A program made the translations under genes and the position numbers. This document shows positions 1 through 64,000 of a stretch of 64,000 nucleotides of DNA, piece after piece. Numbering within the stretch: the first letter of the stretch is position 1; each line of letters opens with the position of its first letter. Source of the stretch: Lama guanicoe (Eukaryota); NCBI GenBank assembly GCA_013239625.1, contig MU053559.1, positions 3,226,607 to 3,290,606 of the forward strand, written 5' to 3'. The notes below the pieces were generated by a model. That model saw only the letters and a list, made by a program, of their open reading frames with translations. It had not been told where the DNA came from and did not search any database.

Positions 1-200
1 GCCTCTCAGTTGGAGAGGGGAGACCCAGCGAGCGAGCGCCAGTCCTCCTTTGCCGCTCCCTCCCCGCGGGACCCGTCCCGCGCTGCTTTGCCTTTTGTTC
101 TTTCTTTTTTCCTTTTCTCCTACCAGATTTTTGGCGTCTTTATCTTTTGAAGAGGGCGATGTTCTGTCGGAGTTCCACAGGTGCTCTGGTTGGCTGAGTG
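1..200. promoter_or_regulatory. Edge of a CpG/GC-rich segment at the window start
   Basis: Dense CpGs (gcgagcgagcgcc, ccccgcgggacccgtcccgcgc) against an otherwise CpG-poor, AT-rich intron; cut off by the window edge. Confidence 0.5.
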
Positions 201-908
201 GGTCTGTAGATGTGGGTCTTGGTGTATTTGTGGGAGAGGGTGATTTACGAGCATCCTTCTACTCCTCCATCTTGCCTCTTCTCTCCCTATTTTCATTTAT
301 TTTTGAATTTTCAGAGCCTAGCACAGTGCCTGACAGATAGCAGGTGCTCAGCAATGTATACTGAGTGGATTTGTAAGAATATTATTGAGTCTTTCCTAAA
401 GACTTTTTGCTTTAGTGCCAGTACATTATAATTCTTTGGAGGTACCCTACCCCGTTTTGCAATTATTTGCATATAGTCTCCCTTACTTGACTGTGTAATC
501 CTTGTAGCTGGATAGATATTTTATTGAATGTTGTGCCCTCCACATAGAGCTTTGAACTTAGCAGGTGCTCTGTAACTGGGTTGGTCTGTGTTACTTTGCT
601 TTTGATAAAGGAGCCTTTCTGTATCAAGTATCCATTTTGTGATCTCAGCTGTTGATGCACTTGTGGGAAGTAAATAATATACTTTGAAACCAGTAGGATA
701 ATCCAGTGTACAGGGGAGTCCTGTTTATTGAGTAATTATTAGATTTACAGAATAGATTCTTTTGATTGGAGGAGAACAGAAAAGGCATCGTATCTAAGCA
801 TTTTCTTCTGACTTTTAGGTGGAGTCCAGCCTTTTAAAATACGTAATATTTAAAAATGATGGCATGAGAGAGTGTTTTTGCCTCAGTTCTCATATTATTC
901 CCTTCAAA

Positions 909-990
909 TATATATATATATATATGTATATATATGTATATATATATATATATATATAAAATATTTGGTAAATTATGTATGTGTGTGTAC
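909..990. repeat. (TA)n/(TG) microsatellite
   Basis: Direct tatatata... array. Confidence 0.95.
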
Positions 991-2849
991 ATACATATAT
1001 TTACCAAATATTTTTCCTTTATCTTTTATAGGTGCTGTTTTTCTTTTGCATCTTTAATATTGAATATTTGAATATTCATTTTTCTTTATTCAGTTTATGA
1101 AACCCCATGATTAGCAACATGACTTTGGTTGGATAGGTTGACCCCTTCTTCTAGACCTAATTATTTTTCCGAGAAGTCTGATTTTAAGCGGTGGGTCTGA
1201 AGCTCCTCTCTTAGTAATATCAAGTGTTTTTAAATTGCCTTGCTCAATAGATTCCATAAGGATGTGAAAAGACAATTTTAGACGTGGCTTTGACAGTATT
1301 TTTAAGCTTCCAGCTTTGCATCCTACACTGATTTATATATTATTCAGTATTTTTATACATTCATTTTCTCTCCAAAGTGCTGTTATATATACATAATTGT
1401 CTTAATCCTTTAAATAGTGCTGCACTGTCCTGTGGTTAGCAAGTGTTGATTTTCTGATTTTTGCTAAAAGGTTAACCAGGGAACAAAGAGTTTAAGTGGT
1501 TTGTACCAGTTATATGGTTAATTAGTGATAAAGCTGCAAGAAGAATGTTCTAGCATGCCAGTCACATCTTTTTCCCCTTTTATACATCATAAAATCAGGT
1601 CTTTAGAAGCAGCAGACAAGTAAACATAAATTTGATGAATGCCTTTGTTGTCCATATAGGTGCATTCATCTTAAACCCTAGATTTAGTTATGAAAATTGG
1701 AGCATAAATTATAAATAGATTTATGAGGGTAATATTTTTATTATACAAAAAATTTCTAGAAATCATCTTTCTGTAATTTGTATTTTTTGTCATTTATTAA
1801 TTGAACTTAACTTTATTGACCATCTCTTGTGTGCAAAAAGCTAAATGAGATTCAGATTCATATAACTTGAATTTTCTAAAATAAGATGTGCCTATTTAAA
1901 CCCAGTATCCATAGGAACATAAATTTATCAAAAAAAAAAGTGAGGGAAAAAAAGGAGAATTTGGAGTGAGATTAAACTTAGGCATTGATATTTAGATGAA
2001 CCTCTCCACCTTCACAATCCCAATTAAAATGATTGCAACATTTTTAAATATGGAGAAAGCATATTAGTGTTGAAGGCCAGGGAGGAGGTCCATCTTCATG
2101 CTACAAACTGAAGAATTTCCACTAGATATGGTTCAGCTGAAATCACATTGACAAAATATCTCAAAACCAACTTGCAACTTCCCTTCCAGGGAAAGTGACA
2201 AGAATCGAGTTGGGGGGTTAGGACAACCTGTAGGGGCTTGCACTTGGCTTCTTTTCGCAGCTCTTGATGGATGAAGAGTGTCACTAGGTGGCCCAGGAAT
2301 AGTCACACTGGGGGAAAAAGCAGGCCCCACACGAGGGCATTTGTCTGACGCGACAGGCAAGGCACACGAAGGGCTGGCTGTACATGCTCTGTTCCTGGAG
2401 TGGAGGTCAGGTCAGTTTATAAAATGTCTGTATGGCCAGATTTGAAGTTTTTCCTGCAGGGGACTCTCCATGGCTCCAGCTCCCTCCCTGCTTCTCTTAA
2501 CTCGCTGTGTATGAATTTCTATCAACCAGCTTCCCACTGAGAGGGGAAATCAGAACATTTGAGTGGACAGTGACTGAAGGGGAAGAAGACCTGCCCACCC
2601 TATTTTTAGAAAACCACCAGCCTGGATAGACTGTTCTTTGTTCAAGAATGAACAAAGAAACCCAACATGAGGTTTCTGAAAAGGCTCTGCAGCATAAATG
2701 GAGGAGAATATAGTATTTAAGAGACAGAGGAAGAAAAATATTTATTTTAGAAGTATGTTTTCTAGAGGAAAATGAAGATTTGGGAGAACAGTTTGCTTGA
2801 TGCTTTCTGTTGAGTGCAAGAGAGGATACAAAACAAAGTAAGCAGTTAA

Positions 2850-3750
2850 AGCAAACTGATGTAAAGGCTGGAAGGAGAAAAGAGAACAAGAGAAGACATT
2901 TCAAATATTGCTGAATGAGACTGCAGGGGAAAAGGTGACAGGAGCTCGCTGAAGGCAGAAACGTGAGGAAACTAAAAAAGAAATGCATTATATGTAGTAA
3001 AGAAAAACACTGAAACTGGAGATGAGTGATAGAAAAGGCAAACTTGAGAAATTCTCCCCAAATGCAGAGGACAAGATCAGATATAAAAGCAGTGAGCTAG
3101 GTAATGAAAGGCTGGGCAGAGGCTGGAGCTCTAATACATAGACAATTGTTCCTCAAAAATGAGAAGCTAGATTAAAAGCAATCGAATCAGTTAAGCATGC
3201 CATAAGAAAATAATAAAAACAACTTTCTCCGCTATGAAAAGACCTATCTGCAGACCAAATGCTTCCTGTGTACCAAAGAAAATAACAAAAAAAGAGACCA
3301 ATAATTAGATAAGAGTCTGGCAATTTTTATGTTAATTTCAAGGAGAAAGTAAACCAGGCATCCTGACAGAAAAAGTAGTTTAACCCCCAAAGAAGGAGAC
3401 GTTGACATCAGAAGTCTGCAGTGTTAAATGCCAGAAGACAATGAAGCAGTGTCTATAACTTTTAGGGGGAAATGTTTGTGACCCAGAAATTCTAGACTCA
3501 GCCAAGGTGTTATTTATTAGTGAAAGCACCGGAAAGATATTCTCAAATACATACTTTCTCACAAATATGCCATCCACATACCTTTCCTGAGAAAGTCGCT
3601 CGAACATGTACTCCATCCAATTATAAAGCAAATTAAACAGTTCAGTCATGAAATAAAAGGATTAGTGGTGAGCAATGGAAACAAACTTATAAATAATTAC
3701 AAAATATAAATAAAGTTGAAAGCAGAATGTAAGCATTTAAAATATTTATT
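2850..3750 (+). mobile_element. Ancient L1/HAL1-like ORF1 relic
   Basis: A-rich strand bias; 'acccagaaattctagactcagccaaggtgttattt' (~3481) resembles the ORF1p P-R-I-L-Y-P-A-K-L motif. Boundaries approximate. Confidence 0.5.
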
Positions 3751-5777
3751 GGAAGATAAAAGAATAACAAACAATGATAACCTGCCAAATACAAGATAGG
3801 GATATAAAAATGAAAATACATTCTTTGTGTCTATTCAGGTGAGTTCCAGTAGATGTTGATTTTGAGAACTGAGCCTTGAACTGACAATGCTTTACAAATT
3901 AAAAATAACAATGAATAGGGTTGACATCTTTCTCAATCAAGAGGAAGAAAAGCTCATTATATCATCTTTCTCTAGGACCCGTAAAAATTGCTTAACTCTG
4001 CTTCATATATATATAATACTTGGTGTTTTTAACTAGGTTTTTTTTTAAAAAAAAGACTTTAAGTCTAAAAATAAAATAAAATAAAAAAAAGACTTTTAAG
4101 TCAAAATACTCCAGAACATGAACATTGGCTATAGATGGGTGGTGGGATTTTGTGGCATATAAATCTTCAGTGAGTATGGGCATGAAAACATATGCATTTT
4201 TAAGAAGGATATATAATTTGACATAGTCAGGAAAACATGACTTTTTAAAATATATGTAATTTGACATAGAATCGCAATTATGTTAAGGAAAGACTTTAAC
4301 AGGACAGTGGGTTCTAGGTAGTAGAGATACTCTACACTCCTTTCTGTTCCTATTTTCATATTTTTGAAATGCATATGTATTAATTTTTACAATGAGAAAG
4401 TAAATTCATTAAAAGAAAAAATCCTATAGATACAGCAGAGTTATAATTAAGGCAGATTTATAGCACTGAATGCTTTGTTCTTTCCTTCCAAATTAAAAAT
4501 AAACCAAGCATTTAACTTTAAGGCATTTAGAGAAGGCACCTAAGGGGGAAAAAAAAACCGCACATCTGAGAGATGAAGGAAAAAATTAATACACTTAAAA
4601 GCAGGATTTTTATAAATCAGTAAACAGATAGATTTGAACAAGTATTCAAAGAGCTGAGTCTAATAAACAACAGAATTAACACACTTCTAGCTTGTTTGCT
4701 CGGGAAAGCAAACAAAATTACACAATATATTTAAATCAAATTCAGACGAAGTAAAATGTACTACTTATGCTACTTATGAAGTGAATATTATAGTAAATAT
4801 TAATTAACAAAATTTTTTCAAGGTGTACAATGCTGGAATTGGCTAATAACTATGGAAGTATTAGAGAAAACTTCCAAAGAACTACTACAGTTGTTAAAGT
4901 ATGGTCTCTAAGTACTAGGACTGTGAACTTTTTTCCTCCACTTTGTGCTCTTTAGTAGTCTCAAAACTTCTACAATAAGCAGGTACTCATTTTGAAGTCA
5001 GATGTGAATAAAGACCAACTAAAAAAAGCAGAATCCCCCATCTCCCAAGACAAAGTGGGCAGTTTGTTCCTTTTGAGCTTTAAAGGTAGAAATAAGCTGC
5101 CTTTCTCAAGTTTAAGTGAGGCGAGATACTGACGTGCAGTGAAAGGACCGCCAAGGTTCAGGGAGCCCGTTAATGGGCCTGAGAGGTCCGGTGACTCTGG
5201 GCTGACCGATGGCCCGGGGACCACTAACGGCAAATTGAATTTTTAGATCACCGGCTGCCTTCACGGCTCTCTGATGCCTCCAGAACGGGAGAGTAGACGC
5301 ACCAATTGCCATACAGACACACGGATTCTTGGATGCTAAGTAATTATTCTTTGAGATTCTGTGGAGTATCTATCACTATAGTAGAAAACTGTTGACAAAA
5401 TGCTCAAACTTTACACATCTGGATCACAACTTTTGTTTTTGTTTTATGGGGTTTTTTGGTGTGTTTTTGTTTTTTGTTTGTTTGTTTTTTACTAGTAACA
5501 TGAATAGATGAAATGTTCTTTACTTCATGAAATAAGTCAAGGAAGATGGTAATTTTTGCCTTAGGCCACTCTGGATATTACTACACTCAGAGGAGACTAT
5601 ATTTGCTCACTCCCATTCCTGAAGAAATAAAGCTAAATGATGGCAGGGCTCTCTCCTGCAGGTCAGAAGCTCTGCAGAGGATGGTCTGTGCATCTGCCAT
5701 CAAAACTGTAGGGTGAGAGGAGCAGGTAAGAAGTGTTTCTCCATATGAAAAGGAGATCTTTACTTTTTTGGAAAGGA

Positions 5778-5827
5778 AACTTACTTTAATTATACTATGT
5801 GTAACTTACTTTAATTATAATATGTGT
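5778..5827. repeat. 25-bp tandem duplication
   Basis: aacttactttaattatactatgtgt followed by aacttactttaattataatatgtgt (1 mismatch). Confidence 0.9.
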
Positions 5828-6799
5828 ATCTCCTGTTTATCTTATTGATCGTGCACTTTAAAAGGCAACCGTTCGTTCACATCCGTTTTTAAAATGCCCA
5901 CTTGGTGATGTCACTCTGCTCCGATCAGATTAATAACGTTTTGTTCTCCATGGATCTTAGGTTGTGAGAACAGTAAATGAAAGAGGATGTCAGAAGGTGA
6001 CCAGTAGAGATAGGTACCACATGTGATGAGGGCATTGCAAAAGCAAGAGTGTGACTAAGGTCACGTTTCCCAAGCTCGTGTTTCCAGAGAACTTGAGTGC
6101 ATTGAATTGTGCCTCAAGTTAATCAAACTAATCTAGAAGTAACTTTGAGAAACACCTTCTTGGGTATTTGTGGCACACATTAGCATATCACAGGACATAT
6201 GAGATTAAAAAAAAATCTGTGGAACTTTGTACAACTCATTACTTACCAAAAATGTGCCCAGGAACCCTCTTTTCTAAAATCCTTTCTTGAAAGTCCAGGT
6301 CTCCAGGGACACGCTATGAGCAAGGTCTATTTAAAATGTACATTAAATGGAAAAAAAACTTTCTTAACTCAGAACATTGGCTTAATTCTTAAAGATTTTC
6401 TGTCTTGGAAAATATAATCAAATCGCATCTTCCACATTGTATCAACTTCCCTTGTTCTACTAAGGAAAGTGAAGCAGTTCAGCTACAGCTTTCTCAGACT
6501 TTACTCTTCTCAAAAGACTGGATTCCCAGCAAAGGGGCAAACCTATGGTCTACTCAGTGTTATTTATAGGAAATAGGAACTGTCAAGTTCCTGGTGGGGC
6601 TTGATCTTTTTTTCCCCCTTTCTTTTATTACAGATCACATCTCAGGGCAGAGTATTGGTGGCCTTTAAACCTTCCTTTGCCTTATAAATTAAAGAAGAGT
6701 GCTAGAACTGTGATGGCTTATTATCTGTTCTCTTACTAATATCTGCCCCCTTGCCCCAATATTATCATTTACTGCCAGATGTCAGTGAAGTCAAGTATC

Positions 6800-7110
6800 C
6801 ATGCATATGTTAATTCAAGAAATCTTTGCTGAGCGCCTGCTCTGTTCCAGGCACTCTTCTAACTTCGGGTGTATGTACAGTATAAACAAGTATGACAAGC
6901 TTATAAACTTACAATCTAAGAGGGAGAGATAACGAATGAACACATGTATCAGTTCACAACACAGTCTCTGACAGGCCTAAGCAATATGATTAAATCAATC
7001 TAACAGGCCAGGGATTTTTCTTCCTCCCAGGTGAGCGAGCCCTGCAGACTGGTGGTCAGGGAGGGCTGCTCTGTGGAGTCGGCTTTTGAGCTGAGACCCA
7101 AATGGTGAGG
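6800..7110 (-). mobile_element. L2 3' fragment
   Basis: 'taattcaagaaatctttgctgagcgcctgctctgttccaggcact' is a typical reverse-complement L2 3' end. Confidence 0.65.
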
Positions 7111-7669
7111 AAGCAGTTGATTTTTGTAGATCCACATAAATGGGCACAGAAGAAACTAGAGAAGTCTGGAAGATTCTAGGCTTCTTTTCATCAGTTTAGT
7201 TTTCGAGAGTAAAAGAGATTTCCCATTTTGAAAGTGGAATGTCTCCTCCAGCAGTGAGACTCCGGGATTTTAGTGTGTGCTTTGGCTGGCAAAGTCAAAT
7301 TTCCTCACTTGAATGTCTTCCTTAAGATGTGGGTTCATTTTAATTTCTCAAGGAGGACGGCTGTTTGCCAAGTGGGCAGCTGAAGCTCTTCTGTTTCCAT
7401 CCTTCTGGAGAATGGTATTTCTAAGTGTATACATTTGAGCCTTGTTAAGAATTAGAGCATTCTGAATGAAGAGTTGCTATTACATGCTAGTTAGCGGAAG
7501 AGCTTTGGAATTATACGAGTCTTAGGAGTTGAGTTCAGTTCAGATTCAAAACTCGTCTCAGTGGTTCTAAAATTCAACAGATTTGGCTCCTATCACACTA
7601 AACTCCCCCAGACACCTCCCCCCTGCCCTGGCACATTATGACTATTAACTAATTCTTCTCGAAATTGGT

Positions 7670-8253
7670 TTCTTCTTAGATGAAAAGCTACTGTTGGTTT
7701 ATCTTTAGAAATACAAATTTACAAGTTGAACAGTCACTGACTTTACAAACTTAACAACAAACTATATGAGTTATAGAATTCCTATAATAACAAAAACATT
7801 TGGGGAATAAACGGAACAAATCACCTAGCTCACTTTCAAAATTCAACATTCCTTGCTGTCTTTTTTCTTTAAAAGACAGGTAGGAGGGTGACTTTATTTG
7901 CTAACTACTCAAAAATGCAGGCTGCAGAGAACGGGGTTTGGATTAGCAAACTTGAGCCCGATGGAACTCTTTCTTATTTTACCGGCTATGCTGGCTGGCA
8001 CAATCGGGCTTGGAAGGCAAACCCCTGATGACATCAACCAGCAGTTCCCCTCAGCCCTCCTCCCATCCCAGTGCACCGCAGCCTACCAGTCACAAGAAGT
8101 CTTCTGAAGAGGTTTTGAGGAAAACATCTTGTCCTGGTTTTCTCTGTTCCACGGGGCTTGCCGAACATATCCTTGACAGGCAGAGTTCAAACCGAGTCTG
8201 TTGTCAGGCTGCTGGTCTCCCTTTCCTGGAAGACTCCTGACTGTGCCCTCTGT
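7670..8253 (-). other. Putative 3' UTR of the TATDN2 retrogene
   Basis: Follows the stop codon. Minus-strand AATAAA at 7898-7893 is followed by an A-rich stretch (~7870-7861); a second GATAAA-like end lies near 7700. Confidence 0.5.
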
Positions 8254-10098
8254 TTAAATATTATAGAGGTTAGTAGTGTTCTTGCGTAAGGTGGCCAAGA
8301 TGTGGGAGACTGGCTGATCTTTGATTTTGGCAATCTCCCGAATGGTATGCAGGGCCAGGCCTGGGTGGGCAAACTGGCACAGGCTCTTGGGAACACCACG
8401 AGGGAGGAAGTAGGGAGCATCTGTCTCCACGATGATTCTTTCCAGCGGGATCTTCTTCAGAGCCTCCCGTACGTCCCAGGCAGAAGAGTAAGTCAGGACA
8501 GCCGTGAAGCCCACAGACATGTTGGGGAAGTACTCCAGAAGGGGCTCGATGACTGAGTAATTGCCAGTGAAGCAATGCCTGTGGATCTTGTAATCAGGGG
8601 GCACAATTTTTTTCATGATGCTCAGCAGATCTTTGTCAGCTTCTCGGCAGTGGATCACCATGGGCTTCTTTAGAGACATGGCCAGCTGCAGCTGTCTCTC
8701 AAATATCTTGTGCTGCTGAGGGACAGGTGTGGTGCACTTGTAAGAGTAATCCAAGCCAATTTCTCCAAAGGCTATAGCCTTGGGGTGCTGTAGGGCTTGC
8801 AAAATGCTTCTCTCTTGATTCTCATTGTAGTAACGTGCAAAATGAGGGTGACAGCCGAAGGCCCCCCAGATCAGATCCTCTTTCAGCAGCTCCTCCCATA
8901 GGCCATCCCTTAGTGTGCGAGGATCACAGAAATCAGAGATGCAGCCGTGAAATTCCTTAGGGAAGGAACGGCTATAAATTTTTCTGAACTTTTCAAAGGT
9001 TCCTTTGAAAGACAGCTTGGAGTAGAGCATGTCCAAGTGACAGTGGGTGTCGATGAAACCCTCCTGCCGGCTCTGCTCCCATTGGCTCTTTGGCCGGGAA
9101 TAAGACTTAGAATCTCCCCAAGGACTTGACGGTAGCTCCTCTCGGAGTTGCTGTGTCCACTCCTTCACCTTTGCTTTTGAACTTCTGGAGAAGCAAAGTG
9201 AATGAGGATTTGGAGACTGATCTTCCCCTGCCGCCTTCAGGTCTCTGGACCAGTCTGGGGAGCGCACTGTAGACCTGAAGGAAAAATCCCTCCAGAGGCT
9301 CTGGCTGCTCGACACTGCGTGGAAGCTGCTGCCGCTGCTGCTGCCCAAGGACGGATATAAAGGAAGCGTGGAGCTGCTGGTCCAGGAGCTGCCAGGGTTC
9401 TGCCAAGGACCACCGTACAAATTAGGCCAGTACGTGGCCTGGTCAACTGTGAAGGATGAAGGCGCTGAAATACTGGAGAAGCTGGGTGGGAGTGGCTTCT
9501 CCTGAGGTAATGTGAATGAGAAAACGTCACCCACATCAGGCCAGCCACTTCCTGAAGAAGCGCGCTCAGTTACCACACTCCTTTCTGTGTGCTTTTGGTT
9601 TTCTGAAGGATAGTCATGTCTATCTGGAAATTGCAGGGCTGGAGAGACTTTTTCAAAAAGGGATCCCTTTCGGCCACTGAGTAGCGTCTCGTGGGGTTTG
9701 TCCCCGGGATATGTCTTTGCTCTGCTGTCAGAGAAATCGCTGATCCTGATCTTCTCCCCTGTGACCTCTGGGGCTGACGTTTCCTTTATTTGAGGAGAAG
9801 CAGAGAAGGAAAGAGCCCAGGCCGGTCCATCAGGGCTGGGATGCTGCCCTGTGCTCCATGTTGTACTAGTGGCCTCCTCTTCTGGCCTCGATATTTCCAG
9901 GATGCCCTCGATCGCCTTCACTAAGCTCATTGAAGAGTCTTCATCTTGCTGTCCATTGCTCTTTCTCCAGCCCTTGCTTGCTTCCTCAGTCATATTATTT
10001 TGACCCTCGGCTGTGGCTACAAATTCAGAGTCTGTGGAGTCACAGGAACTTTGTTGGAAATGAACCTTAAATCTGTAGGCGTTCTCGTGAGAAGCCAT
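8254..10098 (-). CDS. TATDN2-like: TATDN2-like TatD-family nuclease; intronless retrogene, 614 aa
   Basis: Single uninterrupted ORF. The C-terminal TatD domain (~9060-8257) has DTHCH, GCHPH, GEIGLD, VIHCR, HCFTG and ETDAP motifs. The N-terminus MASHENAY...NNMTEE matches the internal MASLEEEA...NDTIEE segment of TATDN2 as recalled. Strong Kozak context GAAATGG. The parent gene is multi-exon, so this copy is retroposed. Confidence 0.93.
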
Positions 10099-10535
10099 TT
10101 CTTCTAGAAAGAGTTTGGCGGAGCACGAAGGGGATGGCGCTGAGGGGATTCCACAGACGACAGGAACCCCGAGTGCTCAGAATCAGGCAGTCTTGGGAGG
10201 CTGCTCCACCCACACCCGAGCCTGAAATGGGAGGAGGAGGAGCGGGAGGAGGATGAGGAGCAGGAGGAGGGCGAGGAGCAGGAGGAGGGCGAGGACGAAT
10301 TTTCCTGTCAGGATGAGCCCTAGGAAACCTCGGCTTGAAAGTCAGAAGGTCCTCTTTCTGGGCTTTCAGGCACCTGGGGACGCCAGTCCCTCCCGATGCA
10401 GAGCTGTAAGATGGCCGACTGAGGGGAGGAGGGGCGCGTCACCGGACTCCCCAGACGCTTCCGCGTTTGCTAGGGGCCCGTACCGAAGTGCCGCTCCTGT
10501 GGTAAGCGGCCTTGCGCCGCCCACACGGCTGAGGG
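10099..10535 (-). pseudogene. Decayed, frameshifted homologue of the TATDN2 N-terminal coding region (now 5' leader or intron)
   Basis: Minus-strand frames give [36 protein letters not shown] and LEE-M, matching recalled TATDN2 RLKAQKED, GPGVGGAASKGCLIRNTRG, GFLSSGGSP and LEEM, but spread over different frames. An in-frame TGA lies 27 codons upstream of the ORF start and the ancestral ATG is absent. Confidence 0.8.
10230..10295. repeat. (GGA)n-like purine tract with a duplicated gaggagcaggaggagggc unit
   Basis: Visible directly; its position corresponds to the parental poly-Ser codons. Confidence 0.85.
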
Positions 10536-11200
10536 ACCCTCCTCCTTTCTTTCACTCACCCATCGCCGTTCTCAGTGTTTCAGAGATGTCAAAAGTCCGT
10601 CCACTGGGTTTGTGACCGCAAAGCGACTCGGAAAAGTCACAGAGATCCAAGGCGTACTAACGCTCGGTATGGCGTCCGAGCCCTCAGTGAGCTTCTGCGA
10701 CTACCGAGCACTTTCTTTGAGGGCACAGGTCTACTTCCGGGCCATCAAGCTGCTTCCGGGACTAGAAATGTCGATTCGGTTTGGACTATACGGCCCTCGT
10801 GAGATGTCACGACAGGCTTTGAAAAGGCTGCCAGGTGCTTTAGGGACCCCACACAGGGTCCCCTGAGGTGGACCGCTGGTCTAGAGGTCCAGGCTGCCGA
10901 GGGTGTGCAGGAGGGCAGGGCCGAACCCAGCCATGGAAGGGGAGGGGGCAGATGCCGCTCACCACGCCCCTCACCCCAGGNNNNNNNNNNNNNNNNNNNN
11001 NNNNNNNNNNNNNNNNNNNNNNNNNNNNNNNNNNNNNNNNNNNNNNNNNNNNNNNNNNNNNNNNNNNNNNNNNNNNNNNNNNNNNNNNNNNNNNNNNNNN
11101 NNNNNNCTCAAGTCGGTTCCTTCTTACCCACAGCTGCCCCCCGCCCCTCGCGATCCTACATCCCGACCAGCCCGCCACTGGAACCGCCACCATGGCTTTC
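10380..11200 (-). promoter_or_regulatory. CpG island / candidate promoter of the retrogene
   Basis: High GC and CpG density; ETS/GABP motifs ACTTCCGG (10733-10740) and CTTCCGG (10753-10759); YY1-like AAGATGGCCG (10408-10417). Confidence 0.7.
10981..11106. other. Assembly gap (126 N)
   Basis: Run of n bases. Confidence 1.
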
Positions 11201-11299
11201 TTTTTGTTCCTTTATTCTTCTTAGTCTTTTTGGAAAACATAGTTATGGTTTTTAAAACATAGTTTAAGTATACATGCTTTTGAAAACATAGTTATAACT

Positions 11300-12510
11300 G
11301 TAGTATATTACCATTTTCAGTCCTGTGTTTTTTTTTTTTTTTTTTTTCGCTTTTCTGTGTGTCCAATTTCTGTGTATCCTAAGCATTTTTCTTATTGCCG
11401 CGTAGTTTTTCAAAAATACCATACTACTGTCTTCGTCATATTCCACGGAATACATGGATGTGCCGTAATTCACCAAGCCCTTCCCTTGTTAGATCTTTTA
11501 ATTAACTCACGCTAGTTTTTTTCCGTAATAAAAAAAAAATGCTGCAAAGAACATCTTTGCACATATGTTTCTCCATATTTTGGTTTGTTTCTTTGGGCTA
11601 CATGCCCAGAAATGGAGTTCCTGAGAAGTATAGGAATTTTAGAATGGCTTCTCATAGCACCACATTACCTCAGAAGAACTGTAATAATTCAAACTCCCGT
11701 TGGTAATGAATAATCCTACCAGGCTTATTTCTTAGGAGAAACAAACAAAACTGGTGCCTTACTGTTATTTTAATTTTCAGTTATCTGATTATTTTTTAGA
11801 GCAGACATTTTCCTTTTTCTATCGACCTTCTCATGCATTTTAAGTTCTGTTTTCATTTCTTCTAAAGGATCTTTTCAAAATTAATTAAAACTTTTTTATA
11901 AAATAAGTTAAAACTTTTGTCATCTTTTCTAACATTTTTAATTTGCATGTTTCTTGTTTTAATTTATATTTCAGTGTATTGAAGTTGTAACTTGTTTTTG
12001 TAGTTAAATTTTAATATTTTTCTTCCATAATTGTCTCTTTTTCTCCTAAGCCTAGAATGGTCATCCTCCCTTTCAAAGCTCTGACACATATATAATTTTT
12101 GCGGCGGAAGGTAAAATGAATTGATTTGTTTTATTTAAGTGTAAGTTGGAGTTCACCTTTGTGGCTTTCCATCTTTTTTAATATCCTGTGGGGGGAGTTA
12201 TATAAAGTGGTGATTTTCTTACCTTGAAAGTTTGAAAGAATCCATTAGTAAATCATCTTGGTTGGAGCATTTGTTGGGGCAATTCTTTGGTAATTTTTTT
12301 TCACTTTTACTTGGTTATTTATTCATTGTGTTTTGATAATTTACAGTTCTTACAGAGAATTGCTTGTTTGTGGTTTTAGATTTTATTTTCATAAAAGCTT
12401 GAATAATTTATTATAATAAGAAAATTTATAACATAATTTGCTACATCTCTATGCTATGCACTATCTCATTTCTGGTTTTATTTACTTATATTCTTTCTTG
12501 ATTATCTTTG
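11300..12510 (-). mobile_element. Old L1 (L1ME-like) 3' relic
   Basis: 'tgctgcaaagaacatctttgcacatatg...tttctttgggctacatgcccagaaatggagttcctg' is typical antisense L1 3' sequence. Confidence 0.6.
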
Positions 12511-12514
12511 CTAG

Positions 12515-13105
12515 TGTAGGGGAGCAAAACTTGCCACCTCAAAATTTTTCTCTTTGGCATGCAGATTATTTTGAGCCGAAAGCAATCACAGCCCAAAAGA
12601 GTGAGGAATAACCTTTGACCTTCCCCCTAATTGCCTAAAAGAATTTAAATAGATTTAAAAAAAGATAAAAAGAAAAAAGAATTTAGATAGAGGACCTGTT
12701 CTAGGAAGGGAGCCATCACCATAGATAACTATAGCATAATATGAACTAGGTGTGGTAGACAGGGAGGAACTTAGCAAAGTGTTTTTTAAATTCCTTTCTG
12801 TGTCCCATTGTTTCTGCCTGGTCCAGCCAAACATTTGTTTACCAAACATTTGCTCTTTTTCATCTTCCTGTGTATTGCCTTCCTCCCCTTTGAAGTCCCA
12901 AACCCCTATCCCCTTCTCCTCTCAGACAGCATATAAGCTTCAATTGCCTGACTTTTCCTTAGGCCTCATATTCTTACGGAGCCTCTATATGTACATAATG
13001 AAATTTGTTTTTTCTCGTGTTAACCTGCCTGATGTCAGTTTTAATTCTTTAGGCCAGCCAGAAGAATCTAGAAAGGTAGAGGAAAAACGTTTTTCCTCCC
13101 CGACA
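12515..13105 (+). mobile_element. Solo LTR, ERV1 class
   Basis: TG...CA termini (tgtagggg...ccccgaca), perfect 4-bp TSD CTAG (12511-14 and 13106-09), TATA-like 'atataag' at ~12931. Confidence 0.9.
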
Positions 13106-13254
13106 CTAGAATCTTATCTATTTTATTTATTAAAAAAAAAAAACTATTGGATTTATTTATTGCAGTTTTTTCTCCTTTCAAATTTATCTACTTGTGCTTT
13201 TATTCTTTTTTGCTTTTGACTTGTTTTCCTTATGACAAATTTTTGCACTTTCAA

Positions 13255-13450
13255 AAATTTTTGTTCAACCCCTTGCTCACTGTGACTGCATTGCAGAATT
13301 ACTCGTGAAGCTTTAAAAAAAACCATACTAATGCCTCTCTTAACTGCCTCCAAGATTCTGATTTAATGTATTTAGGCTTGGGTATGGTCTTTTTTGTTTT
13401 TGTTGTTTTGGGGAAGTTCCTAATGAGAAGCCAAGTCTGAGAGTCACTGA
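13255..13450. mobile_element. MER5-like hAT relic
   Basis: 'cagaattactcgtgaagctttaaaaa...agattctgatttaat...tgagagtcactg'. Confidence 0.55.
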
Positions 13451-13728
13451 GTTAGTACATTTACCTGAGTTAGCTCTCTTTAAATTATCTTGTGTAATAA
13501 TTGAGATCTAGTGATCTACCCAAGATTACAGATTTGCCCCTATCTTTAAATTTTATTAGATTCTACATTTATCTTTTGTATTTTAAAATTTATTTTCATC
13601 ACAATGATTATTAGGGGGGACAATATTTGTTTATAGTTACATGATACATTTTTAGTTGTATTACTTTGTGATCAGTGACTGATTTCTGTATTTTAAATTT
13701 ATTAGAATTTTTTAATAAATTAGTCTAG

Positions 13729-14250
13729 GCAGGGAAGGAAAAGTAATTTTCCCTTTTCCCATCTCAGTTCTTAGCTGAGATGTCCCCTGTGATGAAAGAC
13801 AGCTTAGCAGGAGAAAAGCAAACAGAAGTTTACTAGCATGTATACCTCCTGTATACATGGGAGATACCCAGGAAGACTGAGTAACTCTTCAAAATAGCCC
13901 AAGCCACCACCTTAAACACTAGCTCCAGCTAAAGGCAAAAGATGCTGGGGGTGGGGAGAGCCAGTTATGGGAAGTTATCAGGCAAAGCATGGGAAAGGAG
14001 GGTATAGTTGTTATGCAGATTTAATTCCATGCTTTCTCCATTGATAAGTTTCTAGAGATTTAGTCATCCTCCTCTTCCTGGTGTAGAGAGACACAAGTGG
14101 AGATTTTCCTTGTAAGAATAAATGTCTCTTAGAAAAGGGTAACTTCTACTCAGATTTCAGAGCTTCTTTCTCTGCTATTTCTTAAAAATAATTAGCTCAA
14201 GATAATTCTTATGCCAGAGAGGCATATTTTGGGGTGTCATATTCTGCTTT
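13729..14250 (-). mobile_element. Solo LTR related to 12515-13105, antisense
   Basis: Reverse complement of the right end (agcagaatatgacaccccaaaatatgcctctctggcataagaattatcttgagc) matches the 5' end of the 12515 LTR. Confidence 0.75.
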
Positions 14251-16136
14251 ATATTATTTATATATTTTTTATTATTTATATTTTATATTAAATATTATTT
14301 GTTGTATTATTTATTTTATATTGATGTTCATTATTTTATTATATAATATCTAGTATAAAATAATTTTATTATTACTTATATAGTATAAGTAACTTATTTA
14401 CATTCTGTTTAAATGATAAATTTCTTTAACTATACCATTGTCATGTATAAAGGAACCATCCTCTTTATGCAATACAAAATTCATTATGGTTTATGTCCTT
14501 AATTCTAAGATTCTATAATTATAAGAGAAACCATTAATTTAATAACAGCTTTTTCAGGAAGAATAAACAACACTGCATTAAATGTACACAAATTGTTATT
14601 GTCTACTAGCCTATAAGAGCATGTATTTATCCTTACTATTATGTACCTTCTTCTTTAGTACCTCACAATTTAAGTCTGAGCCTTTTTCATCAAATAGAAC
14701 CTAAACGTTTTAAACGTAGACTTACGATACTGATCTCTTTATAAAATGTTGAGCTTTATTGAACATCACTGGTGCTTCTTTCTTTCCTAACAGCTGCTTT
14801 AGAAATTCAGCCATGAGGTTTTGGCACTTAGATGTTTGGTTCCTGAGTAATAGTCTTTATGACTCATGCGTTGGTCATACCAACTTCACTATCTTTTAAA
14901 ATTCTGTGATTTATTCTGAGAGATTAGGCTTTTGTTTTTGCCTTATGATTGCATCGCCTAGCCTGTGATGGACAGTCTTCTATACACAATTATTTCCGTG
15001 TCAGTGCTGCATCAGACAGTAATCATTTTGAAAACATTCTAAGTGAAAGTTGGGAATCCAAAATGATTTGTTAAAATCTAGCTATTTGGGATATGCACTG
15101 CAAAGCAAAGCACTCAATTGACATGAAAATAGAATTAACTCCTTCCCCACAAGGCTAAATTTGCACCTTCCATCAAGTCACAACTTCTTCCTTCAGATGC
15201 ATTCCTGACTGTTTCGAGCTTCTTTTGGCTTTAATTATAAAAAGATTCTGATTTCAGAAATATTCACATTAAAAAATTTCCTTTCTAATGAGGGAATATC
15301 ATATATCTATTATTTAATGCTAATTGATTTCACATTTCCGGTCCTCTTGGCTAGCATCAAAAATCCAAATGCCTCGGGGCTCAGGCAGGTTACCTCATAT
15401 AATACAGTAGGGCTTGTAGAGGCCTGTGGGGAATAGAAGATCACACAACCTGCCAAATGACATTTACATCCCGCTTGCAAGAAAATTACAGCTTGTTACA
15501 TCCTCTAGGACCTTATTTATCTAGTCTCTGCTTGACATCATAAATTATGATGAAACCTTGTATCATAGTTATGTTTCTATAAATTTTCATTTTTAGCAAT
15601 TTTGTTTTTAGATCTTTCTCTCTGGATTCTCTGGTACATCAAGTTCCATTGCAATTACTTCTTTCATCTTTGTGAGATCACTTTTAGTCTATTTGGTATC
15701 TCTTCCTTTGCATTCTACTTTGCCCCGTTTCACAGTTTCCCCTCCCTCTTCCTTTTCTGTCTTTCTGTCTCTACCACTCTGACTTGCTCTCTGCCTTTCA
15801 TGCTGAAGTTCGTCAGCCCTGTATTCTCGGGGGACCAGAACGTGAACTATCAGTCTGTCCCTCTTCTAGAAATATTGAAGCCTAGACTAAAATAATGTCT
15901 TTCTTTCTCCTTGTTCCCATTTAGCATCTTTATTTTCTTTGAATGCATCATTTCTTTTTGATAAATATTTAATGATTACATACATGACAGTGTTGTCCAC
16001 TGATCCGTGGCAGTTTGGTCATGCATCAATTTATATCAGTGGCATTCAGTGCATAGAGGTAGGTGAGAGATATGAATATTCTCGCCACACTTTCCTACCC
16101 AATTAAAAAGAAAAAAAGTTTCAGATAGACTACTAT

Positions 16137-16605
16137 TGTAGGAACAGAAAACTATTCCCTTCTTCCCTTCTAGAGTCTTTGGCTGGTCTAACAATTAAAT
16201 TGACATAAGACAGATTAACAGGAGAAAAGCAAATTTTATGCATATGGGAACCCCATACACATATGAGACTCTTTGGCAGTCAGGAATGGAGGCTTATATA
16301 CCAATCTGAGCTAAGGAGAAGTGGGTAGGGGTCCAGGGCTTCAAAGGGTAGGAAGATGAGAAGAGCAAGTGTTTGGTAAACACATGTTTGCCCTGTGATG
16401 CTGGTAAGTCTTTCTGATATAAAACGTTTTCTCCGGTAATATATCTCTCTTCCTGGTGCAGGTTTCCTATGTAAATTCTTTTAGGCAGTTAAGTGGGAGG
16501 TAAGAAAGTTCTTCCTGCCTCTGCTGGGCTCTGATTGTCTTTAGCTCAGAATAATCCACATGTCAAAGTGGCACATTCTAGGGTGGCACATTTTGCTCCA
16601 ACTCA
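16137..16605 (-). mobile_element. Solo LTR related to 12515-13105, antisense
   Basis: TG...CA ends, flanks ctat/ctac; reverse complement begins tgagttggagcaaaatgtgccaccc...gattattctgagc; minus-strand TATATAAG at ~16300. Confidence 0.8.
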
Positions 16606-16679
16606 CTACTGTTACTGAAAGCTTGATGAAGCCCAGCTCTCTTGTCCTCTGAGATGTTCCAACATCATCTTTCCCCCCC

Positions 16680-16930
16680 TACTTTTAAAAATTGAGGTAT
16701 AATTCAGATAACATAAAATTTACCATTTTAGTGTTCAGTACAATTCAGTGATCAATATCTTTTTTAAAAACGAGGTAAAATTTACATAACATAAAATTAA
16801 TGATTAGCCATTTTAAAGCATGCAATTCAAAGGCATCTGGTGTATTCACAGTGTTGTACAACCATCACCTCTGTCTAGTTCCAGGACATTTTCATCACGT
16901 CAGAGGGAAACCCTGTACCCATCCAGTGGC
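16680..16930 (-). mobile_element. L1 3'-end fragments (two tandem heads)
   Basis: 'ttgaggtataattcagataacataaaatttaccatttta' and a second similar copy, continuing 'ttcacagtgttgtacaaccatcacc'. Confidence 0.75.
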
Positions 16931-18462
16931 ATCTTACCTGGAATGTTCACTCAACACAAATATGACAACATTCTCGTAGTGGATTTAGCTAACTTTCTAC
17001 CTGGAATCAGGCCAGATACATTCCCCAAGAGAGCAGCTGAAGATAGGACCATTTTGGAATGAAGCCCCAAGGTGCCATTTTGAAGGGTATAGATCTCTGG
17101 GCTCACTAGATTCCTAGAAGCTGTTCTGGTAAAGTCAGGGCCTGGTCAATATTTGTAATTGATCCATTCATTTTGAATACAATTATTTCACTAACTAAAG
17201 CTCATTTCTCATATTCTTTATGGTGATGAATAAATCCTCTTCTGTTGATCAGAGATAAATGACTGAGGCATTTTTGTCAGCCACTTCTGAAGTGTGGGCT
17301 TCCGATAGAAATTTGCTAAACAATCCTGGAGCGTGTGTTTCTAATTAGGGTAACTGGCCACCCCTAGAGGGTAGATTGCACCTAACAGACTTACTCACAT
17401 TAATCATGTTGTCTGTGTTGCTTTAACATGGTGTTACAACATATGCACAATTAACTTTTGCAACTTGAATTATAAAAATTGAACCAAAAGGAGAGCCAAG
17501 GAAATGTTAAAATGGAGCTCTTATGAAGCCTGTGCCCCAGGTCCAGCTTGAAATGGTAGCCTAAATCTACTGTTCCCTCCATTGTCCTTAATTACCATGT
17601 CTTTCTAAGTGTGTGTGAGCAGGTCGCTGTGTTGAAAGTGATTCTAAAGGTTAAAGATATGTATTATTCATACAACATGGCACCCGAACCTATGGAAGCT
17701 AATTCAGCTGATCTTCAGCTGAAGTTGCAGTCTTCTGGTTCAACATGGGAGAAAAATGCACTGTGTTATACATACCGAGAGGCACGGTTTTCCAAAGTAG
17801 TTAAGGAATTTTCAAGGATATCTTTGACTCTGATTTTTTTACTGTAACTACTTTAGAATCCACCTCTCCTAATGTCTACCCCTCTCCCACACCAACACAC
17901 CCAATAAGATAAGACTGGGTCTAGCACTGAGCTAGGCTTTTTGAGGTTACTGAAGAAGTATAGGGTGGGGTCTCCAGTGCATTGGAAGAATTTCAGCCCT
18001 GCGTGTTTCAATTGCCTCAAGGCAAGCAGTCAGCAGGACCAGAAGTCAGAATAATTTTGTCGGAGAACCAGGGTAGCTTTGTGTTATTTTTAATGAGAAA
18101 AAAATGACAGACTCATATTTGTCTTCTGGAAAAGAATATTATTTTCTCTCTTAACACATACAGAATCCCACTGTGAAATTCCAAGGACAGGCGCTAGTTC
18201 AATTTATGGTAGAGCTGAATGATGGATTTATTGCTTGAATATAATTTCCTCATTCTGACCAGAGTGATGAAAATATAAAATGATCTTTATATATTGTAAC
18301 CTAGATTGTATATCCATTCTCACAGCTGATGTGTAGAATGTCTTCTTGCAAAAATTTCCTCAATTTTTTCTTTACATTAACAAAACATATACAGGCAGTA
18401 GCTTTATTGATTTTAAGTTTGCTGAATTTTTTTTCACTTCTTACTTTCTGTGATTCCAACAG

Positions 18463-18613
18463 GTATTATCTTTTGATGCCTATTTGGAAGATGAAGTGCC
18501 TGATAAAAGGCAAGAAAACTATAGAATTAGACGCTATAAAATCTACTTCTACCTTGAAGATGACACAATTCAAGTAAATGAACCAGCATTGAAAAACAGC
18601 GGATTGCCTCGAG
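18463..18613 (+). CDS. EFHC2: EFHC2 coding exon (~exon 3; DM10-1), 151 bp
   Basis: ccaacag|GTA...CGAG|gtatct; translates VLSFDAYLEDEVPDKRQENYRIRRYKIYFYLEDDTIQVNEPALKNSGLPR(G); phase 0->1. Confidence 0.96.
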
Positions 18614-20349
18614 GTATCTAAAGCAGAGTTATAGTTCTTTTACTTCTAACTCCTGCCTGTATATACTGTCTTTCTCTGGCTTTTTAAAAGACCCCATACT
18701 CCTTTTGGCAATGGTGAGTATAAATGTATTGTTAGCTCGTAGTTATTGAAGGTGACTTATCAGCTTTCTACCCCACCACCCCCCACCGCAACAGTGGCCA
18801 CTCACTCTTCTGTGGCAGCCTTGTCTCCTTTCCCATGCTGCCAACTCTCCTGTGTCTTTGATTTTTTCCTCCAAACTCTTTGGTCTTTCCACCATGACCA
18901 TATTACTTCCTTCACAGTACCCTCAGCGGAAGACAGAAGACTGTTCTCCACCGCCACTTCCAGATTGGGATTCTCTCTCCTTTCTTGAGTTCACTGCCAT
19001 TTGCTTCAATTATCTCTCATCCTCATCCCTATTAAGTATACACTGTGATGGTGCTTCCAGAGAGGGCCATTGTTCCTTCGCCCCACATGTGCCAGTCAGC
19101 TTTATCCACATTCCCCTTCCACCAGATAAGCGTTAACTCTGTCATGTGGCCTCCAGAGATGCTAACCCTCGCTTGCATTGGTAGAAGTGTGGCAGAGACA
19201 AAGGGAGGTGACTGATATCTTCTGTGTGTGCTGGGAGTCCTTTACATGGGATTCCCATGTAATGGAGTTCTGGAGTTTATGGAGTTTGTAATGGAGTTTA
19301 TGCTGAGTTCTGGCTGCCTCGTGGGGCAGCAGCCATGATGGTGAAAGGACTGGAAGTTTGTCATGTGTAGGGCAGAGTAGTGAAAAGGGATATTTGTCTG
19401 GAGGGGAGACTCAGGTGTGCCTGATAAATGTCTTACAACATCTAAAGGGCTGTCATGTGGAGGAGGGATGACCTAATTTTCAGTATCCTCAAGGACAGGA
19501 CCTAGGGAGTCGAAATTCAGGTCGATAAGAGGAGTAATTTGCTGGCACAGAGGTGCAGGCAGAGAGGTTCACACACTTAAGAGAAGGTACAAGTGGATGG
19601 AAGGGCCACCCTGCCCAGATCCTGGGGTATGCAGGGGTCCTCTTGCTCTCTTTCTGTTGCATTGACCTTTCCTGATAATAGCGTGGTTTGAAGACCAGAG
19701 CTGAAGTTCAAGAAAGACCACAGGCAAAAGGGGCCTGAGGCTCATGGCACACACTTACTCTATTGGAAAGATGTAGTGACCAGTGGACCTGGCCAGAGCT
19801 GTAGCTTGCCAGTAAGCCTGCTGAATAGTCATGGCCTTTATTTGCGTTTCTTAAGCAAAGGACATATGGGGCCAGAATGGGGGTCACCAATGAAGGAGTG
19901 GCCGGATTAAGGCCTCATGAATATTGAGTACTCATGAATATTTACTGCCTCATATATATTTAGTGTTTCATGAATATCTAGAGCCCAGGTGCCTCATGTA
20001 GATTTAATACATTTTTAAAATTAGTTATCTCTTGGTCCTTCCATCCCTGTCTTTCTATGATTAACATATATATGCTCCAAGTACTATCAAATTATTATTT
20101 AAGACATCTTACAATTTTCTGCCTACGGTGAATAAACTTTGCTTACTACTTATCTGGGCCCAGTGCCTCCACATTAATATACCACCATGGGTTCCAGGGG
20201 GAGAAACAGCAATTTTAGGACCTTAGGTCTCTGAGTATAATGTTATGATGAATCACTATGCAAAGGACTTCCTTCAGTGCTTGTGAGATTGGGGTTTTTC
20301 TTAGAGCGTGGCTTCATGATGTCTGGATGATTAATTTGGAGCCAGTCGG

Positions 20350-21150
20350 CATCGTCGTGAAATGTTTGTTGAATGCTTGCTCCATGCCAGGCACTGTGCT
20401 GGGTTTTGGGAAAACGAACAATAGAAGTAAGGCCCCTTATACCCAATCCCAGGTATACCTCTTATACCCATATACATATAGGCATGCAGGTTGGAGAGGA
20501 AAGGAAGCCAGGCAACTAGTCCTAGAGTTTTGCGATTATTCAGGTGAGAAATGCTGAGGATCCAAACCAGGACAATAACAGTAGGAACAGAAAATAGGGG
20601 AAAGATTTTAGAGACGTTTGGTTGGCAGCTGATGGGCCTTGGCCAGCGATTAAATATAGAGAGTGAAGAAGGGGAGTATCAAATGATAAAGTACCTACTT
20701 TATCATTATCTCATTTAATCACCCCGAAGACCATCTAAAGTAGGTCATCATCAGCTTTTACAGAAGAGAAACAGACTTAGAGAAATCATTCGTTGCATCT
20801 GAACCTTAACTGATTGCTTCAGAGCTCAGCTGTGTTTGAGAGGCTGGTGATGTTACTGAAGTCCAGGAGCATGGAGAAAGGAGCAGCACTGGGGATGGAG
20901 CTGCGGTGTGGATGTTTGGGTCATGAGGCTTTTGAAGTTGTGTTGGGACATCGGTATGATGGTGCCCCCTAGGCAGGTGGAACCTTGCGATGTGTTTTAA
21001 AGGCTAGAGATGTGGCTTGGGAATCAGGAGTGCCCAGATCATGACCAGAATCAGTCCATTCTACCATGTTGGAAGAGAGCCGCTATTGAGGTGCTGGAAA
21101 GAGGAAGAAGATTCGATTTAGTGTTACCTTACTAGTGGAGGGAGAAGGTG
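20350..21150 (-). mobile_element. L2 relic with an embedded MIR (~20690-20830)
   Basis: 'aaatgtttgttgaatgcttgctccatgccaggcactgtgct' (L2); 'tctcatttaatc...ttttacagaagagaaacagacttagaga' (MIR). Confidence 0.55.
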
Positions 21151-23099
21151 AAAATTGGTGTGGGGAGGCAGTATGAGCTGTTCTCAGTATTCTGTGCACT
21201 GATTGACAGACCTTCTACTCCCTGGTCCTTTTATTTGGAGAACTTGTGGCTTAATGATAAAACTTTTAGGGAATTTGGAAATGCCTTGATATTTAAGAAA
21301 AGGTTTTCACAAACTGTTAAGATTGAAAGTGTGACATTTTATTTTGTAAGGGGACAAGAGGTCTTTTTACTTTTTAGGGTCATTTTAAACATATGTAATG
21401 CAGTTTTTAAATATTGACAAGAATAGATTAGAAAATGTTTAAATAATTATTTCAAAACATGAAGAAAATTTATAGCTTTTAATTTCTATGAACATCTCTT
21501 TTACCTAAGTGCATTAGTTTAGGTAAGTGACATTATTGCTTTAGCAAAAATTTTTCCTATCAATTTTCACTTAAATTCTTTACTCTGATATTCCCTAACT
21601 AATCTTTGCTTATTTATTTTTTGATTACCTTCCCCAAATGACATCACATTTATACAAGTGATGGACTGGAGGTCATAGGACATCCCGAACTTGCATTAGT
21701 GACTTGCACTATGTTTTTATTGTTATTACTTTTTAAGCAAAAGTTCATATCCCTTTAGCTCACTGACCCCTGTCCAGTGAATCTTAGTTTTATTAAACTC
21801 CAAGAAGAAAAATGAAATGCAGCCTCTATGAGAAACTTGGAAAGGGTTTTATTAAGACTTTCAGATTCTCTCAGCCTCTTGATTTCAAATCTCACATAGG
21901 CAGATTCCCAAGGCAAATCAAAGATAGAATGATTTATTTGAAAATGATTTTTATGTAAGTAGGAGGCAATGTTATTCATAAAGACTCAGGGGAGAGAAAA
22001 AAAAAACTCAGAAAAAGACAATGTTAAAGTCTCTTTTGAAACTTTCAGGATTTCTGATTGGCTCACTGTGACAGGACATTTCCCTGAGCGAGGATGCAGC
22101 TCACGGGATGGGTACAGAATACATCATAATCACGATATGTAACAAGGCGGATTTGTCAGCAGAGTGGGGATGCCGGGTGGGCTATAGCAAATCCTGTGGA
22201 AAGCAAACACAAGTAAGCACTCTGTCATCAAGCTTTGTTTAGAAAGAAACCAGTCTCTCTTGAAATATTTAATACGACAATTACTTGTTCAGGAAGGTCT
22301 GTTACAACAGAGGATACTTTGGAAATTCATTTAAATGCCTTCTCCAAGCTTTCCTAAATTAAACGATTGGGAAAAAGGAAATGAGCTTACTGAGTCAGGG
22401 GCTCAGACCTCTGTGGGGTGAGGTAGGTATTGTTTCTTTCAGTCGTGTCTTGAGTGGCCTGGGAGGGCTTTCCATGTGCCTCTGGACCCTCGGAAGGGGG
22501 TTAGGGGTCACATCTAAGTGCCACGCACTGATGGTGCTCCTGTTAACTTCCATAGGGTTTCAGTACTTTCCAAATGAACTGTGAGGTCAGAGGCACCTGT
22601 TTTTGTTTTTGTTTTTGTTTTGTTTGTTTGTTTTTTGTGGAGCTGGCCATTCAGAAATTAGTGCACCTGGATGAATTATAGCCTTCCTTTTAGTTGCCTC
22701 TCCTATCATGCAATTTTTTTTAGGGAGGGCAGCATCCCTTAGCATGGTGCCAAACTAGGCATTTGGTTTTGTGCAGCTTCTAATCAGAACAGCAGATTAA
22801 TGCATCCTTGTTGTGTTACAAGTGAAGTCACTATTGTTCTTCAAGACTTGCTTTCGTTTCTTGCCAGGACAGCATTCTCTTTTTGATTGGATATATTATA
22901 TTTATAGAGTTTGTTGCTGTTCTGCTGGAATATAGTTAAAACAGTGTTTCACTGAGCCAGGAATGTCAGAGGTTAATCCCAGTAGTTTTACCTCCAGTTG
23001 TCTGACAAAACGATTGTTCGTCAAGTACCGCCAAGTCCAGGCTAATCTATGCTAAAGAAAGGATTACCATTCGAAATGTGCCATGATTTTCTGGTAAGG

Positions 23100-23240
23100 T
23101 CTGTGCCAGTTGTTCTCAGTGGAGAGTGAGCATCGGAACCTCCTGGCCCACCAGCCAAATTTCTGATTCTGTAGGCCTGGGCTCAAGAAATGGCTTCTAC
23201 TTGATTCTTAGTGCATCCTTGGTTAAGAATACTGATCTCT
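23100..23240. mobile_element. MER5-like hAT relic
   Basis: 'cagttgttctca...ttctgattctgtaggcctggg...ttaagaatactg'. Confidence 0.55.
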
Positions 23241-23511
23241 GCTAGTGACTGGTTTTGGCCCCTCAACAAGGTAGTATTTCTTATATATATAGTAGTAGTA
23301 TATATATAAAGTAGTATTTCTTTTATATTATTTATATATATATGTAAGTTTTTATGTGTATATCAACTGTGAGGTATTTATATATATAAATACTTCAAGA
23401 TAATCTACCTGAATTAGGGAAATGTCATCACAAAATAGAAGTAACACACTCATATTGGGCATATACTGTATCTAAGTATGCGTCCCATAAAGTGCATTGG
23501 TAGGACAGTAG

Positions 23512-23676
23512 TAGGGTTGCCAGATGACACACAAGATACCTGGTTAAATTTGAGGTTTTTAGTATACCTATGCCCCAAATATTGCATGAGGCATACTAAA
23601 AATTATTCATTGTTTATCTGGAATCCAGATTTAACCAGGCATCTAAAATTTCAATTTGCTAATTCTGGCAAGCCCA
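23512..23676. mobile_element. MER53-like hAT MITE
   Basis: Terminal inverted repeats tagggttgccaga ... tctggcaagccca. Confidence 0.75.
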
Positions 23677-23804
23677 GAGGGTTTGGGACCTTGGGGAGGG
23701 AATTGTCCCTGAACAGAGCTGAGTAGAATTTAAGAGTGGAGGTAAATTACTGGTCTGTGAAGATGGGTGCTTGGTGCATGGTGCCTGCTCAATAAATTTG
23801 TTGA

Positions 23805-23848
23805 AGAAAGGAAGGAAGGGAAGAAGGGAAGGAAGAAGGGAAGGAAAA
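23805..23848. repeat. (GGAA)n-type purine repeat at an L2 tail
   Basis: Follows 'gctcaataaatttgttgaa'. Confidence 0.8.
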
Positions 23849-25619
23849 GTGATGGACAGTGTCTATAATACAATGCAGCCATCATAAGTGATACGAGGTA
23901 CTTTGAGGGATCAGAGGCGAAAACGCCAGTATCCATTAGAGAAGAAGGTGTTTGAGTGATACCTCAAAGGTTTCTCCAGATACAGATGGAAGAGGAAGGC
24001 GCATTAGTCAGAAAGAACAGCATGAGGTAAAGAGTTGTGAGGCGAGCAGTTGGGAGGTATTTGGGAGCAGATCATAGAGTGGGTAAGGAAAACCAGCCAA
24101 GAAGGTAGAAATGTGAGAGGCCGCAACACCCACCGTGCTGTCATTTGGGACTCATTCAATAGCTAGAGAGAGAGGCATAGTATTATTGTTTCTTATTTTC
24201 ATCAGAGATATGGAATTCAGCATTTTTTTATTCTTTTGCTGCAAGACAGGTATCAGGCTAGATGTATTAAAGAAGTTATTCTTATGAAACCCAAACTCCA
24301 AAGATGATGTTTTATAAAAATTAAAATGGAGTAGTAACTTTAGTGAGGGAATAATAGTGAACACAAGAGGAAAAGATAGCCTGTCCTGTCTGATCACAGT
24401 GAATGGTCTTAGTATTTTTAGGATACAGAGTTTAGTAGACATTCCACTTGTATATTCATTCACCGGAGACATACCTGGCTCTAGACATGGTCGTACCTCT
24501 GGTCTGCAGAGTTACTAAAATGAACTAAACGCACTTAACATTAAGATAATGTAAGAGGTCACAGTCTTAATTCTTGAAGGTGAATTCCTAAAAACCGAAT
24601 TTAGTGGTATGAGCAAAGATCTAAAGCAACTCCCAATGGAATGAAATGAAAACACGTTAAACATAAATGGATATATCATCATTTTGATCTGAACCACAGG
24701 GAAATGATACAAAGTTAAAGCTTGCAGAGTGTAATTAGACAGCAAGACCTTTAAAAAGTAAGAGAGATGTAAAATATGAAGATAAGGAAGAGCTTAAAAG
24801 CAGACACCTGATGCCTGGACATCTGCCCAAATTGTCTTTATGGGCCAGTTAAGAAGATAAACATCTGAGCATTTAAAGGGAAGTGCTTTTTGTTGTTGTT
24901 TTTTCATTTTGTAATGTTACTTTTATTTATATACCTTGATGATCTTGGGTGCTCTTTAATGAGTGCCAAAGACATGGCATCCTACATATTTCTGTGATAT
25001 TCCAGAACAAACTCCCGCTGGTGGCGTTTCTGCCATTTTTCATGGAAGACTATAAACATTCAAATACCAATAAATAGAAATTTCAATCCCCTCAAAGGAC
25101 ACAGTTGAGCGATCCCCCAAATATATTTTTTGAAAGCTTTCATGTGTATATTTCACACGGCCCACGTTAGTTTTCTGATTAACATGGATTTGTGACTTTG
25201 GATTTCTTATTAAAATTCTCTTGTTTAGTGTTAGACCTGCCTTCTCTTTCCATCCCATGAATGGTCAGGACTCTCTTCTGTCACCACAAAGAACTTCCCT
25301 GGGCTCCTGAGAGCCGTCTAGTGAGAGAAGTGTGGGCCCAAAGATAAGGAAGAGTGTAGAGGTCTCAGATATGCAGGCTCCTAAGGGAGGGGTGGGGGGA
25401 CAGGTGATACAGTGGTGTTGGCCCTGGAGGGGGCATTGCTGCCGCTGGCAAGTGAGCCCTTCCCAGAAATTTACTCTTAGGGAAGAGAGGGGCTGTTCTG
25501 TTGGCAGAGCAGCTCCATCATCTCTCTCTGATTCACAGTTGCTGGCAGCTCTCCGCTTCTTTCTGTCCTGTTTTGCCTAAGGCCTCCCCTTCCCCCCTCC
25601 ACTTAAGTAATTTGCAGCT

Positions 25620-25880
25620 ATAGTGCAGTGAAATACAGTTCAGTGCAAACTGTGGAAAGTAATGGTATTAACTTAAAGCTTGAAAATCCAGATTTAAGAT
25701 CTGTTTCTGCCATCTGTGAGGGCGTGGCCTTGGGCACATCACTTAACCATGTTGAACTTTGGTTTTCTCAGCCGTAAACTGAATATTTATATTTCATGCA
25801 TGATCTGCTTCATGGGATTATTGAAGATTAAATGAGAAAAATATATGAAAACATATCCTAGGGCTATGATGATGATTGTG
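25620..25880 (+). mobile_element. MIR SINE
   Basis: 'gtggccttgggcacatcacttaacc...gattaaatgaga'. Confidence 0.7.
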
Positions 25881-26698
25881 ATGACTATTATTTAAAAGCT
25901 CAGTGGGTGGGCCAGGTCTTCCCACCTAGAAAAATATAGGATTCCTATTTGAAGTCTTACTGAACAGAAATCAGCCCTGACTTACTTATTTGAATTTTTA
26001 TAATGAAGTACAAATGTAATATAGATGGAATTCCTAAAGAAGCTCCTGGCTGTTGAATAAATCTTATATATTTTAAAAACCATCACAATATAAGTATTTT
26101 TAAAAAGATATATAATGGTTCGTGAAAACACCTGAAATGCCCATGCTTTTATGGGTGTTTAAGTATGCAATTTGCTCTAAATGTCTAATCTTGAATGATT
26201 AAATAATTTGCATACTGTTTTCAGTGGCATGAATTAAGGGCTAATTGAAGTATAATTTTTTGCAGTAAAATTATATCATCTTTTATGTAGTACATTAAAA
26301 AATATTCTAGGCTAGTTCTAATTTTATAGTTTTATTATTTTAATTTAATGTACCAAATAATTAAAAACTGCTACAAAGAAAAGAAGATGAAAATGATTTT
26401 AGTTAATTTCCCCTCAACAGAGTGAAAAGATGATTAGTAGGATAATGGAACAGAGCTCAACACAGTTCCTGGCACATAAAGATATTCATTAAATGTTCCT
26501 TAATGAATAAAGAATGAATAATTTCTAAGTATTTCTACTTTGGGAAAAAGCACCATTCTCAGTGCTATACAAAATATGAAGATTACTTGACATCTTCATA
26601 CTGAAATGCCTCCTTACAGAGGTCAAACAAGCTAATTTTTCTTGACTCATTAGACCCTCAGTTTGCTCTGCTTACCTTTCCTCCTTGTCTCTTTGCTC

Positions 26699-27293
26699 CT
26701 GCAGTAGTCTCAGGCTTTAGTCAGTTTACAGATGCTGAGAGATGATTGTCTATGGGTATATTGCATTTTTGTGGATCCTGCAAGCACTGACTGCTCTTTG
26801 TTCCGGACTGTCTTCTCAAGGGTGTTTATATAGTACACAGCTTTGGAAGACAAAGACAGTCTCTCCTTCTGGAGCAAAGTGCAGGTTTGCTCACAGCTTC
26901 GGATGGTGGAGCGGGTGTCTCCCTCCAGAACAAAGAGCAGATGTTTACTGTCCAGTCTAATAAAGGTAATCTCTCCCTCTGAGACAAAAGGCAGGAATGC
27001 TTACTTCCCGTTATAAAAGATGTAGGTTCTTGAAGCTCAGGGTTCCTGTCCTATAATGTAACCCACTGCGTGTGCAGAAGTTACTTGGCCCTTGTGTCAC
27101 CCTGTGGGAATTGGGGCTCAGGAAACTGGTACAAAAATGCTAATGTTCTGTCTACTGTTTACTGTGAGTGATAAACTGCCCTTTGCCTCTAACCAAAGCA
27201 TCTCATGTGTTCTGCCAGCATCCATGAAACTGGCAGGTGAACTTGTTAGCTTACATGTAGGATAAAATCTCAAACCCTGAACAATTCTTGATA
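26699..27293 (+). mobile_element. Solo LTR (MER68/MER76-like, tentative family)
   Basis: TATAAAA at ~27012, 'gaagctcagggttcct...gtaacccactgcgtgtgcag', degenerate poly(A) signal at ~27170. Confidence 0.65.
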
Positions 27294-28158
27294 ACAGGGT
27301 TCAGCAGTGTTTGGGTAAGTTGGCTGGTATGATGTGGTGTAGTTGGTTGGTACACTCATCTAGTTAGGGATGGCTAATTACCATCTGTGGATACTTGGGG
27401 ACCCTGGGTCCATGTTCTCAAGAGAAGTGAGTGGGCACTATAGGGCTGGAAGTAGAAAATGGGATGAGATCCAGAACCTTTAGCCCAGAGCACGGGCTAA
27501 AACTGATGCCTCTGATTATCCTCACTTCGTGGGGGTGGTTGGGTGGAGGCAGACACAAGCTATAGAGGAAGGAGGGAGAAGAGTTTTGCAGAGAAAAGAA
27601 GACTCCAAGAAGCTTCAAAGCAGCATTAAATCATTCGTGCTTATAGATGCTGTAAATCATGGTGTTGGCATCTACCATAGTGAAGTTTATTAGCTGATTT
27701 TTTTCAACCGAGTGAGTGCACTTCTGTGAGCACTCTGCTTTGGGGCCTTAGTTCCTTGTTTAGTGTGCTCACTTTGAGTGCTAATGGGTGAAAGCGAGCG
27801 GGCTGGTTTTGGGAAAAGACATGATGGCAGTGTCTGGTACATTAGGTTACTCTTGTTTATCCCCCTTCCACCTTCCCTCCTGCCCTAGCCTTTATGGTTT
27901 ATGAAAGTTCTTCCCTAGCACCACTTGGGCAACTCTTTAACAACATGCAGGGCTGATCAAATAACTCTGGGCCTCAGTCGTCTCAGCCCTCTCTGGCACC
28001 CTCAGAGTTTGAACATGCTGATGCCACTGCCTCCAAGAACCAGCCCTTTGCCCACTTCACTGAGGTGGGAAAGGCTTCAGGGTTATTAGAAAGATGTTCT
28101 AGGATCTCTTTCTGGTTATCCACACGATGAAACAATTGTGTTTTATTTCACACCCTAG

Positions 28159-28382
28159 GAACTTCTATCCGGCGTCACCGGATTTCTCTCCCACCTCCGG
28201 ATAAGGATCAGTTTTATACTGTGTATCATTTCAATGTCGGCATAGACGTTGTCTTTTATGGCCGGACGTTCAAGATTTATGACTGTGATACATTCACAAA
28301 AAACTTTCTGAAGAAAATAGGAGTCAAAGTAAACCCGCCGCGACAATGTCCAGAAGATCCTTACCTGAAGTTACGGAGAGAG
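28159..28382 (+). CDS. EFHC2: EFHC2 coding exon (~exon 4), 224 bp
   Basis: ccctag|GA ACT...AGA GAG|gtaggt; TSIRRHRISLPPPDKDQFYTVYHFNVGIDVVFYGRTFKIYDCDTFTKNFLKKIGVKVNPPRQCPEDPYLKLRRE; phase 1->0. Confidence 0.96.
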
Positions 28383-29124
28383 GTAGGTTGACCTGTCCAT
28401 GAGTTATTGTCTTCAGGGTGAGAATCCCTGCGGAGTGTCACTGAAGGATATTGGTAGTCCTGACGCAGAAGTGAAAGGACTTGGGGGGCCATGGTCCCTG
28501 GGATTGTCCTGTTTTCCTTGGGGCTAGAGGGAAGGCTGGGTGGTGGCTTCGGTGCAGGACTCACTGTCTGCCCTCATCCCCACTTGTCTCCGTGGAGAGC
28601 CTCCCTTCCAGGCAGTAGGAGTCTTCAGTGAGCCGCCCACATGGGATAGTTTCTAAGAGCCCATGATTGGTTTTGTGGTCACTGACAGTGTAAGAGTGGA
28701 GCCCACTTACCTGGCTTTTCTTTTCCTATTTTAGTTGCCTGATTCTGGGAAAATCTTTGCTTCTGTGCTCCTGATTTGCTGAACCACGCTTTGGGTGCAC
28801 CTTTTTTTTTTCTTTCTGGGGACTCCCAACTCCCTTTATGGTGATATCAGATGCAGAGATGTTCCAGAGCGAGAAGGGCCATGATTCCGGTGTACCTCCA
28901 TGATGACAAGATGCTGTCTTCAAAGTCTGATCCCAATTAATAGCAGTAGTGTAGTCTTTCCAAATGCCCAAATTTTATGTTTTACAAGGAGACTCTGACG
29001 GGCATTGCCCCAGAAGGGCAAGTGTCATGTGGAAGGTCACATACACACCCGTCTTCTTGCTGGGAGTTGCTCTAATCTCTTGCTTCTTGCCATGATTTTT
29101 CATCATTATCATTTGTTTCTCTTT

Positions 29125-29365
29125 TCTCTTTTTATTGAAGTATGATTATATACAGTAAAATACACAGAAATTAAGTATACAGCTTGATGGGTCTGAACAA
29201 ATGCATGCACCCATGTAATCCACAACCAGAACCATAATATTGAATATTTCCATTCCCCCATAGAGTTCCCGCCTGCCTTTTTCCAATCTATCCTTCTCCC
29301 CATCCAGGGATAAACACTGTTCTCATTTGTATCCCTATAGATTAATTTAGTCTCATTTTGATTGT
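29125..29365 (-). mobile_element. L1 3'-end fragment
   Basis: 'tttttattgaagtatgattatatacagtaaaatacacag...aagtatacagcttgatg'. Confidence 0.75.
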
Positions 29366-30721
29366 TTCTAAATCTTGTAATTAATTTCTTTGCAGAAAGA
29401 TAATATAAAATTTAGAATAAAATTCTCCTTTGATTCTGCTTTGATCTCTTGTTAAAAGCTGCATGTAGGATCATTCATCTCTTCGTGCCTCCTAGCCCCA
29501 GCAGAATTGTCCTTCAATGTTGTAGGCATGCAGCCCTCCTGAGAAATACATATATATTGTTGATCCCGGACTATCTTAAGGTGAAATCCCTGTGTCATTA
29601 AACTTGTGTGTATTGGTGTGCAAGGAGATTTATGGCCTGGCTTCATTTTAATTTTTTTTTTTCTAAATGCCCTAGATGAAAGGGACTCCATAAATACAAA
29701 GTCTTTAGAACCAGCAGAGAGAACCTAAAAGAAGTGAATCTGTATAAATTACGACTCTTTGCATCTAGCTACGCTCTTCATTGACACTTGGTATTATATG
29801 ACAGTGATAGTGAATGATGATGCACTATATGAAATACATAGAACGCTCTGTGATTTCATAGGTTCATAAAGAAAAAAAAATCTTTTGTTCCGGGAATCAA
29901 GAATAATTCCCAAGAACAGTCAAGAAATGTTTTAAATAGTTTCCTTTCAGATTAGGAGAATCATTTTAGCATTTATTCCCTCAGAGAGAAAGCTCTTCAA
30001 TAAATATAGAAATCTGTGGAAAATTAGGAGTTTAATAAGAGGCTTTTATATTGACTTTTGTGCATTTACTTCTCCAGTGTTTGCTGCCTTGAAATGTAAA
30101 GTTAAAATTAAACAATTTAACTTGAACTGAAAAAAAGCCCCAATGGTATATGGTCAATATTGCATTTCTTAGAGGCCTTATCATTGCCAAAGAAACCTTT
30201 TTCAATGGCTGAAAATAGAGATCCCATAATTTCATGTAGATATCAAGGATGGGACTGAAGAGTTTCTGGAAGGCCATGATGTCTCCCCCACTGTCTGGGG
30301 ATAAGTCTGCACCTAGACTGCCCTGGACAGAGACACAATTTTGAGAATTTACAAGTAAGATTACAAAACCCGACGTGGGGCCACATCTTCCGTGGTAGTG
30401 AGCACTTCCTTTTATAACGACTGCGTGAGGCCACATGAGATAGAGGAGGGGCAGTTTTGCTCCAAAGCAGGTCTGAGAATATGCGGATAGGGAAGAGTTG
30501 TGCCAAGAAGACTGCAGAGGCAGTGGTTCCTGGGTTGGGGTATGGAGCCCTGGCAGTGGTTCTGTGCTGATTGGGAAGCTCTCCATGGCATTTGAGTTCC
30601 TCAATATCTGTAAAGCTTTTGAGCAAAATAAAACCTTGAATATATTTCTTCCCTTTTCCCTTTAAAAAATCTTTGGGTGAGTTAAGAAGGATAGGTAGAT
30701 AGGAATTATCAGTGAAAAGAA

Positions 30722-30955
30722 TTTTTTGGTTGAAATATAATTAACGTAGAGTCAGATGTATACATCTTAAAAGCCTACACATAGACCAGATTTGAAAAAT
30801 GCATGCAATTTAGTAAACAACATGAAAATCAAGATAGAGAATATTTCCATCACCCCAGAGAGCCCTCTTGTCCCCCTTTCCGATCAATCCTCTACCCAGA
30901 GGCAGTAACTATTCTCATTTCTGTCACCATATATTAGTTTCATCTGTTCTTCAAC
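30722..30955 (-). mobile_element. L1 3'-end fragment
   Basis: 'ttgaaatataattaac...aatcaagatagagaatatttccatcaccccaga'. Confidence 0.7.
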
Positions 30956-31246
30956 AAGAATTTTAAGTCTTTGAGAAAAGTCAGTTTCCAAAAAATTATA
31001 GAGGTATTTTTTAGCATATTAAAATAATGTTTAATGCAAAGCTTCCTGATACTTGATTGTCTGTATTTCTAAGGTTGAAACTGATTACATATGCGTATCA
31101 TGTATGTTGTTAGTTGAAATTTTAAAAAGACCACAGAGTAGTCTATGGAAGAGATACCTAAGATATCTTTATGTTCCTTTACTGCTTGCATCCCAGAAAT
31201 GACTATGGAAAATCTCAACTATCACTGACCTTTTCTCCATCTGCAG

Positions 31247-31498
31247 ACGCTGGATTGCGTGGAGCCCTTACGTCCCTACGAGTCCTTCGACACTCGGAAA
31301 CAGTTCCTCAACTATGATAGGAAGGTTCTGCGTTTCTTCTGCCTGTGGGATGACTCAGGCTCAATGTTCGGGGACCGTAGAGAACTCACCCTGCTTTACT
31401 TTCTGTCTGATGATACTATCGAAATCAGAGAAACGTTGCCACATAACTCAGGAAGAGATCCTGTGACAGTGTTCCTCCAGAGGAGAAAGCTACCTAAG
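31247..31498 (+). CDS. EFHC2: EFHC2 coding exon (~exon 5; DM10-2), 252 bp
   Basis: ctgcag|ACG CTG...CCT AAG|gtgagc; TLDCVEPLRPYESFDTRKQFLNYDRKVLRFFCLWDD...SGRDPVTVFLQRRKLPK; phase 0->0. Confidence 0.96.
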
Positions 31499-32104
31499 GT
31501 GAGCGATGGGCAGAGGACCGCTTTCCGAGTTTGCTTTCCGAGTGGGCTAAAGACTCAGGTCACTCACTGTCTGGAATGTCATGTGTTATGACTGCGTGAT
31601 GACAGGTTACCATGTAGTAGTGCAAGTGTTTAGAAAGCTTCCATTTTGTGCCCTCTATTAATATACATCTATGAAAGTAATACAGAGGATATGACAAATT
31701 GGAATTGGAGTATTCAGAGCTTAAGGCAAGTAAAGGAAAAAAGCCAAATGCAAGAGAACTACCTTTTCATCATTTAGTTCACAGTGAGCCTTATGAAGGT
31801 AAATGACTCTCTGGTTAAGAACTGCTCGTGGCCTTGGGCAGGGCACTGGCCTCTGTAGCCTACTGAGGAGACCCCAGCCTATTGGTCTGGGTTGTGAATA
31901 CACACATAATGCATGCACAAAGACATGCACGGGCATGTGCACACACAAGTATACACGCAGGAGGGAGTCTTCTGAGGGTAGCCACTAGTCACCAACTAGC
32001 CACTGGCTAGCAACAGTGATAGCTTTTGCATTTTACTATTTAAAAAGAGGTGTCAGACTGATTCTACACATATTTATGGCTATTAGAGAGCTAATGTAAC
32101 TTGT

Positions 32105-32300
32105 GTATGGCAGAAACAGCACAGAGACAGAAGGCCTGGGTTAGAATTGTGGGTCTGCCACTGAATAGCTGTGTGACCTTGGGCAAGCCATTAACCTCTC
32201 TGAGCATATTTCCCTATCTCCAAAATGCAATTAACTAGGCTTCCCTCCTGAGGTGACTATAAAGATTGAGTGAAATAATATAGTAAAAAGCACTATCAAA
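32105..32300 (+). mobile_element. MIR SINE
   Basis: 'tagctgtgtgaccttgggcaagccattaacctctctgag'. Confidence 0.75.
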
Positions 32301-33665
32301 AGACCTGTAGACACCTCTGAGGACGTGTGAAAACATCAAGGCCTATTTCCGGCTCTATGCAGTATTTTGTTTCTTATTTGGATCAAGTATTTTTCAACTT
32401 AATTCTTAGTGCTGCTGGTAAGATTACTGTAATGCTCATTTCTGAGGCAAACCACCCCTGGTTATTTGGTTATCGCAGGAGACTCTCCCAGATTCTCTGA
32501 GGCTACTGCCAGAAGTCCTGCTATGTCGCTTGCTTGCAGGGGGTGGGGCAGGATTTGTCCCAGAGTGAACCCTGGGGTATTCACAGCGAGTGGCCAGGAG
32601 GTGCCAGGGGAACCTGTTTTTAGAATGGCTTTGAAAACTGAGTAGAAAATAATAATGGCACACCTGACATTTGCGGCATTCCCTGACATCAGTTGCTTCA
32701 TTTATTCATGCATTCAACAAATGTCTGTTGAGTGTGAACTGTGTGCCTGCTCTGGGGTTACAGTAAGAAGGAGAATAGAGTGAGTCCTGCTTCATGGAGC
32801 TCCCATTCTCATGGGGGAGAGATACAGTAGCAGTGAGTGTTCCCTTGACACAGCATCCTTTGAGAAAGCCAAAGAGTACTGTTGTTGAGGTTAGATGAAA
32901 TAACTGAGAAGATAAATTCCTAGCCCCAAGTCCTGCAGCTAGAAAGTGGCGAAGGGAGAGTTTGCGCCCAAATGTACTATTTTTCTATGTGACACGGCTT
33001 ACTTGTACTCCATACATCATAAGTTCACACATTTAGACTTAGATTTTACATCACACGTATCAGGGACGATTTTGATTTCTCATCTGTATGGAATAAACCA
33101 GTCACTATCGGTTTATATAAGTTAGTTAAGATATTTCCTGCCTGGACCACCTCAGTGCATGTGGAACTGAGGAGTGGCCTGGCCTGCTCCAGGCCACAGT
33201 TTGTGTTAGAGGCCAACTGCACCCCATGGTCCCGGCTACCTCACCACACCGCCTCTCTCTGCCAGCAAGTGCTTCCTTGCTCAGGAGCAGGCAGGGTGCT
33301 AAGTGAGTAAAGGGAAAAAGGCAGGGTAGGGTGTCTTCCTCAGGGTGTTTTGTAGTTTTGTAGCTTAGTGAAGAGAAAAGGTGACTTGCTGATGAGGCAA
33401 TTGGAGAACCACCGTAAGTGGTTGAACCCAGCAGTAGGTGCTATGGAAGTTTGGACTGGGGATAGGCCAGTAGGATGGGAGAGGTCAGGGGAAAAGATGG
33501 GGCTTTATCAGGGCCTTGAAAGATGGGTGGAATGTAGACCAGCCCACAAGGGGTGAGGAAGCATGGGGAAAGGTGGCTGGAGTATGCAGCCTGTCCTTGA
33601 GATGGCAGAGAAGAACTATATGGTGCCTCTTACCACGTGTGCTCCTCAGCAGGACCATGTTTGTG

Positions 33666-35684
33666 GTTTTTTTGTTACACATGTATTCGTTGTCACATTC
33701 TTTTTCACTGTGAGCTACCAAAAGATCTTGTATATATTTCCCTGTGCTATACAGTATAATCTTGTTTATCTATTCTACATATACCTGTCAGTATCTACAA
33801 ATTTTGAACTCCCAGTCTGTCCCTTCCCACCCCCCTCCCCACTGGCAACCACAAGTTTCTGTTCTATCTCTGTGAGTCTGTTTCTGTTTTGTATTTATGT
33901 TCTTTTTTTTTTTTTTTTTTTTTTTTCCACTTAGTAATTTCTTTTTTTTTTTTTTTTTTTTTTAAATGACATTCTCCAGGGACATCCATGTTGCTACAAA
34001 TGTCATTATGTTGCCATTTTTATGGCTGAATACTATTCCATTGTATAAATATACCACCTCTTCTTTATCCAGTCATCTATTGACGGACATTTAGGCTGTT
34101 TCCATGTCTTGGCTCTCATAAATAGTGCTGCTATGAACATTGGGGTGCAGGTGTCTTTTTGAAGTAGGGTTCCTTCTGGATATATGCCCAGGAATGGGAT
34201 TCCTGGGTCATATGGTAAGTCTATTCCTAGTCTTTTGAGGAATCTCCATACTGTTTTCCACAGTGGCTGCACCAAACTGCAGTGTAGGAGGGTTCCTTTT
34301 TCTTCGCAGCCTCTCTAGCATTTGTCATTTGTGGACTTTTGAATGATGGCCATTCCGACTGGTGTGAGGTGATACCTCATTGTAGTTTTGATTTGCATTC
34401 TCTGATGATTAGTGATATTGAGCATTTTTTCACATGCCTGTTGATCACTTGTATTTCTTCCTTAGAGAATTGCTTGTTTAGGTCTTCTGCCCATTTTGTT
34501 ATTGGGTTGTTTGTTTTTTTTTCTTATTAAGTCGTATGAGCTGCTTATATATTCTGGAGATCAAGCCTTTGTCAGTTTCATCCTTGGCAAAAATTTTCTC
34601 CCACTCCGTAGGTTGTCATTTTGTTTTGCTTATGGTTTCCTTTGCTGTGCAGAAGTTTGTAAGTTTCATTAGGTCCCATTTGTTTATTTTTGCTTTTACA
34701 TCTATTGCTTGGGTAGACTGCCCTAGGAGAACATTTTTGAGATGTATGTGAGATAATGTTTTGCCTATGTTTTCTTCTAGGAGGTTTATTGTATTTTGTT
34801 TTATGTTTAAGTCTTTGATCCATTTTGAGTTTATTTTTGTGTATGGTGTAAGGGAGTATTCTAGCTTCATTGATTTACATGCTGCTGTCCAGTTTTCCCA
34901 ACACCATTTCCTGAAGAGATTATCTTTATTCCAGTGTATATTCTTGCCTCCTTTGTCAAAGATTAGTTGACCAAAAGTTTGTGGGTTCATTTCTGGGCTC
35001 TCTGTTCTGTTCCATTGGTCTGTATGTCTGTTTTGGTACCAATACCATGCTGTCTTGATGACTGTAGCTCTATAGTATTGTCTGAAGTCTGGGAGAGTTA
35101 TTCCTCCAGCCTCTTTCGTTTTCTTCAGTAATGCTTTGGCAATTCTAGGTCTTTTGTGATTCCATATAATTTTTATTATGATTTGTTCTAGTTCTGTGAA
35201 ATATGTCCTGGGTAATTTCATAGGGATTGCATTAAATCTGTAGATTGCCTTGGGCAGCGTGACCATTTTAACAATATTGATTCTTCCAATCCAGGAACAT
35301 GGGATATCTTTCCATTTTTTAAAGTCTTCTTTAATTTCCTTAATCAGTGGTTTATAGTTTCCTGTGTATGAGTCTTTCACCTCCCTGGTTAGATTTATTC
35401 CTAGGTATTTTATTACTTTGGGTGCTATTTTAAAGGGGATTGTTTCTTTACTTTCTTTTCCTGTTGACTCATCGTTAGTGTAAAGAAATGTAACTGATTT
35501 TTGTACATTATTCTTGTAACCTGCTACCTTACTGAATTCTTTGATTAGTTCTAGTAGTTTTTGGGTGGACCTTTTAGAGTTTTCTATGTATAGTATCATG
35601 TCATCTGCATATATTGACAATTTTACCTCTTCTTTTCCAATTTGGATCCCTTTTTTTTCTCTCTGTTGCCTCATTGCTGTGTCT
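33666..35684 (-). mobile_element. Relatively young 5'-truncated L1 (ORF2 C-terminal part + 3' UTR)
   Basis: 352-aa ORF2p fragment (35674-34616) with the RT YADDM motif; further ORF2 pieces to 34033 (CTPMFIAALF, WYIYTME); imperfect 15-bp TSD at 33651-33665 and 35685-35699. Confidence 0.95.
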
Positions 35685-35744
35685 AGGACAATGCTTGTGT
35701 TTAACGGTCATCCCCCACATCTTGACTTGGTTTTTATCTTCCAG

Positions 35745-35858
35745 TATGGCCCCCCTGGAGTCTATCAACCAGGCCAGTTAGCAGATCAAACAGTTCTCAA
35801 TATGTATGGTGGCTATTCAGTGAACCGAGTGTACAGATACCTGCTGGATAAATACAAG
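35745..35858 (+). CDS. EFHC2: EFHC2 coding exon (~exon 6), 114 bp
   Basis: ttccag|TAT GGC...TAC AAG|gtaagg; YGPPGVYQPGQLADQTVLNMYGGYSVNRVYRYLLDKYK; phase 0->0. Confidence 0.94.
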
Positions 35859-36240
35859 GTAAGGACCCTCACATTTTATTACTGTTGCCAATGTGACTTC
35901 CCTGGAACCTAGAAAGGAGGGTGAGTTACATATCCTTCTCCTGGGAGATTGATTGTGAATGAAATCAATGAATGTGTAAATATGTGTGTGATACTGCTGT
36001 TTATCAGTAATAAACATGCTCAAGTGCACATATAAATATACACATTGAATTGCCATTTGGTAGCACTATGTAGCTTAAAGAATGTTTTAAAATGTTAATA
36101 TTGAGTGGTTGTCTTTTGATTTAAGAAATTTGCTTATAAATGATATAATTTTTTGTTAATTATCTTTTTTCCTTTGGGAGGGAGTGCCAAGGTCTCTGGA
36201 GGGTCTCTGGTGCCAATGTCATGTTCTTTTGTTTTCTTAG

Positions 36241-36379
36241 CCAGAAAAATTAGAGCAAGAGTTTTACAAAGATAGTGACCTGTCCATAGGAACCACCATC
36301 AACGTGTGGGGAAGGAAAGTGCTCCTCTGTGACTGTGACAAATTCACGAAGACTTATTATAAGACTAAATATGGAATTG
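36241..36379 (+). CDS. EFHC2: EFHC2 coding exon (~exon 7), 139 bp
   Basis: tcttag|CCA GAA...ATT G|gtaagt; PEKLEQEFYKDSDLSIGTTINVWGRKVLLCDCDKFTKTYYKTKYGI; phase 0->1. Confidence 0.95.
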
Positions 36380-36489
36380 GTAAGTGATACATCTGTCAAT
36401 TAGAAAGTAACATTTAAAACTTAGATCTTTGTTCCCTAGTTAGGATTGATTGTGCTTTTTTGAGTTTCAGATGCTAAGCTCATAAGAGT

Positions 36490-36700
36490 TACCATTTATT
36501 GAGTTATTTGCTAACTACCGGGCATTTATTGTCTTATTTATTCCTGACAAACAACTCTAGAAGGGTAGGCTCATTATCCCCACTTTAGAGGTGAGGAAAC
36601 CATGGCTTCAAAGGGGCTTACTTGTCAAAGGTCACTCAGCAAGTAAAGGGTGAGTCAAGACTTGAACTTGTCCGCCTGATGCCAAAGGCTTCCATTTTCC
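36490..36700 (-). mobile_element. MIR SINE
   Basis: 'attatccccactttagaggtgaggaaac...cttgtcaaaggtcactcagc'. Confidence 0.7.
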
Positions 36701-39700
36701 TTGGTAGCTCTCTGCCTCACTAGAGTATGGGTACATGCTTTGGTCAAGCCATTGAAATGGAAATCTAAATGCTTTTCTTTTCACTGAATTCTTGCTTACC
36801 ACGGTGGATATACTTATTTGAGTTCTCTTGGGGGATTCTCTGGTGCCAGTTTGCTCAACCTTTCCTGGTGAGGCTCAGCCAGGTTTCCAGCTTCTCTCTG
36901 CTTAGCTATCAATTCCATTCAGATCAGGTTAGTCCAGTTCAGAATGAAAACCGGTGATCTATTCAGCAGCTACTGGACACAGGTCATTGCAGTAGACTTA
37001 GGAGTTATGGAGCTGTGTGAGGACTTTCTAGGCTGGAAGGGGAGCAGAGACCTACAGTTATGTTACACGGTGTTATGAGTCGTTGAAGCAGCTGGAGGAT
37101 CTGATGTGAAACCTGAAAAACAAACCCCTCCGTTTGTGAAACCTGCCAGCCAGCTCTGCCCTCCTCCTCGGCTCTCTGCCCCAGACTCCAGGTGCCTGCC
37201 AGTACTTGGCTAAGAGGGGATGGTGCAAGTCGCTGACCTCCCAGATTGGGATTTAGAGCTCGGGTGTGGGAGACTGACTCCCATAGTCCTCTCTGAACCT
37301 TGGAATATTCATATGAACACACTTCCCTAAGTGATCACAGCCTCCTAGAAGACAAGGTGCTTTGTCTCTGGGATGAGACGAGGCTCACCTTACGTGTCTC
37401 GGTGTCCCTACTGCATAGTATTCCTGGCCTCCTGGGAATCTATATTGTGGGAGAAGGCACACAGAGCACACAAAGGGGTTGAAATAAAAAAGACTTTGTG
37501 TCACTCTTCGGTTCATTAAGAGAATTAGTTCCACCACCTCTGCATGCCAGCTTAGTCCAAATGTGTGGGCCCACGGGGCCAAATTGGTAGCCTCTTCTTG
37601 TATTATTTCCTAAAATTAGTCCTCTTTAGTGGACACCGTTGGGCATATTTGTTTTTGGGGCTGAGGGCAAAGGCAGCCAGGACTGTGCAGGTGGTGGCTG
37701 CTGTAGAGAAGCTGCCAGTGACCGTTAGATGGTTTGGAAGGATAATTTGGTCTTTAATAAATGTAAATGCCTGTTTAGAATCAACAAGTCTTCAGTGTAG
37801 ACTTGAAAATTTGAAAAAAATTATATATATATATAATGAGCAGAGAATATATGTATATATTATATAATATATAGTTGTATATGTATAGTAAGTCACTGAA
37901 ACATTTACCTGTGTCCTACTGAAAGGTGACCCTAATACAAAGGATGTGATAAAGGTTCCAAAATATCATATGATCCTTTAAATATTAAGTCCAACATTTG
38001 ATTGATATTTGTCTGTCAGCTTGATTTTGAGAATATAAAGTTTGCATGTGGGAAAATAAACATAGTGCGGGAGAGACATGGTACATTGCTAGTCACTCCC
38101 TGGGTTTGTAGGGGGCTTTCAGAGGCAGAGTAAATTCACTGGTGCGCTCTAGATCTAGCGGTCCTCGGCAAATGTGTCAGCTTCAGGTGCCTTGTGGTCC
38201 ACTTCAGTTGAGCTCTAGTGCTTAATTTCTTCCTGCTCACTTCTTTTGTTCACCCTATAGACTTACTGTATTATATAGAAAAAAAAGTCATGTGTGCCTG
38301 TAAAGCTGATATAACATGAGCATTATGCATTTAAACAGAAAATTATGCAAATGCAAAATTATGATGCATTTTATGGTCATGCTGACTTTTTATATTTCTC
38401 ATAACATATATTAAAATATCCCATTTAACAGACACTATAATTACACAACATTTCTTGAGTAACAACAGTTTACTTAATGTAGCTAACGACTGGAAATTAT
38501 ATCCATGATTCAGGGAGGATGGGAGTGAATCTTCACATTTACTTTTTCTGACTTTTTGGTAATGTTAAATTATTACACTTCGTGTTACTTAGGTAGTTCT
38601 GACATTTTAATTTTGTTTGTAATTCATCTGGTTCTAAAAATTCGTAAGACTGACTACATTTTATACATTATATTTCGGTATCCTTGAAGCCCAAACCAGG
38701 ACAAAGTCCTGGCAATCATTGTAGTCACGTTTCGTTCCTTGTCAGTGACTGTGGTCGGCAGAATACCTGGCGTCTCCACTCTGCAGCACCACAGGAAGGA
38801 GCCGACAGCTGCCAACCACACGGCAAAAGCCCTCCCCGAGAGGAAGCCAGGGGGCGATTTCGAATGCAGTGTGCAGCCTTGGTGCTTTAGTACCTTCCCT
38901 TACCTAATGCCCCAACATGTTTTGGGGGAGAAAAAAGTGGCAGACGGGCTAAGAGAAGGAGTTGGCTCTGGTCCCAAGAAAGGTGCATGAGTAAGCTTTC
39001 TATTTATGGAGAAGCAGAGAGCTTGATAGAATTCCAAGAGATCTATGTAGCCCCGTGTAAAACCCAGTCTGACTCCTAAAAAGATGAGATTCTTTTGTGC
39101 ATCTCAGGATTCTAAAGAGGAGGTCAGTTCTTCCACAAAACAATCCAGTGTGACTCCCCCCGTAGGCAGCCTGGCTATCCCGCTAGCCCCAGCTGGCCTG
39201 CTGGGCTCGAGCGTGTCACTCCCTCATTATTTCACGTGCATGAGTGCGGACTGGCAGATGGAGGCCTGTTGGACTTTCCTGTAGCATGAAGGTTGGAAAA
39301 GGCTCCAGGGGCTCTAGCAGGTGTTTCTTTCACTGAAGGGACAGGGATTTGAATGTAAACCATTCTTACCTAGAATTCCTGTCTTAGGTTATTCTTTGTC
39401 TGTAAGAGGACTTAGCATCGATTCTTAGTGGCTGAGACACCCAAACTAGTAACAAGACCATTCATTCCCATTGTCTTTGAATACTTATTAGGCTGTACTG
39501 ACATTAAGGATGAGCAAGAAACTTAAAGCACCTCTAATTTTGTAGAGTCATTTCTGGCCCTCTCTGAACTAGAAGCAGCAGGGCATCCAAGATGAGAGTT
39601 TAATGATCATTTGAGCAAATCAGCCATCCAACGGTGCAGGGACAGGGGTAGAATTTGCTTCTGGTCTCACCACATGGCCTTGATGGACCTAACAATTTGG

Positions 39701-42543
39701 CCTTTTCTTTTTTTTTTTTTTTTAACCTCTCCTAAGAGGAAAAGAGGGTTGAGGATTAGATTTCTAATGGGATTTCTAAGGGGATGGATGATTTCTAAGG
39801 GGTTTCTAGCTATAGCTAGAAAATGATGTGATTCACTAATTATTTGACCCCAAAATGAACATCCCACCAAACTCATTTGACCTGGGTATTGGGTACAAGC
39901 AGAGGTGGATTTACCTTAAAGTTAATTAAGCTTAAGCTCTAGGGTTCTTTCTTTGCAGGGGCCCCAATTCCAAGGCCCTGGGCCTCATTTTGTCTTAATT
40001 ATTTGGCATTCTTGGTCTTGAAGAGCTTCTCCCAAATTATATAAGCTTCAGGCCTCCTGAAACCTGGGTTCATATCTGCGTTGCTAGAACATCAGAGATG
40101 AACATTGAGATAATTAAAGGCTTTTCCCAGCATCGTTTCCAACTGAGATGGTGAATAGTAAATCACTGGGAAGGAGTATTAAGACTTAACCTTTTAAAGA
40201 TCTATCACCTCTCTGTAAATTTGTTGGAATCTAGTCAATTGTGGATGGACATTCAATATATATGTTTTTACAAATCTCCTGGAATTAGAGGAATCAAACT
40301 GTTTGAAAGACAGTTGTGTCTCAGGATCCAGCAGAGTGTCAGTGTAAGAAGATATTTGAGAAGATGCTTTGTGAAAAAAAATGTATACTTTTTCATCAGA
40401 TGTTTTTGTTAATACCTGAAACCTGCAGGATGCTGGGCTGATGGAAAACCAGAGACAGGAAACTTACTCAGGTGCGAATCCAGACCACTGTGAATATATG
40501 CAATTACCCAGAGAAATGAGATCTTGAGTCAGGATATCCAAAAAAGATTGTGGTGTTACAAAAATCAGGCATGGTAGAGTGGAACAGTTCTCGGCATTTA
40601 CACACTAGATGGCACTGTGGGTGCAGAGGAAAGCTCTAAATTGATTCTTTTGTTACTTAAATCTGTTGCAAAAATTATGTAGTTGAGAAAACAACACTGT
40701 GTTATAAAACCTGTAATTTGGGGTGGGGGGAGGTATAGAATGCAGTCTTAATTACTTTGAGATTCAATATGTGTCCTCTTTTGGTTAGACTACTTAGATT
40801 AGTATATAAAGTTGTATGGATATGTCCCCTGTTAGGAGAAACTGATCATGCCCCGATTTTCTAATAATCACGTTGCGCTCTCCCTGCCGTCCCTATGGTC
40901 CTTTCTCTGAAATGAAGGTACCAGTTAGTGGTGTGTTTCATGTAACAGTTCACAATGATAGGGTCTGCTGCAGTTCTGCCTAATTCCAAGATGTGAACTT
41001 TCCTCTTTATTACCAAAGCTTCTCTTTAATTGCCCCAAAAATAGCAGTAAGAGAGGCTCCCTAGTCACTTCCATACCAACAGTCTGGCTGTCCCCTTCCC
41101 CCGAGCCAGTGAGAAATAGTTGATGGCATCCTCTTTGCCAGTATGTCTTCTGTAAGCAGTTTCTGTTAGGCTGGAACAATACTCTTTTGGTGATTATGCT
41201 TGCGGGGATTTCACACAAAGGCTGTTAGGAAGTCTAAGGAATGGGAAGGTTGAAAACATTTTCAAATCAGAGGTAGAAAGAGCCTCAAACCCTTAGCCTT
41301 TTGATTAATCTGTATGAAGACAAAAAATCCCTCAGTTTTAAGACTGCAGTTGCCTTGGAGGACAAATTGATGCACATTTTCAGTTAGAGAGACATGCAGT
41401 CAACCTGTACTTTTGCTTCTGTTAGAACTTTGGCAATGGAAAAGGAAATCTTTGCTTATGTAAAACTCCATTCAGTCACAAATGGGAACACCTATGGGAT
41501 ACTCAACATATGGGAAAAAGTAGAAATTAGATTCTGTGGGTTGTTTTGTTGCTTTGTTTCGTTTTGTTTTACAAAAGATCCTGGCATCATCTTTGCTATT
41601 TGTGCTGGGATACACACAGGTGACTGGGATCTGCTGAGGCAATGTGTTATCTGCTCTGGAGCGCGCACTTGCTTCTCAGAGAGGAGTACCTCACAGCTCC
41701 CAGGCTGTGTCTCCAGCTCTTTCTCCATGTCTCCTTTCTCACAGATGATAAATGAATAAAGGAAGTCCACAGTACTAACCACTTACCACTCCCATTGAGA
41801 GAGTAGGCAGTGGCTGTTTTAAAAGTTCTGTTTTTTTGGTTCGGGTTTTATTTATTTATTTATATTTACTAATTTGTTTTGTGGCTCCGTCACATTTCAG
41901 TTCAGTTGCAGTCTTTCTTTGGCCAGTAACAAGAGCAGCCTGGAGCAGCGGCTGGTGAGAAGTTTTGTTTTGTTTTTTTTAACTGAATAGTAAAGTGCCA
42001 AGGCCTGGAGTTGAGTTGGAGGAAGGGAGAGGGCTTAAAAAGTGGGCGCAGGAGGAGGTGCCCTCAGATGGGGAAGGTAAAGGCAAAAAAAAGTCAGAAG
42101 TCAGTCCTGTTTGGAAAGGAATTTGATTAGTGAGTGTTGACTAAAGATAGCACAGGGCTACATTACAGGTTAAAATATGGAATGGGTGGTGTAAAGTTCC
42201 AAGTTCGAATTTTCATATCATTGGAAAAATCAGGGAAAAACAAAAACTGTTCTAAAACGGGGATGTGATGACAAAAGATAAATGTTTACTTATTCGACAC
42301 AGACAGTTTCTTTTTTTTTTCTTTCTTTTGAACCATTGGCGATTATTGAGTGAGTTCTGTGGTTTCTGTAAACATGATTGAAACCTGCCCTCACAGGATT
42401 TCGCTGTGTTTTGTTTGAAAGAGTTTAAAATAGTCCACAAAGATCTCCATGTTCGTCTTGAAAACATAACAAACCTTTCAAAATAGCCATAATCAGGGCA
42501 AAAAAAAAATATTGATGTTTCATTTGCCTTTGTTTTGTTGTAG

Positions 42544-42709
42544 AGAACTTTACCTCGATTTCATGCAAGGCCCCATCTCCTCCAAAAATAGAAAGGAAAT
42601 TTCCACCTTATACCGGCTTTGGTTCTGAAGAGGATTCTCTCCGCTCCTGCATAGGCCTCATGCCCACACCTCATCAGAGGGACTTGAAGAAGTTCATGGA
42701 AAAAGACAG
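42544..42709 (+). CDS. EFHC2: EFHC2 coding exon (~exon 8), 166 bp
   Basis: ttgtag|AG AAC...GAC AG|gtgctt; (E)NFTSISCKAPSPPKIERKFPPYTGFGSEEDSLRSCIGLMPTPHQRDLKKFMEKD(S); phase 1->2. Confidence 0.95.
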
Positions 42710-42889
42710 GTGCTTGAGGGAACCATTATTTGAGTCTGATCTTTCCCAGATGTGTTCGGGGTTTATAATATTGTCCTCATGACAAAACAGATGATACTTA
42801 ATTTATCTCACTTCAAGTCCAGGGACATGTTATATAGCTTTTTAATGAAGTTGATTAATATATAAGTGTTAACAGGTTCTTCAATGCTT

Positions 42890-43760
42890 ATTTTATTTAT
42901 TTTCTTCCAGCTTCATTGAGAAAAAATTGACATACAATATTTGTCAAGTTATAAGTTTAAAATGTACAGCATGATGCTTTGATATATATATATTGAAAAA
43001 TGATCACCACAGTAAGATTAGTTAAGATCCATCACCTCACATAGTTAGAATTTTTTTTTCTTGTGATGAGAACTTCTAAGATTTACTCTCTTAGAAACTT
43101 TCAGATATATAATACAGTATTATTGACTGTAGTCATCATGTTGTGTGTTACGTTCCCAGAACTTATTTATCTTATAGCTGGAAGTTTGTACCTCTTGATC
43201 CCCTTTACCCAATTCCCCCAACCTCCTCACCCCAGCCCCTGGCAACCATAAATCTGATCTCTATTTTTATGAGTTTGGGTTTTTTTTTTTTAAGATTCTA
43301 CATATAAGTGAGATCATGCAATACTTGTCTTTGTCTAACTTATTTTACTTAGCATAATGCCCTCAGGGTCCATCCATGTTGTCTCAAATGGCAGGATTTC
43401 CCTTTTTATGGTTGAATAATACTCCGTTATGTGCATGTGTGTGTATGTATGAGATATATAAACATATATATATATATATATATATGTTTCTTTATCCATT
43501 TATCTGTCAATGGATATTTTGATTGTTTCCCTGTCTTAGCTATTGCAAATAATGCTGCAGTGAACATGGGGGTACTGATATCTTTTTGGAACAGTGCTTT
43601 CATTTCTTTTGCATATATATCCATAAGTAGAATTGCTGGATCATATGGTAGTTCTATTTTTAATTTTTTGAAGAGACGCTATACTGTTTTCTATAGTGGT
43701 TACACCACTTTACATTCCCACCAATAGAGCAGAAGTGTTCTCGATTCTCCACATGCTCAC
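42890..43760 (-). mobile_element. L1 (L1MA-like) 3' end
   Basis: Antisense 3' UTR plus ORF2 tail peptide (STPMFTAALFAIAK). Confidence 0.85.
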
Positions 43761-43904
43761 ATTGAGTGGTTATCTTAATGTGTCGCCTGGAAACCCTTCA
43801 AGCCATCTTATCCCCAATTTTATATTGCCTTTCCATGTATATGCATATATATATGCCTTTCCATATACATCTCTCCTCAAGATGGTCCCTAGGAAATGGT
43901 GTAG

Positions 43905-44240
43905 ATTAGAGGTCAACAAACTTTTTCCGAAAGAGTCAGATAGTAAATATTTTTGGCTTTGCAGGCCACACGGCCTCTGTCACAACCACTTAGCTCTGCC
44001 GTTGTAGCATGAAAGCAGCCACAGTGGGTAAACAAATGTGTAACTACATTCCAGTAAAACTTGTTTATAGACATCGACATTTGAATTTCATATAATTTTT
44101 ACATATCACAAAATACTCTTCTTTTGATTGTTTTCAATCTTTTAAAAATGTGCAGACTATCCTTAGCTCACAGGCCATACAAAAGCAGGTGGCGGAATGT
44201 ATTTGGGCCCAGAGGCTGTATACAGTTTACCTACCCCTGG
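43905..44240. mobile_element. MER58-like hAT-Charlie element
   Basis: 'gaggtcaacaaactttttccgaaagagtcagatagtaaatatttt' ... 'agtttacctacccctg'. Confidence 0.8.
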
Positions 44241-44889
44241 GATAGTAGCTTTTGTGATTTGTAAGTGTTTTTTAGAATGTTATTTGGTAATTACTGTGGT
44301 TTTACTTTGAGAGGTTTGGTTGAATTCAGTAGCCATAGATTGCTCACATGGTGGACTATAATTTCAAAAGATGGACTTTCCAAAGTGTTCCTAAGATATA
44401 TGAGGAAAGATGTACCCCTGAGTCATGTGTATAGATAGATGTGGGCACTGCTCAGGGCTGTTTTTTGCTTCTGCAGGGAAAGCAGGCCGTGGAGAAAGAA
44501 GCTGATGGGGGAGAGTGGTGGGAAAATGTTGCAGATGCTTGAATAGGATGTGAGCTAAACGTTGAAGCCCTGCATGAGCGAAATAATGGGTCAGGAGAAC
44601 CTGTGGAGGAAGATGATAAAAGGGAACATGTAGTAAGAGCAGGAGAGGAGAACAGGGCAGCATCCTGAATCTGATCAAACTGAATGGCATCACATGCTGT
44701 GGTAGAATATTTTGAGGTACAGAGGATAGTTTTGCTGTAAATTGTAAAAATGGTGAAAATATGTTCAGAATTGTACAGAACGTCTAAAAGGCTACCTTTG
44801 TCGTGACATGCTGTCCCTTGTCTTTTAAGAAATAACCTTTTGTTTTTAAGGACTTGGGAGTTTTGTCTTTAAGTTGCAGAGTTGATGCT

Positions 44890-45050
44890 GCTCAAAGTGT
44901 GGTCCTCATACTGGTTGGAAATACAAATTCTTGTGCCTTGCCCCTGACCTCCAGAGGCAGACTCTCTCGGGGTGGGGCCCGGTCCTGTGTTTTAACAAGC
45001 CTTCCAGGGGGTGGTTCCCTGGTGGGCACCAGGGTTTGAGAACCACTGCT
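44890..45050. mobile_element. MER5A-like element
   Basis: 'ctcaaagtgtggtcc...tgttttaacaagccttccagg...tttgagaaccactg'. Confidence 0.75.
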
Positions 45051-46009
45051 TTTGATCACAGAAGAGGGACCCAAACTCATACTCCATGTTCCCTTAGAGA
45101 GAGCAGTGTTTACAGCGAGATTCGAGGGCAGGACTTTTGGTGGCTACTTTTCACTAACTGCTGTTTTTAAGGGCAGCCACCCGAAGGAGGCGGGCAGGAA
45201 GAATGTCCCTATTGTAAAAGGAGAGGGAATTTTTCTTATAAGTAAACAAGATGAAACATGATCTAGGATGTTGCTTCTGGAACCCAGGGGGAAAACGGTT
45301 CCTTGTGGGTAATTGTCTTAGTCTCTCTTTCTGTCTGCACCACGTCAACTTGCCCACAGAGCACTGACTGTAGACAGCATTCTACGTTCTGGTCATGCTG
45401 TTGTGGCTGGAGGACGGTGGTAGAGGCACGAATGCCTCTAATTTCTTTTCTTTCTGTCCACTGCTCGTTCTGTGCCAGGAATACAACTTCCTCAAGCTCC
45501 TCCCACACAGTGACCTTGTTTCCATGGAAACTGGCACATTCAGCTGGAGACTTATACATGAGTTTGAATAACCCAAGGTTTTAAAAGCGTGAGAACCTAA
45601 GGAAGATGATGCTCACAAAGCATACAAAGAATAGTTTCTAAATGCAAATAAATAAACCGTGAATTGAGACGTGCAATACTACGTAACATGTGTTGATTAT
45701 GTATATTGCTGTTGAAAGTTTTTCCTGGGTGCTCACTGTTACATGAGGTTAATGGTGATCTACTGTGAGTCGTTGGAGGAGATAGTTTCAAATTCAAGCA
45801 TATGAGGTTTTTGTTGGAATGAGGACCTTTATTGTCTGGGGAAAAATTCACTGGTGGCCTGCTGGGCAGATTGTCTAGTCTGACTTGGGAGAACCCGAGT
45901 AATAATATCTTTCTTGCTGCACCTGGCTGAATTAGTTACTTTGTCCTCCATGTGCTCACAATCCTCTGCTGATCACACCTCTAATAATAATATTACTAAT
46001 AAAAAGCAA

Positions 46010-46230
46010 TTTGTGTTTATGGTGTGCTAACTACTTTACAATACTCGATCTCATTTAATCCTCAAAACAACCTCATAAAGTAGATACTATTATTGTACCC
46101 ATTCTTCACATGAGGAAACTGAGGCTCAGAGAGGCTATACAATGTGCCCAAGCTCACACAGCTAATCTTTAGTTGAACTAGGATTTGAACCCAGGGAAGC
46201 CTGGCTCCTGGAGTTCACCTTTCTTGCCAC
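46010..46230 (-). mobile_element. MIR SINE
   Basis: 'tctcatttaatcctcaaaacaacc...atgaggaaactgaggctcagagagg'. Confidence 0.85.
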
Positions 46231-46677
46231 AGAACCTGTACTTAACACAGTGTGGACCAGTTACTTGTTTATATCTAGAGCAAGAGCTCCTTGAGGGCAG
46301 GGACTGGCTTTATTGCTTCTCTCACAGTTAGAGCAGTGCTGGCTGTATACTTGGGTTCAATCAGTATTTTGTCCAATAAGAGAAGGAATGATGAATAAAT
46401 GAGTAAATAGAATGAACATTCACCCTTTTAGTTCTTAATGAATGACAGAATAGACAGTTATCCCAGACTTGTGTTATTCCTAATCAAATAGCATCTAAAA
46501 ATTCATTTAATCTTAACCTCTGACTTATTTCAGATATTGTCCATCTGCTGTCTCCTTCAGTTATTTCCCCTTTAAAAAAGTTTTTCCCCTCAATAAAAAT
46601 AAACCTTCACACCTCTTCTAACCATAAGATTATGGCTGTCTTTAAGGTTTTCAGTAAGTCTGTAGCCCTGGGTGAGC

Positions 46678-48135
46678 CATTCATTTTCTTAGTCAACAAA
46701 TGAGTACCTGCTATGTGCCAAACACTGATCTTGGGGCTTGGCATACATCAGTGAACAAAGCAGACACAAAGCCCTGCCCTCATAGAACTTACATTCTAGC
46801 TGGAGAAGGCAGGAAATAAACAATAAAGATAATACAGAAGTACATTCTGTAGTATATAAAAGGTATTAAAGTACTATGGAAAAATAAAGAAGGTAGTAAG
46901 TTGCTATGAAAAGAATAAAGGGGAGCTTGGAGTGTGGGACTGAGGATCACCCATTTTCTATTTTAAACAGTATGGCCTGGATGGACCTTACTGAGGAAAG
47001 GAAACATTTTCTAGGCAGAAGGAACAGTCAGTGTAAAGGCCCTGAGCAAGGAGCAGGCTTGGGATGCACAGGGAGCAGGCAGGAGGTCAACATGGATACA
47101 AAAGATGAGTAATGGGCAGAATAGACAGATTAAGAGAGGTCCTGGGTGATCAGATCTCATAGGGCCTTGCAGATCATTGTAAGGATTCTTTTGACTTTAA
47201 GGGATGAGAGGAGCCATTGGGAGATTTGAGCAGAGGAGTGACTTGATCTGATTTACACAGTAAAAGAATCACTCCAGATGCATTGTTGAGAGTAGACTGT
47301 AAAAGGGCAATGGTGGAAGTAAAGATGAGTCAGGAGGCTACTGCAGTAGTCCAAGAGAAGTTATGATGGCTCGATCTGGGCGAGTGCCATGGAAGTGATG
47401 AGAAATGGCAGATTCTGGAAATATTTTGAAGGTTGATTCAATAGGATTTCCTGGCAGATTGGATATGATGTGTGAAGGAAGAGGTAACGACTCCCAAGGT
47501 TTCTCCAGCTAGGAAGATGGAGTTGCCATCTACTGAGATGAAAAGACTGTAGTTAGAGTAGATTTGGGGCAAGAACAGAAGTTGTTTTGGAACAAGTTAA
47601 GTTTGAGATGTCTATTAGTTATCTAGTGATGATACTGAGTTGCCAACTGGATAAATGAGTCTGGGGTTCGAGAGAGAGGTCTGAGCTAGAGGTAGAACTT
47701 TGGAAATCATCAGCATGTAGCTAGTATTGAAAGCGTGAGACTAGAAGAAATCACCAAAGGAGTGAGTATACACAGAGAAGTGGGTGACCAGGTTATTCCT
47801 TGTTATCCCTGGGACACCCCAAATTAAGAGCTTGAGGAAACAAGGAGGAACCAGCAGAGGAGAGTGAAAAGGAGCAAGCAAGGAGGTAGGAGCAAAACCA
47901 AGAGAATATAGGATCCTGGAAGCCAAGTGAAGCGAGAGTGTCATGGAAGAAGGAGTGATCGTTTGTACCAAGTGCTGCTGATTGGTGAAGTTAGACATAA
48001 AAATGAACCATTGGAATTGGCATTTGTGGAGATCATTGTTGACCTTGACAAGAGTAGTTTAGGGAGAGCAAACCTAATGGAAATGGATTTAAGAGTGAAT
48101 GGGAGAAGAATTCAAGACAGTGACTATAGATAACT
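46678..48135 (-). mobile_element. L2 (long fragment)
   Basis: 'caacaaatgagtacctgctatgtgcca...cagtgaacaaagcagacacaaagccctgccctcatagaacttacattctag' followed by purine-rich L2 body. Confidence 0.85.
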
Positions 48136-48727
48136 CCAGGCTGTGTGTAGAAAAAAATTAAGACATAGCTGCTGGACCTGGGAATTTGTCATTTGTTTTG
48201 AGACAGTGGGAAGAAACACATTTTAAAAAAAGCCAATCAATAATACAAAGTCTATACATGCTAAGTTGGGTGCCGTGGATAACGATTGGTGCAGAAGGCG
48301 TGAATAGGAGGTCAGCTGAGTGGGCAGCCATGGTCAAGATGAGCTCTACTGATGGGGGCCCAAATGGATGGACAGGACTCTGGGCAGGCATAGAAAAAGA
48401 TGAGGGTGTACCCTGGGAGAAGGGATGACACCAAGTGAAGACTGGAAGTAGAAACAAGCACAGTGTGGGGCACTAAATGAAGTGGCCTGTGTGACTTGAC
48501 TAGGGTGTGTATTGTAGGTAGTCATGACAAATAGCTGTCTGTGTATGTATTTGAACCTGACTGTTGATGGCTCAGAAAGCCAGATTGAGCAGTATCGGTG
48601 GTATGATCGGAAGCAGGGAAAACGTTGAAGTTTTTTTGAGTGCTGGGAGTATTGTGATAAAAAGAGTTGTTTAGAGAAGTTTAATAATTAGCTTATTAGT
48701 CAAGGAAATAATCTGAAGATACATGCA

Positions 48728-48920
48728 AGTGTTTTTCAAAGTGTGCTCTGGGGATAAGTTCACCAGAATCTCCTGGGGAGCTTTTTAAAAATGCAGGATT
48801 CTGGAGATGCAAGCTAAACTACTGAATCCATATCTCTGGGGGTAGGACTCTGGGTTCCGTATGTTTAACAAGCTCCCCAGGTGACTTTCATACACAATAA
48901 AGTTTGTGAACTACTGGTCT
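48728..48920. mobile_element. MER5-like element
   Basis: 'ttttcaaagtgtg...cagaatctcctggggagctttttaaaaatgcag...tttaacaagctccccaggtga'. Confidence 0.75.
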
Positions 48921-50377
48921 AAAGATTTTGTTTGAGTAGATTACATTCCTGATTGATAAGCTCTCTAGAAAACTAGACTTAGGTGACAAAAAGGTGTATT
49001 AAACATGAGAAATCCATACTTAATGTACACACTTACAAATTTATAAAAGTTTTAAGAAACGAAATTTGCAGCAGTATACATTTGGCCTGACATTAGACCT
49101 CATTCAGTTGTTTCAGTGATATTTGAAGCATCTGTAAAAGTTATGGATCTTTCATGAGAGAGGGGTTACCAAATCTGTTTGTTACTTATAAATCCAATTA
49201 TATACCAGGGAATATGGTTGACAAGATATAGCGGCTCCCCCCACCCCCTCCGCCATGCAGTGTGATGTCTGTCTGAAGCCTGGGAAACTAGGGACTAAGA
49301 AAATAGCTCTGGAGATCTGGCTGTTTTACTTGAGCTGTCCTGGGGCTAGCCTTCCAAATTGTTACTTTCCATTTCACTTGAGGCCTCCAGCTGGGAATCA
49401 CGGTGCCATGCTCTTTCAGCCCGGCTTCCTTGGACAGTCAGAGAAAGGGGTGGAGAAAAGCACCGTTTGCCTCTGCAGATCAGAAATAAGCTTTTTTGTT
49501 CCTTTTTAAATCACTGCGACCACAAAGGAGAGAATGAATTTGAACATAGGAGAATCTAAAAGCAAGGACCTCCCTACCTAGAGTTGTGACAGGGAAGGGC
49601 CAAAGTACATGGTTTATTTTACTCTGTGCCTCCTTGCGACAACAATTTTGATTATCAAAGACCTCCCAAAGGATTTCGTATTTGCCATGCAGTCCACCTT
49701 TCACTAGCTGGTATCCACAGACTGGCTTCTGCTGACAGACCATAAATTAATTTCTTCAATGACCAGGCAATTGATTTGGGGAACTTTTGATTCTAGAATT
49801 TGATCTCCTCTTCAGTCTACTAGACCATTCTATTCATGCATAGAATTCTAAGTGCAAAATCCAATCTATACAGATTTTTTAACAACTTTGTACAAACATT
49901 TATTGAGTACTTAGAATGTAAAAAGTGTTATGTTAGACAGCGATTAATAACATGTGGTCCTTGCCTTCAGAAAACAGACTTGTAACGGCGACTTAACAGT
50001 ATGAGTGACAAGTGTTGTGAAAGGGGAGGTCTATCATATTTAATATAGCATTTGAAAGGGGAAAGGTAATTTTTTAAAACTTTTTTTAATTTTTTAATTT
50101 TTAAAATTTTTTCTTGCTGACACGATTGGTGGATTGTTGACCAGCTTTATGAGTAGGGAGCAACCATTTCATGCAGATGATTTGAGCAGTGCATTTATGA
50201 CATTTGTTGTGGGTACATTTTCCCAGTGTGTTACCCCGGATATCAAAACGATAAGTAATATTTTAATCAACTGAGAAAATACCTCTGCATTATAGATTTA
50301 GAGACCTAATAAGAAGATGGTTGAACTTTTTCAGCCTCCGAGAGTTTATGCTACTGTCTTAAAACCATAGCACACCT

Positions 50378-50701
50378 GGGGGATGGGAAGTGGGTAAAAT
50401 GGATGAAGGGGGTCAAAGGTGCAAACTTCTAGTTATAAAATATTTTAAGTCATGGGGATGTGATGTACAGCATGATGGTGATAGTCAATAATGCTGTAGT
50501 ACATATTTCAAAGTTGCTAAGAGAGTAGATCTTAAAAGTTACCATCATGAGAAAAACATTTTTGTAATTAGGTGTGGTGATGGATGTTAACTAGACTGAT
50601 TGTGGTGATCATCTCACAATATATACAAATATCAAATCATTGTGTTGTACACCGGAAGCTAATCTAATGTTATGTGTCAATTATACCTCAATTTAAAAAA
50701 A
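50378..50701 (+). mobile_element. L1 3' end, sense orientation
   Basis: 'gtcatggggatgtgatgtacagcatg...gttgctaagagagtagatcttaaaag...gtcaattatacctcaatttaaaaaa'. Confidence 0.85.
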
Positions 50702-50803
50702 CCAGAGCATACCTTTTGCAGGGTTTTTGTTGTTGTTGTTACATGCATAATGTGTGGAAGATTACTTGTATAATGTTATAATCCTCATTTTTCTTCCATT
50801 TAG

Positions 50804-50946
50804 CTATGGCAACATAAGCAACAGGCTCCGGTTTTTTGCAAAACTAATTACAAAAAAACGTGCTGAAATGGACAGGCTGTTTATTATTTCCTATTTTTTC
50901 AGTGATGACGCAATTTCAGTGTTTGAACCCATAGAGAGGAATTCAG
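50804..50946 (+). CDS. EFHC2: EFHC2 coding exon (~exon 9; DM10-3), 143 bp
   Basis: catttag|C TAT...TCA G|gtaaga; YGNISNRLRFFAKLITKKRAEMDRLFIISYFFSDDAISVFEPIERNS; phase 2->1. Confidence 0.95.
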
Positions 50947-51608
50947 GTAAGAGACGTCACCTTTTGTAGCAATTTCCTCAGAACAGTTAACTGTCTCTTC
51001 ATGTTGAAAGTTAGGGACTGTGATCTGATTTTTATAGCCTAGATGATCTAAGATAGTGGCTTTCATTTTTTATTTTAACCACTAAAGTTCATTTTACAAA
51101 GATCTCTTAAATGGGAGCCCAGACATATAAAATGATAAAAGAGGAACAGTTTTGGTTGGCTCAGAACTGGGGGGCTTGGGATACCTCCTTATGACACTAT
51201 CCCCACTTCCTCTGTGGCCTCCAAGGCACCTCTGTGGAATCCAAGGGCTGCAAAATCATGGTCCAGCTACCGCCAGTTCCACTCACAGCCAGCAAGACAA
51301 GAAGAAATCTGTTTTCTTGAGAGTACCACTTACACAATTTTTGTTTAGTTCTTAAGACAAGAATCCCAGATTAACAAATTTAATCTTCAGAGTCTATTTC
51401 CCTCTGGCTTTTCTGTCTGTTGAGGCTGCCAAGGTTCCAGCTCCCAGTCCCAGGGAGTGCCCCTGTGCAGTGCACTGATATGGTGGCCATGGCTGAAGAG
51501 AGCCATTGATTTTGACTTACAAATGATGGAGCTGTAGGGCTCTGTTCTTTGTCCCAGCATGTTTAAAACTTTTATCTGTGCTGAAGACACACGTTTGGGA
51601 AGAATAAT

Positions 51609-51807
51609 CAGAGGTATGCTGTTTAACTGGCTCTCTTAAAAAATTTTAAAAGCCCTGTCTTGTACCATTTGTCAATTTCTGTGATGTAAATACCGAAACC
51701 GTGGCCAATTTCAAGCAACCAACAGTTTAACAACTGACTTGCAAAAATCCCTGAAAATTTAACAGTCAGCCCTTACAGGCTGGTATGAGCCGGTCAGTGC
51801 ACCAATG
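51609..51807. mobile_element. MER63-like hAT relic
   Basis: 'cagaggtatgctg...tttaacaactgacttgcaaaa...gtatgagccggtcagtgcaccaatg'. Confidence 0.55.
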
Positions 51808-52089
51808 AATAATGAATAATTTGTGTAACTAAGGCTCCACAGTGATTTGAATAATGGATCAAATCTTAAAATATGAAATCAGATAAGGACGAATAAAAAA
51901 GTCACGCTCCTAAAGGTCAAGAAAAATCAACTCTGTGCATTTAGAATGGGGACGATGCGGCTAAACACATTGCAGCATTCGTAAAACAGAACGGGTGATG
52001 GCAGTCAGCTACAGGCTTGCTAGTAGTAATAGCAGTCCCGATGGAGTACCTACTGTTATCCTTCTCAGACCTTTATGAGGTTAAGTTTT

Positions 52090-52450
52090 GTGTTAGTCCA
52101 GGTCCTCCAAGAGGCAAACCCCACGATGAGATTAAATATGCAAGAGATTTATTAGGGGAAATGCTGGTGAGGGAAAACATGGCAGGAGCCAGAAGAGGCC
52201 AAGAGAGTCGGCAGACAGCGGTACATGTGGGACTCCTCTAAAGACAGAGGAAAGGACAAAAGGGGAAGGTCTTAGACTGCAGTGAACCTCTAAGAAAGCT
52301 TTGGCAAGGCTGACTGGGAGTCCTGGAGCCAAAGTCACCATGGGCCTGCCTTGGTATCCCTGCCTTGCTCAGTCACGCGTTGGCAGCCGCCTGTGAAAAG
52401 CGTGACCTCAGCACAAATCTGGCGATAGAATTCAGAACCTAACAATCAAC
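52090..52450. mobile_element. MLT1 (MaLR) LTR relic
   Basis: 'tgtgttagtccaggtcctccaagaggca...agagatttattaggggaaatgc'. Confidence 0.7.
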
Positions 52451-53383
52451 TATGTTCCCCACAGCAGACACTCTAAGAAGCACATCTTCATGGCCCCCCC
52501 ACAAATATTATCCCCATTTACCAGTGAGAATGCAGAGAGGTTCAGAGAGATGAAATAACTCCCAAAGAGCATCCAGCAAGCAAGCGACACAGCCAGGATG
52601 GACTCCAGTTCAATTTGGCTACCAGGTCTCTGTCTTTCCAGCACTGCTGGTTTCTGAACGTGGTAGGAGTGTGATGAAGCTGATCCCGAATGCTTATCTG
52701 ACCTCAGGTTGTATTCATAGGTTTGAAGATTTCAGTTCAGTATCAGTTGGAAGATACTGGACTCCCGTGTTCAACTCTGCTCACTGCTTTCCAGGAGGTC
52801 AAAAACCAAATAATGCCCAGAAAAGAGCAGATAAAATGGTGAGAATTCTGGAGAGTAAGAAAAATGAGGCATTGCTCAAAGAAGCAAAGAGATTTTACCT
52901 GTAGAAAAAAAGAGAGGAACTCCCACAGTTATCTTCAAACAATTAAGTAAGGTCCTTTCCAGAAATGGGGCATCTTACATTTTATCCGTGTGTCAAATAG
53001 GTGGAAATCAGCCCAGGTGAGAAATTTTCTACCTGGTACAGTTCGGACACGCCCTAAAGCTGTTCCTGATGTCCCAATTCCCAGGATGCTGCTGGATGTA
53101 TCGCCAGTACTTGCTAAGTGTTTATTTAAGTGTTGGGATTGGGAAGGGAGTAGAGCGAGGAAAGGAGAGACTGGAATGGCACACCGCTTTTTTTCTTTAT
53201 GCACTCACCTAGGAAGTCACATTTCTTTACCCACTGCCTCACTCTTCCCTTAAGTACTGTAGGCAGTGTGAGTTCATAGCTAAGTTGTATGGTCTGTGTT
53301 TGAGCCTGAAGTCACTCTGAAGGCAAGTTGTCTGAGTCTTTGGAGAACAGAGTCGACTCATTAATTTGTCTCTTTTCCTATAG

Positions 53384-53580
53384 GGTTTACGGGTGGGATG
53401 TTCTTGAAAAGAAGTCGTGTTAAGAAGCCTGGACAAGAAGTCTTTAAAAGTGAACTGTCGGAATACATCAAGGCTGAGGAGTTGTATATTGGAGCCAAAG
53501 TGAACGTGAATGGCTACCTGTTTCTTTTGCTCAATGCCGATGAGTACACCTTAAAGTACATGGAGAAGAATTCGGATAAG
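53384..53580 (+). CDS. EFHC2: EFHC2 coding exon (~exon 10), 197 bp
   Basis: ctatag|GG TTT...GAT AAG|gtgaac; (G)FTGGMFLKRSRVKKPGQEVFKSELSEYIKAEELYIGAKVNVNGYLFLLLNADEYTLKYMEKNSDK; phase 1->0. Confidence 0.96.
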
Positions 53581-54471
53581 GTGAACTCACTTTGTATAAT
53601 TAATTCTTGACTTGCCTCTCTGCAGTCTGTGTTTTTCTTGCTCTAGGCCTTTTCTTCTTCCTCTTGCCTCCAGTTTTACATTTACATTGTGCATTCACAC
53701 ATGTGGGTATGAATAATGGATCCGCACGACTTGGCCACAGGTCCTGCGTCCCAGAGGCCAGGGCCCGGTCTACTCTGTTTACGTGCTGGGTTCTCCGCCG
53801 CCCAGCATCACGGATGCCAGGCACAGGCAGGAGGCAGGCCTAGGGTTGAATCAAGTTTCCTGGGTTTTCTGCTGACGCTGACAATGTTTTCAGAAAGAAA
53901 TTCAGCAACTATCGGAAAGGAAGACAATCTGGTGCCACACACTGTGCCATCCCAGTTAATTGGCACAGGCCTGCCGAGAAGGCCAAGACCTGAACAAACA
54001 GAAACCCCAAGGGAACCTGATAGTTGCTGGGGTTGCAACTTCGCATAACAGGAGCCACCTGAGGCCTAAATGAGACTTCAAGGACAAATTGGCAACAGTG
54101 AGCTCAAAGAGTGTTTTCATTTGAAATAAGATGGCAGATGGGTACTGTTACTAAGAAGACTGTTATAGCAGTGCTGTTCAGTAAAAATAACACGTGGACA
54201 GTCTTGATTCTAAGTGGACTAGTTCGGTGTGCAGACGTGTATATTACAGAACCATTGCCTAATACTGAAAAATCTATCTAGAAACAATTTTAAAAGTCTG
54301 CTTGTAAATATTTATGTGTCAATTATCTATCTGTCTATCTAATCTAATCTAATCTATCTATCTGTCTGTCTATATACACATACACATACACAGTGCTAAT
54401 TCCATTTCATTTATATATAAAATGCTCAGGGGTGAGTTGCTAAGATAAGTCTCTCTGTATATCACATTACC

Positions 54472-54880
54472 CGTTCCAGTTTGGGTCCTCTGAGAAGCAG
54501 CTACCAAGACACAATTAGACACGCAGGAGATGTATTGGGGGAAATGTGAATGAAGGATAAAGGGAGAGGGAGCAGGAGCGGGTGAGGAGACTGAGATGGA
54601 GGTCTGACCCCTGAGAAAGGAGATGGAAGGAAGGAGGGCAGGATGGGAAGACAGACTGTAGCAGAGAAGTCTCAGGTCAGGCAGGAGGGGCCCAGTTCCA
54701 GTGCCACCTCCATGCTCAGTAATTGGATGGGAACAGTCTGGGGTGAGTATGTCCCCTGGAGGATCTCTGAAATTCAGCTGCAGTGATCCCGAAGGTACGG
54801 CAGCTGGGGGCTGTCAGCTAACAGCGCTCCTCTCTGGTCTCTCTCGATGGCAGCCCTGGGCACCCTCTGGGGCCACCACA
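54472..54880. mobile_element. MLT1 (MaLR) LTR relic
   Basis: 'gtttgggtcctctgagaagcag...gatgtattgggggaaatg...cagctgggggctgtcagct'. Confidence 0.7.
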
Positions 54881-55281
54881 CCATCTCTCCATTTAGCAGC
54901 GTTAGGAACTTGGGTTAGCGTAAAACCATGACCTGGGAGCTCTTCAAAAGCACTGAATTCAGGTGAGAGGCTCCATAATAGGGCAGTTAGATTTCTGGAG
55001 ACCAGTAAGCTTGGCTAGGAAACCGGACTTCTTATGAGCTGAGGAGCCTTAGTCACGTTTCTTCCCTGAGCTTCACTTTCCTCTTCCTTAAAATGGAAGT
55101 AACAACAGTGCCTATTTCAGAGAGTTGCTATGAAGACTTGGTGCGATTATGTGCTAAGTGCTTAGCTCTGTGTGACCCATAGCAAACCCAGTCAGTGTAT
55201 GATTTACAATAGCTATTATAAATTAGAGCTCCATTTTCAAACACAGGGCAAACCTGTACTTTAACAGAAAATGTATATATG

Positions 55282-55284
<3 letters not shown>

Positions 55285-55316
<32 letters not shown>

Positions 55317-55320
55317 CACA
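55285..55320. repeat. (CA)n microsatellite
   Basis: Direct repeat array. Confidence 0.95.
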
Positions 55321-56200
55321 AAGGGCTTTTCTCCTTTCAGGAAGATAAAAGCAGGGTAGGACGTTATCTGGTATCAGCATCCCAAGTGAAAACTGCATTA
55401 TTTTAAAACCACCCTTAGCAAGGGCACTCTAAGCAGAGAAAGGTTAGTATCAGTCTGAGGAGTCTTTTCAAAAGACCTACGAGATCCTATCATGGAAATA
55501 GATGAAAGGAAATGCAAAAAAGGGAGGGAATGGGGGGCTGCAATAGGTACCAAACCCCCTGGTGGAAGACAGGGAGCTTTATGCTAAGTTACCCTCAATG
55601 TTTTTATTTTCCTATTTAGTCTTCTCCTTTGTTAGCTCTTTGCTGTAATTATTTACAGCCTTATGCTTTACTGGATTGAATAAGTTTTCTTATAGAGTCA
55701 AAAACCAAATCACAGTGAAGGACAGAGGAACTAGAGGCTGCCTGGAGGGTTGCATTAAGGGGCCTGCAGTGTGTATAAGACCTTTGACACCCAGCCTTGC
55801 TCTGTTCGGTGCATCGCCTGGTGGCCAGCAGTTCCAGTGGGCTCATTCTAAAGAGCTAGAGAAAATGGGGGTCTCATTATTCAACTTTGAGTCCCCATTC
55901 TCTCCATTAGGGTTTCCCAACATATAGGGGTTAAAGGGAGGAGGCTGAGGTGGAAACAGGGAGTTCTTTTCTGATTAGTGTGGCTCGTTGTCCCTTGGAT
56001 CTGGTTCTGTGCTAATGTCACTCATTGTCCTAAAGCCTTAGCTGAAGACATGCAAACCTAGTCATGTCTTCTCTGTGTTGGTCTCTATGGAAAGATAGAC
56101 CCAGCCAAGTTCAGGTTCACAGTGTGAGGTTGCTTTGCTGGCCGTCAGAAAGATTGGGCTCCCTATCTTAAGTATCTTTCCTTTCTTTTCCCCCTTCTAG

Positions 56201-56331
56201 TTTCCTTTCAGCAACATTGAACTTGCCCTACAAAAAGTAAAAGAAGAAGAATCAAAATCCAGAGAGCTCAAGCAGGTATTTGCAGCTGCGGATTGTATGC
56301 ACACGAAGATGGTAGATTATAATATATTCAG
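56201..56331 (+). CDS. EFHC2: EFHC2 coding exon (~exon 11; start of EF-hand region), 131 bp
   Basis: ttctag|TTT CCT...TTC AG|gtaagc; FPFSNIELALQKVKEEESKSRELKQVFAAADCMHTKMVDYNIF(R); phase 0->2. Confidence 0.95.
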
Positions 56332-57879
56332 GTAAGCCATATTCTGCTAGCAGTAATCTCTCTTTGCGAGGTTGTCCAAAGAGCAGAAAGAATGATTTCT
56401 TCCCCAGCGTTTCTTAATGGATTTACTACAGACTTTGTATTAGAAATTGGCATTTCTCTGCATTCGTATTACTTTATGGTCAGCTTTTGCCCGTGTCTTG
56501 TAAATTGTATACATTTGCATATAAAAGAAGTTCATAGGGGAGAACAGAGAGACACACATTGTGCTGTGAATCATTGTGTTGTGAATCACGCATTGGTGTT
56601 AAGGATCATGGGAATGTCTGAAAGGGTGCATCCGGGTGACAAAGGCTGAAAACAGTGCAGCTAAGAGCATCCTTCTGAAATCAGAGGAACAAAGGACGGA
56701 CATCTTCCTAGGAATGGGATCCAGTTGGAAAAGACAGTGGGAAGTTCACCGGTTATCAGAGAAAAGGTGATACACATGCATCTCTGTGTATATGCGCTCA
56801 CACACATCTGTGTATTTTGAAAGACAAAAAAAATGTAGAAATCAAGGGGAAAATATATAACCGTAGATAGAGAAAATCATTATTCATGATTTCTTATAAT
56901 ATTTCTAAGACTAAGCTGAACTCTAGGACTGCCCAGTGACTGACCGAGGCAAATTTCCAAACAGCGGAAACACAGGGAAATTCAAATTCAGGCTCTGGTA
57001 CAATTGTGAGACTTCTTAGCCTGAAAACAAAGTGAATGGAGCGTTCAGGAGAATGTAAATTAAATCATGGATGGAGGACAAAGAGGACTTTCTCTTTAGG
57101 CTGAGAATTCTGGCTCCTGAAAGCAATAGCAGCTGAAAGCTATATAGGAAACTCGGCTTGATGCAGTCAAGATGTGGCTGAGAAATGAAGACATGAGCCC
57201 AGGAGAGGGTGAGGGGAGGTCTGACTTTGTGGCTGAAGTTGCCTACTGCATCAGTACCTGGTGACCTGAGCCCACCACTAGGCCCGGAGTGTCCCCAAAG
57301 CTCATTTGTTGTTTGAACAAAGCTCTTTTGTGTCTCCAGAATGCTCTTTTGAGGGCAGCACTCAGAGGACATATTTTTATTGTTTCGAATGCCCAAGCTT
57401 CTGGGATCAATAAGAATTTATGGTTCTTTGTTAGTGTTCAGAGTAGTATACATGTTCACGGCCGTTTGGAAAACAAATGGAGGCAGGGTAAAGAGCAAAG
57501 ACAATTGCTCAGGCCGTGGGCTAGTGGAGAGCTGTGGAGGAGAAAAGACACTTCCATCAGAAGTGGGGGAGTGGTTTCGTTTTATTAATTTGTGTTCTTT
57601 TACAAAAGCGTCCGTTCTCCCAGTACTCTCGCAAAGTCTATTGGAAACACTTTAGTGAATTAGTGGGGCTTTGGGGGAAGCACTTAGGCCAGGCAGGAGA
57701 TCCAAGGAGGAAGGATTGCTCTACGGCTGGAAGCCTGACCCTAGTCACAGGCGGAATAAAGGCCGGCCACACCGTGTGATTGGAAGGCGACCGGATGCTC
57801 AGAAAGAACCAGCTCCTGATAATTGGGCCCTCTCTTGGTCAGAAATTCTTTATGGTGGAAATCAGATCAGGCTGTACCC

Positions 57880-58410
57880 AGCTTGAAAAAGCCTTCAGTG
57901 GCTGGCCATTGTTCTTACAATAAGATCCAAACATGTCATTGCAGCCTTGAGGGCCGTGGCTCTGTATTTCCAGTGGTATCCCTTTTCCTGCAGCCCTGTC
58001 CTCTGACCTTACTGGCTGTCACTCAGTTTCTCAAACACATCCAGCTCTTCCCCTCCTCCGAGCCTGTGCACACGCAGTTCTGTCTGCTCGGAGAGCCCAC
58101 ACCACCATCTGTCTCAGGGCAAACTCCGGGACTCACTGTAAATGCCAGTCCCTCAGAGGGCCTTTCTGACTGTTCTCCCTAAAGTAGACCACTCAGCCCC
58201 TTGTTTATATTTGTCACAGCCCTAGCACAACTTGCAGTTACTTTGTTTAGATACCTGGACTTGGCATGTGTGTGCTTGGGTGTGTCTTCTGCTGTTAGAA
58301 TGTGAGCTTTCTGAGGGGCAGGGACCTCCATGGCCCAGCTCACTGCCCTCAACCTGGCATCTAGCGCCGGGCTCACTACGTATCTCAGCTCCTGAATGGA
58401 ATGATGAGAT
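57880..58410 (+). mobile_element. L2 fragment
   Basis: 'aaaagccttcagtggct...tagaatgtgagctttctgaggggcaggga...gaatggaatga'. Confidence 0.65.
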
Positions 58411-58701
58411 GTGAGAATGCTTCTTGGGGGTTCTGGTTTGGAGGTGGTGACCTTCTCTCCAGATGAGAGTGTAGAGCAGGAGTCAGGATGCCCCAATGCA
58501 TGTGATACGCCCAGTGTCGGGCACTGGGCCTCTGTGCTTGGCCCACAGCTGTGGGTCCCTAGCTCTGGTCTTCAGCTTTCTTTTTCGTGCCTTACACTCT
58601 TTCCTGGGCAGAGGCAAAGGAACTACATAGCCAGTTGCTGTCACACCACATCCTAATTTAAATCTGTGCTTGGAGCCTTTACTAGCTCATATTTGTCTTT
58701 T

Positions 58702-58730
58702 TTATTTTTTTCATTGACGTATAGTCAGTT
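58702..58730 (-). mobile_element. 29-bp ultra-truncated L1 insertion
   Basis: T-tract plus cattgacgtatagtcagtt, flanked by perfect 15-bp TSD tcatatttgtctttt. Confidence 0.85.
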
Positions 58731-61700
58731 TCATATTTGTCTTTTATTTCTGTGTGTATGTTCTGATGCTTCTCACCAGAACCTCACCTCTCTGAGGGCA
58801 GGGACCTTCTCTTCCTCGTTTCCTGCTTTTTAGCCTTACCACTTTTCACAGTGCCTGGCAGATAGGAGGGTGTTAATAAATATTTGTTGAGTGGCTGCAT
58901 TTTATCCAGCCCTCAGTGCTTTGGCTGTCAGCTGACAGCTGAGTTCTCCATTCAGCTCCTCAGGCTCAGACCTTTTTCCTGAAGCATAGATCTGGAAATA
59001 CACATGCCTCCGGGACATCTCCCTTTGGATGTCCCTTAGACTTCTGGGCATCCCATAATTATGTTCCCTAAATTGACCTCATTTTCTTCCCCCATAAAGT
59101 TGCAGCCGGGGACCCTATCTTGGTAAAGGCCACTGTACTTGTCCCCAGGGCCTGGGCCAGGGTCTGCCTTTTCTTTCCCCTCTCTTGACCTCTCCCAACC
59201 TCTGAAAATTGCACTTTTTAAACTCCCTCTCTTCATCCCCAGCTTCACTGTTGCCATTCAACTTTTCTTCTGTTCCCTTGGACTCTCTTGAGAGCTGCAT
59301 AACTCATCTCCTTTTCTTACTTCTCATCCTCCAAAGCTGTGCCAGAGTGACCTTCCCAAAATCTGATCATGTCATTCCTGTGCTCTAGGACAGCTCCCAA
59401 CCATTCAGTGTTTTGTGTGAGTTTGGTCATGATCTGACCCTTGCCTGCATCTCTTGCCTTCTTCCCATCTCACTGAAAGAATTGTAAAAGTGCCCGTTTA
59501 TCGAGTACTTCCTATGTGCCATACATCGTGCTAAATGCTTTTCACATATTACCCACTGGTAGCCCCTGTTGAGTTATTTGTTTACTTCCCTGTCTCCACA
59601 GTTGGCGCCTGCCAAGTACAATAGATGTTTGTTGAATAATTTAATGAATGATCCTATTTCTCAAGGAACATTCTGTCTAAAGTTTGCAGCAAACAAGTAA
59701 ATAATTGATTACCTTGCACTGGGGAAGGGTGATCAGTCTCTGACTATAGGGGAGTCAGGGAGAGCTTGACCCTTGCAAGTCAGATGACTCAGGCAACTCA
59801 CTTCCCCTACCTGCACCTCACTCTTTTGCCCGTATAATGGTCTCTAAGGCCCCTTCCAGGCGCTGACATTCTGAAACTCTTAAAATGTAGGTTTAGAAAT
59901 ACACTTGTAAAATGTTCCCTTTTTAAATGTGTGCATTGAAATAGTAGAGTGGGCAGGCAGGGGCAGGACTGCAGTGCAGGCCTCAGGGCTTCACCAGTGT
60001 GCTCCTGGTTCTCCCCCCGGCTCACATGCCTGGCACTCTCGGTACGTACCAGGGGACCCATGGCCCGGGCTTGCTGCTCTGGGCAATGGTCCAAGCCCTG
60101 GGCATTTCCTTTCTTCTCAGAGATGTGTAACTCTTCTCAGGGAAACCCTGCGGATGGGAGCTAATAAACTGTCTCTACGTAAGATGCCACGGTTGATAAT
60201 GGATAAATGATTAACTTGTGGGCCTTCCTGAGATATTTGCCTCAAAATTGACCTGAAGGAGTGCAGGGGCAAGTGGAACCAGAAGGCAATTTGATGAGAC
60301 AGGGTTTCTCTCCTGCCTTGTGGGGGTCACTGGTTCTGCCTCTAGGCTGGACCTATTTCTCTGGGACCCTTTCGTCATGGTCTGTCACATTGGCCTAAGA
60401 GAGCTGTTGGTTGTTATTGAAGTCAGTGCAGAGAGCCTTTCTCAGAGCCTCGATACCTAATGGGCAGATTTCAGCAGGGAACCAGCCAGGGGCTAGGTTA
60501 GCAGGGCTAGTGTTTTGGGCAGTTTGGAACGTGGGCAAGGCAAGTCTTCCTGATGTGGGCCCTGGACTCTGAACCACAGCTGACAGCAGCAGTGAGAGCC
60601 GCATGCCAGGGAAGACGTGGCCAGTCCCTCCCTCTGGTCACCTTCCCATCAGAGATGACACCTGCCCCGTGTAGCCTGCATGTATTTTGGTCTTCTGTGT
60701 TCACCTCTCTTTCCCACCTGAGTACAACCTTAGAGAGTAGGGCCCATGCCTGGTTCACCCTTGGGTCTTTCCCAGATACCTCCAGCACCCAGTGGCTCAG
60801 GCCTCAGTGAATGCAGGGAATTATTACACAGTTCTTCTTCAGACCCCCATTAGCAATTTCAGGGTCAGGAGATTTCCTGTGAGCATCCATGTAACACATT
60901 CCTTCTAAGATTTAGAGCCTTGAGGAAATAATGCTTTTTTATAAAATTCAAATTCTTCCTGAGAGAGGTAGTATATAATGCAGTAAATAGATCTGATTTT
61001 AGACTTGTAGACTTGCATCCAAATCTCAGCTCTGGCATTTGTCAGTTTGATGGCCTTGAGTAAGTTGCCGAGCAGTGTTTTCACCTGCAAAATGGGAATG
61101 CTAATAATACCTACTGTGTAGAGCTGTTGTGATGAATAAATCTGATGATGCGTGTAAAGTTCTTATTGAAGCACACTATAGTGCAGAGTGGACACTAGAA
61201 AATGAAAACCCATTATCCCAACAGTTGGAATAGTTCGAAAAAGTCACCAAAAATAGTGGTAGGAATCTATGTCCTGTTTTTGGTATTTCAGCAAGTTGTG
61301 TGTTTACTCTTGATGAAATCATTGAAAATATTCTTTTACTAAATGAGGTTGGAAGAAACCCTTTAAAAACTTGGAGTCCATGAAGGTGGAAAATAAACAT
61401 CGTTTCTGGTGGACCAAGGTTGGGAAACAGTTATACAATCCACTCCATTACTGTCTTTACTTTAAGGAAGAAGACTGTAAATTTAGTGCTTAGGACATTG
61501 TAATGATCTCATCCTGATTTATCTCAGACAATTATCTCTCCTTTTACGTGGTTTTGCTCTGTCTTGTTTTGGACAACTCTGTGTACATTGTTTTTGGTGT
61601 TTTTATTGTAAGTCTGATATCTTTTAAAGAAACCACGAGTCTATGAATGTATATGAACAGAAGCAAAAACAAATTCCAAAAGCACTCAAACATGTACTCT

Positions 61701-63109
61701 CATCATGAACCAGACAGACACGTTGACAGTGTCCATACCGTATCTTTGAGATGCGAGCCTCAGCATCTGTTTTGGAAAACAGCATTTGAACGTTCCTAAA
61801 ACCATTAAATATAAATAATGCGATGTCATAGGAAAAGTGCTGGCCTGGGAATCAAAAAGACCGAGATCTTTGATTTGATTCTGTCACTGCTTGATAGTGT
61901 TGTTTGCATTGGTGAGGGCTTAGTTTTAAAGAGCAGAATCCTCTCTGGCTAGTTAAGCAGAAAAGGAATTTATTAAAAGGATCCTGGGTGGTTCACAGTA
62001 TCCTTGGAAGGGCTGGAGAAACAAGCTTGAGGCTAAATTCTAGGAGCAGTGCCCAGAACTGGGCTGTAGAACTTGTTTGATGAGAAAATGGCCTCTGTTA
62101 AACTACTGCATCGCCCACACTCGCTGCATGTGCACTGCTGCCAAGAACGTGATTTTTTTCCACCACCACCGCTACCACCCTTTTGGCAACCTTGTATCCT
62201 GTGCTACCCCTGAAAGCTGGCCCCGTCTGACACCAAATGTGGCCTACACCTAGCTGGTTTTTTCTTGTCAATCCCTTCCAAGTCAAAGTCTCATGTAAGC
62301 TTCCCTGACTGGCAGAGCCTGGGTCTTCTGCATGTTTCTGACTGCAAAGAAGGCTGGGAAATTGAGCTCTGACTTCCATGTTGGGGTGAGGGAGAATATA
62401 ATGTGGTAACTTCCTCAGATAGAGATGGCTGAGTTAAAAGGTACCATTTCACTTGCCGTGACAACAAATGGAAGCCAAGATGAGCCAAACAGGGGGCATA
62501 AAATGTCAACATCAGGGACTAAACTCCTTGTTTGTAACCAAACCAAGCAAAACCACTTGCCTAGTTTTAGTACTTTACAAATACTGTTCTGATCCACCCA
62601 AGCAGCTAAACAAAATACAAAGTCCTCCTCTGTATGCCACTACTTTTGCAATCGCTAAACTTTCTGAGTTTAAATTGCCTTAAATGAGGCATTGGATGAG
62701 CTTCAAGTTCATGGATTGATAGCTGGCAATTGGAGTTTGTTTGGCTTTTGTTTAGTGTTTTTAAAATTAGGAGTTTAAACGTACAAATCTTTCTGATTCC
62801 TCTTGAAAAATAGAAACTGGGCCTACATTTCCCCAAGTCAACAATCAGTTGGGGGTGAGTGGCAGCTGCTCTCTTCACACTGTGCCTGTTCTCTGTATTT
62901 TTCCCCCAGTCTCTACAATTCCTTATTGTCTATACCTTTTCCTGTTTATCTTACCTGCATACCCAACTAGGAACTTTACCAGGTAACCCTTGGATTAGAT
63001 CATTATAAGGTCCCTTCCAGCCATAAAATCCCATTATTTGGTGTAGTGGAAATAGGCATTTAGAAATCACTGTGTAATAGCCCAAAATAGAACTGAAGGC
63101 TCATTTTTA

Positions 63110-63990
63110 AGTTAGAACCCAAATGTGATTGTGTATCTAAAAATTCAAAAGACTCATTTTAAAAATGGTTAGAATTATTAAGAATATTCTGGAAAGTAGC
63201 TAAATATAAGAAAACTACATAAAAACCAATAGTTTTACTTTATACTAGTAATAAAAGTTAGGAAATGTTATGCAGTGGGGGATACTATTCACTATAGCAA
63301 CAAAAACTATGAAATACCCGGGAATAACTTGGACAAGAAGTGTGTGAGACTAAAACGAATATAAGTTCATGACTTTATTATATCTCTGAATGGGAAGACA
63401 CTATTTAAAAAGTTCTAATCTGCCCAAATTAATCTAGATTTGAAGCAGATTATAATCAGAATTACAATGTGGGTTTTTGTTGTTGCTGTTGTTAGATTTT
63501 TTTAAATTTAATTTTATTTTTTGAGGTATAGTCAGTTTAGAATGTGTCAGTTTCTGGTGTACAGCACAGTGCTTCAATTGTACATGAATATACATATATT
63601 CATTTTCATATTCTTTTTCACCATAAGCTACTACAAGATATTGAATGTATTTCCCTGTGCTATATATAATATAAACTTGTTTATCTGTTTTCTATATAGT
63701 AGTTAGTATCTGCAAATCTCAAATTTCCAGTTTATCCCTTCCCACCCCCCTACCCCCGGCAGCCACAAGTCTGTATTCTATGTCTGTGAGTCTGTTTCTG
63801 CTCTTGTTAGATTTGGTTTTGTTTTGGAGGATTAGGGGAGAGAAATTGGCTCATTGATTGTGAGGTCCCTCAGGAAAAATCCGGGATTGAAAAAAGAGTT
63901 GAAAAGGAAGTATATTAAAGTCTAGATTCTAGAATTTATTTAATTTATAGATATTTGAAAGCACTGTAATGTACTGATAGAGGAATAAAC
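63110..63990 (+). mobile_element. Old L1 ORF2 relic (interrupted by a younger L1)
   Basis: 'tgattgtgtatctaaaaattcaaaagactc...attcactatagcaacaaaaactatgaaatacccgggaataactt' parallels the ORF2 segment seen antisense at 35400-35600. Confidence 0.7.
63500..63803 (-). mobile_element. L1 3'-end insertion (~300 bp)
   Basis: Similar to the 33670-33900 L1 3' UTR; 11-bp TSD ttgttagattt at 63489-63499 and 63804-63814. Confidence 0.88.
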
Positions 63991-64000
63991 TAAAAAATCA

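Follow-up and report, generated by a model that had tools for sequence, protein, structure and literature searches.

A TATDN2 retrocopy with an intact reading frame, nested in an EFHC2 intron and probably maintained by selection

PGK2, UTP14B, and X-recruited retrogenes are classic functional retrogenes of mammals and are expressed in the testis. Human TATDN2 was reported to be a 3′-5′ RNA exonuclease and endonuclease that resolves R-loops and is needed by BRCA1-deficient cells; its R-loop RNase activity needs residues E593 and E705, and its N-terminal region is needed for R-loop binding (PMC10711561). In fish, TATDN2 was described as a guardian of the germ-cell genome (PMC12709183). A human retrocopy, TATDN2P1, was placed on the X chromosome at 44.29 Mb (PMC10645931), and two peptides were assigned to one of its ORFs, its RNA and protein being testis-specific (PMC5834625, PMC8062694). 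RefSeq and GenBank hold models of about 607 to 632 amino acids, named "putative deoxyribonuclease TATDN2", from Camelus, cetaceans, hippopotamus, deer, buffalo, rhinoceros, dog, panda, and bats, and we found these to be orthologs that form one clade with the protein described here.

We analyzed a window of 64,000 nucleotides of Lama guanicoe DNA, to which all positions below refer, after an original prediction, made from the letters of this stretch, of an unrecognized TATDN2 retrogene. We conclude, with a probability of about 0.75, that the locus is a selectively maintained, protein-coding retrogene, for which we infer enzymatic activity, testis expression in this species, a promoter, and orthology to TATDN2P1.

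A processed TATDN2 copy and its host locus

As predicted, the locus contains a 1,845-bp intronless ORF free of stops and frameshifts, which reads from ATG to stop over 614 amino acids with the positions of the parental introns inside it (Table 1). It is one of four ORFs of at least 100 amino acids overlapping positions 7000..12000 in an ATG-to-stop listing, and two of the other three cross an N gap. TATDN2, which had been described as a multi-exon gene, was found in the same genome with six coding exons on contig C4216, mapped with GT-AG borders. All five parental introns are absent from the retrogene, where their positions correspond to amino acids 11, 169, 464, 506, and 568, and homology to the parental mRNA spans from 10767 in the 5′ region to 8111 in the 3′ UTR, touching both UTRs. 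The locus is thus a processed TATDN2 retrocopy, in agreement with the prediction. The only TATDN2 loci in the genome were this retrogene and the six-exon parent (six matches from 16 scored candidates), and no further copies were found, all match counts being lower bounds.

Between the retrogene and its own parent, nucleotide identity was 73%, 363 of 607 aligned amino acids were identical, and dS was 0.62. This divergence rules out a recent insertion, for which a low synonymous divergence had been named as the sign, and supports the claim that the insertion is old. At such an age, a target-site duplication is expected to be erased.

The sequence directly upstream had been seen to be homologous and frameshifted, and this was confirmed. 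In-frame stops lie just upstream of the retrogene ATG; positions 10519..10166 on the minus strand resemble parental amino acids 5 to 107 (36% identity) in another frame and with an in-frame stop, and the match to parental amino acids 109 to 150 is back in the frame of the ORF at 10149. CT-rich low-complexity sequence has expanded in this remnant, and the parental start ATG has been lost. The start Met of the retrogene corresponds to an internal Met of the parent, at about position 125, and has a strong initiation context that is the same as at the parental Met. Farther upstream, the stretch similar to the parental 5′ region is a candidate leader or putative promoter, as judged from its sequence. 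Within it, short uORFs begin at two ATGs (10745 and 10563), and the CpG observed/expected ratio is 0.87 to 1.04 over 10400-10799, on the upstream side of the ORF, versus 0.1 to 0.5 in the body.

Table 1. Positions of the retrogene, its flanking remains, and the exons of its host in the window
Feature	Position	Strand	Remarks
TATDN2 retrogene coding sequence	8254..10098	-	Intact intronless ORF, 614 codons plus stop
TatD nuclease domain	8257..9063	-	Amino acids 346-614; Pfam, residue mapping, PDB matches, fold, dN/dS 0.15
Ser/Pro-rich fast-evolving N-terminal region	9064..10098	-	Amino acids 1-345; dN/dS 0.69
Decayed remnant of parental codons about 5-124	10099..10520	-	Different frame, in-frame stop
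5′ UTR or promoter-proximal homolog	10544..10767	-	Similar to the parental sequence lying 146-370 bp before the ATG of the parent
3′ UTR stretch	8111..8253	-	Can still be aligned with the 3′ UTR of the parent
Candidate polyadenylation site of the retrogene	7893..7898	-	AATAAA, then an A-rich remnant about 25 nt on; putative role
Assembly gap (run of N)	10981..11106	.	In a GC-rich stretch upstream of the retrogene
EFHC2 exon, amino acids 76-128 of Camelus ferus EFHC2	18457..18615	+	First host exon downstream of the retrogene
Further EFHC2 exons (tblastn bounds)	28158-28385, 31229-31498, 35742-35873, 36244-36378, 42534-42707, 50757-50948, 53383-53580, 56213-56332	+	Whole span 28158..56332

The nesting of the retrogene antisense in an EFHC2 intron, another part of the prediction, was borne out by the flanking exons: the host exon for amino acids 14 to 79 lies 19.6 kb before the start of the window and that for amino acids 76 to 128 lies within it, the intron being 38 kb long. 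In nine species (warthog, hippopotamus, black rhinoceros, dog, giant panda, bighorn sheep, Molossus nigricans, black bear, and gray whale), the retro protein and EFHC2 were on contigs of identical length, and in the gray whale they have the adjacent locus tags J1605_005703 and J1605_005704. EFHC2 has been placed at Xp11.3 (PMC4481314) and TATDN2P1 at chrX:44.29 Mb (PMC10645931), in line with the claim that the human copy lies in this same region. Judging by chromosome position, human TATDN2P1 is probably the ortholog of the retrogene. Presumably, it too lies inside EFHC2. The further claim that the copy died in humans is doubtful given the peptides and the testis-specific RNA and protein of TATDN2P1 (PMC5834625, PMC8062694).

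We propose the following history for the locus. A TATDN2 mRNA would have been reverse-transcribed and inserted, in antisense orientation, in an intron of the X-linked gene EFHC2, after which the first 124 or so parental codons would have decayed and the translation start moved to the equivalent of parental Met 125 or thereabouts. The 614-amino-acid product would then combine a disordered, rapidly evolving N-terminal half with a conserved TatD TIM-barrel nuclease domain.

The nuclease domain and its relatives among mammals

Amino acids 349 to 613 matched the Pfam TatD_DNase profile (PF01026) over positions 1 to 253 of 253 (E = 3.3e-61; 207.3 bits against a curated cutoff of 27 bits). Sixteen PDB sequences matched at E ≤ 0.001, E. 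coli TatD being the best (2.9e-27), and all named matches among the best 120 of 581 protein matches were TATDN2. For metal binding, we scored HxH, the Glu of GE.GLD, the His of HCR, the His of HCF, and the Glu and Asp of ETDAP, and found H352, H354, E446, H483, H508, E558, and D560 all present in the window. In the clade described below, the first six are invariant in all 28 members, as are, in total, three His besides those of the HxH motif, and D560, the equivalent of human D707, is kept in 25, with three ruminant members having N there. The conserved E446 and E558 correspond to human E593 and E705. Two further residues, C391 and C509, pair in the alignment with Macaca C538 and C656, which are TATDN2-specific cysteines; C509 is found in 28/28 members, and C391 was scored in the window. 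Here, Macaca numbering was taken as human on the grounds of equal length and matching residue types.

An AlphaFold2 model of moderate confidence (pLDDT 74.4, pTM 0.76, with 53 of 279 residues below 50) predicts a TatD TIM-barrel fold like those of solved TatD structures. The 15 best listed Foldseek matches were all TatD-family or TatD-like chains, the top ones being 1XWY (E = 6e-16, TM 0.75/0.80), 4P5U, 6L25, TATDN1 8EFG, and TATDN3 2Y1H, with TM scores of 0.70 to 0.84 for those named. By its domain, residues, and closest relatives, the product appears to be a member of the TatD family and of its TATDN2 subfamily. The long N-terminal region of TATDN2 is incomplete in it, parental amino acids 5 to 124 being present only as out-of-frame remnant DNA. 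Since it starts at about Met 125 and the remaining 345 amino acids are strongly diverged, we regard the product as a truncated paralog rather than a full TATDN2. By homology with the human enzyme, it would most likely be an Mg2+-dependent 3′-5′ RNA exonuclease and endonuclease acting on structured RNA and on the RNA strand of R-loops and, after human TATDN2P1, would most likely act in the male germ line. Its truncated, diverged N terminus probably leads to a substrate targeting other than that of the parent.

The retro clade comprised 28 proteins from 14 cetartiodactyls, nine bats, four carnivores, and one rhinoceros, and was supported by an SH-like value of 97 in a 122-row FastTree and an SH-aLRT of 98 in a 56-row IQ-TREE. 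The parental proteins, 27 rows with Xenarthra and Afrotheria among them, all fell on the opposite side of the tree (99). These trees are unrooted, the set being one of placental TATDN2, and the same pattern that an origin before the placental radiation would leave may come from long-branch attraction of a fast clade. In our preferred reading, the insertion predates the divergence of the laurasiatherian orders and probably also the boreoeutherian split. A 584-amino-acid Sciurus protein (P0118) sits between both clades on a long branch.

Disrupted ORFs in relatives had been named as a sign against the prediction; close and distant relatives were found to keep the ORF open. Three Camelus species have annotated 614-amino-acid models, more than 20 other mammals have similar ones, and three further Camelus entries besides the 28 clade members have an intact ORF. 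The start motif MAS, at the same start Met, is present in 27 of the 28 clade models, and 10 of the 28 carry, as annotated, at least 50 putative extra N-terminal residues. Three bat models may contain frame errors, as they are flagged LOW QUALITY PROTEIN, and losses are invisible to a protein search, which can return a copy only if it has been annotated and is hence intact. A search with the N-terminal 345 amino acids alone returned the Camelus cluster only, as one protein at E ≤ 0.001 among 7355 candidates, because this part of the protein has diverged beyond the reach of the word prefilter; how widely the clade is spread among taxa is therefore judged from the best 120 of 581 whole-protein matches.

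Whether the gene was unrecognized, as the prediction had it, depends on what is meant. Its orthologs are annotated as "putative deoxyribonuclease TATDN2", so that the claim fails in this respect; because these models carry the name of the parent, the paralog has had no identity of its own. The claim stands for the clade, of which we found no description in the literature on TATDN2 retrocopies, on TATDN2P1, or on TATDN2 together with EFHC2, and for the exact window protein, which was not found in a collection of 15 billion proteins. The papers found on TATDN2 retrocopies concern TATDN2P2, except for PMC8062694, which names TATDN2P1. TATDN2 and EFHC2 are named together in gene-list papers.

Sequencing runs were compared with the locus by word matches, the reads being unaligned. 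Four RNA-labeled runs from two studies contained 43% of the sampled words of 7900-10600; since the locus is inside an EFHC2 intron, these runs might hold pre-mRNA or DNA. One of the two studies was labeled "reproductive system metagenome", and the share of 0.43, being equal across the four runs, might alternatively point to a related species. Along with the testis specificity of human TATDN2P1 and the upstream CpG ratio near 1, these runs are hints of a germ-line role. Among DNA runs, 14 from five coded organisms contained 87 to 100% of the locus words, although 11 of these may derive from the source sample itself.

Selection and competing explanations

A dN/dS near 1 had been named as evidence against the prediction. 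Compared with its own parent, the retrogene had a dN/dS of 0.15 in the TatD domain, indicating purifying selection there, and of 0.69 in the N-terminal part. The TatD dN was below dS in the pairwise comparison (Fisher p = 1.3e-21) and still so in a conservative count (p = 3.3e-5) that charged the retro branch with all nonsynonymous but just half of the synonymous changes. The low ratio does not merely reflect conservation of the parent, since 32 of the 44 TatD differences polarize to the retro side. The N-terminal value is close to neutral. Overall, the retro clade evolves 2 to 4 times faster than the parents, its mean pairwise identity being 79% versus 95% in the TatD domain and 51% versus 78% in the N terminus.

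That 614 open codons are improbable without selection, as had been argued, was confirmed by calculation. With stop-creating changes making up 3.9% of substitutions, the probability of acquiring no stop under neutrality is 2.5e-10 at 0.31 substitutions per site (one-half of the retrogene-parent dS), and the probability of an open frame falls to 3.6e-30 with assumed indel rates. Together with the age implied by dS, this figure makes it very improbable that the ORF is an old or recent neutral processed pseudogene open by chance, even though most retrocopies are dead. A cDNA contaminant or assembly artifact is hard to reconcile with EFHC2 intron sequence and exons that flank the locus, with the same neighborhood in other species, and with the DNA runs described above, despite the assembly gap 880 bp upstream of the ORF. 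The name "pseudogene" given to the human counterpart (PMC5834625, PMC8062694) has to be set against the selected TatD domain and 28 intact orthologs in four orders. The checks proposed along with the prediction (divergence from the parent, open frames in relatives, and dN/dS) thus already refute the neutral or artifactual reading.

The explanations that deserve more weight concern the window lineage itself. From Camelus bactrianus, the window protein differs at 41 of 345 N-terminal residues versus 5 of 269 TatD residues (Fisher p = 7.8e-7), and 29 amino acid changes were derived in the window lineage versus 8 in Camelus, with 9 unpolarized (binomial p = 0.00075). Four of the window-derived changes fall in the 269 TatD residues and 25 in the 345 N-terminal ones, where Y59L, S187P, S193F, E201K, and G141S hit positions conserved in both clades. 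Relaxed constraint and positive selection would account equally well for this extra protein change. Because no camelid-internal synonymous rate was measurable, a neutral divergence of 0.015 to 0.03 had to be assumed for any lineage-specific dN/dS.

Once functional, the gene could now be under relaxed constraint in the lamine lineage, an early-stage pseudogene whose frame is still unhit. The asymmetry toward the window, which is absent from the parental gene (end branches 0.0057 and 0.012), the changes at conserved N-terminal sites, and the absence of the exact protein from the protein collection would all agree with this, and a short neutral period is compatible with the open frame, since the probability that it is still open is 0.11 at 0.01 and 0.013 at 0.02 neutral substitutions per site. 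However, the changes avoid the TatD domain, where 12.5 would be expected at an assumed branch of 0.02 (P of 4 or fewer = 0.005; 0.043 at 0.015), the catalytic residues are all intact, and only one private change was found in 161 TatD columns with conservation of 90% or more, a number tied for the lowest among the 28 clade members. We consider such a loss of constraint unlikely. It is improbable, too, that the gene is fully functional and its N-terminal evolution adaptive, with the targeting region of a germ-line protein under positive selection that is strongest in lamines. Testis-specific and X-linked genes often evolve fast, and the 25 polarized N-terminal changes exceed the 11.8 to 15.7 expected at an assumed branch of 0.015 to 0.02 (P = 0.0005 to 0.018), but this excess is gone at 0.025 to 0.03 (P = 0.14 to 0.41), and the pairwise N-terminal dN/dS to the parent is below 1. 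The testis specificity of human TATDN2P1 (PMC5834625) and the need for the N-terminal region of human TATDN2 in R-loop binding (PMC10711561) would suit an adaptive course. Selective maintenance of a coding retrogene remains our preferred reading: with a readable frame and a selected nuclease part in camelids and many other mammals, the copy is probably alive and a genuine second enzyme of the TATDN2 type.

Implications and comparison with known genes

A broader proposal can be offered only tentatively, and we hold it to be rather doubtful as a whole: mammals may have a second, unnamed TATDN2-type nuclease, an X-linked retrogene about 100 million years old that is retained across Laurasiatheria and translated in human testis. 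With its barrel conserved and its N-terminal targeting region evolving at or above the neutral rate, it might be a germ-line RNA and R-loop nuclease with lineage-specific retargeting, of which the lamine burst would be an adaptive instance. If this is true, it would work, for instance, where transcription and replication collide in spermatogonia or, once meiosis is over, on structured RNAs. The retrogene would also offer a natural experiment, joining the same catalytic barrel to a shortened and rapidly changing form of the region responsible for binding R-loops.

The paralog, which seems to be absent from the protein sets for this species, needs its own name, and the "pseudogene" label of human TATDN2P1 deserves re-examination. 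Since two genes go by one name, work on the knockout or expression of "TATDN2" may be confounded in dog, pig, cattle, bats, and camelids.

The retrogene shares with parental TATDN2 the full TatD domain, at about 82 to 84% identity, a long Ser-rich region before it, all shown or predicted metal chelators, and the two TATDN2-specific cysteines. It differs in being intronless, in lying on another chromosome inside EFHC2, in lacking parental amino acids 1 to 124, and in an N-terminal identity of about 41% as measured on the exon matches. TATDN2P1 likewise arose as a retrocopy of TATDN2, is X-linked, shares its chromosome band with EFHC2, and yields protein. Like the classic retrogenes, the copy is intronless, derives from a broadly expressed multi-exon gene, has been selected for tens of millions of years, and has a human counterpart, TATDN2P1, that is testis-specific. 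Unlike them, it moved from an autosome (in human) to the X rather than out of it, is nested antisense in a host intron, and is under tight constraint only in its C-terminal catalytic domain.

The TATDN2 retrocopy and its position in EFHC2

We found a frame of 614 codons that runs from ATG to TAA without interruption, and its C-terminal 265 residues match the Pfam TatD_DNase profile over positions 1 to 253 of 253 (207 bits, E = 3.3e-61). Among 16 scored candidates, the genome of the same animal (2.05 Gb in 55,231 contigs) had just two loci resembling TATDN2: this ORF, on contig C1178, and a multi-exon gene on contig C4216. Mapping of the latter, guided by the TATDN2 protein of Camelus dromedarius, showed six coding exons bordered by GT-AG and a 742-aa product. 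All five parental intron positions fall within the continuous ORF; therefore, the ORF is a processed TATDN2 retrocopy, uninterrupted and intronless as originally described, and DNA homology to the parental mRNA extends past both of its ends.

Features of the retrogene locus and its surroundings (window positions)
Feature	Position	Strand	Remark
Retrogene ORF	8254..10098	-	614 codons
Parental 3' UTR homologue	reaches 8111	-	DNA homology, inside the 3' UTR
CT-rich (CTCCTC) tract	10099-10320	-	decayed Ser-rich coding sequence
Parental coding remnant	10519..10166		matches parental aa 5-107
Spurious 120-aa ORF	10253..10615	+	arises from the CT-rich tract
Parental 5'-region homologue	reaches 10767	-	aligns with parental DNA 146-370 bp 5' of the ATG
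Assembly gap	10981-11106		126 N
Run of about 22 A	11335-11355	-	minus-strand reading
EFHC2 exon, aa 14-79	19.6 kb before window start		mapped with Camelus ferus EFHC2
EFHC2 exons, aa 76-583	18457-56332	+	mapped with Camelus ferus EFHC2

The homologous DNA directly upstream of the ORF was indeed frameshifted, since the parental coding remnant still aligns but is out of frame with the ORF, contains a stop codon, and includes a CT-rich tract that has expanded. The start codon of the parent is gone and there are stops in frame ahead of the ORF's ATG, which is the equivalent of an internal parental Met (at approximately residue 125) with identical flanking nucleotides. The CT-rich tract has grown relative to the parent into low-complexity sequence. 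The assembly gap lies inside a GC-rich stretch, approximately 210 bp beyond the last detectable parental 5' homology, and a portion of a possible promoter may be absent from the assembly there. The A run, just past the GC-rich block, likely belongs to an adjacent retroposed repeat as its tail.

The window's plus strand carried 6 of the genome's 11 DM10-domain exon matches, and the best relatives of one of these exons, used as a query, were EFHC2 proteins (197 hits among 207 candidates), with that of Camelus ferus being 90% identical. EFHC2 exons were mapped on both sides of the retrogene, which therefore lies antisense within a 38-kb EFHC2 intron, in agreement with the nesting proposed earlier. 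EFHC2 and the retro-clade protein were on contigs of exactly equal size in nine species, and their locus tags were consecutive in the gray whale, which supports a single ancestral insertion into EFHC2. Human EFHC2 is reported to be X-linked, at Xp11.3 (PMC4481314), and this location, together with the chromosome-sized contigs of relatives, suggests X-linkage in L. guanicoe. A DM10/EFHC2-like fragment elsewhere in the genome (G000:C4372:427003-427170, plus strand), which shares 71% identity with EFHC2 aa 76-131 and carries two TAA stops, is probably either dead or a diverged exon from a different DM10 gene.

Age and relatives of the retrogene

The best protein match was a 614-aa Camelus bactrianus protein (P0001; 93% identity), whereas parental TATDN2 proteins were 51 to 60% identical to the ORF across the full query; these matches place the window in a camelid outside Camelus. 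Between the ORF and its own parent, dS was 0.62 and dN 0.27, and 73% of nucleotides were identical across 607 aligned codons. The copy is therefore old rather than recent, as originally proposed. A FastTree analysis of 122 rows (120 hits, the window ORF, and its own parent) grouped 28 of them in one clade with a support of 97, comprising 14 cetartiodactyls, 9 bats, 4 carnivores, and 1 rhinoceros. IQ-TREE, run on 56 rows after omitting 66 of the 122 (further parental rows, mostly rodents, isoforms, and additional assemblies), split the same 28 (SH-aLRT 98) from 27 parental rows (99), the latter including sloth, armadillo, elephant, aardvark, primates, rodents, and laurasiatherians. The branching within the retro clade agrees with the species tree. 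The copy is, at the least, older than the divergence of the four laurasiatherian orders. Both trees are unrooted, with placental sequences throughout; the retro/parental split may be older than the radiation of placentals, or the position of the fast clade may reflect an outward pull.

A squirrel protein (P0118, Sciurus carolinensis, 584 aa, on a 131,720,120-bp contig) was alone on a long branch between the two groups, and every catalytic residue checked in it is intact. It could represent the retrogene's orthologue in rodents or a copy that arose independently. In the retro clade, 10 of the 28 models have 50 to 368 extra N-terminal residues ahead of the shared MAS start, such as P0093 (979 aa), P0014 (773 aa), and P0011 (754 aa), and one extended model has a second Pfam domain, PF18697. 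These extensions either represent real upstream exons or result from mis-joining of gene models.

Selection and rates of change

It had been argued that 614 codons were unlikely to stay open without selection, and the calculation bore this out. With a stop-creating share of 3.9% of substitutions in the ORF, the probability of no stop over 0.31 substitutions per site was 2.5e-10, and that of an open frame was 3.6e-30 with assumed indel rates added. The ORF is also intact in close relatives, with 614-aa models annotated in three Camelus species. The pairwise dN/dS (Nei-Gojobori) against the parent was 0.43 overall, with 0.15 in the TatD domain (269 codons) and 0.69 in the N-terminal region (338 aligned codons), so that the expectation of a ratio away from 1 held for the TatD domain and less clearly for the N-terminal region. 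The 44 TatD amino-acid differences from the parent were assigned to the retro side in 32 cases and to the parent side in 5, with 7 unclear, and TatD dN was still lower than dS with all nonsynonymous and half of the synonymous changes placed on the retro branch (Fisher p=3.3e-5).

Neutral sequence is expected to change evenly along its length. Between the window and C. bactrianus, however, 41 of 345 N-terminal residues differed vs 5 of 269 TatD residues (p=7.8e-7), and the parental camelid pair differed at 11/337 and 0/269, respectively. Across 161 well-conserved columns, the window's TatD domain carried a single private change, a count tied for lowest among the 28 members. The retro clade as a whole has changed 2 to 4 times faster than the parents, with mean pairwise identities of 79% vs 95% in the TatD domain and 51% vs 78% in the N-terminus. 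We consider a selected protein-coding retrogene to be the probable reading, at approximately 0.75.

The changes were also unequal between the two camelids: 29 were derived in the window lineage and 8 in Camelus, with 9 unpolarised (binomial p=0.00075), and no such excess was seen for the parental gene in the tree. Those of the window lineage were concentrated in the N-terminal half, many at sites conserved in both the retro and parental clades. Under an assumed neutral branch length of 0.015 to 0.03, N-terminal change was at or above neutral, whereas TatD change was below it, with the probability of 4 or fewer changes going from 0.043 down to <0.0005. The extra change may represent relaxed constraint, or it may represent positive selection in the N-terminus.

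Active site, expression, and relation to TATDN2

Mutation of E593 or E705 in human TATDN2 abolishes its R-loop RNase activity, and a D707A mutant retains partial activity (PMC10711561). The equivalents of both glutamates were kept in all 28 clade members and that of D707 in 25; it is Asn in three ruminant-type members (P0014, Ovis canadensis, bighorn sheep; P0049, Bubalus, buffalo; and P0042) and stays Asp in two deer members. The HxH motif and three other His residues did not vary across the clade, C509 (equivalent to TATDN2-specific C656) was kept in 28/28, and C391 (equivalent to TATDN2-specific C538) is present in the window ORF. An AlphaFold2 model of the domain (pLDDT 74, pTM 0.76) retrieved TatD structures at the top of a structure search (1XWY, E=6e-16), followed by TATDN1 and TATDN3. 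The ORF has a complete, constrained TatD barrel with a TATDN2-type active site, joined to a shortened, fast-changing parental N-terminal region.

The CpG observed/expected ratio was 0.87 to 1.04 in 400 bp around the parental-5'-region homologue vs 0.08 to 0.51 in the ORF body, a retention that would be expected of an island unmethylated in the germ line. The leader has only two tiny uORFs, and AATAAA with an A-rich remnant is present 355 nt past the stop. Fourteen DNA runs contained 87 to 100% of the sampled 31-mers of 7900-10600, and four RNA-recorded runs from two studies, one labelled "reproductive system metagenome," contained 43%. The equal 43% could come from a related species at approximately 97% identity or from part of the stretch, and contamination by EFHC2 pre-mRNA or DNA may contribute.

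The human pseudogene TATDN2P1, at a position that we take to be inside human EFHC2, is a probable orthologue of the window retrogene. It has been placed at chrX:44,290,573 (PMC10645931), and two peptides in one ORF, a testis-specific TMT signal, and testis-specific RNA-seq have been reported for it, with the authors suggesting an independent testis function (PMC5834625; PMC8062694). TATDN2 itself is described as a Mg2+-dependent 3' exo- and endonuclease on RNA hairpins and the RNA strand of R-loops, with R-loop binding that relies on its N-terminal disordered region (PMC10711561), and as expressed in spermatogonia and early meiotic cells, with low levels later in macaque and mouse (PMC12709183). 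The retrogene may be transcribed in the male germ line, with a CpG-island promoter of its own, and would encode an active RNA/R-loop nuclease with targeting unlike the parent's; we hold this predicted activity and tissue to be evenly balanced between right and wrong.

The original prediction that the gene was unrecognised stood only in part. Gene models named after the parent are available for many species, and the human copy was already reported as a translated, testis-specific "pseudogene" (PMC5834625; PMC8062694). However, no paper in the literature searched was found to describe the clade as conserved or to report its age, its location in EFHC2, or selection on it, and the window's exact protein was absent from a collection of 15 billion proteins. 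A retrogene specialist would not find it surprising, but it is of use to annotation and to TATDN2 biology, a young field. The retrogene belongs to the TatD family and to the processed, selected retrogenes; compared with TATDN2, it is a truncated paralogue rather than a full-length version, as it lacks the first ~124 residues of the parent.

Follow-up and report, generated by a model that had tools for sequence, protein, structure and literature searches.

A retroposed TATDN2 mRNA lies on the minus strand of the window (the whole 64-kb stretch of DNA analysed here), and it is an old, intact second copy of this gene that many mammals have kept. The preferred reading, to which a probability of about 0.62 is given, is that of a retained X-linked retrogene encoding a male-germ-line TatD nuclease, which starts at the former Met127 of TATDN2 and shows two inherited evolutionary speeds. 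The copy is intronless, belongs to a single clade, has EFHC2 as its host gene, keeps an intact active site and a constrained barrel, and has lost the first 126 codons of its parent. Its open reading frame (8254..10098, minus strand) encodes 614 aa, with Met1 corresponding to Met127 of human TATDN2, and one HSP spans parent residues 108-741 in a coding region without introns, the parent presumably being a multi-exon gene. In this protein, a disordered arm (residues 1-346; 9061..10098, minus strand) is followed by a TatD class II (HxH) barrel (residues 347-614; 8257..9060, minus strand), and the Pfam TatD_DNase match covers residues 349-613 of the 614 (E 3e-61). The closest of the best 120 of 573 matches is a 614-aa protein of Camelus bactrianus (93%), and the copies in all three Camelus species have 614 aa and differ from the window protein at 46-47 of 614 positions, which points to a New World camelid as the source; an exact look-up of the window protein in the protein collection returned no entry. 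Membership of the TATDN2 subfamily is seen in the nesting of the copy within the vertebrate TATDN2 tree and in its retention of the E593 and E705 equivalents and both cysteines.

All nine active-site residues checked against human TATDN2 (P0130) are present in the copy, where human H499, H501, C538, E593 and H630 are represented by H352, H354, C391, E446 and H483, and human H655, C656, E705 and D707 by H508, C509, E558 and D560. The metal and catalytic codons of the barrel lie, all on the minus strand, at 9043-9045 (H352), 9037-9039 (H354), 8761-8763 (E446), 8650-8652 (H483), 8575-8577 (H508), 8425-8427 (E558) and 8419-8421 (D560), and the protein has the HxH motif with Glu, His, His and Asp metal ligands that define class II in the available text of PMC10085689. 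A sequence-only reading of this DNA had described the catalytic residues as complete, the barrel differences from human TATDN2 as mostly conservative and the arm as far more diverged, and it was right on all three points: 42 of 268 barrel positions differ (84% identical), 28 of them with BLOSUM62>0, as against 195 of 343 arm positions (43% identical), of which just 50 are conservative. The structure prediction it had proposed returned a confident barrel and a disordered arm (AlphaFold on a 69-row alignment; 267 residues with pLDDT of at least 90 and 303 below 50), and a Foldseek search with the predicted structure ranked TatD structures first, with E. coli TatD 4p5u as the best match. Its remark that several changes add positive charge applies to the human comparison, where 8 barrel changes add and 4 remove charge (net +6 in the copy, +1 in human TATDN2), but the gain is modest against the camelid parent (+3 in Vicugna), a comparison in which Q365K, a change seen against human, does not appear. 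In 10 of the 12 lineages compared, which are not independent, the copy has a higher net charge than the parent; charge gain, at +3 relative to the camelid parent, was rejected as a strong signal.

The age of the copy has been addressed with several trees. In a tree of 121 rows, 29 stand apart from 92 parental rows, and among 42 selected rows with reptile outgroups, 20 form one clade (100/98) outside the boreoeutherian parents, which divides like the species tree into Laurasiatheria and Euarchontoglires, with the caveat that long branches meet within it. Under a mixture model with 39 rows, a copy clade of 17 rows was recovered (SH-aLRT 97) that includes two monkeys and a mole-rat; in the same tree Sorex P0347 and P0348, tried as second copies, fell among the parents. 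The tree of the domain alone is weaker, with a support of 87 for a copy clade that does not take in the squirrel. Full-length open reading frames persist in artiodactyls, rhino, carnivores, bats, colugo, monkeys and rodents. In the colugo Cynocephalus volans, two second-copy proteins (P0171 and P0338) are found on one 181-Mb contig, which suggests that the retrogene was duplicated there.

The plus-strand exons of the window from 18463 on match EFHC2 better than EFHC1. The exon at 18463..18613 encodes residues of about 78-128, at the start of DM10 domain 1, and further exons with DM10 matches lie in the plus-strand stop-to-stop frames 28131-28388, 31229-31588, 36241-36384, 50751-50966 and 53365-53607, a series spanning 28131..53607 that also holds a likely exon (42516-42779, plus strand) to which Pfam assigns no domain. 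Because a motif search of the 64-kb window found no EFHC2 exon before residue 78, we infer that the copy is antisense in the intron preceding the residue-78 exon. A LINE-1 ORF2-like fragment of 352 aa with a partial RVT_1 match occupies 34616-35674 (minus strand) in an EFHC2 intron. In human, TATDN2P1 is described as a processed pseudogene that lies on chrX within an intron of EFHC2 and has yielded two peptides, both confined to testis samples (accessible part of PMC5834625); the testis peptides recur in a second paper (excerpt of PMC8062694). A distance of 207 nt separates the two peptides, matching that between residues 486 and 555 of the copy, and the second peptide is found letter for letter, including a Y>F change, in the clade member from Nasalis, which together with a Plecturocebus protein represents the primates in the clade. 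The shared host gene, the spacing of the peptides and the proteins of the monkeys make it very probable that the camelid locus is orthologous to TATDN2P1, which probably lies in the same EFHC2 intron and in the same antisense orientation.

The real N-terminal change in the copy, which the sequence-only reading had overlooked, is the loss of residues 1-126 with their basic clusters. These residues carry a net charge of +15 in the Vicugna parent, and basic-cluster (NLS-like) patterns gave 0 matches in the copy as opposed to 3-5 in each of five parents. A decayed homolog of parent residues 5-106, interrupted by one stop and a frameshift and lying in another frame, is left upstream at 10166..10519 (minus strand), with a GGA-rich repeat inside it at about 10230-10304, and presumably now serves as 5' UTR or promoter. 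It falls within a CpG-island-like candidate promoter of unassigned strand (10001..10750), in which lie two 500-bp windows that alone among 251 pass both CpG o/e >0.6 and GC >0.55. The three ATGs upstream of the copy start open merely 3-17 codons, and of 41 second-copy rows, 38 have Met at the start column; some second-copy annotations start further upstream in sequence that partly resembles the parent. The segment 10331-10954 (minus strand) aligns with predicted N-terminal extensions of the sheep and muntjac copies and is therefore common to artiodactyl loci. A putative intron (10559-10104, minus strand), bounded by a donor-like GTGAGT at 10559 and by an AG in a pyrimidine-rich context just before the start codon, could splice the remains of the N-terminal region out of the 5' UTR. 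Upstream, the GC-rich 5' region adjoins an assembly gap of 126 N (10981-11106), because of which the promoter end and the insertion boundary are partly hidden. On the other side, a candidate AATAAA poly(A) signal (7893..7898, minus strand) lies about 355 nt past the stop and is followed by an A-rich stretch. Of 37 repeat families, the 20 largest include no target-site duplication flanking the copy. Within the arm, which is 42% identical to that of the Vicugna parent, 11 indels of 1-4 codons relative to that parent all keep the frame, as had been claimed, yet this is automatic because the reading frame is open throughout.

Rates of the copy and the parent were compared on a fixed 12-lineage topology with matched trees. 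The arm has a tree length of 3.83 in the copy and 1.26 in the parent (3.0x faster), and the barrel 1.47 and 0.27 (5.4x faster), so that the arm/barrel ratio of the copy is 2.6 (2.1-3.1), below the 4.6 (3.2-6.7) of the parent. In none of 40 bootstraps was the ratio of the copy the higher one, and pairwise distances, whose arm values near 50% identity can be affected by alignment error, concur in 58 of 66 non-independent pairs. Because the contrast is stronger in the parent, the slow barrel and fast arm are an inherited TATDN2 architecture and not new in the copy, as opposed to the earlier proposal that the two-speed pattern was special to it. Of that proposal, purifying selection on nuclease activity combined with a remodelled targeting arm, constraint on the barrel is supported and the remodelling of the arm is not; the barrel has sped up more than the arm. 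Invariant columns make up 132 of 268 in the barrel (49%, where 25 neutral simulations of matched length reach 35% at most) and 4.9% in the arm (against at most 4.3%), so that the arm comes close to neutrality, with slightly more fixed sites than expected. Rates along the arm are nearly uniform in the copy (gamma alpha 4.7, compared with 1.1 in the parent), and this fits largely relaxed constraint. The barrels of the window and Camelus differ at 5 of 268 positions; none of 400 neutral simulations at d of at least 0.03 gave five or fewer differences (frequency 0.15 at d=0.015), and none of 400 at d=0.15 kept a stop-free reading frame. Judged at the protein level, the barrel of the copy appears to be under purifying selection, weaker than in the parent.

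The accelerated barrel would also be expected if the copy were a dispensable backup losing constraint, with the arm as a neutral spacer that stays in frame since the start codon precedes the barrel. The absence of the window protein from the protein collection, the annotation of the human locus as a pseudogene (see above) and changes at the active site all point in this direction. All seven metal and catalytic residues are kept in 33 of 41 second-copy rows, and active-site changes in the other 8 mean that catalysis is dispensable in some lineages. Full-length reading frames from Smutsia gigantea (P0173 and P0322) carry E446K, H483Y and H508Q, and that of Oryx dammah (P0148) carries H352Y, E446V and D560S; these pangolin and oryx copies are possible pseudo-enzymes or assembly errors. 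D560N occurs in four bovid rows and one further ruminant row (P0050, P0145, P0015, P0162 and P0043), at the position of human D707, where D707A is reported to retain partial activity (accessible text of PMC10711561). C391S is shared by Mesoplodon and every one of the 8 ruminant rows. Against the loss of constraint stand the full-length reading frames across so many lineages and the five barrel differences from Camelus, and a dispensable backup is considered improbable. More improbable by far is the suggestion that barrel conservation reflects gene conversion by the parent or a recent origin, for which the squirrel copy might be cited, as it lacks 4 of 6 clade-typical barrel residues and falls among the parents in the domain tree. 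In a tree test, the log-likelihood falls by 70.7 units (AU p=0.00034) when the camelid copies are forced onto the camelid parents, and recent conversion or origin was rejected for the camelid copy. Between the window and the Vicugna parent there are also 44 differences among the 268 barrel sites, and of the 6 residues typical of the clade the window has 5, Q461 and G568 among them. This verdict covers recent events in camelids; old or short tracts may exist.

A different explanation of the fast arm is recurrent positive selection, including a burst on the branch of the New World camelids, as might arise from conflict in the germ line or an arms race related to sperm. The 41 arm differences between the window and C. 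dromedarius comprise 27 on the window branch, 5 on the camel branch and 9 that are not polarisable (27 vs 5, n=32, p=0.0001), compared with 4, 8 and 1 in the parent (Fisher p=0.002), and the maximum-likelihood arm branches are 0.109 for the window and 0.017 for the camel. A hot spot at residues 128-151 (9646..9717, minus strand) holds 10 of the 27 changes (permutation p=0.0001), and the invariant columns of the arm exceed all 25 neutral simulations even though the arm is fast. CpG decay was rejected as the main cause, fitting just 4 of 31 lineage changes, as was a compensated frameshift at residues 128-151, where every change has a single-base path; assembly error is unlikely because DNA runs under three organism codes, some possibly the source, hold 1.00 of the sampled words. 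Any excess over neutrality depends on the branch length assumed. With a shorter camelid branch of about 0.016, as in genome trees, it would be 2.4-3.2x. A branch of about 0.036, obtained from a split at 16.3 My (available text of PMC12127551) and a mutation rate of 1.1e-8 per 5-year generation (available text of PMC7305198), predicts about 26 neutral changes where 27-36 are seen, or only 1-1.4x the neutral expectation. Single-outgroup tests agree in direction in 7 of 7 cases and reach p<0.05 in merely 2 of 7. Positive selection is the strongest of these competitors and still a doubtful one.

Under the preferred reading, that of a kept germ-line retrogene, a single retroposition of TATDN2 mRNA into an intron of X-linked EFHC2 would have preceded the split of Laurasiatheria and Euarchontoglires, and the copy would then have been kept as a gene. 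Transcription in male germ cells would proceed from the CpG-rich 5' remnant and translation from the former Met127, yielding a protein with a barrel under weakened purifying selection and an arm that is for the most part nearly unconstrained. Like TATDN2, this protein may be a TatD 3' exo/endonuclease that depends on Mg; its probable place of action is in late or post-meiotic cells, in which the level of the parent is low. Human TATDN2 is described as a 3'-5' RNA nuclease and R-loop resolvase whose N-terminal region is required for R-loop binding and in which removal of residues 1-489, a far larger truncation than 1-126, raises decatenation (available text of PMC10711561), and an NLS is often found in this region (available text of PMC10085689). 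By analogy, a copy without the basic N-terminus should differ in R-loop binding or nuclear entry. In the accessible part of PMC12709183, mammalian TATDN2 is absent post-meiotically and fish tatdn2 persists, which by comparison suggests a possible division of labour between copy and parent in germ cells. Four RNA runs from 2 studies, two of them labelled 'reproductive system metagenome', hold 0.40-0.43 of the sampled words; these matches may stem from DNA, from pre-mRNA of the host gene or from a relative, and they are not counted as expression. Two more runs, in which the shares were small, were left aside.

Three human TatD paralogs are counted in papers (available texts of PMC10711561 and PMC10085689). 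Many mammalian orders seem to have retained a fourth copy, whose human match is a 'pseudogene' with peptides from testis, and this makes the copy an X-linked candidate for a role in fertility that can be tested. Being naturally truncated, it could also help to map the role of the TATDN2 N-terminus, and it is a possible off-target of TATDN2 inhibitors proposed for BRCA1-deficient cancer, and comparative studies may confuse it with the parent, whose RefSeq name it shares. The two-speed pattern that first drew attention is ordinary; the gene itself merits attention. The translation of TATDN2P1 has already been published, and its orthologs are in RefSeq under the name of the parent. A literature search, with subscription journals mostly outside it, found no evolutionary or functional study treating the copy as a conserved gene and turned up no published measured camel-alpaca dS; supplementary retrocopy catalogues may already include the copy. 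A bolder version, offered as speculation and rather unlikely as a whole, would have a fourth TatD nuclease of Boreoeutheria, X-linked and N-terminally cut, take over a late or post-meiotic germ-cell role still performed by fish tatdn2, with an arm under recurrent positive selection and a focused New World camelid burst, and would make TATDN2P1 a real male-fertility gene.

The copy resembles human TATDN2 in its TatD class II barrel and its long disordered N-terminal region, but differs in lacking introns, residues 1-126 and the basic clusters and in evolving 3-5x faster, with barrel changes typical of its clade such as E461Q and Q568G. With TATDN2P1 it shares the EFHC2 host, the absence of introns and the colinear peptides, and monkey members of the clade share the Y>F change, as opposed to the difference that the camelid locus has a full 614-aa reading frame and the human locus is an annotated pseudogene. 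Database members of the clade of about 610 aa, such as Camelus bactrianus XP_045361153 and Bos taurus XP_059739785, are named automatically in RefSeq/GenBank as 'putative deoxyribonuclease TATDN2' and are not separated from the parent. Testis-expressed mammalian retrogenes are known for intron loss, nesting in introns of other genes and faster evolution than their parents, and the copy is like them in intron loss, nesting, speed and the testis expression of its human counterpart. In classic retrogene backup the move is out of the X; here, with an autosomal parent, the copy would represent the opposite move, from an autosome to the X.
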